Assembly: GCA_000004985.1 (NCBI GenBank)
Contig: GG738856.1
Source: Naegleria gruberi
Lineage: Eukaryota
Direction: 5' to 3' (one strand)
Length of the DNA stretch: 64,000 nt
The notes under the pieces are model-generated. The model was not told the origin of the DNA and did not search any database. It saw nothing but the letters and a program-made list of their open reading frames with translations. This document shows positions 1 to 64,000 of the stretch, piece after piece; within the stretch, counting starts at the first letter, position 1; every line of letters starts with the position of its first letter. Both the position numbers and the translations under genes were made by a program.

Positions 1-17
1 CTGAAAAGCAACAAGAA

Positions 18-739
18 ATGTATGGTATCAACTTTTTGAACATTGGTGGAGGTATCAACATCACTATGGATGAATCAACCAGTAGAAAGATGTTGCAAGA
101 TCCAAACTTTGATGGTGAAATTGACCGTATTGATTACTCTGGTATGACTACCATGTATGGTTCTCTCCATTGTTCATCTCAAGTTCTTCAAAGAAAGAAG
201 ATTGAAGTCAATGAATTCAGAAATGTTCCAACAACTGTTGCCGAACAACCATACATGCACCCATGTAAGGAATTTGACTCTCAATCATCAAAGAACGTTT
301 TACTTGTTGTTCCAAGTTATCACACTGTTCATGCTACTAATAGCAAGTCATTGTCAGCTGCCAAGCATGAAGCTATTTCCAATACTGATATCAGTAGAAT
401 TAAGGAACAACACAGACATATTCTCTCCGAAATTCACAAGGAACTTACTCAACATGATGTCAATTGTGTAATCTTTACTCAAAGACCAGATATTCCAGGT
501 GACTCTACTGCTCACTTCCCAACTCACAACATTTCTTCACACGCCAATAATATCATTCTTTATTATAAGGAATCTGAACGTTCTGATAGAATGGACAAGT
601 TGGCCAAGACTTTGAACATGTTCTACAAGGAAAAGGCAACCATTCAAAAGAATGTTGAGGATCAAACCACTCTTGATTTTATTCAAGGTACTGCCAGTTT
701 AGTTTTCGATAGAATCAAGAAGAGAGCATTCTATGTGTT
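18..739 (+). CDS. N-terminal/middle part of a hypothetical protein. Possibly an amidinotransferase-fold (DDAH/arginine-deiminase-like) enzyme. It runs off the 5' window edge and into the gap at 740-789.
   Basis: ORF 18..797 is open to the window edge. A motif ...QHRHILSEIHKELTQHDVNCVIFTQRPDIP... loosely resembles the QH...GV.V..L....PD..F.rD pattern of the amidinotransferase superfamily. This assignment is weak. Confidence 0.3.
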
Positions 740-789
740 NNNNNNNNNNNNNNNNNNNNNNNNNNNNNNNNNNNNNNNNNNNNNNNNNN
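740..789. other. Assembly gap (50 N).
   Basis: Run of n. Confidence 0.99.
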
Positions 790-1236
790 AAGATTGAATC
801 ATTTGTCAAGTCATTGGGTTACAATGAATTTATTCCATTTGCTAAGGAAAGATACACAAGAGGTTCTCTTGATATTTTGGACTATTCCAACTCTCACTTG
901 TTCATTGGTACCAAGTTTGTTGTTATGTGTAGAGATGAATTCATTAATGAAGGTGATTATGAAAAATTGCAATCCTACTTTACTGATAGAACTATCATTT
1001 CCATCTCTAAGGAACAAAGAATGTGCAATTGCATTAACGGCCTTATTGAACTCCAATCTAAGGATGGAAAGATTATTCTCTTTGCTTCCAAGCTTTCTTT
1101 GAATGTTTTGAAGGATGAACAACTTGAAAAGATCAAGGCATCCGTAGACGAAGTTGTCCCAATTGATTTGAGTATTCTTGAATCGAGATATCACGTTTCA
1201 TTGAACAACTTGATTGCTCCACTCTTTGTTGAATAA
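790..1236 (+). CDS. C-terminal part of the same hypothetical protein after the 50-N gap. The frame relation across the gap is unknowable. The stop is TAA at 1234-1236.
   Basis: ORF 733..1236 continues directly after the gap on the same strand. It has no independent start context. The stop lies 4 nt from the stop of the convergent ankyrin gene. Confidence 0.4.
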   Translation, partial: KIESFVKSLGYNEFIPFAKERYTRGSLDILDYSNSHLFIGTKFVVMCRDEFINEGDYEKLQSYFTDRTIISISKEQRMCNCINGLIELQSKDGKIILFASKLSLNVLKDEQLEKIKASVDEVVPIDLSILESRYHVSLNNLIAPLFVE

Positions 1237-1240
1237 ATAT

Positions 1241-2180
1241 TTATTTTCTCTTTTTTTTAGGAAGTACAATCTCCTGTTTCTCTGAAGAACCTTGCATGAA
1301 TGTTGTTTCACTTCTCTTGATTGCTACTTTTTGAGAATTGAGGTATTTTTCATGATCGTATTGTTTTACAAAATCTGCAATTTCTGAGCTTCCTTTTTTG
1401 CAAGCATAATCTTCAACTGATACTCCATACTTATAATTTCAACATTTCAAAACTGTTGTTTCAAAAACTTACACCGTTCATACTATCTTTTGAAATTTTC
1501 CCTGATTGAAGTAATGCCTTTACCATTTCTATATTTCTTTTATCGATAGCAACATGAAGAGCTGTCTATTTGAAAATTAAAATTCATTCAATTTGAAAAA
1601 ACTTACAGCATCTTTGTCCCAACCCAATCTAGAAATATCTGCTCCTCCATTTAATAAAACTTTGACAACCTCGATATGTCCATCTGAAATAGCTCTCATA
1701 ATTGGTGTCTTTAATAATTAATTCGACAACTCATTTTCAACTTACATGCTAAATTCTCTATTAATTCCAAAATAAATTCATTACAATCCAACTTACTCCA
1801 TAAATACTCTTTGGATCATGTTGATTAATATCTACTCTATTCGTACTGATACATCTCTTCACCTCATTTACATCTCCAATTCGGCATGCAGTCATTAATG
1901 ATCTCAACAATTCAGTTTCACTCTCCAAATATTCTTCCTCTTCGTCCTCCAACACTTCATCCTCTCCATCATCAATATTTTCGGAATTTTCATTTTCCTC
2001 ATCACTTAATTCAATTATATTTTCATCACCATCCTCATTGGTATTATTTGAAAGAGAATTTAATAGTAGTAAATCATTGGCAATTTCCGAATCTTGCAGA
2101 GTAAAGGATGATATATTATTCACTGTTTTATTTTCGCTCATTTTTTTTGTTTTGGAAATTAAAAACTTTGTAATCATCAA
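1241..2180 (-). CDS. Ankyrin-repeat protein in 4 exons: 2180..1797, 1708..1607, 1565..1473 and 1429..1241 on the minus strand. The real ATG is probably at 2142 (MSENK...). It has an acidic N-terminal region.
   Basis: Hand translation of the minus strand gives canonical ankyrin repeats: TPIMRAISDGHIEVVKVLLNGGADIS and TALHVAIDKRNIEMVKALLQSG. The three introns are 88, 41 and 43 nt, all GTAAGT...AG. All exon phases close and the terminal stop is TAA. Confidence 0.7.
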
Positions 2181-2186
2181 AATAAA

Positions 2187-5100
2187 TTAATATTGTAAAA
2201 GTTGAGGAATTTCATCCACAACCTTCTTGTCTCCTCCTCGTTTGGTTAATGATTTGAATTGGTTGGTATAGTATTTACATTTCTCTTCATTATTCATATT
2301 TAGTTTGGCTAATTCATAGTAAGCTGATGAACAGTTTGGATCCACATGAATTGCTTGTTTAAAATCCATTTCTGCTGATTGAAGATTATTCATATCCAAA
2401 TAGGTGTTGGCTCTCAATATGTAACATGTTGTGTTGAGTGGATCGAGAGTTATGCATTGAGTGAAATCAATAATTGCCTTCTCCTTTTGTAAGAGAACAT
2501 TCTTGTAGAGGAGAGCTCTACTGTGAATGGCAAAGTAAAATCCTTCTGATATTTCAATACATTTAGTGTAGCATTCTTCTGCCTTTTCTGGATTTTCTGA
2601 CTTGTACAGGGAGGCCATGTTGTACCATGCCTTGTAACAGTTTGGATCCAGAGAAAGGCACTTGTTGTAATCCTCAATAGCAAGTGTTAGGTATTCTTTG
2701 GCTTTGTCCTTTGTTTCAGGCCTATCATCAAGAGCTAAATATTTACAGGCATAAATATTACCTCTCATAAAGTAGGACGCATGAGATTTCTTTTCTGCCT
2801 TCTTGACAGATTCTGAGAGAATCTTCTCTGCATCATCTGGTCTATCTAGGTCAAGATAGAGCGTTGCCAATTGAATGTAGGCATTATAATATTCGAGATC
2901 GAGACGCTGGGACATCTTTTGGAATCCATAGGGATCATGCAGAGATGGGTTGATTTGAATAGACTTGAGCAAGTCTCGTTCTGCCAATTTATACAATTGC
3001 TCATCTTGATGATGGACATATTCCAAAATTGATCTGATAAATTCTTGCTTTTCCTTTTCTACCTCATTTTCACTATCTTCAATGGACTTGGATGATTTGG
3101 CAGTAGATATGGAACTGTTATCATTACCAAGTCTATAATTCAAAACTAGAGTTTCAGAACGAATATTAATTGAAATCTTTCCATTTCTTGGATAGAATAA
3201 CACTCTCTCGTTTTCTTTAACTCCATCAATGATTTTCCTGATAGATCCTAAATTTCTTATCATTGCAAAATTGTTGGCTACTTTAGAATTGGCATCTCCA
3301 AGACAGGTGTAAAGATCAGTAATCGAAGCTATATCAATACCTGAGAATACTGCAAAATTTTTCTTGTAATAGAATTGTGCCAATCCTGATTCTTTCACAG
3401 TTCCAATCTTTTCCTCTTGTGTTGACTTTCCAAATAAAAGATGGTACTTGAATTTATACATCCAGAGTACTCCTCTCAATAAATAGGCATCTGCACAGTA
3501 TTGGTTCATTTCTATTAATTTCATTAAATCTTTAAACGCAAAATTAGCATATTTGGCGTATCTGATCTCGTCTCCTCTCTTTTCCAGTATTGAGTTGGCA
3601 GCTGTTAAATATAGAAGAGATCTAAACAGGTACGAGCTAACATTGCTGTACTGTGGATTCAACTTGATACTCTTGGTATAATCTGATACAGCGTTAACCA
3701 TATCACCTACTCTAGGATTATGATAGAAAAGACCTCTAAAGAAAAATGCTTTGAAATCCTTTGGCGATTCTCTTATGAGTATGTGATAAAATTCTTCTGA
3801 AATATCCTTTCTTTGATTGTATGATTTTGGTGTACCTGGTTTGAAATCTTTAAGAGAAACTGTTGAGCAGAGAATTTTCAAAAAGTTCTCAAATCTTTGT
3901 CCGTATTTAAATGGTTTTTCGACTGAAACCTTTTCCTTTGTTACATTTCTAATCTTTGCCTTGAGTGATTGCATACCACTCTTCACTACCTTTTCAACTT
4001 GTTTTCTACTGTTATACCTTTGAAGAATATCAATAATTCCCAAAAAATAAATTTCCTTTCCATCAAGAGAAGAGCAGTAATTTTTCTGTCTTCCACTAAA
4101 TGATGTATCGTCTGGTTGTGGTAATCTGAACTTTGAAACCATTCTATTTTCCTCGGATGACCTTTGTTCATGATTATGAATACCTAAGAGAAGTGAGTAA
4201 TCCATAATGTCATTCTCCTGCAGGAATATAATATCATTTTCGAGTCTTCTATAAAAGTTTTGTTTTAGAGTAAGGTTAAGTTTGACATCTCCCTGATTGA
4301 TATCCTTATCTTTTAGAATTGGTGATTTTTTCTTTCGTTCACTCTCACTAGCCACTCTTCCAGCAGTACTTCCTTTCAAATCGTACTTTCTATGTATCGT
4401 CAGTGGTGTGAAAAAGACATTATTCATTACTATAAATCTGTACTTTGTTTGTTTCAGCGTAATTTCAAAAAGTAAGTAGAAATTACTGAGTAGAGTATAG
4501 GGATTCTTTTGTACATGTTTGTGATAGTTTGGTAGCATTTCCAGAGCTGTTGCTAATTCTTCTTCAGTTACGGATTTCAGCAGATATCCAGTTGATTTTG
4601 TAATAAAGAAAAATGCACCAGATTTACCTGGAGTTCCCACTCGGGAGTAATTTCCTGTATGACATCCCATTTGTTTTTTAAAATCAAATTCTGAAACTTT
4701 GAATAATTTTCTATTGAATATTTCAATATCTAAATTATTCGAAACTTTGAATACTTACCTTAAATGTTGGAAAACAGAGGGGCAAAATACTTTAAACTCA
4801 GCTCCAATATCTCTAAATATATAAACCTCATCAGTTGAGTACTCGCTTTCTAAGTCTTTAATTTCTTGATCATCTTCATCCAAGCTGATTTTGTGAATAA
4901 GACGATCAGTTCCTCTATTAATAATTTTCATAATCTCGTAATCTTTATCAGAGCTATTGACTTCCTCTCCAAGTTTGTTCTGTGAATTTTCAATCAATTC
5001 CTGCATGTTTGTCATGTACATGTCTGTTTTGTTTTCCTTTTTCAGCAGTGAATTTAATCGTTTCCTAAACTCTAGAGAGTTTCCTCTACTTGCTCTACTT

Positions 5101-5657
5101 GTTTTCTGTTCATCTGTTCGGGAAGTTTCCGTAAATCTATCTGTAACAAATGATGTTGAATCAAATCGATCCATCCTAGTTGTTTGTTGTAAATTGATTT
5201 TAGGAACCTTGACAGCATTCTTTTTTTTCTGAGCTTCCTGTGAATCATCGTCCACCAAGTTGGCTTGTGAATCAGACATGGGTATAGAATCATAATCATT
5301 CCACTCTTCATCCTCTTCATCTATTTCAGATCCACTTTCGTCATAACAAGTTAATAAATCCTCATTAAAACTTTCACCAGCTTGTGATGATATTTCAGAT
5401 TGGACTAGAGCTGTTGTTGTTGATGGTGGTGGGAGAGGGTCAACAAGAGACCTTGGAGTTGTTCTCTCATTCGAAACTCCATCCAAAATAATCTCACCAA
5501 TATTAGTTTCGGAAGCTGATGATCTTCTCTTGTTGGAATTTTCACTCGAACATAGTGAATCTGAACTGGACGAACCTCCTTCTGCTTTCTTTGAATGTTG
5601 ATATCGTCTCTTCCTATCCGTTATTAAATTTGACGTAAGACTTTTGTCACTAATCAT
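2187..5657 (-). CDS. Phosphatidylinositol-phosphate kinase (PIPK catalytic domain) fused to a long C-terminal TPR-repeat region. It has two exons, 5657..4759 and 4720..2187, with a 38-nt intron.
   Basis: Exon 1 ends ...EFKVFCPSVFQHLR, the PIPK 'KDYCPxVFRxLR' motif. After a GTAAGT..CAATAG intron the frame continues RKLFKVSEFDF..GTPGKSGAFFF (the GKSGS motif) and ...IMDYSLLLGIH (the DYSLL motif). Multiple TPR-like helices follow near the C-terminus. The N-terminus is Ser/Asp/Glu-rich low complexity. Confidence 0.75.
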
Positions 5658-6347
5658 TATAATTTACAATTTCTTCCAATTATTACTATTTTACAAATGT
5701 ACATAAATCATAAACGCGACTAATATTCCATCAACAAGTATATCTATTAACAATTAATAATAATAATATTAAACCTATGGATGATCAACAAATAACAATA
5801 AAGATGATCTTTCTTATTAATGATGAAATATTCGCGAATATTAAACTACTAATACAAAAAAACACTGCAAGTAGACTTCTGATGTTGATGATTTATATAA
5901 ATTCTTAGCCAGAGAGTCTTTGTGTCGCTTCTTCTTTAGAGAAGACTAGAGTGAGAGGCTTTTGAATTTTTTCTTTCGGAAAGACAGCGCAGGATAAATC
6001 AAGATTGTTTTTTGACTTTTGGATACGGTTTGCAAATGAGCAAGATGAGAAGGTAATGGGAACAAGATAATAGATGAGGGTTGAAAGAGTTTTTTTGAGA
6101 TTTTGATCAACCATTGAGTTGATTGTTAAGATTGATGAAATTGTAATCAAGAAAATTGATCCGTGTGAATTGTTTATGATGAATATTAATTGTTCAATAT
6201 TATGGAATGAGTAGGAATGGATTGTAATTGGTGTCAAAATAACTGAATGAAAAAAAGTTGTCCATTCATTCACATGTTTTGTTCAAATATTCATCAAAAA
6301 AGAATTTGTTGCTTCCCGCTAAAATAAATTTTAAATTGAAAAAAAAA

Positions 6348-7883
6348 ATGTCTACTAGTAATAACCGTGCATCGCTATCAAATAACGATGAAGACGAATC
6401 GCCAACTAGACTCACCATCAAAGAATTGAAGAGCATTCTCACAGAACACGATGTTGAATTGCCTGCTCAAGATAAGAAAAGAGACTTCTATGTTGACCTT
6501 TATAACAAACACATCAAATCTAAAAAACGTAAAAATGATGAAGTAAATGATGAATTAAGTGATGATGAAAATGAACCAGAACAAAAGAAGGTCAAGTCAT
6601 CAACAGAAGAAGAACCTGCTGAATCTTCAACAACAACAACAACAACAACTGAAGAAATTTCACAACCTACTGTGGAGGAACCAAAAGTTGCAACACCAAT
6701 GGCCGAAGTTAAAGCCAAGGTTCAAAGAAAGACCAAATCATTTGCTCCAAGCTCTTTGGAAGCTGAAACCCCACAAGTTAAGGTTTCTGATGTAAGAAGA
6801 AGAACAGTCGGAAACAGAGATTTGCAATATAGACAAAGACCAGCCAGAAATGAGATCAATCAAGGATTATTGCAAACTCCTGTTAGCAGTAATAGAGCTC
6901 CACCACCAACCCCACTCTCACCAACTGATTCTACTTTGGTTCAAGATATTAGACCTTCTGAAATCGATCAAGAACAAAATACTCTCGGAAAAGTTTTGAC
7001 TAGCATTTTGATGGCATCTATTTGGGCTCTCTTCTTCTTCTGTGTTTATTTATTCTTGTTCGGACAAAGAGATCCACATTTACCATATGGTGGAAGATAT
7101 TGTCAATCCGAAGATGGTCTTTTGCAACTCAAGCCTCGTGATAATTGTTTGCCATGTCCTGAAAATGGTTATTGCTCTGATGGCAGACTTGTTTTGTGTC
7201 AAAAACCATACGTCATTAAGAATGCTGTTTGTGTAGAAGATAGTAGAATTACTTTGAATGCTCTTGAATTTATTACTGAACTTCAAAATGAACTTTCTTC
7301 CAAGTCTGGAAAATTCATTTGTGGAAGAGCTGAATCAAATTCAACATCTTTGGAAGATATTAAGGCTAAATTGACTGTTAAATTGGCTGGAAGTGGCGTT
7401 GCTGTTGAAGATGTTCTTGAACAAGTTACTAAACTCGTAAAGAGCTCTCCACAAAACTTCCAAATGAATATTGCTCCAGTTGAAGGATCTGATAAGGAAA
7501 TGATCTTCTCACTCAACCCAACTCTTCCATTCGACTGTAGAATCCAGAAGGCTACACAAGAAAATAAGGGTGTGATTATCACTATTTTGACTTTGGCAGT
7601 TGCCATTCTCATTGCAAACTTTTATAAGAATAAGGTTGAAAGAGAACAAAATGATGTAGAAGATCTCTTCCGTATCTCAATCACTAGAATTAGAGAAGAA
7701 GAAGAAATTATTGTTGAACAATTAAGAGATGAACTCAAGGAAAAGTATGGTCATGAAATTGATGTAGAAAAGTATTGGTCTCGTGTTGAAGATTTGCTTG
7801 CTTCTGACAGTCGTTTGTCTCAAATACCAAGCAATAGTGGAACTGCTTACCAATGGGCTGTTGCTACTGACGAACAAGAATAA
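6348..7883 (+). CDS. HeH/LEM (SAP-like) domain protein with two transmembrane helices and a Cys-rich inter-TM segment. The architecture resembles inner-nuclear-membrane Man1/Src1/Heh proteins.
   Basis: The N-terminal helix-extension-helix motif is LTIKELKSILTEHDVELPAQDKKRDFYVDLYNKHI. TM1 is ILMASIWALFFFCVYLFLFG and TM2 is GVIITILTLAVAILIANFY. The Cys-rich loop is CQSEDG..CLPCPENGYCSDGRLVLC. The ATG sits in an aaaaaaaaATG context at 6348. The ORF track starts upstream at 6258, which is non-ATG. Confidence 0.5.
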   Translation: MSTSNNRASLSNNDEDESPTRLTIKELKSILTEHDVELPAQDKKRDFYVDLYNKHIKSKKRKNDEVNDELSDDENEPEQKKVKSSTEEEPAESSTTTTTTTEEISQPTVEEPKVATPMAEVKAKVQRKTKSFAPSSLEAETPQVKVSDVRRRTVGNRDLQYRQRPARNEINQGLLQTPVSSNRAPPPTPLSPTDSTLVQDIRPSEIDQEQNTLGKVLTSILMASIWALFFFCVYLFLFGQRDPHLPYGGRYCQSEDGLLQLKPRDNCLPCPENGYCSDGRLVLCQKPYVIKNAVCVEDSRITLNALEFITELQNELSSKSGKFICGRAESNSTSLEDIKAKLTVKLAGSGVAVEDVLEQVTKLVKSSPQNFQMNIAPVEGSDKEMIFSLNPTLPFDCRIQKATQENKGVIITILTLAVAILIANFYKNKVEREQNDVEDLFRISITRIREEEEIIVEQLRDELKEKYGHEIDVEKYWSRVEDLLASDSRLSQIPSNSGTAYQWAVATDEQE

Positions 7884-8071
7884 TTCACTAAATATTTATC
7901 ACAACCTAGGTTGTTAAACCTCTAGAATGATTAATTTATGTTGATTACAGTGAACATATAGTTGTTCACTCCAAATCATTGTATATTTCTAATAAATTTC
8001 ACTTAAAAATTATCTAATATTTGAAGCTGTGAGCTATTTGATGTACCTTACAAAGAGAGGTTGATTGACTG

Positions 8072-8677
8072 TTATTCTCTCCTTACTGCCTTGATGAATT
8101 TTTGTAATTGTTTTGCATTCTCAGTGAGCTTACCATCATTCTTGTACAACTTCTTCCATTGACTCCAACCTCCCTTCAAGAATTTAACTTTTGGAACAAT
8201 TAAATCTCTTTGAATGGGATTTTGATTTTCAGGTAGATTTGCTGTTTCTCTAATCAATATATCCTGAAACAATTTAGCAGCAGTTGGACCTCTCATTCTA
8301 CAATAATAACAATGAAAAACAACCAATTTAACCATCTCATCTTCACCAGAAACAATATTCTTTCCAATTCCAACATTTCCACCTTGAGTTCTCAATTGAG
8401 AAAGTAATTGTTTAGCAATAATGGATTTATCCTTTGTTCTAGCCTGCATAATTCTATCCCTATTATATTGAATAATAGAATTGACCAATTCTACAGCCTT
8501 CTCTTCATCAAAATATGGAATATTTGTTGATCCGATAATATTTCCTCCTTCAAAGTCGGCATCTCTAACATCAATGACTCTGACAGAATGTGGTGCCTCT
8601 TGTAGGAGTGCTGCAAGTTCAGTGGCTTGGATTTGTGGGATGCTAATATGAAGATCTTCTGAAGACATTTTTTTCAA
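8072..8677 (-). CDS. Rhodanese-fold Cdc25/Acr2-type protein (dual-specificity phosphatase or arsenate-reductase-like).
   Basis: The active-site loop FHCYYCRMRGP matches the Cdc25/ACR2 C-X5-R signature. The length is rhodanese-domain sized. Confidence 0.65.
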   Translation of the reverse strand: MKKMSSEDLHISIPQIQATELAALLQEAPHSVRVIDVRDADFEGGNIIGSTNIPYFDEEKAVELVNSIIQYNRDRIMQARTKDKSIIAKQLLSQLRTQGGNVGIGKNIVSGEDEMVKLVVFHCYYCRMRGPTAAKLFQDILIRETANLPENQNPIQRDLIVPKVKFLKGGWSQWKKLYKNDGKLTENAKQLQKFIKAVRRE

Positions 8678-8864
8678 GTTTGAAATTGAAAATAATGTTT
8701 CTCTTGTAATCGATTTTTATTGGAAAGTAGAATAATGTTATATTTGGCAAACTCAATTTCGGTTTGCTTCGAGGTTACATTCCATTAATTTTTATTTTGT
8801 AATTTAAATATTTTTTGTAATTCTCTAGTATATTAATATTTAATATTTAATAATTTAAAAAAAA

Positions 8865-11032
8865 ATGGATAAGAAACATTTGGTGCTGATGGGTCCGCCA
8901 GGTGCCGGAAAGACAACCACCAGGTTCGTATTAATATTAAGAATTTACCATCTTCATCACCATAATTATCGGAACAACTTTTGTTTGGATATTAAATTAT
9001 AATAATAATTTGATAATTTAGTAAATTATTGGGAAAATTATTGAACATACCAGTCTTTGATATTGATGATGATTTATTGGAGGTTGTATGGAATATGCCA
9101 GTCTCTGAAAAACTTTCTCAGGTTGGTGAGGAAGGCTTTATTCAAGCTGAAGGAAAAGCCTGTTTGGAATTGAGGATGGAATCATCGGAGCCTACATTGA
9201 TTGCTCTGAGTGGGAGTGTTCCTCTTCATAGGGATGCTATTGAGAATATTAGAAAACAGGGAGTGGTGATTTATTTGGATATTCCTTCGACGATTATTGA
9301 AAAGAGATTGCATGAAATGAAGGTGGATCGAATTGTTGGAATGAAGGAGGGACAGACATTGGCCGATTTGTTGGATTATAGAAAGACGTTTTATGAACAG
9401 TTTTTTGATGTGAGAGTGGCTTGTTCTGTGGCACAACCTGTTGAGGAGGTAGCTCAGAGAGTTGTTAATGCTTGGAATTTGTATAGGAATGTGAATGGAG
9501 AACAGGATTATGTTAGTACGAGAGGAGGTCTATTGGATGCTGGAGTTTCATTTTCACACGTTGTTACAAAGGGTTTGGCTTTGGATGGAGGTCTCTATGT
9601 TCCAAGAGTTTTGCAATCTTGTTCATTGAATGAGTTGGCATCTATGGCCTTGTTAAAATCATATCAGGATGTTGCATTGAGAGTTTTGGAAAAATTCCCA
9701 CTTGGAACAGAGTTAACCTCACAAGAATTAAGAAAGATGATTGACACTACTTATTCCACATTTTCACATCCAAGTGTTGTACCACTTTCTGAGAAAATCT
9801 CCCCTGAAAAACATCAATATCACATTGAATTATTCCATGGACCAACGGCAGCGTTTAAGGATGTTGCCCTTCAATTAGTTCCTAAACTATTTGTTCATGC
9901 CAAGAATCAATCAGAGGAATTGAAAAACTCAAAATTCTTAATACTTACCGCAACGAGTGGAGATACAGGAGTATCTACAATGGAAGGATATAAATCAGAG
10001 GCCGAAGCAGGTGTCTCAGTGCTTGTGTTGTATCCTCAGGGTGGTGTAAGTGAATTACAGGAGAGGCAAATGTTGTGCTCTCAAACTGAAAATATTCGAG
10101 CTGTTAGTGTGAAAGGAAATTTTGATACTTGTCAAACAATTGTAAAGGAAATTTTCTCTGATAGAGCGCTAGCAACAGAGTTGGAAAATACTTTTGGACT
10201 CAGACTTTCAAGTGCTAATTCAATTAATTGGGCAAGAATTATTCCTCAAGTTGTTTATTATGTGACAAGTTATTTGGAGCTTTACAAGAGGTCTGTAATC
10301 AAACTTACTGAACCCGTTGATATTGTTGTACCGAGTGGAAATTTTGGTAATTTACTTTCTGCGATATTTGCTTGGAAAATTGGATTGATTTATGTGAACA
10401 AGTTCATTTGTGCCTCAAATGAAAATTGTATATTAGCCGATTTTGTAAAAACAGGAATTTATGACATTAGGGAAAGAACTTTACAAAAGACTACATCTCC
10501 TTCAATAGATATACTAGTATCTAGTAATATTGAGAGACTCTTATATTTGATTTGTAATAATCCAACTCAGGTGGCTCAATACATGAAACAATTATCAGAG
10601 GAAAAGTGCTTTGAAGTCTCTCCAGAAATTAAGGAATTTTTACAAACCAAGTTTGATTCATGTACTGCTAGCGAGTCGCAAGTTGCCCAAACTATTAATT
10701 AGACTTTGAAGGAAAGCAAATTAATTATTGACACTCACACAGCCGTAGCTCAATATGCAGCCAACAAGTTTTACAATAGTCAAATACCAATGTTAATTGC
10801 ATCAACAGCACACTGGAGCAAATTCCCAATCAGTGTACTTCAAGGTATCAAACCTGAATTACAAATATCGGATCTTTCTTCAACATTTGGAGAATTGGGC
10901 AGTGTACTTGCTACAAACACCAAACCACACCCAAATATTTCTCAAATTTTAGAAAAGTCAGCTGTGCAATCTATTAATCTTATTGATAAGGATGAGGTGG
11001 TAATGTTTTTGAAACAATTAATACAGAAATAG
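8865..11032 (+). CDS. THNSL1-like protein: an N-terminal shikimate-kinase-like P-loop domain fused to threonine synthase (PLP enzyme). Exon 1 is 8865..8923, followed by a 98-nt intron, then exon 2 from 9022. An in-frame TAG at 10700-10702 interrupts the threonine-synthase domain. The C-terminal 108 codons (10703..11032) continue in the same frame.
   Basis: The spliced product reads MDKKHLVLMGPPGAGKTTTSKLLGKLLNIPVFDIDD (shikimate-kinase P-loop plus DxD). Threonine-synthase hallmarks YVSTRGG and FHGPTAAFKDVALQ (PLP lysine) follow. After the TAG come IIDTHTAVAQY and IASTAHWSKF, the conserved thrC C-terminal motifs (DPHTAV, STAHPAKF). The final stop is TAG at 11030-11032. Confidence 0.8.
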
Positions 11033-11052
11033 ATTGCATTCAAATAGTTTTC

Positions 11053-20901: not shown

Positions 20902-23900
20902 TTAACAATCCATCAACTCTTTCAACTTGGGATAGAATCCCAATAATCCCTCAATATCAATATGGGTATGTAAATTAGTCTGTTCTCTTATAATACTAGT
21001 CTTATTCAATCGTTTCAGGAAATCTGCATTATATCTTAATTGATAATGGGCATGCATTAGACATGAAATGTTAATTTCCACACATTGAGTGATGAATTCC
21101 TCATTGCAACGTAATTCTAGAACAGCATATTGAAGGGCAGTTTTGTCGTGGCGAACAGCTTCCAGGACTAGCTCTCTATCACTCCGTATTTCAAATGATC
21201 CATATTGTAATGGATTATATCGTTTTCCATCTGGTGTCAATTTCACATTTTGAACTGTATTCCACATAATTTCTCTATCCTTCAAGAAACAACAAGTGGC
21301 AACAAATTGAATTGAATCTCCATCATTTTTGACAGCTGCCAATACAACCTCTCTGTCAAGCTTGAATTGGGGTGGAACATGATTCAATACCATTCCATTT
21401 GTTGTAACGGATTCCAAAACAAAGTCACGATCATTTTGTAACTCTTCACTCGCATATAGGAAAGGAATTGAATCAGTTTTCATGGCTTTCAGTAGTATTT
21501 CCTTGTTGTGTTTGAATTCATTTTTAAATTCATCAGAAATGTAAACTATTGATTTTCCATTACTTTCCAATGCCTTCAATATAATATCCCTATCACTTCT
21601 CCATTTGAGTGGAAGTAATAATAAATCAAACTCTTTAGGGGAAATTTCCATGATAAATTCCTTATCAATCAAATCGTATGGTACATATCCAATATTGTTC
21701 ATGCTATTATTAACGGCCTTGATAGCATGCTTTCTGTTTCTTTTTACAGAATCAGGAAAAAGAAGCAGTAAACTCTCATTTTCAATACTTTTCACAAATG
21801 TAGAATCATCAATTTTTTCCATCATTTCTTTCTGTGACGAAAGATGCTGTGTTAATTTTGTTGCTACAGCTTTTGTAAACAACTCCAAGTCATGCATCAA
21901 ATGCTCTGAAGCAAATCCCAGAGAAGTAGGTTCTGAACTAATGGCCTTCTCTACAATTTCCCTATCACTTTTCAACTGTTCTGATGCATGTTTCAGTAAA
22001 TATCCATTGAATGAGACAGCGTTCATGATAATTTCTCTATCTTGACACAGTTCTTTTGAAATAAACTCAATAATACAAGGACTAACCTTAGAAACCTTCA
22101 AAACGAAATCTCTATTACTTCTCAATCGCTCGCTTGCAAATGAGAAAAATTTATAACCAGAATTTGAACATGCAGCAGCCATAACAATCTCTTCATCATC
22201 TCTAAAATCGGAAGCAAACTCTAAATTATTAGATGATCGCTTACAAGCTTCATAAACAAGCTCTCTATCCAATATTTCTACAAAAATATGCTTTAGAGAA
22301 CAATACATTCTAATGGCAATCAATGCTAGTTCTCTGTCACTACGTAGATATTTGGAAGCATATTGAAACTCATCACCATTTTGTTGAATAGATGTTAGTA
22401 CTATCTCTCTATCGTTTTTAAAATCTTGGATAACATTACGAATAATACCTGAATTTTTCACGGATTCTAAAATGAGTTCTCTATCCTCTTTTAATTCATA
22501 ACCTATAAAGGGATAAATATCTGAGCATGAATGCCTTATTGCTGTCATTATAATTTCTCTATTGTTTCTAAATTTCTCTGGTATGTATTTTATCATGGAT
22601 CCATCTCGATTAATTATATCATCTATTAGCCCTCTATCACTCCTTAATTCTTCTGATAAAAACTCAAAATTTCCAGAATCATATAGTAAGGCCTTGGTTA
22701 CCAACTCTCTTTCAGAACATAGCTCTTTGGAAGCCTTTTTCAACGCATCAGGATAAATTCTTACCGCTCTTATAATTAATTCTCTATCATTACTTAAACT
22801 CTCAGGAATTAGATCAAGAACTTTTTCATTGTGTGGCAGTAAATCCATTAATAATTTCCTATTGTTATAAATATCTTCACGTCCAACCTTTTCAAGGCAA
22901 TCCGGATCTATTTCAATAAACTTCAAACAAAGATCGTTACCTATGTTTCCTTCCATTGTCATTGAAAAAAAATGACTATAATCTGTAAACTTTTGAATCA
23001 GCCTCATTCTGAAATCTTCATCTTGTGCCAAAGGATAGTTGCAATATCTGATATAAAGAAATACTTGATATGCTGATGATGCACAGTCGTAGATGAAATC
23101 AGGGTTATCTTTAAATCTATTTGATAAATTAGTAACGATGCTCAATTGTTTTTTGAGTGCTATTGAAACTATTTCATCATCCTCTCGGATGTTGATAGGT
23201 GCATATGATAATGAGTGTGGTGATGATTTTACAGCTTCTATGGCGATTTCTCTGTCCTGCTGGAGATTCATTGTTAAATAATTGTAGCAATTACCCTTCA
23301 ATTTAACCATTTCGAGAACAAACTCTCTATCACATTTGAGTTCTGTAGATGCAAAATCAAAAGATAATCCTGAAGTTCTAACAGCTGATGATATAATCTC
23401 TCTATCATTTAACAACTCCAAAGGGGCATACTTAATTGCCAAATAATAAGTTTTCACAGAAATTAATACCAACTCTCTATCAATCAAATGTTGTGGTACG
23501 AATTTAATGGATGATCCCTTCTTTTTAACAGCATCCAAAACAACCCCCCTATCATTCTTCAATCGTGGTGATGCAAACTCAAGAGAATTAATATAGCTCT
23601 TCACCATCTTCCTTACAATCATCTCATCATCATGAAACTTGTCAAGAAATTTAAAAAAACTACATGGGCTATTATATGTTCTATCCCTTGCAATCATGAT
23701 TATCCTCTCAACGAACTCTCTATTACTCCTCAATTCCTCGCTCACAAACTCTACAGCACTTGCATCAACTTTAACAGCTCTAAGAACAACTTTCTCATCA
23801 TTTCTCAAATTTTCGGATGCAAACTCCAACAATGAACCATCCTTTTGCAGTGCACGAAAAAAAGCTAGCTTGCAATCATTGTCAGGAAATGGATTTTGTT

Positions 23901-24171
23901 CAATGTATTTCCTATTGAATATTGGATCATGTTTCAATTGTTCGATGTGTTTATATATTTGTTCGTTCTTTTCGATTCTTGTGGAAGAAACTTGTTGAAA
24001 ATGGTTAAGTGCTAATAAATTACAATCGTGAGGATGATGATCGTAGGAAAACTTGTTGGTCAATTTATCAAAGGCTACAATCAGCAAATCAGTGAAGGAT
24101 AATTGATGCATTTTTTTCAGGTTGGAAATTGAACATTTTGTAAACTGGAATAACAGTTTAGTAACAAACAT
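20902..24171 (-). CDS. Large DUF4116-repeat protein with about 25 tandem 30-35 aa repeats.
   Basis: Repeats have the form DRE(I/L)VLxAVKxxGxxLxFASxELRxDREFV throughout, for example DREVVLAAVKNDGDSIQFV and DRELVLEAVRHDKTALQYA. This is the DUF4116 pattern known from kinetoplastids and other protists. It lies 20 nt downstream of the CobW-like gene. Confidence 0.65.
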   Translation of the reverse strand: MFVTKLLFQFTKCSISNLKKMHQLSFTDLLIVAFDKLTNKFSYDHHPHDCNLLALNHFQQVSSTRIEKNEQIYKHIEQLKHDPIFNRKYIEQNPFPDNDCKLAFFRALQKDGSLLEFASENLRNDEKVVLRAVKVDASAVEFVSEELRSNREFVERIIMIARDRTYNSPCSFFKFLDKFHDDEMIVRKMVKSYINSLEFASPRLKNDRGVVLDAVKKKGSSIKFVPQHLIDRELVLISVKTYYLAIKYAPLELLNDREIISSAVRTSGLSFDFASTELKCDREFVLEMVKLKGNCYNYLTMNLQQDREIAIEAVKSSPHSLSYAPINIREDDEIVSIALKKQLSIVTNLSNRFKDNPDFIYDCASSAYQVFLYIRYCNYPLAQDEDFRMRLIQKFTDYSHFFSMTMEGNIGNDLCLKFIEIDPDCLEKVGREDIYNNRKLLMDLLPHNEKVLDLIPESLSNDRELIIRAVRIYPDALKKASKELCSERELVTKALLYDSGNFEFLSEELRSDRGLIDDIINRDGSMIKYIPEKFRNNREIIMTAIRHSCSDIYPFIGYELKEDRELILESVKNSGIIRNVIQDFKNDREIVLTSIQQNGDEFQYASKYLRSDRELALIAIRMYCSLKHIFVEILDRELVYEACKRSSNNLEFASDFRDDEEIVMAAACSNSGYKFFSFASERLRSNRDFVLKVSKVSPCIIEFISKELCQDREIIMNAVSFNGYLLKHASEQLKSDREIVEKAISSEPTSLGFASEHLMHDLELFTKAVATKLTQHLSSQKEMMEKIDDSTFVKSIENESLLLLFPDSVKRNRKHAIKAVNNSMNNIGYVPYDLIDKEFIMEISPKEFDLLLLPLKWRSDRDIILKALESNGKSIVYISDEFKNEFKHNKEILLKAMKTDSIPFLYASEELQNDRDFVLESVTTNGMVLNHVPPQFKLDREVVLAAVKNDGDSIQFVATCCFLKDREIMWNTVQNVKLTPDGKRYNPLQYGSFEIRSDRELVLEAVRHDKTALQYAVLELRCNEEFITQCVEINISCLMHAHYQLRYNADFLKRLNKTSIIREQTNLHTHIDIEGLLGFYPKLKELMDC

Positions 24172-24191
24172 TTAGAGTGTAACATGGAAGT

Positions 24192-25409
24192 TTATTGTTT
24201 CAAACATGCGTTGAAACCTTCATTTAATTCTTCATGATCCAAATATTTACCAATGAAAACAAGCTTGTTTGTTGTGTCATTATTCTTCCATTCACCAAAG
24301 AATCTCATATCTAAAAGACTGTGAACAGCTTGAACAACGAGAGGTTTTGCTTCTCCTACATTGAGGAATCCCTTAGTTCTATAAATGTCCAATCCTCGTT
24401 CAGTCAACAAGTCCAACAACCAATCCTCAAACTTTTCCTTATCAACAACACCAGGTTTGACAATGGCATATGAAGTGACCTCAGCATCATGATGGTCATG
24501 CTTGTGGTGGTGATCATGTTCTTCTTCATGTTGATGTTCATCCATTTCCTTCAACAAGTTTGGATCCATATTCAAAACTCTATCAATGTCAAATGCACGA
24601 ATATTCAAAATAAAAGACAAGTCAATCTTGGAATGGCTAGTTTCACAAATTGGTGACAAACCATTAATCTTTCTAATCTTTTTCAGAACCTTCTTCTTGG
24701 TATCTTCATCAATGAGGTCAACTTTGTTTACAATAATTCTATCAGCAAAGGCAACTTGATCTTCAGCTTCATTTTCTTCCTCTTCTTCTTCTTCTTCCTC
24801 TTCGCCATGTTTCTTTTCATGATGATGGTGATGTAAATGTTGAATAATATGCTTGCTGTCAACCACTGTAACAATACCATCAAGATAATATTCATTTCTC
24901 ACTTGTTCATCAAGATAGAAAGTTTGAACAATAGGACCCGGTAAAGCCAAACCAGTAGTTTCAATGCAAATATAATCAAACTTGTCCTTCTTTTGTGATA
25001 ACTTGGTCAAGGCTCCGATCAAGTCTCCTCTCAATGTACAACACAAACATCCATTACTCAATTCAACAACTTCTTCCTTTGATGTAACAATAAGAGCATC
25101 ATCAATCGATACTTCACCAAATTCATTTTCAATAATTGCAATTCTATATCCATGATTTTGAGAGAGAATATAATTCAATAATGTTGATTTACCTGCTCCC
25201 AAAAAACCAGTCAAGACTGTAACTGGAAGCTTCTTTGGTTTAGCTTGAGTAACAATAGGTTGTTGTGTAGCTGATTCCGATGATGATGTAGTTTGTTCTA
25301 GGTCGTTTGGTTTTTGCATCTTGTTGGCTGGTTCTTCAAGAGTTTGATGACTTGTATCGTTGTTGCTTCTTGTTGTTTGTTCTTCTTCTTCGTGTTGTCT
25401 CTTGGACAT
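24192..25409 (-). CDS. COG0523/CobW-family GTPase (ZNG1/CBWD-like metallochaperone) with poly-His and poly-Glu metal-binding stretches.
   Basis: The P-loop is TGFLGAGKSTLLNYIL. The CxCC motif is GCLCCT. Segments HHHHHEKKHGEEEEEEEEE and EHDHHHKHDHHD are typical of COG0523 proteins. Confidence 0.75.
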   Translation of the reverse strand: MSKRQHEEEEQTTRSNNDTSHQTLEEPANKMQKPNDLEQTTSSSESATQQPIVTQAKPKKLPVTVLTGFLGAGKSTLLNYILSQNHGYRIAIIENEFGEVSIDDALIVTSKEEVVELSNGCLCCTLRGDLIGALTKLSQKKDKFDYICIETTGLALPGPIVQTFYLDEQVRNEYYLDGIVTVVDSKHIIQHLHHHHHEKKHGEEEEEEEEEENEAEDQVAFADRIIVNKVDLIDEDTKKKVLKKIRKINGLSPICETSHSKIDLSFILNIRAFDIDRVLNMDPNLLKEMDEHQHEEEHDHHHKHDHHDAEVTSYAIVKPGVVDKEKFEDWLLDLLTERGLDIYRTKGFLNVGEAKPLVVQAVHSLLDMRFFGEWKNNDTTNKLVFIGKYLDHEELNEGFNACLKQ

Positions 25410-25987
25410 GAGAGCGACAAATTTTTATTTTTTAACCAATTATTTTCCAATCAAATTTGGAGAAGGGGCGTAATTGGTTTAAAAATAACAGCAGTGGGTA
25501 TTTTAAACTGCTGGTTCAGTGGCTTTATTGATGAGGAGGCGGGCAAATATTGAATAATATTTTGAATTTTTATTATTTAATGCCTGTGTGGTTTGTCTTT
25601 TTTGAAGAGGTGCTTTTTGAAAGACAATTGCAGATGCCATACAAGATTTGTAATCATCCATTTTCAAAAGGGTTCCGAGTTCTATTGTAGAGAAGGTTAT
25701 GAATCATTATTGAAAGCTCTCTTGCGTTCATTTCCGTTATTCTAAGATTTTTCATTGTTATTAATAGATCTCTTTAGATAAAAAATTTTTCTCTAAACAA
25801 CTGCCATCCGCTACAACGCGCTGCTACTTTTCCCCAAACACATCTCTACACAGCAAACGTACACGATTTAATCTATCGGATACAATTATTGTGTTATTAC
25901 CAACCACCCAACAACAACAACAAACTACAAAACCTCATCTATTTTATATATATAATTTTTAAAACCTCCTCCTACCAAATTATAACA

Positions 25988-27244
25988 ATGATTTCCAACA
26001 CCCAATTAAATACCTCTCAAAATATTCTTGATGATGAAGATTTCCTCTCTAACTATGCTGATGATTTCCTATTTGATGATATTACCACTTCTGACGATCA
26101 ACAACAACAACAAACTAATGAACAACAAAACACCAACAATAAGAATCTTATTGTTGTTTTAAAACAAGCTAAAGGAAGAGATGACCAATTTGAATCAGTC
26201 TTTCCTCCATCCCTATTGTGCCATCCATACAAGTATGATTTAAAGGTCACTGGAGAATTAGAAAACAACCAACAAGCTAAATTAAATTTGAATCTTGTTG
26301 ATGCTGAAACCCTAACTGTACCAAATGTTACTCTTCCAAATAAGAAGATTGTTGAAGGTGTTTCTGTTGAACAAATTGAAGAAGTTGGTCCTAATGAAAG
26401 AATTATCCGTTTCACTTTTAATTTGTGTTCTTTCCACTTTAAGAGAAGACCTTTCAAGTTAGAATTGACCCAAGTTATTGGAACCACTTCAAAGAGATTA
26501 TTCTTGAGTAATTCATTCCAAACATTTGCCAGACGTAGAGAACATCACCAAAGTTTCAACAGTACCAAGACTTCCAACAGTGATAAACAACAAACTCAAT
26601 CCAATGCTCCACTCACCCCAGATTCTAGTAGTAATAGTAGCAATAGTACATTGATGCAATCACCAAAGATGGAGAAGAAGGGTGTTAAACGTTCAATTTC
26701 ATCTGTTTCTACAACTCATTATCCAATTAATAAGACTCGTAACGTTGCCCCTACTTCACCAAGCTCATCAATGGGATCTCCAACTATTCTCAATCCACAC
26801 TTTGCTGCTCAATTCCCAATTGTTTATCCTGCAATGTATCATCCAGATATGAGTCAACAATTTGCTTTGCAATATGCTCCAAAGATGCAAATGCCACTCT
26901 TTGTTCCACCACAATGGGCTGCTTATCCAACTAATACAATGGTCTTTGGTTCTCCACACACTTCTCCAGTTTCCCCACCATCAAATGCTATTCCACAACA
27001 AGAAAAGTCAAACGATATTTTGGGTACTCTTATTACTGGAGATTGTTCTGACAAAAAGGCCTACATGAAGAAGGAACAAAAGATTATTCACCATACTCCA
27101 CTTAATTTTGTTCACGCTATTCCAACAGCCCCTGTGATGGAAACATCTGAAAGAGCATCTATTGCAATTCAATTCCTTCAATCATTGACTCCTGTTGAAA
27201 GACAAACCGTCTCAATGTTCATGCATGGTTCTCAAGCTCTTTAA
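25988..27244 (+). CDS. Hypothetical protein, low complexity (Gln/Asn/Ser-rich), with no recognised domain.
   Basis: A long ORF with its first ATG at 25988 (MISNTQLN). It shares a divergent promoter region with the CobW-like gene. Confidence 0.45.
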   Translation: MISNTQLNTSQNILDDEDFLSNYADDFLFDDITTSDDQQQQQTNEQQNTNNKNLIVVLKQAKGRDDQFESVFPPSLLCHPYKYDLKVTGELENNQQAKLNLNLVDAETLTVPNVTLPNKKIVEGVSVEQIEEVGPNERIIRFTFNLCSFHFKRRPFKLELTQVIGTTSKRLFLSNSFQTFARRREHHQSFNSTKTSNSDKQQTQSNAPLTPDSSSNSSNSTLMQSPKMEKKGVKRSISSVSTTHYPINKTRNVAPTSPSSSMGSPTILNPHFAAQFPIVYPAMYHPDMSQQFALQYAPKMQMPLFVPPQWAAYPTNTMVFGSPHTSPVSPPSNAIPQQEKSNDILGTLITGDCSDKKAYMKKEQKIIHHTPLNFVHAIPTAPVMETSERASIAIQFLQSLTPVERQTVSMFMHGSQAL

Positions 27245-27773
27245 CTTGTACAAAATCTAACTTTTCAAATATAATCATCACTCCCAACCATTGAGAGATT
27301 ACTAACAGAAGAAAGAGAGGTGTCTTCTACAGTAATACCATCATTGTTTCCCTTCCCTTTATATATTTTTAATATTATCCATTTATTTATATTTATATAT
27401 TTGGGATATCTATGAATGGACTCTTCTGGTTGCTCCTTCCAATCATTTTATTTTCCTCAATACAAGTCTCCTTCTCCCCTTTGTTGAGAAATGAGAGACA
27501 TGTTAATGAGTAGAGAATTTAATGAAGATGAGAGTTCAACCAAAATTGAGACCTTCATAGTGATTCCCTCCTTTTATATACCATTTAAAGCAGTAGTTGT
27601 TAGTAGCAAAGAGAATGAACCAATAAAAGATTTAGTATTGGCTTTGTTTAATCATTATTTAACTGTTCATCTTTTTGATCCTCCATCGTATCACTCGTCA
27701 GTGCTTTTAAGTGATACGCCACAATTCATCAACAGAATTTGTTCTGACATTTGAATTTACAGCAATAAAAAAA

Positions 27774-28577
27774 ATGTCAACCAACAATCAGAGAAATAGT
27801 AGTGGCAGTTTCTCATTGTTTCCTTCATCATCGGCTACAGTGGTGGTGGTGATTGCAAGCATTTTACTCTTCTTCCAATGTTTTACAATTCTTGGTCAAC
27901 AAGCTAAACCTGATGGATCAAAATTGAAACTCTTCACCTCCTATCACACTGCTTCTCTCGGAGCTGGAGCTCTCTTATACAAAGTAATTATCAAACATTA
28001 TATGTTTTAATTTAATAATGACTGTCAAATTATTTGATGATTTTTGACGAATTTGTGATGGAATTTGATGATTCATTGAAATAATAGCAATTTTCATCTG
28101 GAGTTTATTTAACATATGAAGCAGAATGTTCAACTAGACCTTGTGATGTTCTCTTGATCAAGTCAACTGAAGAATTCTATCAATGGAGAAGTAATTATTA
28201 CAATGAAACATTTACTGTTCCTGGACATATCAATTATGCAACAAGTTATGTGGCCAAGGAAAATTATCCAACTACAACCAATGTTGTTTTGGTGGTATGT
28301 TTAATTTCTTTACAATATTCTTTACAAAATTTTACAAAAATTGTGAAATTAGATTGCCAATCCAAAGAATGCTTCTTCCAAATCAGATATTTGGTACAAT
28401 TACAAAACAGCTGATATTCCAGGATCTAATGGAGGAATGATTGCTGCCATTATCGTTGGTGTTTTGGGAGCTTTATGTTTGTGTTTGTGCTGTGTTGGTG
28501 TCTTGTTATGGTTGTGCAGATTGAGAGCCAATCCAAAGGATTACATTCCACAACAAGATTTACCAAGAGAATTTTAA
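27774..28577 (+). CDS. Predicted single-pass (type I-like) membrane protein in 3 exons: roughly 27774..27983, about 28138 or 28162..28293, and about 28352..28577.
   Basis: Exon 1 is MSTNNQ...SLGAGALLYK, 70 codons with a hydrophobic N-terminal segment, ending at a GTAATT donor. Exon 2 is ...STEEFYQWRSNYYNETFTVPGHINYATSYVAKENYPTTTNVVLV, ending at a GTATGT donor. Exon 3 encodes ..SDIWYNYKTADIPGSNGGMIAAIIVGVLGALCLCLCCVGVLLWLCRLRANPKDYIPQQDLPREF* (TM plus a short tail). The exact acceptor of intron 1 is ambiguous. There is a 1-nt inconsistency between the printed sequence and the ORF track in exon 3. Confidence 0.45.
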
Positions 28578-28838
28578 GATTTTCTTGGAATTTGTGATTT
28601 TATTAAATTTCAATTTGTTTGTAATTGATTATAGAATAGATTATTAGTGATTTTGAGGAGATTGGAATGAGATTGACGACTCTTAGTATTGGATTTTTAC
28701 AGTTAGTTGATTGGAAATATTGAGAATTTAAATTATTGGAAAATTGAGGAATAGATTTCGAATAGATATTGAAATAATGTTCGACAATTTGGAAATTGTG
28801 AGCAATATCAACTATCGATATTGAATATTTATTTCAAT

Positions 28839-29258
28839 TTAATGACAATTCTTTTTACGAATTTCTTTCAAAATTTTGATCAAATTGTTCAACTTTTTGA
28901 TTGCGTCATGATGTTTGGAATGTTTACAATATTTCAAGACCTTTCTAATATATCTTCTCAAACTCTTCAATTTCTTAATCTTCAATTTGATTGATTTCTT
29001 TAAAATCTTTTCGAGTTTCTTCTTTAACTTTGCATCTTTACAATTTCCAATTTTGGCAACTAATTTGTAAATGTGTTTACATTTGCTTCCCTTCTTAAAC
29101 TTTGAATTGAATTTCTTGACTGCACCTCCATGTGATGAACGATTTTTCTTGATGGACATGACTTGAGCTTGAAGAGTTTGTGCTTGACCGTTGACATTTG
29201 CAATGAAATAAATGCCAGCCATCAAGACTAGCAAAAACAAGAGAAGTGATTGTTTCAT
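28839..29258 (-). CDS. Small secreted, extremely lysine-rich basic protein with a signal peptide and 4 Cys.
   Basis: The start is MKQSLLLFLLVLMAGIYFIANVNG (signal peptide), followed by a K-rich body (KKLEKILKKSIKLKIKKLKSLRRYIRKVLKYCKH...). Confidence 0.5.
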   Translation of the reverse strand: MKQSLLLFLLVLMAGIYFIANVNGQAQTLQAQVMSIKKNRSSHGGAVKKFNSKFKKGSKCKHIYKLVAKIGNCKDAKLKKKLEKILKKSIKLKIKKLKSLRRYIRKVLKYCKHSKHHDAIKKLNNLIKILKEIRKKNCH

Positions 29259-29622
29259 TTTGTTTTGTTTTGATTATTGGAGAATTATTTGCAAAGAAGG
29301 AATTTAAAATACAAGATTTCGTCGACGAACAGTTTCTTCTCAACTGTCTTGCTATTAAAGTTGGTGTTTCAAATATCAATCTGCAATTGATCTTTGGTTG
29401 AAAGAAATTTGGAATCTGAAATGGATTACACGAACGAATGGAGAATTTACATCAAGAAGCAATAGTTTGGAAATACGAAACTATTTCAGAAAGTTACCTA
29501 AAGAATTCTTTCAATACAATTAAACAATGCCCAAACAATCAAGTGCATTCGAATCTCGTAAATATTAATAAAAGGGGTACATTTTGGACGTTTTCCATTA
29601 TTCGAAGTACTTTACTAAAAAA

Positions 29623-30078
29623 ATGTCAAAACACTTTAGTGACCTTCCTAGAGAGATTATGTTGGAAATTTTCACATTTTTATCATTACCTCATCTCGGA
29701 ACACTTTTATCTCTCAACAGATCAATTCATGATGAATTGGAAAATTCGTCTAATTTTTGGAGAAAGTTGTGGAATGGTTATTCGAAAGGCGTGGAACATT
29801 ATTCCATTCCACTTGATCTTTCCGATTCAATGAAGAAACAATTCGTGGTGCTCATCTCACATAAAAAACAAGACATTATTTTCATTAAAAATTCTATTCG
29901 AAGGTTGAGAAGAGACCTCGATGATTGTGAAGTAATGATAGAAATTGGATTTTCAGATCCGAATGATGAGATGATTGATAGTTATCGTGAGAAGGCAAAG
30001 GAAATTAAGAATGAAATAGATGAATGTCAAGCAAAATTAGAAATATTGAAAACTGACTCGGATAATTTTGGAAATTAA
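29623..30078 (+). CDS. F-box protein.
   Basis: The F-box motif is LPREIMLEIFTFLSLPHLGTLLSLNRSIHDELENSSNFWRKLW. The ATG sits in an aaaaaaATG context at 29623. Confidence 0.65.
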   Translation: MSKHFSDLPREIMLEIFTFLSLPHLGTLLSLNRSIHDELENSSNFWRKLWNGYSKGVEHYSIPLDLSDSMKKQFVVLISHKKQDIIFIKNSIRRLRRDLDDCEVMIEIGFSDPNDEMIDSYREKAKEIKNEIDECQAKLEILKTDSDNFGN

Positions 30079-30538
30079 AATTCTAATTTAGGAATGAATC
30101 AGGAAAATTAAATATTAATGCAATTATTGCATAATGATTTGTAGTTTTTGAAATTTTTACAAGAAATTCTGACTCTTTGAACACTAGATTCCTCCATTTC
30201 ATTATTAGATACTCAGAATTCCAATTTAAATTCAACCAAAAACTCATTAAGCAGCAACAACATTCCATAATCTAAACAATCAAATTATCGTATTCCAATT
30301 AAATAAGTTGTTTCATTTCCTGATCTCAGAGTTAGAATGATTTTCTATGTGGTCTGATATCAAACGAAACCAAAAAAAACAACAAATTAAAATCATCTAC
30401 TGCATGGATTGAAAGAAAAAAGAAGAAAATACTTTGTTCACATTCTAAATTACAATTTTGATCAGTAAAATATCATTTTCCTTTCACAATTCGTCTGTCA
30501 TTTGCCAAGAGCTCCAAATTTCAAAAAGCAAAAAAAAA

Positions 30539-31870
30539 ATGTCACTTGGCAACCAGCAAGATATTATCATTGTAGGAGGAGGTCCAGTTGGTCTGTGGAC
30601 AGCCAGTCAAATCAAATTATTAAATCCACAATTAAATATTCTAATTTTGGAAAAACATGAAAATTACAAAAGAAGTCATTTCGCATTCTTGGAAGCAAAT
30701 TCATTTGAATTGATGGCTGAGCATCCAAATTTGATGGATTTAAAGAATAGGTTGCAATCGGATAAGAAAATCAAGACAAGTGAATTGGAAGAAACTTTAT
30801 TCGAATTGTGTAATCAACTTGGTGTGCAAATAATTAAAGGATTTCCGGTTGAGTGTGGTAAAGAAATTGAAGCAAATTTTCCTGGAGTTCAATTAATTAT
30901 TGGTGCAGATGGTGCTCACAGTACTATTCGAAAGACAGTTTGTTCTGGGTTATTAGAAAGTGAAATTTTTAAATATTCGAATCATTTTCACACTCTCATG
31001 GAGGTGAAATATCAAGCTATTGGCGAAACTAAACCAATGGATATGATCAATATCGGCTATCCACTCATGAAACACATTGGAGTAGTTGTGAATGAAATTA
31101 TTGGAAAGCAAAACGAAAGTGGAAATAGTCCAATAACTTTACAATTTTTTGTGAATGAAAATATTGGAGAATCAATCAAGAATGCAACATTTAAGAATCC
31201 AATTCAATTCCACTCCATGAAAGAAACTCTTCCAAATCAAATTCGAGCAATAATTGAATTTTGGTTGGCAGCTCGTTTCCAATATTATGCAGAGAAACAT
31301 GTCGAAAGTTCTGTAACTATTACAAGCACCAAATTGGGATCTTATGCAAGTAGATATTATGTGAGAAATTTTGGAACGAAAGCAATTTATTGTTTGGTTG
31401 GAGATGCTGCTTTTGGAATGCCTTTTTTTAGAAGTTTAAATAATGGACTATTGTGCGCAACTATTCTAGCTCAATGTGTTGTGAAACATTTTGAGGGAAA
31501 AGATTATCAATTTGCATTCTCTTTGGAAGGTGTTGTGAATTCTCTTGTTGGTGGAACGAAACAATTTCTTGGACTTTCGAATATTCCATACGAAGGTGAA
31601 CATATTTCTCAACCTCTAATCAAATATGCAAGTTATGCAATGAATTTGGAAGAATCACAATTGAAAATAGCAAGAGCAAAAAGTATTGGATTGAAAACTT
31701 TCCAAACTTGGACCAAAATTAGTGCAATTGTTCCTTGGCAAGTGAATAAGCTCAGACCAGAACAATTGGAGGAAGTTAGGACAGCCATTGGAATATTTAG
31801 TAGTGAGGATGATAGAGAAATGTATGATGATATTGTGGAAGATGGATTTGTTCTTGTGGAAAAATTGTAA
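30539..31870 (+). CDS. FAD-dependent monooxygenase (flavoprotein aromatic hydroxylase family).
   Basis: The dinucleotide-binding motif is IIIVGGGPVGLWTA. GADGAHSTIR is the GADGxxSxxR motif. GDAAFGMPFF is the GDAAH-like FAD motif. Confidence 0.7.
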   Translation: MSLGNQQDIIIVGGGPVGLWTASQIKLLNPQLNILILEKHENYKRSHFAFLEANSFELMAEHPNLMDLKNRLQSDKKIKTSELEETLFELCNQLGVQIIKGFPVECGKEIEANFPGVQLIIGADGAHSTIRKTVCSGLLESEIFKYSNHFHTLMEVKYQAIGETKPMDMINIGYPLMKHIGVVVNEIIGKQNESGNSPITLQFFVNENIGESIKNATFKNPIQFHSMKETLPNQIRAIIEFWLAARFQYYAEKHVESSVTITSTKLGSYASRYYVRNFGTKAIYCLVGDAAFGMPFFRSLNNGLLCATILAQCVVKHFEGKDYQFAFSLEGVVNSLVGGTKQFLGLSNIPYEGEHISQPLIKYASYAMNLEESQLKIARAKSIGLKTFQTWTKISAIVPWQVNKLRPEQLEEVRTAIGIFSSEDDREMYDDIVEDGFVLVEKL

Positions 31871-31902
31871 ATTTGATCAATTTTAAAATTCACAATAAAA
31901 AA

Positions 31903-33042
31903 ATGAAAAAAAGTCAACCAGCATCAATAGCCGAAACTCTCGCAAATCGTCAAGAGGAAATTCTTTTGAAACTTAAACTGACCAACAAGAGAACACTCGA
32001 CACTTCACAGAAATCAATTCTTCAACCTGGTGAATGGATCAAGGCAATTCCCTTTCCTCCAAGTAAAAGTTGGATGCGACATTTAACAGAGGATTTATTT
32101 GTTGGAGGTGATGGTAATGAGTCGGTGATTTTCCGATTGGATATCGATGGCTTGATAGACAAGGAGAAATCTCTAGGATACTGTGATAATGTTGTTGAGG
32201 TTGTTAGTGAGCTGAAAGGAAGTTTTTATTCTCTGATTTCGGATTATTACCTTGTAACGTCCCGTGCAAATAAGGATGGGAAACGAGAGGATCATTATGT
32301 GTATGATTGGAGAAGTGGGAGGATGGTTTTTAATTTGATTGGATTTCCTGCAGGTAGAATTCTTTCGTTTGTTGCAATTTATAAGAATGGCTATTGTGTG
32401 GCGATGAGTTCAGATCAAACAGATGGTGGTAATTGTAAAATACACTTGATTAACATGATGGAAAAGAAGAAGGAAAGGATTTATATTCAATACTCAATCA
32501 AACATTCAGCTAGGGAAGGCTTTATGTGTCTAACAACTTTTGAAGCTACTGGAAATAGAATAGTTATGATACTATCAGAAAAACCACATGTTTTCAAATG
32601 GGATTTGAAGGCAGGAAAATTGAGGGAGGAATATGTGATTGAGGATCTTCCTTTTTGTTTTACAGGATGTATGATTGATAAGGATATTGCTGTGTTTCAA
32701 GGCAGCAACACTTTAGTTTACAATTTAGAAACAAAACAATTACTGAAAAATATTCCAAATGTTGTACGTACTGATATTCAACATGTTGGATTGGATTCAT
32801 TATGGTTAGTTAGATCTAATTTTTTAAATTATAAAAGTGGAGAAATAGTAGAGATGCCCTATAAGAGTGCAGACTATAGCTCACTTTTCCAATACAAAGA
32901 TAAACTATTGGTATTAGGTCATAAGAAATTCGGTGTTGTTACTGAAGTGACTAAGGTTCTTAAAGAAGTTCACTCCATACAGGAGTTCAATAAGAAGGCA
33001 CTTGCCATATTTTCAGATATTAGAGTAATAAATCAAAATTGA
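31903..33042 (+). CDS. Hypothetical protein, possibly beta-rich/propeller-like; no domain recognised.
   Basis: A long ORF with an ATG in an aaaaaaATG context. No motif was identified. Confidence 0.45.
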   Translation: MKKSQPASIAETLANRQEEILLKLKLTNKRTLDTSQKSILQPGEWIKAIPFPPSKSWMRHLTEDLFVGGDGNESVIFRLDIDGLIDKEKSLGYCDNVVEVVSELKGSFYSLISDYYLVTSRANKDGKREDHYVYDWRSGRMVFNLIGFPAGRILSFVAIYKNGYCVAMSSDQTDGGNCKIHLINMMEKKKERIYIQYSIKHSAREGFMCLTTFEATGNRIVMILSEKPHVFKWDLKAGKLREEYVIEDLPFCFTGCMIDKDIAVFQGSNTLVYNLETKQLLKNIPNVVRTDIQHVGLDSLWLVRSNFLNYKSGEIVEMPYKSADYSSLFQYKDKLLVLGHKKFGVVTEVTKVLKEVHSIQEFNKKALAIFSDIRVINQN

Positions 33043-33161
33043 AATAGTTATTGTGGCAAGATAGATTTCTTCTTTGTAAAAACAAGGGTAGAAGTTGGAT
33101 TTTTGTGATCAAGTAACAATTAGATCTCTCGGCAATTTTCTTCTTTCAATGTAGAATTCAA

Positions 33162-34283
33162 TTAATATCTTCTTGGATTCTTGGATTTTTTAAAGTACTT
33201 TTTAACATGATTTCTGGAGATCAAGTCGGCTTGGTAAATTGGTTCAGGAATACTCTTCAAAGAGCAACGTTTAACAATGCTAACTGCTGTATCCAAACAA
33301 ACCCTATGCCCTGGACTAATATATACATTTGTGATATTATCTGTTTTCAAGATACATCCAATTCTCTTCTCTGAATCAATATCTATATCAATACATTCTC
33401 CCTTCCTGGTCAATTGTTGCTCCAACCCATCAATATATTCATCGGTCAATCCCTTTACCATTAAAATCTTCTTTGCTACTCCAATTGTTGGAATATTCTC
33501 GACCACTCCTAGGTGACATGCAGATCCGAAACCTCTTTGGTGCAAATGGCCATTACCATCAACGAGAATAACTTGTGGCATCATGTGTGGAACCTTGTTT
33601 CTTACATTCTCTATTAATCGTTGAATATGTGGAACTTCTCTAAAAGCTAAATATCCAGCAATGTAAGGCAATGTCATTTCAACTTGTTCGCTTTCTTCGT
33701 GAACTATTTTCAAATCAGGAAATGAAAGAACAATCAAAGTAGCAATAGCTCTATTACTATTCCCATTTTCAAAACTAATATCTACTCCTCCAATTAATTT
33801 CAATGTCTTGTCTAGATTCTTTGGATCAAAGGTCAAGTTGTGATCACGTAAAATCATTTGCCTCTTCAAGTTGTATTGTTCTGTTTTCCAGCCACTGTAG
33901 TCAAAGCCATTATTGTGATTGCTTTTACCATCATTGCTGGCTCTCATTTTGTTGCTACTGGATGAAACTGAACTGGTAGATGATGAATTGGACTCGTGTG
34001 ACACTTTTTGTCCCATAAAGTTTCTCTTTTTAACTGTGTCAATTGACTCGGTTGATGGAGTTGTCTTTGAGGATTGATTGGAACTAACAACTGATGACGA
34101 TTTTGCCAAAGGTTTCTTATTAACATTGCTACTTTGATTTGATGATGAATTTGCTTGCACGGATTTAAACGAATATTTGCTACTTCCATTATTATTATTA
34201 ATATTATTATTAGGAGAAGTATTATTTGATGGTGCTGATGAAGTAGAATTGCCATTGGCAACGATAGAAACCCAAGAAGACAT
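33162..34283 (-). CDS. Endonuclease V (nfi family) with a roughly 130-aa Ser/Asn-rich N-terminal extension.
   Basis: LIGGVDISF, LPYIAGYLAFREVP, ILVDGNGHLHQRGFGSACHLGV and PTIGVAKK match the conserved EndoV blocks (catalytic Asp, the HPR(r)GLA motif, and the G.AK motif). Confidence 0.75.
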   Translation of the reverse strand: MSSWVSIVANGNSTSSAPSNNTSPNNNINNNNGSSKYSFKSVQANSSSNQSSNVNKKPLAKSSSVVSSNQSSKTTPSTESIDTVKKRNFMGQKVSHESNSSSTSSVSSSSNKMRASNDGKSNHNNGFDYSGWKTEQYNLKRQMILRDHNLTFDPKNLDKTLKLIGGVDISFENGNSNRAIATLIVLSFPDLKIVHEESEQVEMTLPYIAGYLAFREVPHIQRLIENVRNKVPHMMPQVILVDGNGHLHQRGFGSACHLGVVENIPTIGVAKKILMVKGLTDEYIDGLEQQLTRKGECIDIDIDSEKRIGCILKTDNITNVYISPGHRVCLDTAVSIVKRCSLKSIPEPIYQADLISRNHVKKYFKKSKNPRRY

Positions 34284-34841
34284 TTTTTTAAAGTTTGAAC
34301 TCGAAGGAAATTACTTCCGATTTCTTTCCTTTCATCACTTGTAAATGTGAATAGTACTAATAAAAATTGTAATTAAATAATATCATAGTATTCCTTGGCT
34401 TAAACTCATCATAGTGATAAGTCGTGAAAGAAGGGTTGAATTGGAATCCAATATAAGCGGACTATTACTCATACTCCTCAAACGGACAATAAGGATGCTC
34501 TATTATTCTACTGCAAGTAAGTCTTAGCCAGCAGCAATATTGAGGTGATGATCATTTGGTATTTTTTTCAGCAAGAAAAGAGCAGAACGTTATCGTGCGC
34601 ATCAAAGAAAAACAGAGTTTCAACTTTTTGATAGTGAGAAGCGATTCATCTTCTTGATTATCATTGCGTTTTTCTAATTTGTTAGGGTCGCATTGTGAGA
34701 CTTTGTGTGATTTTTATATATACAAAATTTAATATATATTATTATTATTTATTTAAATACATATTTTACGTAGTAGAATAGTGGAAATAATTATTATTAT
34801 TATTGGTAGCAGTAGGAATTGTATTATTAATTTATTAAAAC

Positions 34842-37800
34842 ATGTTGACTGAAAATAATAATTATCAATCATCGGCAGCAGTTAGTTCTTCCTCTTCATC
34901 ATCAAAGAGACATCAACATCATGATGATGACGACAATGATTATGATGATAAATTTAAAAAGTTTTCTGATCCGACAGAGGCTGCCAAACACACTTTCAGA
35001 TCACTTGATCGAGTTCCAGGATCATCATTCACAATCAGATCTAATAACAATAATACCACTTCTGATAATAATAACAATGAAAATAATCCAATTGATAGTG
35101 GCTTTGGACAGAATCAAAGGAAATTCCCAGAAAAACCATCAGCACACAGAACACCACTACAACAAGTGGGTGACTTTTTCAATAGTTTGATATTCAGTTT
35201 ACTCTATGTTACTGCTGACACAAAGAAGAGATTTTATAGTTTCCTTGTTGGTCTGATTACTATTGCTATTGTTGTGTTTGTTGTCAGTATATTGTACAAT
35301 TCAATTCTGAAAGCAAATTTAATCTTCTTGAAATTATCTGAGGACAATGTTGGAGATGCTGATATAATGTTTACACCAAAATTCACAAATTTAACAACTA
35401 TACCTTTTATTAACAATACCGAGATTAGTGAAAAATTAGCTAATAGTCCTTATATTACTGGCACAACCCCTCGTTGGATTATATTTGCCAATCTACAGAA
35501 TAGAGATCAACCTCAAAAGAATATTAGTGGACTTCTCTTGATTTTGGATACTGAGAGAGAAGAACAATTGGGAATTGGTAGAATATGGCCATACAGACCT
35601 CTTGGAGAAGGAGAAATTCATGTGAGAGATTCTATATTGCGAGCCATTGATGTGAAGCCAAATAGAGGGCAGAGAACTAATCTTGTAATTGATTTTGCCA
35701 GTTTGGCCAGTGCATTCTCTGGAAGTACTGAAGCCATACAGAATGGTGTGGATCCAACTCAACAAAATTTCGATCAAGCTCAATTATTGAGATCTCTTTT
35801 CATTTAAACTTAAAAGTGAAGGGTGAATCTTCTGTTGTTGATTCTATCACCTCCAATTATGCCAAATATCCAAGTGCTCTTGGTAACGTAATGATTATTG
35901 ACAGTCACTATGTAGGTCAAATAATTGAAGAGTCACTATTTGCCTCGCCCTCTACGCAGTTACTTTTGGAAATTACAGGAAATACTCAAAAAATCAAAAA
36001 CTTTTTCAAAACTTTCCCAATAGAACAGTACAGTTTAACTCTAGCAGGTCGACTGAAAGACAGATTCCCAACCTATCTCAAGAGTGATAATGAAAGAAAA
36101 CAAGCAGTTATTGGCATTACCAATGGTATGATGGATAGTATTGGAGTTGCTTATCCAGTCACTTACACTCTTCCACTTTTGAGTGCTTTAGATGGTACCA
36201 AATTTATTTCATTATTTATTGATCAAATCTTTATTGGAGTTGTTGTCATGTTAGCCATTTTGGGTATCATTTTGATTTTTGCCCTCCTTTTGGCCAATGT
36301 TGAGGAGAAAACCTATGAATATGGTATGTTGAGAGCCCTAGGTCTTCGTCAGTATTCTCTTATTCAGGTCATTTTGGCTCAATCCATGTACTTTGCCATA
36401 CCTGCCATCATTATTGCCATGGTACTTGCCTTCTTGGTAAATATTTTGGTTGAGTATGTATTACAAGTTGTTATCAGCACTCCAAGCTTGAATTTGTACT
36501 TCTTCTGGGCTGCAGTTGTAGTTCCAATTGCTCTTGGTTTTGGTATTCCTATTATTGCTAACGTTATTCCAATTAGACATGCTATGAGCAGAACTTTGAG
36601 AGATTCACTTGACATTGCCCATCAAACTTTCAATGAAACCACTGTCAAAATGATCAAACTTGAAGAATTAGGATTGGAACCATGGCAAACTGGTGTATCT
36701 ATTTTATTGGTTATTATTGGTTTTGTAGTTTACTATATGATTCCATATTCATTTATTTTCACTGATCTCCCACTCTTCTTCTTTATTTTGAATGCTATTC
36801 TATTGGGTATGCTTGTTGGATTGTGTATTATTGCTGTCGTATTAGAACCATTCTTTGAGAAGATTATATTGAATTTAATCTTGTGTGGACCTGAAAGAAA
36901 ATTGAAGACTTTAATTTCCAAGAATTTGGCTGGTCACCGTAAACGTAGTAGAAAGACCTTCCTCATGTTTACACTCTCAGTTGCCTTTATTGTTTTTGCT
37001 GGTGTTGTCTTTTCATTGCAATCAGCTAATATTCGTGCAAATGTTGAGGCTTTCCTTGGTGCAGATATTGTTGTCATTTCAACCAATTCACGTTATTCAC
37101 TTCCTAAAGACAAACTCAATGAAGCTATTGCACTCCAAAACAGTAGAAACAAAACGATAGAAGCACCAGTTAAGGGACATGCCTACCAATCATTCAGTAT
37201 TGCTAATATTCCGTTCTTTACTGGTTCTAGATTCTCCTCACTTGCCTATTTCCCTAACAGAAGAGTTGTTTATAATGCAGTGGACAGAAACTTTTTGAGT
37301 GTTGTCAAGAGCAAGTACTTCCTCTACACATACATTGATTCAAGTTTCACGTACAATATCACAGATGAGAAACCAGATGTTTTCCAAAGTTTGTACGATA
37401 ATGCAGGACAAGCTCTTGTTGATGGAGAAAAGGTTGGATTCGCACCAAGTATTGTATACAGTGGTGTAAAACTCAATTTCGAAGACAATTATACCTTAAC
37501 CTTTGATCCAGCCTCTCAATACTCACAATACATTGATATTGTAGCTTCTGAAGCTATGAGACCATCTGTTGGTATTGGAATTAAGACTCCAACCGATTTG
37601 AGATTCTCTGGCATCAATAGTAAGACAGGAACTCAAAATTATGTAGATTTTATTGGCAAGTCAAGATGCCTTGCCTATAAGGTCCCTGGTTTCTTCTATT
37701 CTTCATATGAACTTACTGCTTCTGGTTCTCCTGTTATTATTACTATGGATGCATACAAGAAAATTGCAAGATCAGTCGCTAAATCAGTTGGTCTCACTAC

Positions 37801-38377
37801 TTATAATGATGAAGTTTACTATCAAAAGCTCTTTATCAAGCTCAAAGATGAAATTACAACCTTTGAAGTACAAGACGTTTTCAATGCCTTACAAGCTTCT
37901 GTTAGTTCTGATTTCACAAGTATTCAAAATGTCAGAGATTTGGTTGGTAGTACAGAGACTGCTACACTTGTCCTTATGGCTTTCTTCAACATTGTTGCTG
38001 CTATTGCCATCATTTTGTGCTTCTTCATGTTGGCTGTTTCATTCACTGCTAACGTTAGAGATAACTCTTGGGAATTTGGTGTGTTGAGATCTATTGGTTT
38101 GTCTGTCAATGCACTCATTCGTGCCTATATTTATGAAGCTCTTTGCTTGGTCATTTCGGCCTTTATTTCTGGTACTGTGATTGGTTGTGTAATTGCCTTG
38201 ACATTAACAGCTCAGTTCAACTTGTTCTTGGAGATGCCGTTCCAATTCGATTTCCCATACTACCTCTTCTTCTCTATTCTTATCATGGCTCTCATTTGTG
38301 CCATTCTGGGTAGTTACTTGCCTGCTAGAAATTTGAGAAAGAAGGAAATTGCTCTCGTCATTCGTGGAGCTGAATAA
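34842..38377 (+). CDS. FtsX-like permease family (DUF214, MacB/LolE-type) protein with two FtsX 4-helix domains. The coding sequence is split into two ORFs, 34842..35807 and 35816..38377, by an apparent frameshift near 35730-35810.
   Basis: ORF 1 has an N-terminal TM (FLVGLITIAIVVFVVSILY) and the start of a large extracytoplasmic loop. ORF 2 continues the loop, then FtsX domain 1 (ILGIILIFALLLANVEEKTYEYGMLRALGLRQYSLIQVIL...), a second loop, and FtsX domain 2 (IVAAIAIILCFFMLAVSFTANVRDNSWEFGVLRSIGLSVNALIRAYIYE...). The reading frames overlap open for about 75 nt with no intron signals. Confidence 0.6.
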
Positions 38378-38378
38378 A

Positions 38379-40134
38379 TCAATCTTCATAAAAGGTACTA
38401 TATGTATTGTCCAAAAGATCATTCCCCTTAATTATCGAAAAACATTGGTTCGACAAATTAACACAATCCAACATGGGAAAAATTGCATTCTCATATCTAC
38501 ATACAACCTTGCACAAACAAGATAACCATTTAGGAAATCCCATATCTCTTGCCTCTTGATAAACATCAGTATCCTTATCTGCAGAATAACAACAGCAACA
38601 AGTTCCACACCAACACAACGCTATTAGGCAACCATTGCAAAGACCACACAATCTAGATGTACAACATATTTTTGAGTAGCACTTGTCAACAGATCCAGAT
38701 ACAGTCCAAATTTTCAGCTTTACACATTTTTTTTCAATAGCTTGTGACACTTTCATACTAGGAATTGTTGGAAAGTAATAGTGGTGAGAAATGATTACAG
38801 ATTTTTCTCTCTTGAAGATAATCCTCTCAAATTGAATTTCAATCTTATCTTCACTGGTAGAGGTGGAGAATGTTTCATTCTTCTTTTCAATGTTACATTG
38901 TTCTTTTAGCATTTCTTTTGCATAATCACTCATTTCTAGTCCAGAATTGTAAATGTGTCTAAAGAATAGTTCTAAGAGTTTGATTCTTTGGCTATTATTT
39001 AAGGTTTCAAGGGAGACCAATGTGAGAAATTCAGGAAGAATATGAGCCTTAACATTCATGCCAAAGTGGTTATCTTTGAATGACAACTCTGCACTTGTCA
39101 AGCCTTGTTGAGGATGATTTCTCAAAACAATAGGTTTGGTCATATTCTTGATAAATCTTTCCATAATAAAATGATATTTCCTCTCTTGGTTTTGGATTTA
39201 AAAACACATAATGACGTCTGTTTTCTGTGCAAACAATGGAAGTTTCACAGCTAATTTTATCTTTGATAGAGTGATGTAAAGCATAATGTTTAAACTGAAA
39301 GTGTAGAATGGTCTTTCGACAAAGTCGAAACGGATTCATTTTCATATTCTTATCAATGAGCGGTTTTTGCATCCACTCTCCATACAGATCCCTCAACCCT
39401 ATGTGATTCGATACATCTGCTAATAGTTCTTTCCCCTTATTATAATAAAATAATTTGGGAGATGTTGTTGCCAGCTCACTATTCAAAGGTTGACAGTCAT
39501 CAATCGATTTTCCTGACATTATACTTTCCAAATCATCTAACAGATTGTTATCATTAAAATTAAACTCGTACTCTATTTCATCCTCAGATAGTCTTCTGCA
39601 TTGGCTGCCCAAAATTTTTTCCATTATTTCTATAAAACTGTTGGTACTCGTTTCAATATTTTCAGAATTATTTCTATTCTCTTTACCTGGAATGAATATT
39701 TGAAAATAAAGCCTAGGTAAGTAAACACTCTCAATTCTTTCCAACAACTTTTGACTTCTTATTGCTTCCTTAACTGATGCAGCAATTGATTCTTCTTTCG
39801 TTTGAATTCCAATGCTCAAAGATGATGATGACAATGAGGAATTTCCTCTAAATACATTATTAAATAATCGGCATGTTATTCTTAATGATTGAATTTCATA
39901 GGAGCCTCTATTAGGACAATAGGAAAGAATTGAATCGAGTGAATCATGATCCAACTCTATAATATTACATCTTTTCATTGTGTATACACGATTATCATCC
40001 GAAAAAGATTGATACAGAGGAAGATCGTGATTATGTCTACTATTCTCTATAATTGTTGTTACTATCAGCTTATTTTCTTCATCTTCATCAAAAGGAAGAA
40101 TGGGAAGAATTCTATTCTCGGGACATGAAATCAT
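38379..40134 (-). CDS. Hypothetical protein with a C-terminal Cys-cluster region. It is annotated as two overlapping same-strand ORFs (40134..39070 and 39164..38379). They are probably one gene with a frameshift or unrecognised intron.
   Basis: The two ORFs overlap by about 95 nt in different frames on the same strand, which is impossible for independent genes. The second carries CYSKICCTSRLCGLCNGCLIALCWCGTCCCCYS. No domain was assigned. Confidence 0.35.
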
Positions 40135-40296
40135 TTTTTTCTAAAAAGATTTAAATGTCTCCTATAAATTTTTTGTAAAGCAACATAAATATTTAATAAA
40201 TCTCCTACCCTTTCAATATCAAAGAGAGGCGCTCTTATTTTCGCCGTCGTTCAAAATTAAAAAGCTTTCGCCTGTTTTTTTTGACCTTAAAAAGAC

Positions 40297-40304
40297 TATA
40301 AATA
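40297..40304 (+). promoter_or_regulatory. TATA box (TATAAATA) about 55 nt upstream of the micro-gene ATG.
   Basis: gactataaatagcctc lies at 40294-40309. Its spacing to the ATG at 40358 fits a core promoter. Confidence 0.45.
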
Positions 40305-40357
40305 GCCTCAATAGAACCTCTCTGCTTCTCAATAATCAATTAAGAAAAAAACAAACA

Positions 40358-40613
40358 ATGTGTTACGAAACAACTTGTAATAAGTGTGGAAAGAAGACCT
40401 GGGGCGGTGAGTTATCAAGATAGACTAGATAATATTGATGATTTTGATATGTAATTTAATATTAGGATGTGGAATGCACAAGGAAGCTGTATGTTTATTT
40501 AAATTAAATTTTCTTATATATGCTATTAATATTTTTGTAATTGCTGATTATTTTCGGAATAGGTCATGAGAAATATTAAGCCAGAAGACAAATGTACCTG
40601 CCCAAGAAATTAA
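40358..40613 (+). CDS. Micro-gene encoding a 40-aa Cys-rich (putative zinc-binding) peptide in 3 exons: 40358..40406, 40466..40488 and 40563..40613.
   Basis: The hand-spliced product is MCYETTCNKCGKKTWG|GCGMHKEA|VMRNIKPEDKCTCPRN*. Donors are GTGAGT and GTATGT, acceptors are ..attag and ..gaatag, and the phases close exactly. An upstream TATA box is present. This gene is not in the ORF track. Confidence 0.5.
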
Positions 40614-40831
40614 CATCTATAGAAGAAAAGAGAACAATTAAACCCAAATAAAACACTTAAAATTAAAAGAAATACTTCCAACATGCAAGGTTCACCATCA
40701 TCATCATTTCATCCTTAGGAAAATTCATAAGAACTCTTTATTGTAAAGTGTAATTGAGAAGTAGTATCAATTTACATATTTGAATACTATTACTTCTCAA
40801 TAGTTGCGGAAAATAAAATTCATAAAAAAAA

Positions 40832-41755
40832 ATGTATCCACATCATCAACCACCACCACATCATCGTGATGAAGATCCTAGAATGATGATGAATTTTGGA
40901 GGTAAACCTTCCTCTTCCTCTTCAGGATCATTGGAAGAAAAAACACAATTTATGAAACAAACTGTATTGATGGAATGGCATGATGTGTGTATGTTGATTG
41001 GAGTGCATGATAGAACCAATATTGAAAAGTGGTGGCTGATTATTCAACAAGCCTATGATGGAACTGGAGTTTATGATCATGAGGAAGTAAAGAAGAATTT
41101 GGAAAATTCGGAAGAGGTGAAACATGACAGATTCTATCATACAACCATGCACTTGTTTCACTTGTTGATTCAATTTAGAGATTTGTGTCAACAGGATAAG
41201 TGGATGAGTGTTAGTAGATCCGATTCTGCTGTGGTGAGGTTGGCTATTTTCTTCCACGATATTGTCTATGATGTGAAGAGAAAAGACAATGAATCAAGAA
41301 GTGCCAAATTATTTGCAGAAGCTTTTATTAATGATGTTAAACCAAGAAGTTTGAGTGAGGGGGAGATTAAAAGAGTGGTGTTTTTCATTGAATGTACAGC
41401 AAGTCACTTGTCACATCAAGACAAGGACGACAAGATGTTAAAATACTTTTTAGATTTTGATTTGGCTGTATTGGCCTATAATACACCAAAGGAGGACGAT
41501 CAATACTTTAAAGATTTCTTTATTCAGTGGAATAACAAGGAAGAATTGTTACAAAGTCACTATGTCAAGAGTTATGTAGATAATGTCAGAAAGGAATATT
41601 CTTGTTATAGTGATGAAGAGTTTGCTAAGGGAAGATCTGGATTTTTGAAGAAAATGCTTTCATATGAACACATTTTCTATTCACCAGCATTGAGAGAACG
41701 TTACGAAAAGCAAGCTATGGAAAATATGAAATGGGAATTGACTCTTTATGAATAA
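40832..41755 (+). CDS. HD-domain metal-dependent phosphohydrolase family protein.
   Basis: FYHTTMHLFHLL (H..H), FFHDIVYD (the HD motif) and DFDLAVL (a downstream Asp) occur in HD-superfamily order. Confidence 0.55.
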   Translation: MYPHHQPPPHHRDEDPRMMMNFGGKPSSSSSGSLEEKTQFMKQTVLMEWHDVCMLIGVHDRTNIEKWWLIIQQAYDGTGVYDHEEVKKNLENSEEVKHDRFYHTTMHLFHLLIQFRDLCQQDKWMSVSRSDSAVVRLAIFFHDIVYDVKRKDNESRSAKLFAEAFINDVKPRSLSEGEIKRVVFFIECTASHLSHQDKDDKMLKYFLDFDLAVLAYNTPKEDDQYFKDFFIQWNNKEELLQSHYVKSYVDNVRKEYSCYSDEEFAKGRSGFLKKMLSYEHIFYSPALRERYEKQAMENMKWELTLYE

Positions 41756-41892
41756 TTTGTATATATATTATATTATTTGTTAGATTACTTGTAATATTAA
41801 TGTAATTAATTTATTTCGATATTTATTAGCTATTTATTATTAATAATATGAAAATTTAGAATTATTTCAATATAATTATTTATTAAATATTA

Positions 41893-43626
41893 TTATTTCT
41901 TTGAAGTTTGATTCGTGGTGGTTGTTGGTGAAACAGAAATTCCCCTCTTTTGTTGAGATTTCTTTGTGCCAATGTCTTTAATCTTTTTAATTCTCATCTC
42001 TTTCAAGAATTCCATCGATTGCTTGAATCTCATGTGAGTATCTAACATGACAATGGAAATTTCCTTCTCCAAGTAATCGAACAAGTCTTCAGATAAGGAA
42101 TGAATTTGATGATTGGAATAAGCATCCAGTTCCATCTTGACCGATTCAATAGAGCTAGTGTTGACATTCACAGCTTTAGCACCAGTGACATCAAGGAAGG
42201 TTAAGTAAATCTCAGAGGCCAATTGGGACTTTTTAACTTCAATAGTATCCAATTCATTTTCCATTTCTGAAATTGTCTTTGGTGGTCCAGTTTTCTTCTT
42301 CTTTTCAGAGCTTGTTGTCTTGTCATTGCTTGACTTACTTCTGGAGCTTTGTTCGTTCATTTCAATGTTGGAATTGCTGTGATTCTCTGAACCATGAGCA
42401 CCAGACAATGAGGAAGGAACCGATGAGTTGGTAATTGAGGAGGCAGAACTTTCACCATCACTGAGCATTTGAACAAGTTCAATTTGATGCTCACACATTC
42501 TTCTATAAATTTGTACATGTTCCAAGAATTCAAAATTCTCACTATTGAACTCCTTCTTACAATGCTTTTGAAACAAAATTCTGAGCTTGTCATTATTCAT
42601 CACATCCATCAACTCCATAGCTTGAGCTCGTTTCAAATTACGATTATTGATAGCATCCTTCTTAATGGCAAATCCAAACACGAAGAGAATAATAGGCAAT
42701 GTCACCACAACTGCCACAGAAATAATCACCAACGAAGTAGTGGAAGCAACAAAGGCCAAGTAATTATTTCTCGTCTGTGTATCAGTCACATAGGTCATCA
42801 ACTTGTCTTGCTCAACTCTGAAAACATCTCTTGCATTGGTAAATTCGAAACTCTTGTACAATTCAATTGCTTTGGCGAAATTTCCATTTTCCATCATAAC
42901 TGCAGCATTGGAATTGTATTCTTTCATCTTGGCATACATGATTGCACCATTATTAATATATTCATTTCTGACATTTTGGTCTGATATCTGACTCAATAGA
43001 TTACTTGTCAAGGAATCCACTTGATTCGTATACTTGTAATAATAAGAAAGGTAGGAAGTATTCTGTGAATAGGCAGCTACCATCGAATAGGCATTAATCC
43101 AAGCAGCATACAAGTAGATATTTCCTCTCAATGCCAAAACATCCACATTGGTTGAAGTTTGAGCTTGCTGATTGAAAATGATTAGTCCCAAAAGTATCAG
43201 AAAGGTCAGAGTATTCACAATCATTGCAATAATCGCAAAAATTCTCACCCAACTCAAATCTAACAATCCAATATTACAACATGATAAATCCATGCGAAGT
43301 GCACCCTTGGAAACGGAGATTTTCTTGACTGTTTTGGAAGAACTTGAACTGGTTGAACTTTTGTTATCTTCATGTGCTTTATCGTGGTGTGTATGATGAT
43401 GTTGATGATGAGAATTTGAGAAGGTTGTTGATTTTTTCTTATTGGAATCGGTTGCTGGAGTTGGACTGGTTGAATTCGAATAGTTTTCATGAGGAATGGC
43501 AATGGTAAGAGTGTTAACTTCTGGGAGACTATTTGGTGTTATGGCTGCTGTGGTGGAGTATTGACTTGTTGGAAGGGTTGCAATGTCTAAAGAAGACGAA
43601 AGTTGTACAGTGTGTCCTTTCTCCAT
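41893..43626 (-). CDS. Membrane-anchored RGS-domain protein with two TM helices flanking a roughly 180-aa extracytoplasmic segment, followed by a cytoplasmic RGS domain with an insertion.
   Basis: TM1 is IFAIIAMIVNTLTFLILLGLIIF and TM2 is LVIISVAVVVTLPIILFVFGFAI. The RGS blocks are LFQKHCKKEFNSENFEFLEHVQIY ... ASEIYLTFLDVTGAKAVNVNTSSIESVKMELD ... LFDYLEKEISIVMLDTHMRFKQSMEF. Confidence 0.6.
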   Translation of the reverse strand: MEKGHTVQLSSSLDIATLPTSQYSTTAAITPNSLPEVNTLTIAIPHENYSNSTSPTPATDSNKKKSTTFSNSHHQHHHTHHDKAHEDNKSSTSSSSSKTVKKISVSKGALRMDLSCCNIGLLDLSWVRIFAIIAMIVNTLTFLILLGLIIFNQQAQTSTNVDVLALRGNIYLYAAWINAYSMVAAYSQNTSYLSYYYKYTNQVDSLTSNLLSQISDQNVRNEYINNGAIMYAKMKEYNSNAAVMMENGNFAKAIELYKSFEFTNARDVFRVEQDKLMTYVTDTQTRNNYLAFVASTTSLVIISVAVVVTLPIILFVFGFAIKKDAINNRNLKRAQAMELMDVMNNDKLRILFQKHCKKEFNSENFEFLEHVQIYRRMCEHQIELVQMLSDGESSASSITNSSVPSSLSGAHGSENHSNSNIEMNEQSSRSKSSNDKTTSSEKKKKTGPPKTISEMENELDTIEVKKSQLASEIYLTFLDVTGAKAVNVNTSSIESVKMELDAYSNHQIHSLSEDLFDYLEKEISIVMLDTHMRFKQSMEFLKEMRIKKIKDIGTKKSQQKRGISVSPTTTTNQTSKK

Positions 43627-44597
43627 TCTAATTGTTTCGAATAAAAGTTTGTATGTGAAAAAGTTGAGTTGTGTTGTATGTTAATAGTCTATGTAAACGA
43701 ATGCAGTTGAGCCTACGAGTATCGTTTTATGTTTTTTTTGAATATTTGCTTTGTGTTTACACTTCTCTGTGTTTCAACTAATTTCGTCTAGTTTAATTAG
43801 GCAATTAGAGCAGGTTGACCAATCCATAAAAGTAATATTTAACGACAAAGCACAATTTGTAATAAATGTTGTAGGGCTTCCGAAATATAATTGTACATAC
43901 AAAACTGCATTAGGTTTCGAATAATCAAAATAAATTATTAGAAATGGTTCCGCGTACTTAGATACGCTTGGATACTCTCTTGTTTTGCCCAAATTTAAAC
44001 TAATTCAAAACATTGTAACAATCCTATCTTCAAATACTATTATCAAGTATTGGTATTCGTATAGTTTCCGATAAAAATCAAAGACTATTCTAATTGATTG
44101 AATTCACAGTTTCATGGTAAATTTTATTGTAAATTTATTAGAAGATTCAGTTACATTATTTAATAAATGAATAGTTTAAGGAAATTAATGATTTCCAAAT
44201 ATGTTTCGAATATTTGGCAGATTGAAATTGAACAACGAACCACATGTGAAATTTACTTTATTTTGGATGTGAAATTAAACACATTGCAAATTGGTTGTCA
44301 TGACTTCCATTTTCAGATGTTTGGCCCAAATAAAAACCTTCATGAATAACTTTCCTAATACATTCGTGCATCCCATTCATGGAATTCCACTCATTGTATT
44401 TCTCATAATATCAGGTTTTGAAAGTTCTATCAATGTGAACGCAAGCTATTCGAAAGAATAAATACAAGTTTCTCTACTGAGATCTTCTGTTAAAAGTTTA
44501 TCTAAACTACCTCCCTCATAAAATTTCATTAATGTGTTCCGTTTCCATGGAATTCATTGAAAGGTCAGTATGGTTTTATTTTCATTATTTTGAAATT

Positions 44598-45183
44598 TTA
44601 AAGACCACGAAGAAAGCAAAACTTTTCAACTTCTTTAAAGAAACTTCCAATATTTGAATGAGAATAAGCAAATAGAGTTGTTTTGAGCTGTGCCTTTTCA
44701 AACTTGTTTTCTTTGTGTTCAATTTTCTTTCTATTCAACAAGCCAACTCCCCAACACTCCACCAGAATAATTTCATCACCTTCCCTTCTCAAATTATATT
44801 GACTCATAGTAACATGACTCATTATAGTTCCAAAGACCCACTTATCCAAATCAGCCAAATCTATAGTCGGATAACTTTCCTGATGACCTTGAAAATTGGT
44901 ACAGGTAATTTTGGAGTGAGCAGGATTCAATTCAAAAACATAATTGTATTCATCCTGAATAATTACCTCAACCCTCATTGGATATTGACTCGGAACTGAA
45001 TAGGCTTGATACATTGGAGTTGGAATTTGATAAGCTATTGCATATTTGCTACCCTTGAATGAGCCATCTTAATGGATGAATATATTACCAGATTAATGAT
45101 CTTCACCAATCTATATATATTTGATAATACCTACCTTCCTCCCAGACGCTTGTCCATAATCCATCAGATGATGTATTGCCCAT
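44598..45183 (-). CDS. Hypothetical N-myristoylated (MGNTSS-) protein in 2 exons: 45183..45135 and 45067..44598.
   Basis: Exon 1 is MGNTSSDGLWTSVWEE+G with a GTAGGT donor. A 67-nt intron ends ..attaag. Exon 2 joins in phase to give ...DGSFKGSKYAIAYQIPTPMYQAYSVPSQYPMRVEV.... The ORF track begins only at the internal Met. Confidence 0.45.
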
Positions 45184-45353
45184 CTTTCTTGTTTTTTTTT
45201 ATGAAAGGAATTTACGATTAATGATGATGAACTTGAGGAACAATTTAGTGACCAAATTGGGGTGCAACTAAGGCATCAATGAAATTGATCTTCCTTAGTG
45301 ATAATTCTATTGAAGATTTAATTGAGATCTATTTGAGAATAACTGAATGGATT

Positions 45354-46466
45354 TTAGAAACACTTTCTATGAACGATTGATGCTCCAAACTCTTCATATT
45401 CTTCTTTTAATATCCAGGGCAGTGAATCGAAAGATTCTGACGATGCCAAAATTGATCCGCCAATCCATGATGAATATCTTCTATCTGGTAAAGCATGAAC
45501 ATTAATATTGATTGAGGATGGAGCCAAATTAGTTAGCTCCTTATTTAGTCTCTCACTAAAACCCTTAAACAAGGTATTTCCACCTCCTAATCCAATATTA
45601 TTGTATAGTTCTTTTCGAATATCAATTTCACAATATCCTATTGATCGATAAATAATTTCATGAATTCCATTACATTCCATGCCAATCAATGATGGCTGGA
45701 ACATTATTTCAGTACACTGAAATCTTTCACTTGGCCCAATATCAATTTGCGTTCCATCAGGTAATTCAAATTTAGTTTTCTCGTCACTATTCATCTCTAA
45801 TTCAAAATTTAAAGCAACTTCACAGGCATTCTCCTTAATATTATTAATAATTATTTCTTCAGTAATTGAATGTCCACTCTCCATCAATATCTTTTCCAAA
45901 TATTTGCTCACATCTCCACCAGCCAAATCCAGTTCAATCACGGCATTCCTCAGTACATACCCTTCGTAAACAGGAACCACAATTGAGATTCCACCTCCAG
46001 ATTCTAACATCACACCACTCACTTGATTCATACTACACAGTGATAAGACCGCATTAACAGCAATGCAAAATGCAGGAATATTAAACGTTTCAAACAATGT
46101 CTCAGTCATCTTCTCTCTATTCACCTTTGAATTCATTGCCGATTCACTTATCAGCATTGGATGTTCCTCTGGAGAAATTTGCAATTCATTGTAAAGTGAA
46201 TGGTGCAACAACTTTTCAAATCCATCCCAGTCAATAATGATGCTTCTACTAATAGGAAACTTTGGTAATTGATTTCGGAGCCTCCAACTCTCAGGCTCCT
46301 CTCCGACATAAAGATCATGAGTTCCTGGTGTTATTGGAACATTCTTTTCATTGGGTTTTCCAATTATTGAAGGGAAAACAGCTCTCGGAGCATCATCACC
46401 TGCGAAACCAACTTTCATGAAGGAAGATCCATAGTCAATGACGATGGCTTGCACATCTAGTGACAT
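45354..46466 (-). CDS. Divergent actin-related protein (actin/Arp family).
   Basis: The N-terminus AIVIDYGSSFMKVGFAGDDAPRAVFPSIIG matches the actin start ALV.DNGSG..KAGFAGDDAPRAVFPSIVG. There is actin-fold colinearity throughout, for example WDGFEKLLHHSLYNELQISPEEHPMLISE. Confidence 0.7.
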   Translation of the reverse strand: MSLDVQAIVIDYGSSFMKVGFAGDDAPRAVFPSIIGKPNEKNVPITPGTHDLYVGEEPESWRLRNQLPKFPISRSIIIDWDGFEKLLHHSLYNELQISPEEHPMLISESAMNSKVNREKMTETLFETFNIPAFCIAVNAVLSLCSMNQVSGVMLESGGGISIVVPVYEGYVLRNAVIELDLAGGDVSKYLEKILMESGHSITEEIIINNIKENACEVALNFELEMNSDEKTKFELPDGTQIDIGPSERFQCTEIMFQPSLIGMECNGIHEIIYRSIGYCEIDIRKELYNNIGLGGGNTLFKGFSERLNKELTNLAPSSININVHALPDRRYSSWIGGSILASSESFDSLPWILKEEYEEFGASIVHRKCF

Positions 46467-46506
46467 TTTTTTCAAGTTCACCAAACTTTGCAAAAAGAAA
46501 ATTATA

Positions 46507-46579
46507 TGCTGACGGACGGGATCGAACCGGCGACCAATGGCTTATTAGACCAACGCTCTACCGACTGAGCTACGCCAGC
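46507..46579 (-). tRNA. tRNA-Ile (anticodon AAT).
   Basis: The reverse complement GCTGGCGTAGCTCAGTCGGTAGAGCGTTGGTCTAATAAGCCATTGGTCGCCGGTTCGATCCCGTCCGTCAGCa folds as a cloverleaf. The anticodon loop is CTAATAA and the T-loop is TTCGATC. It closely resembles eukaryotic tRNA-Ile(AAU). There is one mismatch each in the anticodon stem and the T-stem. Confidence 0.7.
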
Positions 46580-46769
46580 TTCACATTCACACTAAATGTA
46601 TTATTGATAAATGCATAAACGACCATTGTATTCATATCAAAGCTTCAATAATTATTAACCATCATAATATTTCTTATTTTGAAATTTACAAAAAAGGTTT
46701 GTTACAGAACAAGCTTCCTTTTTAGCACTTTAAAAACCCAAAATGTTTCTTTTTAAAACTTAAAAAAAA

Positions 46770-48203
46770 ATGTACAAACACCAACTCTACCTCATCAAGA
46801 AGTCAACAACAACACTTCATCACAACAAAACTCTCGGAACTCTCAGTAATCAAGTGAGAAATGTATCAAACTTTACAACACCACAACTTGTTAAACATTT
46901 AAAAAGACATCATCAACACAGAGGATCGATTGTATTTAATTATGATCAAATTGTGAGTGGAGAACCAAAATACAAACTCTCTCATTCATCAATGGAACCA
47001 CTCTTGGAATATATCTTGTCTAAGAATGGTGCGGATGGACATGTAAATCATCAAGCCTTGTTTTTGGAAATTTCACCAGTCTCTCAAAGTTTATTCGGAT
47101 GTTTTATTCATAATACTAATAGAGGACTTGCTCAGGGTAATGTAGATTTGTGGCATTATCCAAATGCTTCAGAATTTGTGAGTGATGGTTTAAAACAAAG
47201 TGAATATGCTGCTAGAAAGATGGCTTTGACAAATCAATTCTGGGGAGGTGGAAAAGGAATTATTCAAACCAATCCAGATTTGGATTATTCAAATTATGAA
47301 GTTAGAAGAACTGTCATGAACGAGTTTGGAAGTTTTGTGTCATCTTTGAGAGGTGTTTTCTATGCTCAGGAAGGTTTTGGAATTCAACCAAATGATATGG
47401 CTCACATCTTTGAAAAGACTCGTTTCACTACCAGTATTCCTAAAAAGTTTGGAGGTAATGGAAATATTTCTCCATCGTTTTCAAGCAAGATTGTAATTAA
47501 TACAATGGAATCTGCCTTGTCACATGTAAATTTGGGAAATTTGTCTGGTAAAATTGTTGCCATTCAAGGATTTAATAAGGAAACTGAAGGCATCATTTCG
47601 AGCCTCTTGAGAGAAAAACATTCCCTTAAAGTTATTCTCACAGAAACTGATCCACTCAAAATTAAGACTGTCAAGGGTTTGTTTGCTGAGGAAGTTAACG
47701 ATCAAAGATTGGATGTGAGATTGGTCTTTGAAGATCAAGATTCAATTCTCAATTTGGACGTAGACATTTTATATCCTTCATCTGGAACTATCTTTAATTC
47801 TTCCAACATTCCTCTCGTTAATGCAAAGATTATTTGTGGAGTTTCTCAATCTCAATTTGAAGATGCTTCTAATGAAAGACAATTGAGAGAAAATGGTGTC
47901 ATTCTCATTCCTTCTCTCCTAACCAAAACCTCAAACTTTTCAGCAGTGAATGAAATTTATGGTATCATTCCAAACAATGATCCAGAAATTACCAAAATGT
48001 TTTCCAAAGATTATGAATATTCCATTTACAATACTGTCAAGAAAGTTATCGAATTATCAGAGCAAAACAAAATCTCCACCCAAAATGCTGCTTTCGAATT
48101 GGCTGATAAGAAAATTAATGAACCCCATCCATTCATTCCACTCAGAGGTTCTCAAATCATTCACTCACTTGTTTCTGATGAATGGCATTTGCAATTACAA
48201 TAA
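46770..48203 (+). CDS. Leucine/phenylalanine-dehydrogenase-like (Glu/Leu/Phe/Val dehydrogenase family) protein with degenerate cofactor and substrate motifs.
   Basis: It is colinear with bacterial LeuDH: [16 protein letters not shown] vs NLGGGKTVIIGDPRKD (the catalytic Lys block). [29 protein letters not shown] vs [46 protein letters not shown] vs LEGKVVAVQGVGNVAYH, where the GxGxxG is replaced by [18 protein letters not shown] vs KAKVIAGSANNQ. Confidence 0.6.
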   Translation: [477 protein letters not shown]

Positions 48204-48312
48204 TTCTGTTCCATCCATCCACAATAAAAACTTGTATTGAGAATTGTTAGATGATATGATTACATGCAAGTGGTGGTTACAAAGTTCATCCTCATTAAAA
48301 TTCCAAAAAAAA

Positions 48313-48906
48313 ATGATAATTCCACATCCCGAAAGTCAACCTGATGAGATTATTGAAAATATTCTTAATTTTCTTCCTCCAGAAAGTTTATTGAAAGTTT
48401 CGTCTACTTGCAAACAATTTAGAAGAATTTGGAAAGAAACTCCTAACGGAATTGTGTATAATATGATCATTGAATTGAACTATTCCTTTAAGAAACTATC
48501 CTATTCTATGAAAGAGCAACTAGATGTTACAAAATTTGCAAAAGAAACTATTTGTAGAATATCAGAAAATCTAGAAAACAAACACAAAGAAACACGACAC
48601 TATGAATTTATTTCTAAATTTGGAGAAATGGATCTGTCAGAAAATTTAAAAAGTGCCATTTCAAAAATTGACAGAGTTGATTATGGAGAAGAGTCAAAAT
48701 ATTATGATTGGAGAAATGGAATGACACATGCAATGGAAATATCCTTTGGTCAACTAGGAATTGTGAGATATTGGGAATGGGAATACCAACAAGGTTGTCA
48801 TTGGGACTCGAACGAATCAAGTGTCATGAATAACAAGTTGAAAGATTTGAATTTAACAAATGATGACTACTTTATTCGAATATATTACAAAATATTGCAA
48901 TGCTAA
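48313..48906 (+). CDS. F-box protein.
   Basis: The F-box is PDEIIENILNFLPPESLLKVSSTCKQFRRIW. The ATG is in an aaaaaaaaATG context. Confidence 0.6.
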   Translation: MIIPHPESQPDEIIENILNFLPPESLLKVSSTCKQFRRIWKETPNGIVYNMIIELNYSFKKLSYSMKEQLDVTKFAKETICRISENLENKHKETRHYEFISKFGEMDLSENLKSAISKIDRVDYGEESKYYDWRNGMTHAMEISFGQLGIVRYWEWEYQQGCHWDSNESSVMNNKLKDLNLTNDDYFIRIYYKILQC

Positions 48907-49315
48907 AACATGTAGTCTTGAAATTTCTAGATTTGAAATTTTGGGAGGAGGTGGAATCTCTGTTTTACAATCATGAATTGGTCTTTAATTTTAGTGATAT
49001 TTTGTAAATTTAGTTTTCTGAAATATTCGAATAGGATGTTTCTTCTTAATTTTTCCCAATTTCGTCTTTTATTGGAACAGTTGACGACAAGTATTTAACT
49101 CTCATTTCCAATAAAACAAATATTCAAATCAGTCAAGTGTTTCATTTCGCTAACGTGTTTAGCTCCTTCACTTCCACCAATATCAAGCAGAACTCATTTC
49201 ACTCAAATATTTAACTCCTTATAGAGCAGTCTGCAAAGACCTCGAGATTGGTAGAGGAAACTCATATTAAATTATGGAATATAAAAGTATATTATGTTAA
49301 TATTACTATGAGAGA

Positions 49316-50433
49316 TTAAATATAGAATTCATTAAGTGATGTTAATAATTTTGCTTCATCACTAATTCGATTGGCATAAACATAGAGTGATGTTAATTGT
49401 TTCATTCCACTTATGAACTTGGCTCCTTCATCACCAATTTCATTGTAACATATATCAAGTGATGTTAATTGTTTCATTTCACTTATCAATTTGGCTCCTT
49501 CATCAAGAATTATATTGTTAGAAATATTAAGTGATGTTAATTGTTTCATTCCACTGATGAATTCGGCTCCTTCATCATAAATTAGATTGTTAGAAATATC
49601 AAGTGATGTTAATTGTTTCATTTCACTTATGAATTTGGCTCCTTCAACACCCATTGGATTGCTAGAAATATCAAGTGATGTTAATTGTTTAATCTCGCTT
49701 AGATATTTGGCTCCTTTATCATCAATTCCACTCTTATAAATAGTAAGTGATGTTAATTGTTTCATTTCACTTATCAATTTGGCTCCTTCATCACTAATTT
49801 CATTCTTAGAAATATTAAGTGATGTTAATTGTTTCATTCCACTTATGAGTTTGGCTCCTTCAACACCAATTTCATTCTTAGAAATATCAAGTGATGTTAA
49901 TTGTTTCATTTCACTTATAGATTTGACTCCTTCATCATAAATTAGATTTCCAGAAATATCAAGTGATGTTAATTGTTTCATTTCACTTATTAATTTGGCT
50001 CCTTCAACACCAATTCCATTCTTAAAAATATTAAGTGATGTTAATTGTTTCATTTCACTTATTAATTTGGCTCCTTCTACACCAATTTGATTGTCAGAAA
50101 TATCAAGTGATGTCAATTGTTTAATCTCACTTATGAATTTGCCTCCTTCTACACCAATTTCATTGACACCAATACTAAGTGATGTTAATTGTTTCATTTC
50201 ACTTATGTATTTGGCTCCTTCCACACCAATTTCATTGTAATATATATAAAGTGATGTTAATTGTTTCATTTCACTTATGTATTTGGATCCTTCTACACCA
50301 ATTCGATTATTACATATATTAAGTGATGTTAATTGTTTCATTTCACTTATGGGTTTGGCTCCTTCATCACCAATTCGATTGTTAGAAATATCAAGTGATG
50401 TTAATTGTTTCATTTCACTTATGAATTTAGCTC
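49316..50433 (-). CDS. RNI-type leucine-rich-repeat protein, C-terminal part. Its 5' end is lost in the 655-N gap.
   Basis: There are 15 or more near-identical 24-aa repeats of the form MKQLTSLDISxNxIGVEGAKLISE. The stop is at 49316. Confidence 0.7.
49370..50433. repeat. Tandem array of 72-nt units of about 85-95% nucleotide identity (coding LRR units), abutting the assembly gap.
   Basis: Recurring blocks gtgatgttaattgtttcatttcacttat(g/c)aatttggctccttca...aatatcaa are visible every 72 nt. Confidence 0.8.
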
Positions 50434-51088
50434 NNNNNNNNNNNNNNNNNNNNNNNNNNNNNNNNNNNNNNNNNNNNNNNNNNNNNNNNNNNNNNNNNNN
50501 NNNNNNNNNNNNNNNNNNNNNNNNNNNNNNNNNNNNNNNNNNNNNNNNNNNNNNNNNNNNNNNNNNNNNNNNNNNNNNNNNNNNNNNNNNNNNNNNNNNN
50601 NNNNNNNNNNNNNNNNNNNNNNNNNNNNNNNNNNNNNNNNNNNNNNNNNNNNNNNNNNNNNNNNNNNNNNNNNNNNNNNNNNNNNNNNNNNNNNNNNNNN
50701 NNNNNNNNNNNNNNNNNNNNNNNNNNNNNNNNNNNNNNNNNNNNNNNNNNNNNNNNNNNNNNNNNNNNNNNNNNNNNNNNNNNNNNNNNNNNNNNNNNNN
50801 NNNNNNNNNNNNNNNNNNNNNNNNNNNNNNNNNNNNNNNNNNNNNNNNNNNNNNNNNNNNNNNNNNNNNNNNNNNNNNNNNNNNNNNNNNNNNNNNNNNN
50901 NNNNNNNNNNNNNNNNNNNNNNNNNNNNNNNNNNNNNNNNNNNNNNNNNNNNNNNNNNNNNNNNNNNNNNNNNNNNNNNNNNNNNNNNNNNNNNNNNNNN
51001 NNNNNNNNNNNNNNNNNNNNNNNNNNNNNNNNNNNNNNNNNNNNNNNNNNNNNNNNNNNNNNNNNNNNNNNNNNNNNNNNNNNNNNNN
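50434..51088. other. Assembly gap (655 N) inside or next to a tandem LRR gene array.
   Basis: Run of n flanked by near-identical 72-nt repeats. Confidence 0.99.
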
Positions 51089-51148
51089 AGGCTTTGGAAA
51101 ATAACAAGGAATTTTAGTGAAATCAAATGAAAATACAGAATTGGAGTT

Positions 51149-52486
51149 TTAACAAAAGTAGAAATTTATCAAATCTGGAAGTTTTGAAAGCAATTCCAAT
51201 GAATCATCATTCACTGGATTGTTACAAATATCCAATTGAGTTAATTGATGCATTTGAGCAAGTGATTCAGCTCCATCATTTCCAACTCTATTGTCATTTA
51301 TCAAAAGTTCAGTCAATTTGGACATTCCAATAATTAAACCCGTTCCAATATCACCAATTTCATTCTCTCCAATGTCAAGATATAATAATTGGTCCAATTT
51401 ACTTATTGACTTCATTCCCTCATCGCCAATTTCATTGGTATTGATATCTAATTTTGTGAGTTGACTCAATTTGCTTAATGACTTGGCACCTTCTCCGCTA
51501 ATTCGATTATGAGAAATGTCAAGTTCAGTCAATTGTTCCATTATTCCAATATAGTGAGCTCCTTCGTTGCCAAGTACATTGTATCGAATATTAAGTTTAG
51601 TCAATTGATACATTTCACTAATAGCTTTGGATCCATAAGAGCCAATTTCATTATGACTAATTTCTAAGGTGGTCAATTGCTTCATCTCACTAATCAACCT
51701 TGCTCCTTCATCTCCAATTTTACAAGAGCTGATATTAAGGCAAATTAAATTATTGATGTGAAAAAGTGATTTAATGCCCTCAACTCCAATGTGATTTTCA
51801 GAAATTGAAAGATTGGTCAATTTGGTCATCCCACCAATATAACTGGCACCTTCATTGCCTATAAAATTGTTACTGATGTCGAGATCAGTTAATTGAGTCA
51901 TTTCACATATTGATTTGGTTCCTCCTGCATTGATATTGTTTCTGCTAATATTTAGTTTGGTCAATTGAGTCATTTCTCTAATAATTTTTGAACCTCTTTC
52001 AAGTAATTGATTATTGCTGATATCAAGGTCGGCCAAATGAGCGAGATTGCTTATCATATTGGCTCCCTCTGCATTTACCAACCATGAACTAACATCAAGT
52101 TTAGTTAATTTTCCACACATTCGAATAAAATTGCACAACTTTACAGTATCGCTAACTAATGTACCTATTCCAATTTTCATACTCGAAAAACATTCCAAGA
52201 ATTGACTCTTTCTCATCAAGTCAAACATTTCATCATTCCAATGATCCTTGTCAATGTAGTACTGAAATTCAATTGACAGTTTGGCATGCCGTTTAATACC
52301 TGCCATCCACTGCTTGGAAATTAGTACACAACTAGAGAGTATAAATTTCCAATCTCCGTTCAAATAGTTAATTATTTCATAGCAAATGTCATCAGAGAAT
52401 ATTTGATGGCTATCGGAAGGAATTTCAATCTCATAAAACATCTGATGTTTATCAAAAGCAAAATCTTCGGCTGGTAATTGATACAT
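51149..52486 (-). CDS. F-box-like N-terminus plus RNI-type LRR protein.
   Basis: IFSDDICYEIINYLNGDWKFILSSCVLISKQWMAGI is an F-box-like N-terminus. More than 10 repeats of the form QLTxLDISxNxIGxEGAxxIS follow. Confidence 0.75.
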   Translation of the reverse strand: MYQLPAEDFAFDKHQMFYEIEIPSDSHQIFSDDICYEIINYLNGDWKFILSSCVLISKQWMAGIKRHAKLSIEFQYYIDKDHWNDEMFDLMRKSQFLECFSSMKIGIGTLVSDTVKLCNFIRMCGKLTKLDVSSWLVNAEGANMISNLAHLADLDISNNQLLERGSKIIREMTQLTKLNISRNNINAGGTKSICEMTQLTDLDISNNFIGNEGASYIGGMTKLTNLSISENHIGVEGIKSLFHINNLICLNISSCKIGDEGARLISEMKQLTTLEISHNEIGSYGSKAISEMYQLTKLNIRYNVLGNEGAHYIGIMEQLTELDISHNRISGEGAKSLSKLSQLTKLDINTNEIGDEGMKSISKLDQLLYLDIGENEIGDIGTGLIIGMSKLTELLINDNRVGNDGAESLAQMHQLTQLDICNNPVNDDSLELLSKLPDLINFYFC

Positions 52487-52530
52487 TTTTTTGAATCTCT
52501 AACAATATTTGTAAAGTAGCACAAATCATT

Positions 52531-53737
52531 CTAGTATTTATTTGAAAAGTAAGAAGAATTGGTGACATCACTTGGTTTTGGTCTATCTTCAGGATTCTTC
52601 TTTAACATTTGCATGACCATATCTACCAATTCAATGGAACAATTTGGAGAGCACTTGATAATATTTTCTCTGACAAGATTTTCTACATCCTTTTCGCTGG
52701 ACATGAGATTGAGATTGAGTTGACGTCTTTGGTGTTCCTTCAAATAGAGTTGAGTAATGCAAGTTTGTCTATCACCAGTCAGGCATTGATAGGCAGTTAC
52801 ACCAAGAGCGAAAATGTCTGTTTGGAAACAATTCTTACCTTGAACAATTGCTTCCCAACTCATGTAGATTGGTGTTCCAGCAAAGCCCATTTGAGTACTG
52901 AGTAGAGTATTTGCATCTCCTGTGACCAATGCTTGACTCAAATTAATATCACTACTGTCTGAAACTCTGGAAATGTTTGCATTATTACTAGTTGCTCCAC
53001 TAGTGGAATTTCTACCTTTCTTTGCCAAACCAAAATCACCCAATACAATATGAATCTGAGAACGGTGATAGTCAAAACTCTTGATAAATATGTTGGAAGG
53101 CTTAATATCTCTGTGAATCATATTGTACTCAGTGTTCATATAATCCAAAGCACTGCAAATTTGATAAATTAAGTGTGAGACGAGTGTTTCTGATAAAACG
53201 GTTTGGCCCAAGTAGCACTGATTGTTCATAAATTGTTCAAAATCTCCCAACTCGTAATAATCCATCTCCATACAAAGCATGTGTTGATTTGCATCAATAA
53301 AAACATCATTCACTCGTACAATATGTGGGTGTACCATTCTTAAAAGGTGTGTGGCTTCTCTGAGAGTTTGGTTAAGTTCATTCAAATCAGAGAAACGAAT
53401 AAGTTTGATGGCTTTCCATTGGAAGTTTTGCTTGGTATCTTGACCCTTGAAAACCAAACCAAATGAACCCTCACCAATTTTCATCAAATTAACAAATCTA
53501 TCAATGAGCATGGATTCACTTCCATTTAGTCTATTTTGAGAAGCATTACTGCTTAATTGAAGATTATTACCTGAAGAATCGTCCATCATACTCTTAGTTA
53601 GAGTCATGGCAGTTGAAACTTGAGAAATATTGAGGAAAGTTCTGATATTACCAGATCTATTAGAATATGGATCACTGCCACTCACAGGAGTTCCAACAAG
53701 ATTCAACTCAAAATTTTTATCCACAGAAAGAGTAAGA
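52531..53737 (-). CDS. Ser/Thr protein kinase catalytic domain. It is probably the cytoplasmic C-terminal part of the RCC1/EGF gene, with the upstream part lost in the 50-N gap.
   Basis: Motifs are IGEGSFGLVFKG (G-loop), AIKLI (VAIK), HRDIKPSNIF (catalytic loop), DFGLAK and GTPIYMSWE. A low-complexity juxtamembrane-like segment lies between the gap and the kinase. Confidence 0.8.
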
Positions 53738-53787
53738 NNNNNNNNNNNNNNNNNNNNNNNNNNNNNNNNNNNNNNNNNNNNNNNNNN
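53738..53787. other. Assembly gap (50 N) between the EGF-like modules and the kinase domain.
   Basis: Run of n. Confidence 0.99.
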
Positions 53788-56700
53788 GTAAAACAAGCAC
53801 AGGTATCAACACCTACGCATAATCCACTACCACTGCAAGCTGATGGATCATTGGCAGATAGTCCAAAACATGAAAAATATTGACAATTTTCACCTGTATA
53901 GCCAGCATTACACATACACAAGTCATTGGCAACACAAGTTCCATTTGCACTACATACTGATGAGTAGCTCCTATCAAGTCCACTACATTTAACTGATGGG
54001 CAAACATTTGGGATGTATGGCGAAGTGAGAACTACGCTGTGGAAAGCTCCTGCTGCAATAGATATGGCAATTCTTGGAGAGTTGTTACTTCCAAACTTGA
54101 ATTCTGCAGATGTAGCTGTCTTGTCGAGTGAAAATCCCAATTGACCATAGTCATTGTTGCCGTAAGCATAAACCATTCCTGTTGAAGTTAATATGACAGT
54201 ATGGAAAGCTCCAGATTGAATATCAGCAATACCTCCGTATGCGTATGGAAAGTTTACAGCAGTCGGAATGGTTACAATAGAACCACCACCATAGAGTGGA
54301 CCCAGTTGTTGGTAATCATTTCTTCCAAAAGCAAGTAACGTTCCATTCCTAGTTAAAATATGTGAATGATAAAAGCCTGCATAAACAGCAACTGGATTAT
54401 CAATTGGAATTTTGATAGGAGACGATGATTTGTCAATACCACTAACACCCAATTGACCATATGTGTTATCGCCAAAAGCAAAAGCTCCCTTTTCTGTTAG
54501 TACTAAAGAATGCTTTGCGCCACAAGAGGTTTGAAAAATCTTACCATTGGCTTGTGAGTTCCAGTTGACCTTTACAAGTTCTGGAGAATTTACCTCATTG
54601 CCAACTCCCAATTGACCATTACCGTTAAATCCAGCTGCATAGAGATTGTTGTTATCATCAGTTACAAGAATATGGTAAGCTCCACAAGTTACATTGGCAA
54701 TAACAACCCCTTTTGGTATTCCATATGGAGGATTTTGGGTAATATAACCACTTGTACCGAGCATGATGAGCTCACTGGTAGAATCTCTAATAGTGAACGC
54801 ATTTTGTAAAGTTGCACAAATCATTCTAGAAGGACTCCTCAATAACTCAATATTAGTTGGGCTGTAGAGCTTCTCTGGTGCGCCATCAATTCCGAACATG
54901 TTGTTGTAATTTAGACCAGAAACAAATGTTCCATTCAAAGATGCAATAAATGTTTGATATGCACCAGTACTAATACTATAATTCATACTACTGCCAAAGT
55001 CCACAACTGCAAATGCGTCTTGAGCCAAATCTGTCGTATATCTAAGGGATCTAGATGATGAGGCGCTTGTAACACCCAATTGACCCATATTGTTCATACC
55101 AAATGCATAAAGCTTGGACTGATTAGCAATAAGGAACGTTGTAAAGTCTGCTGCCTCAATATCTGATACATCACCTCTTACAAAGTTCAATTTTGAAGAA
55201 TATGAAACACCCCTCAAACCAAGTTGGCCGTAGTAATTTGAACCAACAGTATAGGTAGTATTGTCTTGCATGAGAACAACCAAGTGTCTTCTACCACAAA
55301 CCATCTTTAAAACTTGCTTTTGGATAAGAATAGGATCGATTAAAAGTCCAATACCATTAACTCCTCTAAAAGTATTATCAGAAATCCAAATAGTATTATT
55401 GTTCAAAAGAACCGCAAAGAACTTGTCACAAGCCAAAATCTTTGTAATACCGCTGGAAAAATAAAATCTGTCAAGATAATAAGCAGATACAGTGGCCTCA
55501 AACTTTGGGTCTGGCTTTTGGATGCTAAAGCTATCCTTGAAACCTCCAATGGCACTGGTTGATAAATTGACACCAGAAAATGAAATAACCTCTAAAAAGT
55601 TGGAATTTCTAATAATATTTGGATATTTAAAAGCACTCTCTAACTGGCCAAAGAAAATCAAAGAACCTTCATCAGTTAGCATTATAGTAAAGTATCTGGA
55701 TGCTTGAACAGAAATAATGTTTGGCTTCTTTTGTTTTCCCGCAGGACCTTCAATATATCCATTTCTCAAATCAAACTGCAATGGAACGGCTGTTTTGGAA
55801 ACAGGTATAGTTTGAGATGTTCCCAATAACCTTAAAGTGATATTTCCCATTTGTACATTAGCGTTTGATCCAAAGAATGTGAAAAAGTAATTATTGTGAA
55901 CAACAACTGTGTGGTCAGCTCCAGTATCAATAAGAGAAATATTCTTGAGTGGTAATTGATTCCAAGTACCAGCCTTTGTATCTAAACCAAGTTGATATTT
56001 GTTGTTTCTACCGCATGTATAAAGTTGTTTTTCGTTTTTAGTCACTACAACTGTGAACCCGTCACCAGTTAACACATTTCCAATGTTGTCAAAACTTGGT
56101 GCTTGTGCTGTTTGTGGAATTTTGTTTGGTTTCTTTCTAATATCCTTTTTGGTTAGTTCTGGAACTGTCGAAGTGGAACTCTTATCCAAGTCAATAATGT
56201 CGTTATCACTTGGGTCAACCATCACACTTTGATTCAATTCGGTTGATAAACCTAACGAATTATCGTCGTTTAACCCAAATCCAAACAAGTACTTTGTATC
56301 CTTTTCTTCATCACCAATAACAACTGTGTGAGTATAAGAAGTGGCTACCTTCCTCACTCTAATAGTATAATCATCATCACTGATCAGTGCTCTTGGTGGT
56401 TCTTGTGGCTTTCCATTGTTTCCATTGCCATTTCCGTTGCCATTTCCATTGTTTCCATTACCATTTCCATCAGCTATTGTTGTTCTTCCTTTGGATCTTG
56501 TTGTCAGTGAAGGAAAGATAACTAGCCAAGGTTCCAGCACAATATAATTGGCAAAAGTACTAGTGGTTGGTAGTGTAACAACAGTGCCATTACCCAATGC
56601 ACCTGATGTTGGTAAACCAGCTGATAGTATTTGAAAAGTTTGGATAGCTGGATATGGACTACAAGTTACAGGATATGAAGAAAATAATGGTCGTGGCATT

Positions 56701-57302
56701 CCTCTCCTAGCTATTGTAAATAAATCCTGTTCTGCATTCACTATAAAGTAGGAATGAAGATGTTGTTGATTGGTATTGTTATTATTGTTCATGTAGCTAT
56801 CTGTTAATATATTGATATTGAAAATAGTCGATACGAGTAGATAGTAAATACATATTAAATAGGTAAAAATTAGAATAGTTCGTCCTATGAGTGAATATTT
56901 TCCAATAATTGTTGTTGTTGTTGTTGGTGATGATAAATTATATTTTGGTGGTGATTGTTCATCTACTTCTTTAGAATGATGGTGATGAAGGTAGTTTACA
57001 AAATTTTCTTGTTTCCTCAGGGAAACATTCTCGCAACAATTGTAGCAAATAGTATTGCTATTATTATAAAAGCTCGTATTCTTATTCATATTATTCATAT
57101 TATTATTATTGATGGTAGCAGTATTATTAAAACTAGTTATTGATGAAAAATCCGAGCGGATACATTCATGATCATCAAGTTTGGGACGTCCACTCAATGG
57201 ACAGATTTTTATACTCTTGTNCAAACTCAACGACTCTACCTCTATCTTCTCCTTCTCCTCCTGTACTCTTGTTTTGTTCTTGATTAAAAAAGTTGGCGCC
57301 AT
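53788..57302 (-). CDS. Large RCC1-repeat (beta-propeller) protein with an N-terminal signal-anchor/TM and C-terminal EGF-like Cys-rich modules. Its C-terminus runs into the gap. It is likely the ectodomain of the same gene as the kinase at 52531..53737.
   Basis: The ATG is at 57302 (MAPTFLIKNK). The TM is IGRTILIFTYLICIYYLLVSTIF. There are more than 10 RCC1-like blades with GQLG signatures (YGQLGLRGV, MGQLGVTSA, GNGQLGVGNE, TYGQLGVSGI, DYGQLGFSLD...). The EGF-like region is CSANGTCVANDLCMCNAGYTGENC ... CSGSGLCVGVDTCAC. One N lies at 57221. Confidence 0.6.
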
Positions 57303-59312
57303 TTCTTGTTCCGGTTTCTTCAATTCTTCTTTAGCTTGCTGCTACCGCTAGTTGTATTATTATTATTTGGTGGTAACAACAACAATGATGATGTTGAATA
57401 GTGTTGTTGTTGTTGTTGTTGTTGGTTATTATGTAAATTCATGATTGCGGAAGAATTAATTACATGATGATGATGGTTAATATTGTGGAAGGAGTTTAAA
57501 TTATTTAATGTTGAAGAATTTGCAGAGAAACAATTAATGTGATTGTTCTCCATTCTCATGGTTAGATGTTGTTGTTGTTTATCGTTGGGTGATGAATATG
57601 CTTGATGTTCATCCGTGTTGTTGTTCTCATGAGAATGACATTGCCCAACGCCAGCCGTCATTTTATTTTTAATTAATTTGAAAGGAAGAACATTCCATTT
57701 TGTGCCAAGATCTTCTGAGATTCAACGTCTCGTTCAAGGTTGGTTGGACAGTTGGTAAGGCATAATAGTGTTTACAAATTTTGAATGTGTTTCTATTGGT
57801 TGAATGCTATTAACTATTATATTATATTATCTAGATTGTTAAATATTATTATTTTTGGAATGAGGTTTGCAAATTGTGACCTATTCGTGCGATTAATTCG
57901 ATGAATGAAACAGTTGGGTCAACCTAATGAGAGTTTACAATATTCATCCTTAACTATTTTTCAAATTTGGAAATATGACATTTGTAACCAATAATATTAT
58001 TTTCATTATTATTAAGAAAATGCAAAAAAATTACTCACAATCTACAGTTTCAAACTAAACTGTAGATTTACATATTCATTTCCAGTACAATCACCCAAGA
58101 TAATAACCCTCAAACAAGATAACAATTGGAAATTTAGTCTAATCACTACTTGAAATGAATCACCGAGAATTTGATATTTCAAAATTGGCAGCCCCAAATT
58201 ATTGTCCTTACTTTTCTAAATTTTGAAGGAGGATTCCCAATTCCATTGAAATAGAGGCGAATAGCAATTTGAGGAAATTATATCAATCCAAATCTAATGT
58301 TTTCAATTGTTCCAACCATTAATTGATGACAAAACATTACAAAATTGATAAACACATCACGACTGGTTGTTTCCTATTGAATGCATGAATCACTCTTACA
58401 ATGGGAGGTTTTCTTTCCTTTAGGAAGATTGGATAACAAATACTATCATGGTATTCAAGACGAATTGAGACGTTTTTAATTTTGGAAGTTGATTGTTTAA
58501 GAAATCTTTTACTAGAATGGATGTCAGATAGCACTGTTTCTTCTAAATTGTTTTTGAGACATGATGTAATCGCAAGAATGTAAAAAACTTACTCCGTTCC
58601 ATTCGAATTGAGTAGGGTAACCCCACTTGCCTCTGTTACATTGCATCTTTAAATAATTTATTTAACAGTATTATTTAAACGTTGGATACTACAACATGAA
58701 TAATACAATGCTAACATTAGCATCAAGAATTGCTCAATATAGATATTAGCCAAAAAAACATGGTTTATTATCTATTGCACCTGAAGATGATCGTAACTGA
58801 ACTTTTTCATGTCAGAGCGAAGGGGTTTAAAATGTGAGTTGCATTCACATAGAATTGACTTTATTGAGGTGCATCTGGCGGTAAACAGTTCGATATCGAC
58901 TGGACCAATTCATCTTTTTTGGATAGTTTAATTGTGTACAACCTTATTATTCAGCAAAAACTAGCCCTACGTAGGAAATTTGCTTAGTCCTCAACATGCG
59001 AACATGCTTCTGTACTTGACAGATGTTATTTTTAATTCACTAAATCTGCAATCCTTCATCAAATTAGACAGTCATGGATTGTGTTGGGATCACAGATTAG
59101 ACCAGGCACTTGTGCGCATGTGTCAGGTTTTTGGCTTTTGTGGCTCAAACAAGTTTTAAATATTGTGTGGGAAAAACTCTCAGAGGAGAAAAACAATTTC
59201 AAAACAAATTGCATCACAGCAATCTTCTCTTGTAAACAACAGCGTTTCGAATAGTGGAAAAGAGATAACAACAACGACAATAGTAATACAGTTCTTGTTA
59301 CAATTCAGTATT

Positions 59313-60293
59313 ATGGCATTCCTACTTTGTGATACAAACAACTTGTTCGATTTCTTACAAGTGCGCAATTCTTCCAATTCTATTGAAGCCAATGGACAAC
59401 CAATACATCATACAAACATTGACTTAATAGATGACACAAACATGTTTGACGATTGGTTCCATTGTGAAGATGAAAATCAACTGAATTCATCTCAACTCGA
59501 GTCTTCACAACATTCCTCTCCACCAAATGCCAAACCAACGAGCTCAAAAACGGCACATGCCAAACCAAAACAAATGAATACAGACTATCTGTATGGAGTC
59601 ATTGATCATGTGCTGCAAGATACCAAGTCAGAAATTGGGTTGAAATGGAGCATGTTGGAATGCTCTTCACAACTGGTCGACAGCTCTATTCAATCACCAC
59701 TCTCCGATTCGACACTAAGTATAAACAATGTCACTCCTAAAGAGAATTATGGAAGAAGTAGGTCAGGTTCAAGTAATACTACCAATACCACCACATGTAA
59801 CACTATCAATAGTAATCAATCCCAAGATATTGAATCGACGCAAACTACTACATTTAACAATATTTCAGAGTTTAATAATACTGTTGGTGATCATTTCATG
59901 CAGAATATGACAACATGTTTTGACAAGAATAATTATGTAAGCTATACTCAACCAACATGTATGCAACAACGAAAGATTAAAAAGAGCCAAAAGAAAAGGT
60001 CGAAAAGCATACAGTTTATTAGTGAGGAGGGAAATTCGTATCCACTTCAACTTGAATCATTTAATTGTTCACTAAGTAACTCTCCACTCAATAGAAATAA
60101 TCTCTCTGTTAAAAGTAACAAACGAAAGTCAATGTTCAATCAACCTTTCCAAAAGACAACCAAAGAGGAAAACCCAAATTCTTACAAGATTCGATTTTCA
60201 CACAATGTTTTTGAAGAGATCACCTTTAAAAACACAAATCCCTCTCAAAAATTCTACAAATTCAATGGAATTGGAGAAGATAAAATAAATTAA
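59313..60293 (+). CDS. Hypothetical Ser/Thr/Asn-rich protein, a paralog of the gene at 17003. It shares the C-terminal RFxHNxFEEIxFKxxNPxQKF motif.
   Basis: The C-terminus is YKIRFSHNVFEEITFKNTNPSQKFYKF. A basic patch KKSQKKRSK is present. An acidic/aromatic N-terminal motif (NNLFDFL, NMFDDWF) resembles 17003's NQIFELFDNESF. Confidence 0.5.
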   Translation: MAFLLCDTNNLFDFLQVRNSSNSIEANGQPIHHTNIDLIDDTNMFDDWFHCEDENQLNSSQLESSQHSSPPNAKPTSSKTAHAKPKQMNTDYLYGVIDHVLQDTKSEIGLKWSMLECSSQLVDSSIQSPLSDSTLSINNVTPKENYGRSRSGSSNTTNTTTCNTINSNQSQDIESTQTTTFNNISEFNNTVGDHFMQNMTTCFDKNNYVSYTQPTCMQQRKIKKSQKKRSKSIQFISEEGNSYPLQLESFNCSLSNSPLNRNNLSVKSNKRKSMFNQPFQKTTKEENPNSYKIRFSHNVFEEITFKNTNPSQKFYKFNGIGEDKIN

Positions 60294-60871
60294 TTCATTT
60301 CAGATTTTAAAATCGAATAGAGAAGTACATTATGAAATTTTCCATGATAGAATTCATCCTGCCTCAACAAGCCCTCCTTTACACATCCAATTCTCTCACA
60401 AATTTTAATGCTTTTCAAATTATCCTCTGCAACTCTGAATGTAATCTTATTGAGAGGAGATTTAATGGGTGAATTATCCAATTTTTGAAAGAGTTCTTTA
60501 CAAAAACATTGAACAGATCTTGTGGCAATTCCCTTTCCTTGAAATTCTTCACCAATCCAATAACCAATTTCACAATTACAATTCGACTTGTCAAAATTTT
60601 GAACTGCAATCACACCTGCTAATTGATTTTTATACCAAATACCACTTGTTAATACTGTTCGTTCATCTCCAATTAAATATCTAGAATTACTTCCATCAAT
60701 AAACATTTTCACTCCGAATGATGAAGAGATGGACGAAATGCTTGGAATAAACTCGAGAAGAAAGTCAAAGTTTTTCATTATTAATTGTTCAAGAGTTAAA
60801 AGATCAGCCTGTGTCAGGTTTTTCAATGTGATCTCTTCGTCCACTGTGCGACAGTAATAGATTGAAGACAT
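60290..60871 (-). CDS. GNAT-family N-acetyltransferase (RimJ/RimL-like).
   Basis: The acetyl-CoA-binding block IGYWIGEEFQGKGIATRSV matches the GNAT motif A (Q/R-x-x-G-x-G/A). The probable start is MSSIYY. The longer ORF upstream would abut the tRNA-Thr gene. Its stop overlaps the stop of the convergent gene by 4 nt. Confidence 0.6.
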   Translation of the reverse strand: MSSIYYCRTVDEEITLKNLTQADLLTLEQLIMKNFDFLLEFIPSISSISSSFGVKMFIDGSNSRYLIGDERTVLTSGIWYKNQLAGVIAVQNFDKSNCNCEIGYWIGEEFQGKGIATRSVQCFCKELFQKLDNSPIKSPLNKITFRVAEDNLKSIKICERIGCVKEGLLRQDEFYHGKFHNVLLYSILKSEMN

Positions 60872-60975
60872 TTGTTTTTGACATGAAAAACAATTACACG
60901 TCAAAACAAAATTGCAAGAAGTAAGAAATGGATTCATTGAATTATTGTTTATTTGATAAAGTTGGTGAAGCAACA

Positions 60976-61049
60976 GCCTTCCTAGCTCAGTTGGCAGTAG
61001 CGCTGTCCTAGTAAGACAGAGGTCTTGGGTTCGATTCCCAAGGGAGGCA
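60976..61049 (+). tRNA. tRNA-Thr (anticodon AGT).
   Basis: Hand fold: acceptor GCCTTCC/GGGAGGC, anticodon stem CTGTC/GACAG with loop CTAGTAA (anticodon AGT), T-arm TTGGG-TTCGATT-CCCAA, discriminator A. A T-run follows. Confidence 0.8.
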
Positions 61050-61203
61050 TTCTTTTACTTAATTTTGAATTATAGAAACGTTCTCCGAGTGCTTTGAGAA
61101 CGATCTTCTTGCTGCTTTCCTTACATGAAAATGTTGTGAAATCATGAAAATGTTGTGAAATCTCATTGCTCACTTTGCTCAATTGAAAATTGTAAAACTG
61201 GTG

Positions 61204-63375
61204 TTAGTTTATTTCAACTAAATTTTCTAGAATCCAACAAACAACGCTTTCTGCCAAAACTTTGTCCATATATTTGTTCTTTTCAAGCACTCCTTCCACT
61301 AGTTCGTTGAATTTTGGGTTATTCGTGATTATTCGACGAACAATGTTGTCTATTTCACGTTTGGTGATTGAGAACATTTCATGCTCATTACTATCTAAAC
61401 AAAGCACTTTCTCAAGTAATTTAATTAGGTCAGAATGTTGCCATTGTAAAAGGTTTGATTTGTCCAAAAGAGTGTTATCAACATGGAAGTATCCCTTTGA
61501 TCTAATAAAAGAAGTTGATTTGGGAATTTTAAAGGTGTGTTTCTTTTGCGGAGATTCAATTGTTAAGATACGATTATTATCCATAGATATTCTCATATTG
61601 TCTATGTATTTCTCATTGTTCGGTTCGAGAATTGGAACGGTGTGGCTTTCCACATATCTGGTAGTACTGTCAAAATTAATACCAAGGTTCACAAAAGTTT
61701 TCCCTGTACCTTGAAACTTCTGTTGATACTGTCTATCTTCTATTTGTTGCAAAGTTATTGGTGCAGTACTATACAGTTTTATCTCGACTACCCATACAAA
61801 GGTCTCTTCCTCAATGACAAGATCAATAGTTCCAGTATTGATAGGGTGTTCGCAGGAAACTTTATACCCCATAAGAGACATTAGCTTTATAAAGGCATGT
61901 ATGATAATAAGCCTCAAACTTGACAATTCTCCAAGTGTGTGCATAGGGCAAACATGTAAAAAATGATTTTAGCTGATCTGCAAAACCATCACTGTCATTT
62001 GATCTAATATATTCTTGACAAACCCTGGCATGTTCTAACATCAGGTGTTCTTTGTTTTTTTCTACAAGGGCTTCAATAAAGGTAGACTTGACTTCCATGT
62101 TTGGGAAATCTAAATAATATCCATTTCCTTTTTTGCAAATAGTAAGAAGTCCAAGTTGTACTAGAAATGGTCCTGGAATAAATGTATTGGATGAAATAGA
62201 TACTGGTTCAAACCTGTCAAAGTTAGTTTCTGATATGGATGTATCTTTCCAACTTGCAATATCTACGCATTCTGCCCATGGCTTCTCACCAATGTATGTT
62301 GGTCTTCCATGCCTTATCCAGTAGGGTTTAAATTGGGTGCTTTGCTCCTTCAATAATTCGTTGATGTCAAATGGATTGAGTACTGTTGCATCAGAGCTAA
62401 ACGAAAAGCAATATCCATTATAGTATTCCACAATATCATCAATTAATTTTGATACAGATTGACCCTTTTTACAAGCTAGTGCTTCCAGATAATCACTAAA
62501 GTAGGTTTTCAAATCCTCTCTTGTATATCCATAAAGTGTGGAGGTTAGTGGCAGACTGGATACATCTTTTAAATGGTTTGCAGCTGAGAAGTGTAAGGTC
62601 TTGGTAAATTTGGCTACACCGGTGACAATGAATTTTGAAACGTTTCTATTATTCTTTACCTCATTGAAAAATTGTGACAACAGTTCAGAATTGTTTTTGA
62701 TTTGAAGCAATTCCTCCTCAGTGTGATCTTTCTCAATATACTTTACAATTGGAATGTCATACTCATCAACTAACACTGCAATTTTGCATCCTTGATTTGT
62801 TAGAGTGTTTACAACACGATTAAATTCCAATAACACAGTTTTCAGCTTGAAAGATTCGTTCATCTGTTCCACAGTTATTCCATATTTGTTGCAAACATCT
62901 TCAATGCCAAGAATTAAGTGTACAACAACGTCCCCAGCATTTTGAGCAAAGTTAAACCTAAATACAGCATGCTTGGTCCACTCTCTTTCTCTGTTCGTAC
63001 AAATCTTCAATCCCTCAAACAAATGTTTGGATCCCTCAAGAACTAGAGAGTAAATAATTGTAATTAAAACCTACTATGTAACATTATTTCCAAGATTAAT
63101 GACTTTCCAAACTTTCTAGGTCTTGCAATGAATATAGAGGAGGAAAATTCCAACATATCATGAATAACATCTGTTTTATCAACATATACCATCTTTTTGT
63201 TAATGATATCTAAAAAATTCTCAGAAGATACAGGAATCTTGTTTACATCAATGGTCGGTGCTGATGATTTCATCTCCTGATCGGTGGCTGGGGTTTCTTC
63301 AAGCTTTCGTCTTTTAGGTTGCACAATAACTCGCCTAACCTTCCCTGACCGAACGGGACCTTTTTGCTCAAGCAT
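61204..63375 (-). CDS. Bacterial-type 'AAA-ATPase-like' N-domain (PF09820-like) plus C-terminal PD-(D/E)XK nuclease-like domain (PDDEXK_9-like). Exon 1 is 63375..63075, followed by a 32-nt intron (63074..63043), then exon 2 from 63042. There is a +1 frameshift in a GGGG run near 61866-61869.
   Basis: The N-terminus ...ENFLDIINKKMVYVDKTDVIHDMLEFSSSIFIARPRKFGKSLILEIM is the hallmark YVDKT....FLSRPRRFGKSL block. GTAGGT...TCTCTAG splicing restores ..LHILEGSKHLFEGLKICTNRE. The C-terminus YKVSCEHPINTGTIDLVIEEETFVWVVEIKLYS resembles the PD-(D/E)XK ..NRESGxGRxDlvie..iyiiElKv block. Removing one G from GGGG fuses ...YKANVSYG to YKVSCEHP in frame. Confidence 0.65.
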
Positions 63376-63574
63376 TTTTTTTAAAATAATTTTAATTAAG
63401 GTTAAAACTAATGGCGGGAAAATGTGTCCATCAATGATTATTTCTTCTTGAAAAAATACTTCCTACCTGTTTAATATTAACAGTTTCAGATTTTTCAGTT
63501 TTAAATATAGTGGAACTTTCCAATGTTTCAAATATATTTAATAAATTAAATATTATTAAAATATTATTAAAAAA

Positions 63575-64000
63575 ATGAGCAAACGAATCAGACAAGATTT
63601 TGAAAATCATCAATTCATTAATTCGGAGGAAATATTCACTAATGATAATAATAATAATACGGAAGAGAAAGTAAAAAAGGTTGTGAAATTCGAACAAGAA
63701 ATATTTTCAGATGACATTTGTTTTGAAATAATTTCCATGATTGATAATTCGTGGTTTATTTTAAATAATTGTACTTTAATTTCAAAACAATTCTTTAATG
63801 TGATCAAGGAACGTTCAAAACTTTTTATTCAATTTAATAAGAAATTAACAAAGAAACAATTTCAATTATTTTTGAAAAGTCAATTTATGAATTGTATTGT
63901 TAATGTTACATTTTCTAGTTGGTTGCTTCACTCTTTGGAAGAAGCCAAATTCATAAGTGAAATGAAACAGTTGATATCACTTAATATTTCTGGCAATGAA
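63575..64000 (+). CDS. F-box-like plus LRR protein, N-terminal part (runs off the window end).
   Basis: IFSDDICFEIISMIDNSWFILNNCTLISKQFFNVIKERSKLFIQF is near-identical in pattern to the N-termini of the genes at 51149 and 13516. The first LRR begins EMKQLISLNISGNE at the window end. Confidence 0.6.
   Translation, partial: MSKRIRQDFENHQFINSEEIFTNDNNNNTEEKVKKVVKFEQEIFSDDICFEIISMIDNSWFILNNCTLISKQFFNVIKERSKLFIQFNKKLTKKQFQLFLKSQFMNCIVNVTFSSWLLHSLEEAKFISEMKQLISLNISGNE

What the first reader, a model, noticed from the sequence alone, without database searches (positions are those of the whole stretch)
10690..10710. In-frame TAG interrupts a THNSL1-like shikimate-kinase-like/threonine-synthase fusion gene
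The threonine-synthase domain continues seamlessly across TAG at 10700-10702. Upstream is ..ESQVAQTIN and downstream is TLKESKLIIDTHTAVAQY...IASTAHWSKF. The alignment to thrC is ungapped, so the TAG occupies a sense position. The possibilities are a base-call error, a true nonsense allele or pseudogene, or stop-codon readthrough. TAG is used as a genuine terminator in neighbouring genes (the 13516 gene, and this gene's own end at 11030), so genetic-code reassignment is unlikely. The gene itself is notable. Its P-loop kinase domain (spliced exon 1 plus exon 2) fused to threonine synthase mirrors vertebrate THNSL1. The fusion could supply a non-GHMP homoserine-kinase activity.
Basis: partly seen in the sequence, partly recalled or inferred. 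Interest (0 to 1): 0.5.

Follow-up and report, generated by a model that had tools for sequence, protein, structure and literature searches.

The report
Premature stop in Naegleria THNSL1-like gene
A single TAG stop codon cuts off the last sixth of an otherwise intact kinase/threonine-synthase fusion gene in the amoeba Naegleria gruberi, most likely an ordinary recent knockout mutation (or a base error in the assembly) and not a special decoding event.

Summary
The window is Naegleria gruberi. The gene (8865..8923 + 9022..11032) is NAEGRDRAFT_65068 / XP_002679746.1, and the 579-aa reference model ends exactly at the TAG at 10700-10702. The frame stays open for 109 more codons. These codons continue the threonine-synthase fold without a gap and keep the DTHTA and STAHWSKF motifs.

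Homologues carry E, A, L, Q, K, D, R, S or T at the TAG position. In a model of the N. lovaniensis orthologue this position lies inside a helix.

Nothing points to recoding:
- The context is TAG-A, as at the three TAGs that end long ORFs in the window.
- There is no downstream RNA structure and no credible Rfam match.
- Orthologues have sense codons at the site.
- No other gene in the window has an in-frame stop.

So this is an ordinary premature stop. It is either a very recent nonsense allele (favoured) or a consensus base error. I found no independent N. gruberi sequence to decide between the two.

One new point: the N. fowleri orthologue carries a 1-nt deletion about 70 codons upstream of the TAG-equivalent site. 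It is present in two records, and the reference annotation hides it behind an invented 77-nt intron. N. lovaniensis is intact.

The fusion architecture matches vertebrate THNSL1 but also occurs in bacteria. Interest is low.

The parts
8865..8923 (+). Exon 1: start codon and P-loop (MDKKHLVLMGPPGAGKTTT, first two bases of Ser20)
   Evidence: The spliced translation equals reference protein P0001.
8924..9021 (+). Intron, 98 nt, GTTCGT...TTTAG
   Evidence: Removing it reproduces P0001 exactly.
9022..10699 (+). Exon 2 up to the premature stop: rest of the shikimate-kinase-like domain, Thr_synth_N, and most of the PLP domain. The PLP-lysine codon K299 is at 9857-9859 (FHGPTAAFKD). SGNFGN is also here.
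   Evidence: Pfam, alignment A1, PDB alignments.
10700..10702 (+). In-frame TAG (codon 580), which is the end of the reference gene model. It aligns with E/A/L/Q/K/D/R/S/T in homologues.
10703..11029 (+). 109 further in-frame codons that continue the threonine-synthase domain. DTHTA is at 10730-10744 and STAHWSKF at 10802-10825.
   Evidence: Open frame statistics. 12 of 13 outgroup-conserved columns are retained. Ungapped alignments.
11030..11032 (+). Ancestral terminator of the gene (TAG)

Best explanation
This is the Naegleria gruberi orthologue of the THNSL1-type kinase/threonine-synthase fusion. One codon at a variable position inside a helix has become TAG. The TAG is read as a normal stop. 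The product is therefore the 579-aa protein of the reference annotation, which lacks the last 109 residues of the PLP-dependent domain. The lost part includes half of one helix, the DTHTA helix, a strand that the model predicts with high confidence, and the STAHWSKF motif. Such a product is most likely misfolded or inactive.

Everything else in the gene is intact, so the change is very recent. I take it to be a real nonsense allele of strain NEG-M, possibly heterozygous, in a gene that the genus can evidently lose.

Shown here: the TAG, the open and conserved downstream frame, the lack of any recoding signal, and the independent frameshift in N. fowleri. Inferred: that the base is real and not a consensus error, that the truncated protein is inactive, and that the gene is dispensable.
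For: - The reference model ends at the TAG.
- Downstream there are 109 open codons with 0 stops, against 6-8 in the other frames, and only 26 of 100,000 shuffles stay open.
- N. gruberi keeps 12 of 13 outgroup-conserved columns after the TAG. Its identity to outgroups there is 31.0%, like N. lovaniensis at 32.9% and N. fowleri at 29.5%. There is therefore no extra decay.
- The site is variable: E, A and L in the three other Naegleria sequences, and Q/K/D/R/S/T elsewhere.
- In the AlphaFold model of the N. lovaniensis orthologue (pTM 0.87), the equivalent residue E646 lies in helix 637-651. The segment after it is confidently folded, with pLDDT above 90 for residues 601-670 and 681-700. The model matches solved threonine synthases, with TM 0.91 to 8G1Y.
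- The context TAG-A is the same as at the three TAGs that end long ORFs in the window.
- There is no downstream RNA structure (z = +1.3) and no credible Rfam match (two weak matches far below gathering score).
- N. fowleri carries an independent 1-nt deletion in the same gene. It is identical in the reference assembly and in a Logan assembly of another run. This suggests the gene tolerates loss in this genus.
- The pangenome paper describes Naegleria as mainly a heterozygous diploid (PMC9928731), so null alleles can persist.
Against: - No read-level or second-assembly evidence for the T at 10700 could be obtained. A single substitution with perfect conservation around it is also exactly what a consensus error looks like.
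- N. fowleri/N. lovaniensis dN/dS is 0.24 before and 0.29 after the N. fowleri frameshift. The gene was therefore under purifying selection until recently, which does not by itself indicate dispensability.
- N. gruberi is too diverged from both species for dN/dS, because synonymous sites are saturated.
Confidence: 0.58

Rival explanations
1. Consensus or base-call error in the reference assembly. The real genome would have a sense codon (for example GAG, CAG, AAG or TTG) and encode a normal 689-aa protein.
For: - There is a single substitution-type lesion.
- The downstream frame is fully open and as conserved as in the intact N. lovaniensis orthologue.
- No second lesion is present.
- No independent N. 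gruberi sequence confirms the T.
Against: - By my own rough estimate, substitution errors that create a stop in one given 2-kb gene of a deep shotgun consensus are rarer than real heterozygous null alleles. This is an inference, not a measurement.
- The local sequence has no homopolymer or repeat that would invite error.
- The N. fowleri orthologue carries a lesion seen in two records, so real inactivation of this gene happens in the genus.
Confidence: 0.3
2. The TAG is real but is partly or fully read through (programmed or basal near-cognate readthrough), so a full-length enzyme is still made.
For: - The downstream frame is intact and conserved.
- The site tolerates many amino acids, so any inserted residue would be acceptable.
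Against: - The +4 base is A. This is the same context as the three TAGs that end long ORFs in the window. From general knowledge, it is not the C, CARYYA or CUAG type that favours readthrough.
- The 100 nt downstream fold less well than shuffles (z = +1.3).
- There is no credible Rfam match; the two weak matches fall far below gathering score.
- The stop is not conserved. N. lovaniensis has GAA and N. fowleri has CTC at this codon.
- An intact downstream frame is equally expected for a recent mutation.
Confidence: 0.06
3. The TAG is removed from the mRNA by an unannotated intron. One candidate is 10616..10702, which ends in the AG of the TAG. RNA editing would be another route.
For: In-frame GT..AG pairs spanning the TAG exist, including an 87-nt candidate that uses the TAG's own AG as acceptor.
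Against: - N. gruberi has no insertion relative to homologues here. Any such intron would therefore delete 10 or more aligned, partly conserved residues.
- The 87-nt candidate would remove 'VSPEIKEFLQTKFDSCTASESQVAQTIN', which is clearly homologous to the N. lovaniensis sequence.
- The donor GTCTCT is unlike the gene's real GTTCGT donor.
- From general knowledge, no U-to-C editing of nuclear mRNAs is known in Naegleria.
Confidence: 0.02
4. TAG is a sense codon in this organism, either through genetic-code reassignment or pyrrolysine-type decoding.
For: None beyond the TAG itself.
Against: - Long ORFs in the window end in TAA (25), TAG (4) or TGA (4).
- This is the only stop in the window flanked by 90 or more open codons on both sides inside a single gene.
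- The three tRNA genes in the window are ordinary.
- The gene's own terminator is TAG.
Confidence: 0.01

Closest known systems
Vertebrate THNSL1 (threonine synthase-like 1)
   Same: The domain order is the same: an N-terminal P-loop shikimate-kinase-like domain, then Thr_synth_N, then the PLP domain with FHGPTxxFKD, then the THR4_C region. Identity is 40-43% over 91-100% of the length, with E about 1e-150.
   Different: The N. gruberi copy has a premature TAG at codon 580. It lacks the long N-terminal extension of the vertebrate proteins. The biochemical function of THNSL1 was not found in the searchable literature.
Naegleria orthologues: N. lovaniensis C9374_000415 / C9374_013208 and N. fowleri FDP41_004272
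   Same: The architecture is the same, identity is 52-58%, and lineage-specific features are shared.
   Different: N. lovaniensis is intact, with GAA (E) or A at the TAG site. N. fowleri has CTC (L) there but carries a 1-nt deletion about 70 codons upstream. No synteny with the N. gruberi locus was found within 6 kb on either side.
Class II threonine synthase (ThrC/Thr4; PDB 8G1Y, 1KL7, 4F4F)
   Same: The C-terminal 500 residues align end to end (E 4e-86 to 8G1Y). The model of the N. lovaniensis orthologue superposes with TM 0.91 on 8G1Y and 0.86 on 1KL7.
   Different: This protein has an extra N-terminal kinase domain. Catalytic activity is untested and may not be threonine synthesis.
Bacterial SKI-threonine synthase fusions (candidate phyla radiation, e.g. 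Peregrinibacteria)
   Same: The fusion is full length, with 41-48% identity for the three proteins whose bacterial context was shown (P0005, P0009, P0011). That is about as close to Naegleria as animal THNSL1, or slightly closer.
   Different: These genes sit in bacterial gene neighbourhoods: FtsH, PNPase, GroEL/ES, ribosomal proteins, and an Orn/DAP decarboxylase 10 nt upstream. They have no intron and no premature stop.
Programmed stop-codon readthrough (e.g. the tobamovirus UAG-CAR-YYA type)
   Same: An in-frame UAG is followed by conserved coding sequence.
   Different: Here there is no favourable context, no downstream structure, and no conservation of the stop in orthologues.

Membership tests
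THNSL1-type kinase/threonine-synthase fusion | N-terminal P-loop shikimate-kinase-like domain (PF01202) | tested here: met
   SKI scores E 3e-24 and covers profile positions 1-157 of 159. The GPPGAGKT P-loop is present.
THNSL1-type kinase/threonine-synthase fusion | Thr_synth_N plus a PLP-dependent domain with the Schiff-base lysine motif FHGPTxxFKD and the SGNFGN loop | tested here: met
   Thr_synth_N scores E 1e-18. PALP scores 28.5 bits, which is below Pfam's 35-bit cut-off. F298, K299 and D300 are invariant, and SGNFGN is present.
THNSL1-type kinase/threonine-synthase fusion | Full-length similarity to named THNSL1 proteins | tested here: met
   Identity is 40-43% over 91-100% of the query, with E from 1e-152 to 1e-144.
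THNSL1-type kinase/threonine-synthase fusion | Uninterrupted reading frame through the C-terminal (THR4_C) region | tested here: not met
   There is a TAG at codon 580. The homologous region is present in frame behind it.
THNSL1-type kinase/threonine-synthase fusion | Shared biochemical activity | not testable with these tools
   No functional study of THNSL1 was found in the library.
Programmed stop-codon readthrough gene | Readthrough-favouring nucleotide context after the stop | tested here: not met
   The sequence is TAG ACT TTG. The +4 A is identical to the three TAGs that end long ORFs in the window.
Programmed stop-codon readthrough gene | Stimulatory RNA structure downstream | tested here: not met
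   MFE is -8.9 kcal/mol against a shuffle mean of -12.2, z = +1.3. No credible Rfam match; both weak matches are far below gathering score.
Programmed stop-codon readthrough gene | Stop codon conserved in orthologues | tested here: not met
   N. lovaniensis has GAA, N. fowleri has CTC, and the second N. lovaniensis copy has Ala.
Reassigned TAG genetic code | In-frame TAG recurrent in conserved genes, with TAG not used as a terminator | tested here: not met
   This is the only such stop inside a gene in 64 kb. TAG ends 3 other long ORFs.
Decayed (old) pseudogene | Multiple disabling lesions and relaxed constraint after the first lesion | tested here: not met
   There is a single lesion. Downstream, 12 of 13 conserved columns are kept and there is no excess divergence. 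dN/dS is not measurable for N. gruberi because dS is saturated.
Recent nonsense allele / unitary pseudogene | The lesion is real in the organism's DNA (reads, second strain) | not testable with these tools
   No independent N. gruberi sequence exists in the searched collections.

The most novel reading that the evidence does not exclude
Two Naegleria species each carry exactly one frame-breaking lesion in the last third of the same gene. N. gruberi has a TAG, and N. fowleri has a 1-nt deletion seen in two records. In both species the sequence behind the lesion is as conserved as in the intact N. lovaniensis gene. The most novel reading not excluded is that these transcripts are still decoded to full length, by readthrough in one species and ribosomal frameshifting in the other. 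That would make this locus a case of tolerated or regulated recoding in Heterolobosea.
Probability: 0.04. Interest if true: 0.6.

Novelty: new member of a known kind. Interest (0 to 1): 0.22.

Why it matters
The value is mostly curation. The N. gruberi reference protein XP_002679746.1 (D2V888) is a truncation at a premature stop, not a natural 579-aa protein. The N. fowleri model FDP41_004272 hides a frameshift behind an invented intron that deletes invariant residues. Both entries will mislead comparative and metabolic reconstructions. If both lesions are real, a THNSL1-type gene is being lost in parallel within one genus. That would be a small clue that this still-uncharacterised enzyme is dispensable for free-living and cultured amoebae. 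It does not open a new mechanism.

Tried and rejected
1. Independent N. gruberi sequence for the codon:
- A homology search with the 170 residues around the TAG found only distant proteins.
- An exact look-up of the reference protein's contigs found nothing on record.
- Exact look-ups also found nothing. These covered seven full-length variants with K/Q/E/S/W/L/Y at codon 580 and the ORF fragments a gene caller would produce.
- The metagenome scan gave one unrelated 1-kb fragment.

2. Literature:
- Searches on THNSL1 function, on Naegleria readthrough, on Naegleria threonine synthase and on the locus tag returned nothing useful.

3. Structure prediction:
I used the N. lovaniensis orthologue instead.

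4. Synteny:
- No synteny was found between the N. gruberi locus and the N. fowleri or N. lovaniensis loci within 6 kb.

5. Intron removal of the TAG:
- In-frame GT..AG candidates exist. They would delete aligned homologous residues, so I rejected this.

6. Code reassignment and suppressor tRNA:
- Rejected.

7. dN/dS for N. gruberi:
- Synonymous sites are saturated (pS above 0.7), so it is uninformative.

Full report
**Identity of the locus.**
- The window is AT-rich (about 33-35% G+C) and gene-dense.
- The gene translates to a protein whose first 579 residues are 100% identical to 'predicted protein [Naegleria gruberi]'. The accessions are XP_002679746.1, EFC47002.1, NAEGRDRAFT_65068 and UniProt D2V888.
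- My spliced model is exon 1 at 8865..8923, a 98-nt GT..AG intron, and exon 2 from 9022. It reproduces that reference protein exactly.
The public annotation therefore treats this TAG as the natural terminator.

**Check of the observation.**
- The TAG at 10700-10702 is in frame.
- The frame continues for 109 codons to a second TAG at 11030-11032.
- Those 109 codons contain no stop, while the other five frames of the same stretch contain 6-8 each. Only 26 of 100,000 shuffles of the stretch stay open.
- G+C by codon position downstream (0.42/0.33/0.28) matches the upstream exon (0.46/0.35/0.28).
- A 16-sequence alignment and HMMER alignments to solved threonine synthases 8G1Y and 4F4F cross the TAG without a gap.
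- Homologues carry E, Q, K, D, R, S or T at this column. The two N. lovaniensis copies carry E and A, and N. fowleri carries L.
The site is a sense position, and a poorly constrained one.

**What lies behind the TAG.**
- The downstream segment holds the DTHTA motif (10730-10744) and STAHWSKF (10802-10825). Both are nearly invariant in the family.
- Of 13 columns after the TAG that are conserved in eleven non-Naegleria homologues, N. gruberi keeps 12.
- Its mean identity to those outgroups after the TAG is 31.0%. The intact N. lovaniensis protein scores 32.9% and N. fowleri 29.5%. I see no accelerated decay.
- An AlphaFold model of the N. lovaniensis orthologue has pTM 0.87 and mean pLDDT 80. 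It places the equivalent residue, E646, inside helix 637-651.
- A helix beginning at the DTHTA motif (657-672), a strand (683-686) and further helices follow. Block pLDDT is above 90 for residues 601-670 and 681-700.
- The model superposes on threonine synthases, with TM 0.91 to 8G1Y and 0.86 to yeast 1KL7.
- Truncation at codon 580 therefore removes confidently folded elements of the PLP domain. That the truncated product is inactive is an inference, not a measurement.

**Tests for recoding.**
- The context is TAG ACT TTG. The +4 A is the same as at the gene's own terminator and at the two other TAGs that end long ORFs in the window.
- The 100 nt downstream fold less well than shuffled controls (z = +1.3).
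- Rfam gives only two weak matches, far below gathering score, in 8700-11300.
- The stop is not conserved. N. lovaniensis has GAA and N. fowleri has CTC.
- Long ORFs in the window end in TAA (25), TAG (4, two of them in this gene) or TGA (4).
- This TAG is the only stop in 64 kb that is flanked by at least 90 open codons on both sides inside one gene.
- The three tRNA genes in the window are ordinary.
- In-frame GT..AG pairs spanning the TAG exist. N. gruberi has no insertion relative to homologues here, so any such intron would delete homologous residues.
- I consider programmed readthrough, code reassignment and splicing-out all unlikely.

**Real allele or assembly error?**
- I could not find any second N. 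gruberi sequence, so this stays open.
- I favour a real, very recent nonsense allele for three reasons:
  - The lesion is a substitution in non-repetitive sequence.
  - Naegleria is described as a mainly heterozygous diploid, in which null alleles can persist (PMC9928731).
  - The same gene is broken independently in N. fowleri (next section).
- A consensus error remains a serious rival. I put it at about 0.3.

**Related locus: a masked frameshift in N. fowleri.**
- A Logan contig (SRR29240419, L002) splits the orthologue into a 540-aa and a 202-aa ORF.
- The cause is one missing base at ...TCACCTTCA-TTGATATT... relative to N. lovaniensis ...TCTCCTTCGATTGATATT....
- The N. fowleri reference assembly GCA_008403515.1 (L086) is 100% identical over 2,800 nt, including the deletion.
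- The reference protein FDP41_004272 reads 'FIYREDSTENNITFIDILKSS'. This corresponds to a 77-nt 'intron' (L002 7501..7577) that changes frame. It deletes the conserved ICASNEN...YD.R block, which includes the invariant N, N, F, D and R (invariant columns).
- With the frame repaired, dN/dS between N. fowleri and N. lovaniensis is 0.24 upstream and 0.29 downstream of the frameshift, with overall dS 0.69. This lesion is also recent.
- N. lovaniensis has an uninterrupted 742-codon main exon.
- Two of three sequenced Naegleria species thus carry a single, different disabling lesion in this gene.

**The gene itself.**
- Pfam finds SKI (E 3e-24), Thr_synth_N (1e-18) and PALP (28.5 bits, below the cut-off).
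- Vertebrate THNSL1 proteins match at 40-43% identity over nearly the full length.
- The fusion is not confined to eukaryotes.
  - P0005 (48-49% identical) lies on a 1.5-Mb contig among PNPase, FtsH, DNA polymerase III delta and ribosomal protein genes.
  - P0009 lies next to GroEL/GroES.
  - A Peregrinibacteria contig carries the full-length fusion 10 nt downstream of an Orn/DAP-decarboxylase gene.
- I found no published function for THNSL1.
It is untested, and nothing here bears on whether the substrate is homoserine.

**Verdict.**
- This is an ordinary premature stop in an otherwise intact THNSL1-family gene.
- It is most likely a recent nonsense allele (0.58), otherwise a base error (0.30). 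Readthrough is at about 0.06.
- The practical outcome is two annotation corrections and a hint of parallel gene loss in Naegleria. Interest is low.

Noticed in passing
L002 7600-7625 (Logan SRR29240419) and L086 3459-3481 (N. fowleri GCA_008403515.1, VFQX01000036.1): The N. fowleri orthologue has a 1-nt deletion in the codons for TSPS(I)DIL. The reference protein FDP41_004272 bridges it with an invented 77-nt frame-changing intron (L002 7501..7577) that removes the conserved ICASNEN...YD.R block, including invariant residues.
   Followed up: yes
P0002 (N. lovaniensis C9374_000415; L001 6001-6400) versus P0128 (C9374_013208): The two N. lovaniensis copies are at least 90% identical and sit on different contigs, so they are probably alleles or haplotigs. 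The P0002 model lacks part of the P-loop region ('GAGN--ILGM' against 'GAGKTTTSKKLGNILGM'), which suggests a mis-set splice site. The copies differ (E versus A) at exactly the position of the N. gruberi TAG.
   Followed up: partly
P0010 and P0012 (alignment A1): These two homologues have W at many positions where every other sequence has a conserved G, for example 'FQWPTAAFKD' and 'NFWNLL'. That pattern is expected if UGA-encoded glycine (the Gracilibacteria/SR1-type code) was translated as tryptophan by the gene caller.
   Followed up: no
L003, L004, L006: The kinase/threonine-synthase fusion also occurs in bacteria. One case is a Peregrinibacteria contig where it directly follows an Orn/DAP-decarboxylase gene. 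The three bacterial proteins examined are 41-48% identical to the Naegleria protein, about as close as animal THNSL1 (40-43%).
   Followed up: partly
window 50001-52000: This stretch has very low G+C (0.21) and long overlapping ORFs on both strands (50277..51130 on + and 50419..51126 on -). It is probably low-complexity or repeat sequence.
   Followed up: no
window 30458..33042, 34842..38377, 20902..25409, 52531..57323: These are pairs of long same-strand ORFs that abut or overlap in different frames. They are probably exons separated by short introns, but frameshifts were not excluded.
   Followed up: no
window 14637..14707 (+), 46507..46579 (-), 60976..61049 (+): Three nuclear tRNA genes are present: Trp-CCA, Ile-AAT and Thr-AGT. 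None has a stop-reading anticodon.
   Followed up: yes

What the first reader, a model, noticed from the sequence alone, without database searches (positions are those of the whole stretch)
52531..57302. Candidate receptor-type kinase: signal-anchor, more than 10 RCC1 beta-propeller blades, EGF-like modules, a gap, then a Ser/Thr kinase
The RCC1/EGF ORF (57302..53788) and the kinase ORF (53737..52531) are collinear and on the same strand. They are separated only by a 50-N assembly gap. The gap is where a membrane-spanning segment would be expected between a Cys-rich EGF-like ectodomain and a juxtamembrane low-complexity segment. An RCC1 propeller used as an extracellular ligand-binding domain of a kinase is not a standard architecture. 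If confirmed it would be a distinctive receptor family.
Basis: inference. Interest (0 to 1): 0.6.

Follow-up and report, generated by a model that had tools for sequence, protein, structure and literature searches.

The report
Naegleria RCC1-propeller receptor kinase gene

Summary
Confirmed. The window is Naegleria gruberi NEG-M. The RCC1/EGF ORF (57302..53788) and the kinase ORF (53737..52531) lie on the minus strand on either side of a 50-N gap (53738..53787). A 98.5-99% identical contig from an independent metagenome assembly (L001) closes the gap with 237 nt. These are in frame, have no stop, and encode the sixth Cys of the second EGF module, a ~30-residue hydrophobic segment and KKEKKKK. 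The N. lovaniensis orthologue is a single uninterrupted ORF of 1724 aa, and an environmental homologue (≥1399 aa) also reads through without a stop. Both have the same order: N-terminal tail, TM1 signal anchor, divergent RCC1-like domain, canonical seven-bladed RCC1-like domain, two EGF modules, TM2, juxtamembrane region, kinase with all catalytic residues. The public N. gruberi model (XP_002679892.1) already fuses the two ORFs, but it splices an artificial intron over the gap and so loses TM2. The architecture is not unique: plant CRINKLY4-type receptor kinases also have RCC1-like ectodomains. This protein fails the CR4 defining features, and its kinase is nearest to NEK. Only three representatives were found in 1.84 billion proteins. 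I read it as a new variant of a known kind, of moderate interest. Ligand and function are unknown.

The parts
57320..57661 (-). Probable true 5' end of the gene. This ATG-initiated ORF encodes an H/N/Q-rich low-complexity N-terminal cytoplasmic tail. In the window it is out of frame with the rest because of a 1-nt deletion at 57321.
   Evidence: In L001 the frame is continuous from this ATG through the whole gene (1772 codons). The window lacks one T at 57321 relative to L001. Upstream of 57661 the sequence is AT-rich and has in-frame stops. tblastn of P0050 residues 1-109 matches 57661..57338 at 94% identity. P(no stop in 254 codons) is about 4e-9. N. lovaniensis also has ~175 residues before TM1.
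56898..57319 (-). Rest of the N-terminal cytoplasmic tail.
   Evidence: Translation. The ATG at 57302 is GTG in L001. Differences from L001 here include whole-codon indels and a 7:6 nonsynonymous:synonymous ratio, so the region is fast-evolving and low-complexity. A single n lies at 57221.
56805..56897 (-). TM1, a signal anchor (YSLIGRTILIFTYLICIYYLLVSTIFNINIL). K/R lie on its N-side and no positive charge on its C-side.
   Evidence: Kyte-Doolittle peak of 2.31. Coordinates. Equivalent hydrophobic segments exist in N. lovaniensis (residues 173-201) and upstream of the called start in L003.
55302..56804 (-). Membrane-proximal linker, the conserved YPVTC...SAGLP.SGALGNG motif, a G/N-rich insert, and a divergent first RCC1-like domain (about 7 repeats, some degenerate).
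   Evidence: Scanned alone, this half matches WD40_RLD at E 7e-23. The equivalent halves match at 2e-47 (N. lovaniensis) and 7e-34 (environmental homologue).
54021..55301 (-). Second, canonical RCC1-like domain, a seven-bladed propeller.
   Evidence: WD40_RLD at 208 bits for this half alone. Closest PDB sequences are HERC1, RPGR, UVR8 and RCC1 (E 8e-38 to 1e-23). The AF2 model (pTM 0.69; residues 200-400 at pLDDT 76-91) aligns over ~420 columns to complete UVR8, RPGR, HERC2 and RCC1 propellers (E 2e-25, TM 0.65-0.68 normalised by target).
53883..54002 (-). EGF-like module 1 (C-x10-C-x5-C-x5-C-x-C-x8-C), preceded by one extra conserved Cys.
   Evidence: EGF_Teneurin and EGF_2 matches. All Cys are invariant in the three orthologues. 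Coordinates.
53788..53870 (-). EGF-like module 2, first five Cys only. The sixth Cys lies in the gap.
   Evidence: Window translation ends ...CVGVDTCACF. L001 continues TNATGTRC. Once complete, EGF_Teneurin rises to 29.7 bits, above the cut-off of 24.3.
53738..53787 (.). 50-N assembly gap. It stands in for about 237 nt that encode the end of EGF2, a short acidic linker, TM2 (LALSIALPLSLTFAMLLVLGFIFLAISLALFF), the stop-transfer KKEKKKK, and the start of the juxtamembrane region.
   Evidence: L001 aligns flush to both gap edges (1-3945 to 57731-53788; 4183-6775 to 53737-51145) and has 237 extra nt. The TM2 hydropathy peak is 2.81, the highest in the protein. N. lovaniensis and the environmental homologue have a TM and a KK(D/E)(K/R)(K/R)K motif at the same alignment columns.
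53497..53737 (-). Cytoplasmic juxtamembrane region, S/N-rich, with the invariant motif NIRTF(L/M)N(I/L)SQVSTA.TLT (53596..53649).
   Evidence: Translation. Invariant columns in the three-orthologue alignment. Coordinates.
52534..53496 (-). Ser/Thr protein kinase domain. Motifs present: GEGSFG, AIK Lys, alpha-C Glu, HRDIKPSN, DFG, GTPIYMSWE and the subdomain XI Arg. A ~45-residue S/T/N-rich insert sits in the activation segment. Stop codon TAG at 52531..52533.
   Evidence: Pkinase 137.4 bits. Motif coordinates. 63-67% identical in the orthologues. Only 1 nonsynonymous against 7 synonymous differences from L001. Nearest PDB kinases with a family profile: NEK1 107.6, NEK2 101, CDPK 98, ULK 95 bits.
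53707..53816 (-). Artificial 'intron' of the public gene model XP_002679892.1 (GT at 53816, AG at 53707). It splices over the gap and deletes about 98 residues, including TM2.
   Evidence: P0001 reads ...SGSGLC|LNLVGTPV..., whereas the ORFs read ...SGSGLCVGVDTCACF[gap]LTLSVDKNFELNLVGTPV.... L001 shows the whole stretch is coding.

Best explanation
One intron-less gene of Naegleria gruberi spans about 57661..52531 on the minus strand and encodes ~1770 aa. The product is a two-pass receptor-type Ser/Thr kinase.

Anatomy, in order:
- a ~250-residue low-complexity cytoplasmic N-tail;
- a signal-anchor TM1;
- a ~1000-residue exoplasmic loop made of two tandem RCC1-like propellers (the first divergent, the second canonical and seven-bladed);
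- a stalk of two tenascin/teneurin-type EGF modules;
- TM2 with a poly-Lys stop-transfer (hidden in the 50-N gap);
- a conserved juxtamembrane segment;
- a kinase that appears catalytically competent, with a long S/T-rich activation-loop insert.

Shown here: the gene is continuous, the domain order is as listed, and the TM lies in the gap.

Inferred from the positive-inside rule, and from the fact that EGF modules are disulfide-bonded exoplasmic modules: the propellers face the outside (or the lumen of a phagosome or vesicle), and both termini, including the kinase, face the cytosol.

Inferred by analogy with other receptor kinases: a ligand (unknown; possibly a protein or glycan from prey bacteria, other cells or the matrix) binds a propeller face. 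Binding changes oligomeric state or TM2 register, allows trans-autophosphorylation of the activation-loop insert and juxtamembrane segment, and starts cytosolic Ser/Thr signalling.
For: - Identity. The window is 100% identical to N. gruberi XP_002679892.1.
- Gap closure. L001 is 98.5-99% identical on both sides and supplies 237 nt, in frame and without a stop, that encode the EGF2 end, TM2 and KKEKKKK.
- Hydrophobic segments. P0050 has only two such segments, TM1 and TM2.
- N. lovaniensis orthologue. One uninterrupted ORF from a gap-free locus, with the same TM1, ectodomain, TM2 and kinase.
- Environmental homologue. Same arrangement, including an upstream TM1 in the same frame.
- Three-way alignment. 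All 13 EGF-region Cys are invariant, as are the KK motif after TM2, the juxtamembrane motif and the catalytic residues. The ectodomain is 34-38% identical and the kinase 63-67%, the usual receptor pattern.
- Propellers. Both halves of the ectodomain match the RLD model on their own. The C-terminal half folds as a complete seven-bladed RCC1 propeller.
- Purifying selection. Synonymous:nonsynonymous differences from L001 are 5:3 in the ectodomain and 7:1 in the juxtamembrane region plus kinase.
- Related receptor. A N. fowleri protein has a related kinase (43% identity to the query; 40% over the kinase domain) behind NHL repeats, many EGF modules and a TM. Naegleria therefore uses this kinase type on other large ectodomains.
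Against: - The gap in strain NEG-M itself was not closed. Its content is inferred from a 98.5-99% identical contig of unknown strain.
- No transcript or protein evidence was available.
- In the window the N-terminal part is out of frame (1-nt deletion at 57321). The start codon and the length of the N-tail are therefore uncertain for this strain.
- Topology rests on hydropathy and charge rules only. No dedicated TM or signal-peptide predictor was available.
- N-glycosylation sequons are no denser in the putative ectodomain (16 in 1019 residues) than in the cytosolic part (10 in 432). They give no support.
- The full-ectodomain AF2 model had low confidence (pLDDT 43.8). 'Two closed propellers' is shown only for the second.
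- Ligand, localisation (plasma membrane or endomembrane) and kinase activity are untested.
Confidence: 0.82

Rival explanations
1. There are two independent genes. One encodes a membrane-anchored or secreted RCC1/EGF protein that ends in the gap. The other encodes a cytosolic kinase that starts in or after the gap.
For: In the window the ORFs are in different frames, and the junction itself is unsequenced.
Against: Three independent gap-free sequences read straight through, with no stop and no ATG-led restart: L001, N. lovaniensis L002 and environmental L003. The frame difference disappears when the arbitrary 50 N are replaced by the real 237 nt. The kinase ORF has no ATG before its conserved juxtamembrane region.
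Confidence: 0.03
2. The gene is the same, but the sensor works inside the cell. The protein sits in an endomembrane (phagosome, contractile vacuole or ER/Golgi). The propellers face the lumen and sense ingested prey or lumenal content rather than the external medium.
For: Topology arguments only say 'exoplasmic/lumenal'. They cannot tell the plasma membrane from endomembranes. Naegleria is a phagotroph. The long cytosolic N-tail could carry sorting signals.
Against: No specific evidence either way. No sorting motif was identified. EGF stalks and large propeller ectodomains are typical of cell-surface receptors (established knowledge).
Confidence: 0.12
3. The NEG-M copy is a pseudogene or damaged allele. 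The frameshift at 57321 removes the normal start, so this strain makes no full-length receptor.
For: There is a one-base deletion at 57321 relative to L001. A further 1-nt and a 5-nt indel nearby compensate for each other.
Against: Low-quality assembly is a likely alternative cause: the deletion lies in a short T run 100 nt from an 'n' base call and in a scaffold with three N gaps. The remaining 1570 or so codons are intact and under purifying selection. In-frame ATGs downstream (57302, and about 57097 as used by the public model) could still start a protein that keeps TM1.
Confidence: 0.05

Closest known systems
Plant CRINKLY4 (CR4/ACR4) receptor-like kinases, and plant RLKs annotated with RCC1 Pfam domains
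   Same: The logic is the same: an RCC1-like seven-bladed propeller ectodomain, then a small Cys-rich module next to the membrane, a TM segment, and a cytoplasmic Ser/Thr kinase (PMC4617170; PMC13174206).
   Different: - CR4 has one propeller of ~39-residue 'crinkly' repeats stabilised by C-x10-CWG disulfides. This protein has two propellers of canonical 50-60-residue RCC1 repeats, no CWG motif, and only four Cys invariant across all aligned sequences in the propeller region.
- The Cys-rich module is EGF here, not TNFR-like.
- This protein has an internal signal anchor and a long cytosolic N-tail instead of a cleaved signal peptide.
- The kinase is nearest to NEK, CDPK and ULK. No RLK/Pelle or IRAK kinase is among the 60 best PDB matches.
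- The organism belongs to Discoba, not to plants.
I therefore read the resemblance as convergence, not membership.
Nek8 / Nek9 (NEK kinases with an RCC1-like domain)
   Same: The same two domain families occur in one polypeptide. The kinase here scores best against NEK1 and NEK2 among solved structures.
   Different: Nek8 and Nek9 are soluble cytosolic or ciliary proteins, with the kinase N-terminal and the RCC1 domain C-terminal (established knowledge). Here the order is reversed, and the two are separated by EGF modules and a membrane span, so they lie on opposite sides of a membrane. The NEK lead over CDPK and ULK is only ~10 bits, so NEK membership is not established.
Bacterial secreted or surface RCC1-repeat proteins (T9SS, LPXTG, FN3/Ig-containing)
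   Same: These are RCC1 propellers used outside the cell. Apart from the Naegleria orthologues, they are the best-scoring relatives of the ectodomain.
   Different: None of the 150 best representatives other than the Naegleria-type proteins has a kinase domain. In L075 a bacterial kinase and a double-RLD protein are neighbouring but separate genes.
Naegleria fowleri NHL-EGF-TM-kinase (XP_044565022.1 / CAG4715597.1)
   Same: It has a related kinase domain (43% identity to the query; 40% over the kinase domain), teneurin-type EGF modules, a single TM followed by basic residues, and a large beta-propeller-repeat (NHL) ectodomain.
   Different: It has NHL repeats and more than 10 EGF modules instead of RCC1 propellers. 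Its N-terminus looks like a signal peptide. It has no activation-loop insert.
Mycobacterium tuberculosis PknD and Entamoeba histolytica transmembrane kinases (TMKs)
   Same: These are microbial Ser/Thr kinases with an extracellular sensor. PknD has an NHL beta-propeller and the Entamoeba TMKs have Cys-rich repeats. Both are joined to the kinase by one TM (established knowledge; EhTMKs in PMC2880585, listed).
   Different: The sensor folds differ and the kinase lineages are unrelated. In PknD the kinase is N-terminal to the TM.

Membership tests
RCC1-like domain (RLD) superfamily | Sequence match to the RLD / RCC1 repeat models above the curated threshold | tested here: met
   PF25390 at 300.6 bits against a cut-off of 150. 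PF00415 at 165.5 against 21.7. PF13540 at 169.5 against 22. The N-terminal half alone reaches 82 bits, below the PF25390 cut-off, but RCC1 and RCC1_2 are above theirs.
RCC1-like domain (RLD) superfamily | Seven-bladed beta-propeller fold | tested here: met
   Met for the C-terminal RLD. The AF2 model (pTM 0.69) matches complete UVR8, RPGR, HERC2 and RCC1 propellers at E 2e-25 and TM 0.65-0.68 normalised by target. Inconclusive for the N-terminal RLD, because the full-ectodomain model had pLDDT 43.8.
Eukaryotic protein kinase superfamily (active Ser/Thr kinase) | Pkinase profile match, plus Gly-rich loop, VAIK Lys, alpha-C Glu, HRDxKxxN, DFG and subdomain VIII Glu | tested here: met
   PF00069 at 137.4 bits against a cut-off of 31.7. 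GEGSFG, AIK, LREA, HRDIKPSN, DFG and GTPIYMSWE are all present and invariant in the orthologues. Catalytic activity itself cannot be tested here.
Receptor (transmembrane) protein kinase | A membrane-spanning segment between an exoplasmic domain and the kinase, in one polypeptide | tested here: met
   Met in the gap-closed near-identical contig and in two orthologues. Inferred for the NEG-M window itself, because the segment lies inside the N run.
Receptor (transmembrane) protein kinase | Ectodomain actually exposed outside and binding a ligand | not testable with these tools
   The only support is the positive-inside rule and the presence of disulfide-type EGF modules.
Plant CRINKLY4 (CR4) RLK family | ~39-residue crinkly repeats with paired Cys (C-x10-CWG) | tested here: not met
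   There is no CWG and no C-x8-12-CWG anywhere. The propeller region has 7 Cys in ~925 residues, four of them invariant across all four aligned sequences.
Plant CRINKLY4 (CR4) RLK family | TNFR-like Cys-rich repeats between the propeller and the TM | tested here: not met
   Pfam finds only EGF_Teneurin and EGF_2 there and no TNFR model even at E up to 1. The pattern is C-x10-C-x5-C-x5-C-x-C-x8-C, twice.
Plant CRINKLY4 (CR4) RLK family | Kinase of the RLK/Pelle (IRAK-like) lineage | tested here: not met
   A family profile searched against all PDB sequences gives NEK1, NEK2, CDPK, ULK, STK33, MST3, PKR, NEK7, CDK2 and others. No plant RLK, IRAK or TGF-beta-receptor kinase appears among the 60 best matches, all at 78 bits or more. 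A full kinome phylogeny was not run.
NEK kinase family | Kinase domain groups specifically with NEKs | tested here: inconclusive
   NEK1 and NEK2 are the top matches (107.6 and 101 bits), but CDPK (98) and ULK (95) are close behind. No phylogeny or kinase-group HMM library was available.

The most novel reading that the evidence does not exclude
Heterolobosean amoebae independently invented a class of receptor Ser/Thr kinase. Tandem RCC1 propellers, whose closest relatives are bacterial cell-surface RCC1 proteins and which may have been acquired from them, serve as the extracellular sensor. They are held in a two-TM 'sensor loop' topology reminiscent of bacterial histidine kinases. They are coupled to a NEK-like kinase with a regulatory activation-loop insert. 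On this reading it is a convergent counterpart of plant CRINKLY4, and the first receptor kinase of this type described outside plants.
Probability: 0.35. Interest if true: 0.55.

Novelty: new variant of a known kind. Interest (0 to 1): 0.4.

Why it matters
- It corrects a public gene model. XP_002679892.1 / D2V8B1 lacks about 98 residues, including the transmembrane segment, and probably about 190 N-terminal residues. As deposited, it does not look like a receptor.
- It documents a receptor-type Ser/Thr kinase in Discoba. Its ectodomain logic (RCC1 propeller, then a Cys-rich stalk) parallels plant CRINKLY4, but it is built from different parts. It is a clear case for studying convergent receptor design and how free-living amoebae sense their surroundings.
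- The gene is conserved in N. lovaniensis, the closest relative of the pathogen N. fowleri. N. fowleri has a related kinase on an NHL/EGF ectodomain. Cell-surface kinases of this type could become markers or targets.
- The biology (ligand, localisation, pathway) is entirely open, and only three representatives of this architecture were found. The finding is a solid annotation result of moderate interest, not a breakthrough.

Tried and rejected
- Word-index protein searches were of little use. One used the EGF-TM-kinase segment and one the family profile. One search returned only distant kinases and missed even the query's own protein. One search found the query's own protein, but otherwise only bacterial RCC1 proteins, and missed the known orthologues. 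I draw no negative conclusion from either. The exhaustive HMMER search was the informative one.
- AF2 on the whole 1001-residue ectodomain with a 4-sequence alignment gave pLDDT 43.8. I did not use it for fold search. The 512-residue C-terminal part gave a usable model.
- The metagenome scan returned 80 loci. Going by the tblastn-matched query ranges, nearly all matched only the RCC1 part of the query. Only L075 spanned RCC1 to kinase, and it proved to be two separate genes on a bacterial contig. No further Naegleria-type receptor was recognised.
- Literature searches found no description of this protein or of Naegleria receptor kinases. Terms tried were Naegleria with RCC1, kinase, transmembrane, kinome and receptor kinase, and the project accession PRJEB11402. 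The RCC1 hits in a coccolith paper were culture-collection numbers.
- The divergent neighbour of the N. lovaniensis orthologue is a 1337-aa kinase. It is not detectably related to this kinase (tblastn at E 1e-5 finds only the orthologue), so there is no local receptor-kinase cluster.
- N-glycosylation sequon density was considered as evidence for topology. I rejected it, because it is not enriched in this N-rich proteome.
- The bacterial promoter/terminator scan is irrelevant for a eukaryote.
- A specific link between this RCC1 domain and those of Nek8/Nek9 was considered. Nothing supports it: the nearest solved RLDs are HERC1, RPGR and UVR8.

Full report
**What is in the window**

The region reads as described. 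On the minus strand an ORF runs from 57302 into a run of exactly 50 N (53738..53787). A second ORF resumes at 53737 and ends with TAG at 52531-52533.

The window is AT-rich (33.6% GC), so a stop is expected about every 14 codons. Open frames of 1171 and 402 codons are therefore far beyond chance.

Pfam assigns the first ORF to the RCC1-like domain family: WD40_RLD at 300.6 bits against a cut-off of 150, RCC1 at 3.9e-49 and RCC1_2 at 6.1e-51. It also gives borderline EGF matches. The second ORF matches Pkinase at 137.4 bits.

The organism is Naegleria gruberi NEG-M. The best database hit is 100% identical: XP_002679892.1 / EFC47148.1 / UniProt D2V8B1, 'serine/threonine protein kinase', 1485 aa.

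**The fusion is already in the public model, but in a damaged form**

P0001 contains both ORFs joined as ...SGSGLC|LNLVGTPV.... Comparison with the ORF translations shows what the modeller did. It placed a GT...AG intron (53816..53707) over the gap. This discards VGVDTCACF, everything in the gap, and LTLSVDKNFE. The public protein therefore has no hydrophobic segment between the EGF modules and the kinase.

**Closing the gap in silico**

The 90%-identity cluster of P0001 holds a second member, P0050. It is 1772 aa and is encoded on a 6790-bp contig of an ENA metagenome assembly (ERZ929261 k127_297130 = L001).

L001 aligns to the window at 98.5% (L001 1-3945 to 57731-53788) and at 99.0% (4183-6775 to 53737-51145). 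The alignments run flush to both edges of the N run, and L001 has 237 extra nucleotides between them.

The 237 nt are in frame and have no stop. They read TNATGTRCQTSTHTESD-LALSIALPLSLTFAMLLVLGFIFLAISLALFF-KKEKKKKLEERETSSGTESVNNNHKTDLESN. That is, in order:
- the sixth Cys of the second EGF module;
- a short acidic linker;
- the most hydrophobic segment of the whole protein (Kyte-Doolittle 2.81);
- a poly-Lys stop-transfer.

In the window the two ORFs are in different frames only because 50 is an arbitrary placeholder. With 237 nt the distance between codon starts becomes 3753, which is 3 x 1251.

**Independent confirmation from orthologues**

I ran an exhaustive HMMER search of 1.84 billion representative proteins with the last 1195 residues of P0001. 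It found two proteins that match across both the RCC1 and the kinase parts:
- P0174, Naegleria lovaniensis XP_044552277.1, 1724 aa, 890 bits;
- P0175, from an ENA metagenome, 1399 aa as called, 853 bits.

The N. lovaniensis gene is a single 5175-nt ORF with no N and no internal stop (L002 5001-10175). It has two hydrophobic segments at the corresponding places (residues 173-201 and 1228-1265).

In L003 the reading frame is open upstream of the called start. It contains a TM1-like segment (LTWWFIHVLTLSLILQSIITTF) and the YQVPC motif that aligns with YPVTC.

In the three-way alignment the following are invariant:
- all 13 Cys of the EGF region;
- the KK..K motif after TM2;
- a juxtamembrane motif, NIRTF.N.SQVSTA.TLT;
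- all catalytic kinase residues.

The ectodomain is 34-38% identical and the kinase 63-67%.

Among the 150 best representatives, a kinase HMM detects a kinase only in P0174, P0175 and a N. fowleri protein. At this level of similarity the architecture therefore looks like a single-copy orthologue restricted to Naegleria-like amoebae, not an expanded family.

**Anatomy**

- N-terminal tail. In L001 the frame is open from an ATG that corresponds to window 57661. In the window this part is a separate 113-codon ORF (57320..57661), because one T is missing at 57321. This lies 100 nt from an 'n' base call, so a sequencing error is plausible. A real strain difference cannot be excluded.
- Start codon.
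- TM1. It lies at 56805..56897, with K/R on its N-side only.
- Ectodomain repeats. A blade HMM finds 12 RCC1 repeat matches, 10 full-length and 2 partial. There is room for about two degenerate repeats between P0050 residues 664 and 800.
- Two RCC1-like domains. Each half matches the RLD model alone. The N-terminal half matches at 7e-23 (2e-47 in N. lovaniensis and 7e-34 in the environmental homologue). The C-terminal half matches at 2.9e-61.
- Fold of the second domain. An AF2 model of the C-terminal half (pTM 0.69; pLDDT 76-91 over residues 200-400) superposes over ~420 columns on complete seven-bladed propellers of UVR8, RPGR, HERC2 and RCC1 (E 2e-25). This agrees with the sequence matches to HERC1, RPGR and UVR8.
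- Fold of the first domain. The model of the whole ectodomain was too poor to show how the first domain closes. 'Two propellers' is therefore shown for the second and inferred for the first.
- EGF modules. Two follow, each C-x10-C-x5-C-x5-C-x-C-x8-C, with one extra conserved Cys in front.
- Kinase. After TM2 and the juxtamembrane segment, the kinase has every catalytic motif. It also has an S/T/N-rich insert of about 45 residues between DFG and GTPIYMSWE.

**Topology and mechanism**

Only the order of the parts is shown. The orientation is inferred in two ways:
- both TM segments have their positive charges on the sides that put the N-tail and the kinase in the cytosol;
- EGF modules are disulfide-bonded exoplasmic modules, and no hydrophobic segment separates them from the propellers.

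Sequon density gives no extra support.

The most likely working model is a sensor loop held between two membrane spans. A ligand binds a propeller face and changes oligomerisation or TM2 register. This drives trans-autophosphorylation of the activation-loop insert and the juxtamembrane segment. I hold the architecture with high confidence. I hold the signalling mechanism by analogy only.

An endomembrane (phagosomal) location is not excluded.

**Comparison with known systems**

Plant CRINKLY4/ACR4 receptor kinases have a seven-repeat RCC1-like propeller, a Cys-rich (TNFR-like) module, a TM and a kinase (PMC4617170). Plant RLKs annotated with PF00415/PF13540 are a recognised group (PMC13174206).

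The Naegleria protein fails the CR4 defining features:
- it has no C-x10-CWG repeats;
- it has EGF rather than TNFR modules;
- its kinase is nearest to NEK1 and NEK2 (107.6 and 101 bits), then CDPK and ULK, with no RLK/Pelle kinase among the 60 best PDB matches.

The NEK resemblance recalls Nek8 and Nek9, which combine a NEK kinase with an RCC1 domain. Those proteins are soluble and have the opposite domain order. The NEK lead is also only about 10 bits, so I leave NEK membership open.

Apart from the Naegleria orthologues, the best relatives of the ectodomain are bacterial or metagenomic surface RCC1 proteins. This hints at a bacterial origin but does not demonstrate one.

A N. fowleri protein (XP_044565022.1) carries a related kinase (43% identity to the query; 40% over the kinase domain). 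That kinase sits behind NHL repeats, many teneurin-type EGF modules and a TM. Naegleria therefore couples this kinase type to different large ectodomains.

**Verdict**

The gap hides the transmembrane segment of a single receptor-type kinase gene.

The result is mainly a corrected and better-understood annotation of a gene that public databases already list as one, mis-spliced, protein. It also recognises a convergent, non-plant counterpart of RCC1-ectodomain receptor kinases.

I found no paper describing it. I rate it a new variant of a known kind, with interest about 0.4.

Noticed in passing
window 57321 and 57221; 57183-57188: Relative to the 98.5% identical contig L001, the window lacks one T at 57321. 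This splits off the first 113 codons (ORF 57320..57661) from the rest of the gene. An ambiguous base 'n' lies 100 nt away, and a 1-nt plus 5-nt indel pair nearby compensates in frame. This looks like low-quality assembly, but it could be a real allele.
   Followed up: partly
window 53707-53816: The public N. gruberi gene model (XP_002679892.1 / D2V8B1) bridges the assembly gap with an artificial GT...AG intron. It therefore lacks about 98 residues, including the sixth Cys of EGF2 and the transmembrane segment. It also starts about 190 residues downstream of the probable start.
   Followed up: yes
window 52879-53028 (activation segment of the kinase): A ~45-residue S/T/N-rich insert lies between DFG and the P+1 loop. 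Its sequence and length vary among the three orthologues, but it is flanked by invariant DFGLAKKG and DA.TLLSTQ.GFAGTP. It is absent from the related N. fowleri NHL-EGF kinase. It may be a regulatory phosphorylation region.
   Followed up: partly
window 51149-52486 (-) and 49316-50413 (-): Two LRR_6 (RNI-type) leucine-rich-repeat proteins lie immediately downstream on the same strand. The second runs into the 655-N gap at 50434..51088. The ORFs that the ORF listing reports across that gap are artefacts of translating N. The first LRR gene shows 10 nonsynonymous against 6 synonymous differences from L001.
   Followed up: partly
window 20902-24171 (-): A 1089-aa ORF consists of 18 DUF4116 repeats (E 1.3e-187).
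   Followed up: no
window 2187-4670 (-) and 35816-38377 (+): There is a PIP5K catalytic domain fused to a C-terminal TPR array (827 aa), and an 853-aa protein with bacterial-type FtsX-like permease domains. Both are unusual architectures for a eukaryote. An RGS-domain protein lies at 41893-43626 (-).
   Followed up: no
L075 3656-5113 and 6092-8479 (Ga0134128_10009546): On what appears to be a bacterial metagenome contig, a 485-aa Ser/Thr kinase gene lies about 1 kb upstream, on the same strand, of a 795-aa protein with two RCC1-like domains (WD40_RLD 1.6e-193). A kinase and RCC1 propellers are thus neighbours as separate genes.
   Followed up: partly
P0314 / P0320 (N. fowleri XP_044565022.1, CAG4715597.1): This is a receptor-type kinase of 2142-2266 aa. 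It has a signal-peptide-like N-terminus, NHL repeats, more than 10 teneurin-type EGF modules, a long unassigned region, one TM, and a kinase 40% identical to the one in the window over the kinase domain (43% to the query). It suggests a Naegleria receptor-kinase group with interchangeable ectodomains.
   Followed up: partly
L002 281-4574 (-) (N. lovaniensis PYSW02000010.1): The divergently transcribed neighbour of the N. lovaniensis orthologue is a 1337-aa kinase with a faint Chlam_PMP hit. Its kinase is not detectably similar to the RCC1-receptor kinase. The neighbourhood differs from the one in the N. gruberi window, so local synteny is not conserved.
   Followed up: partly
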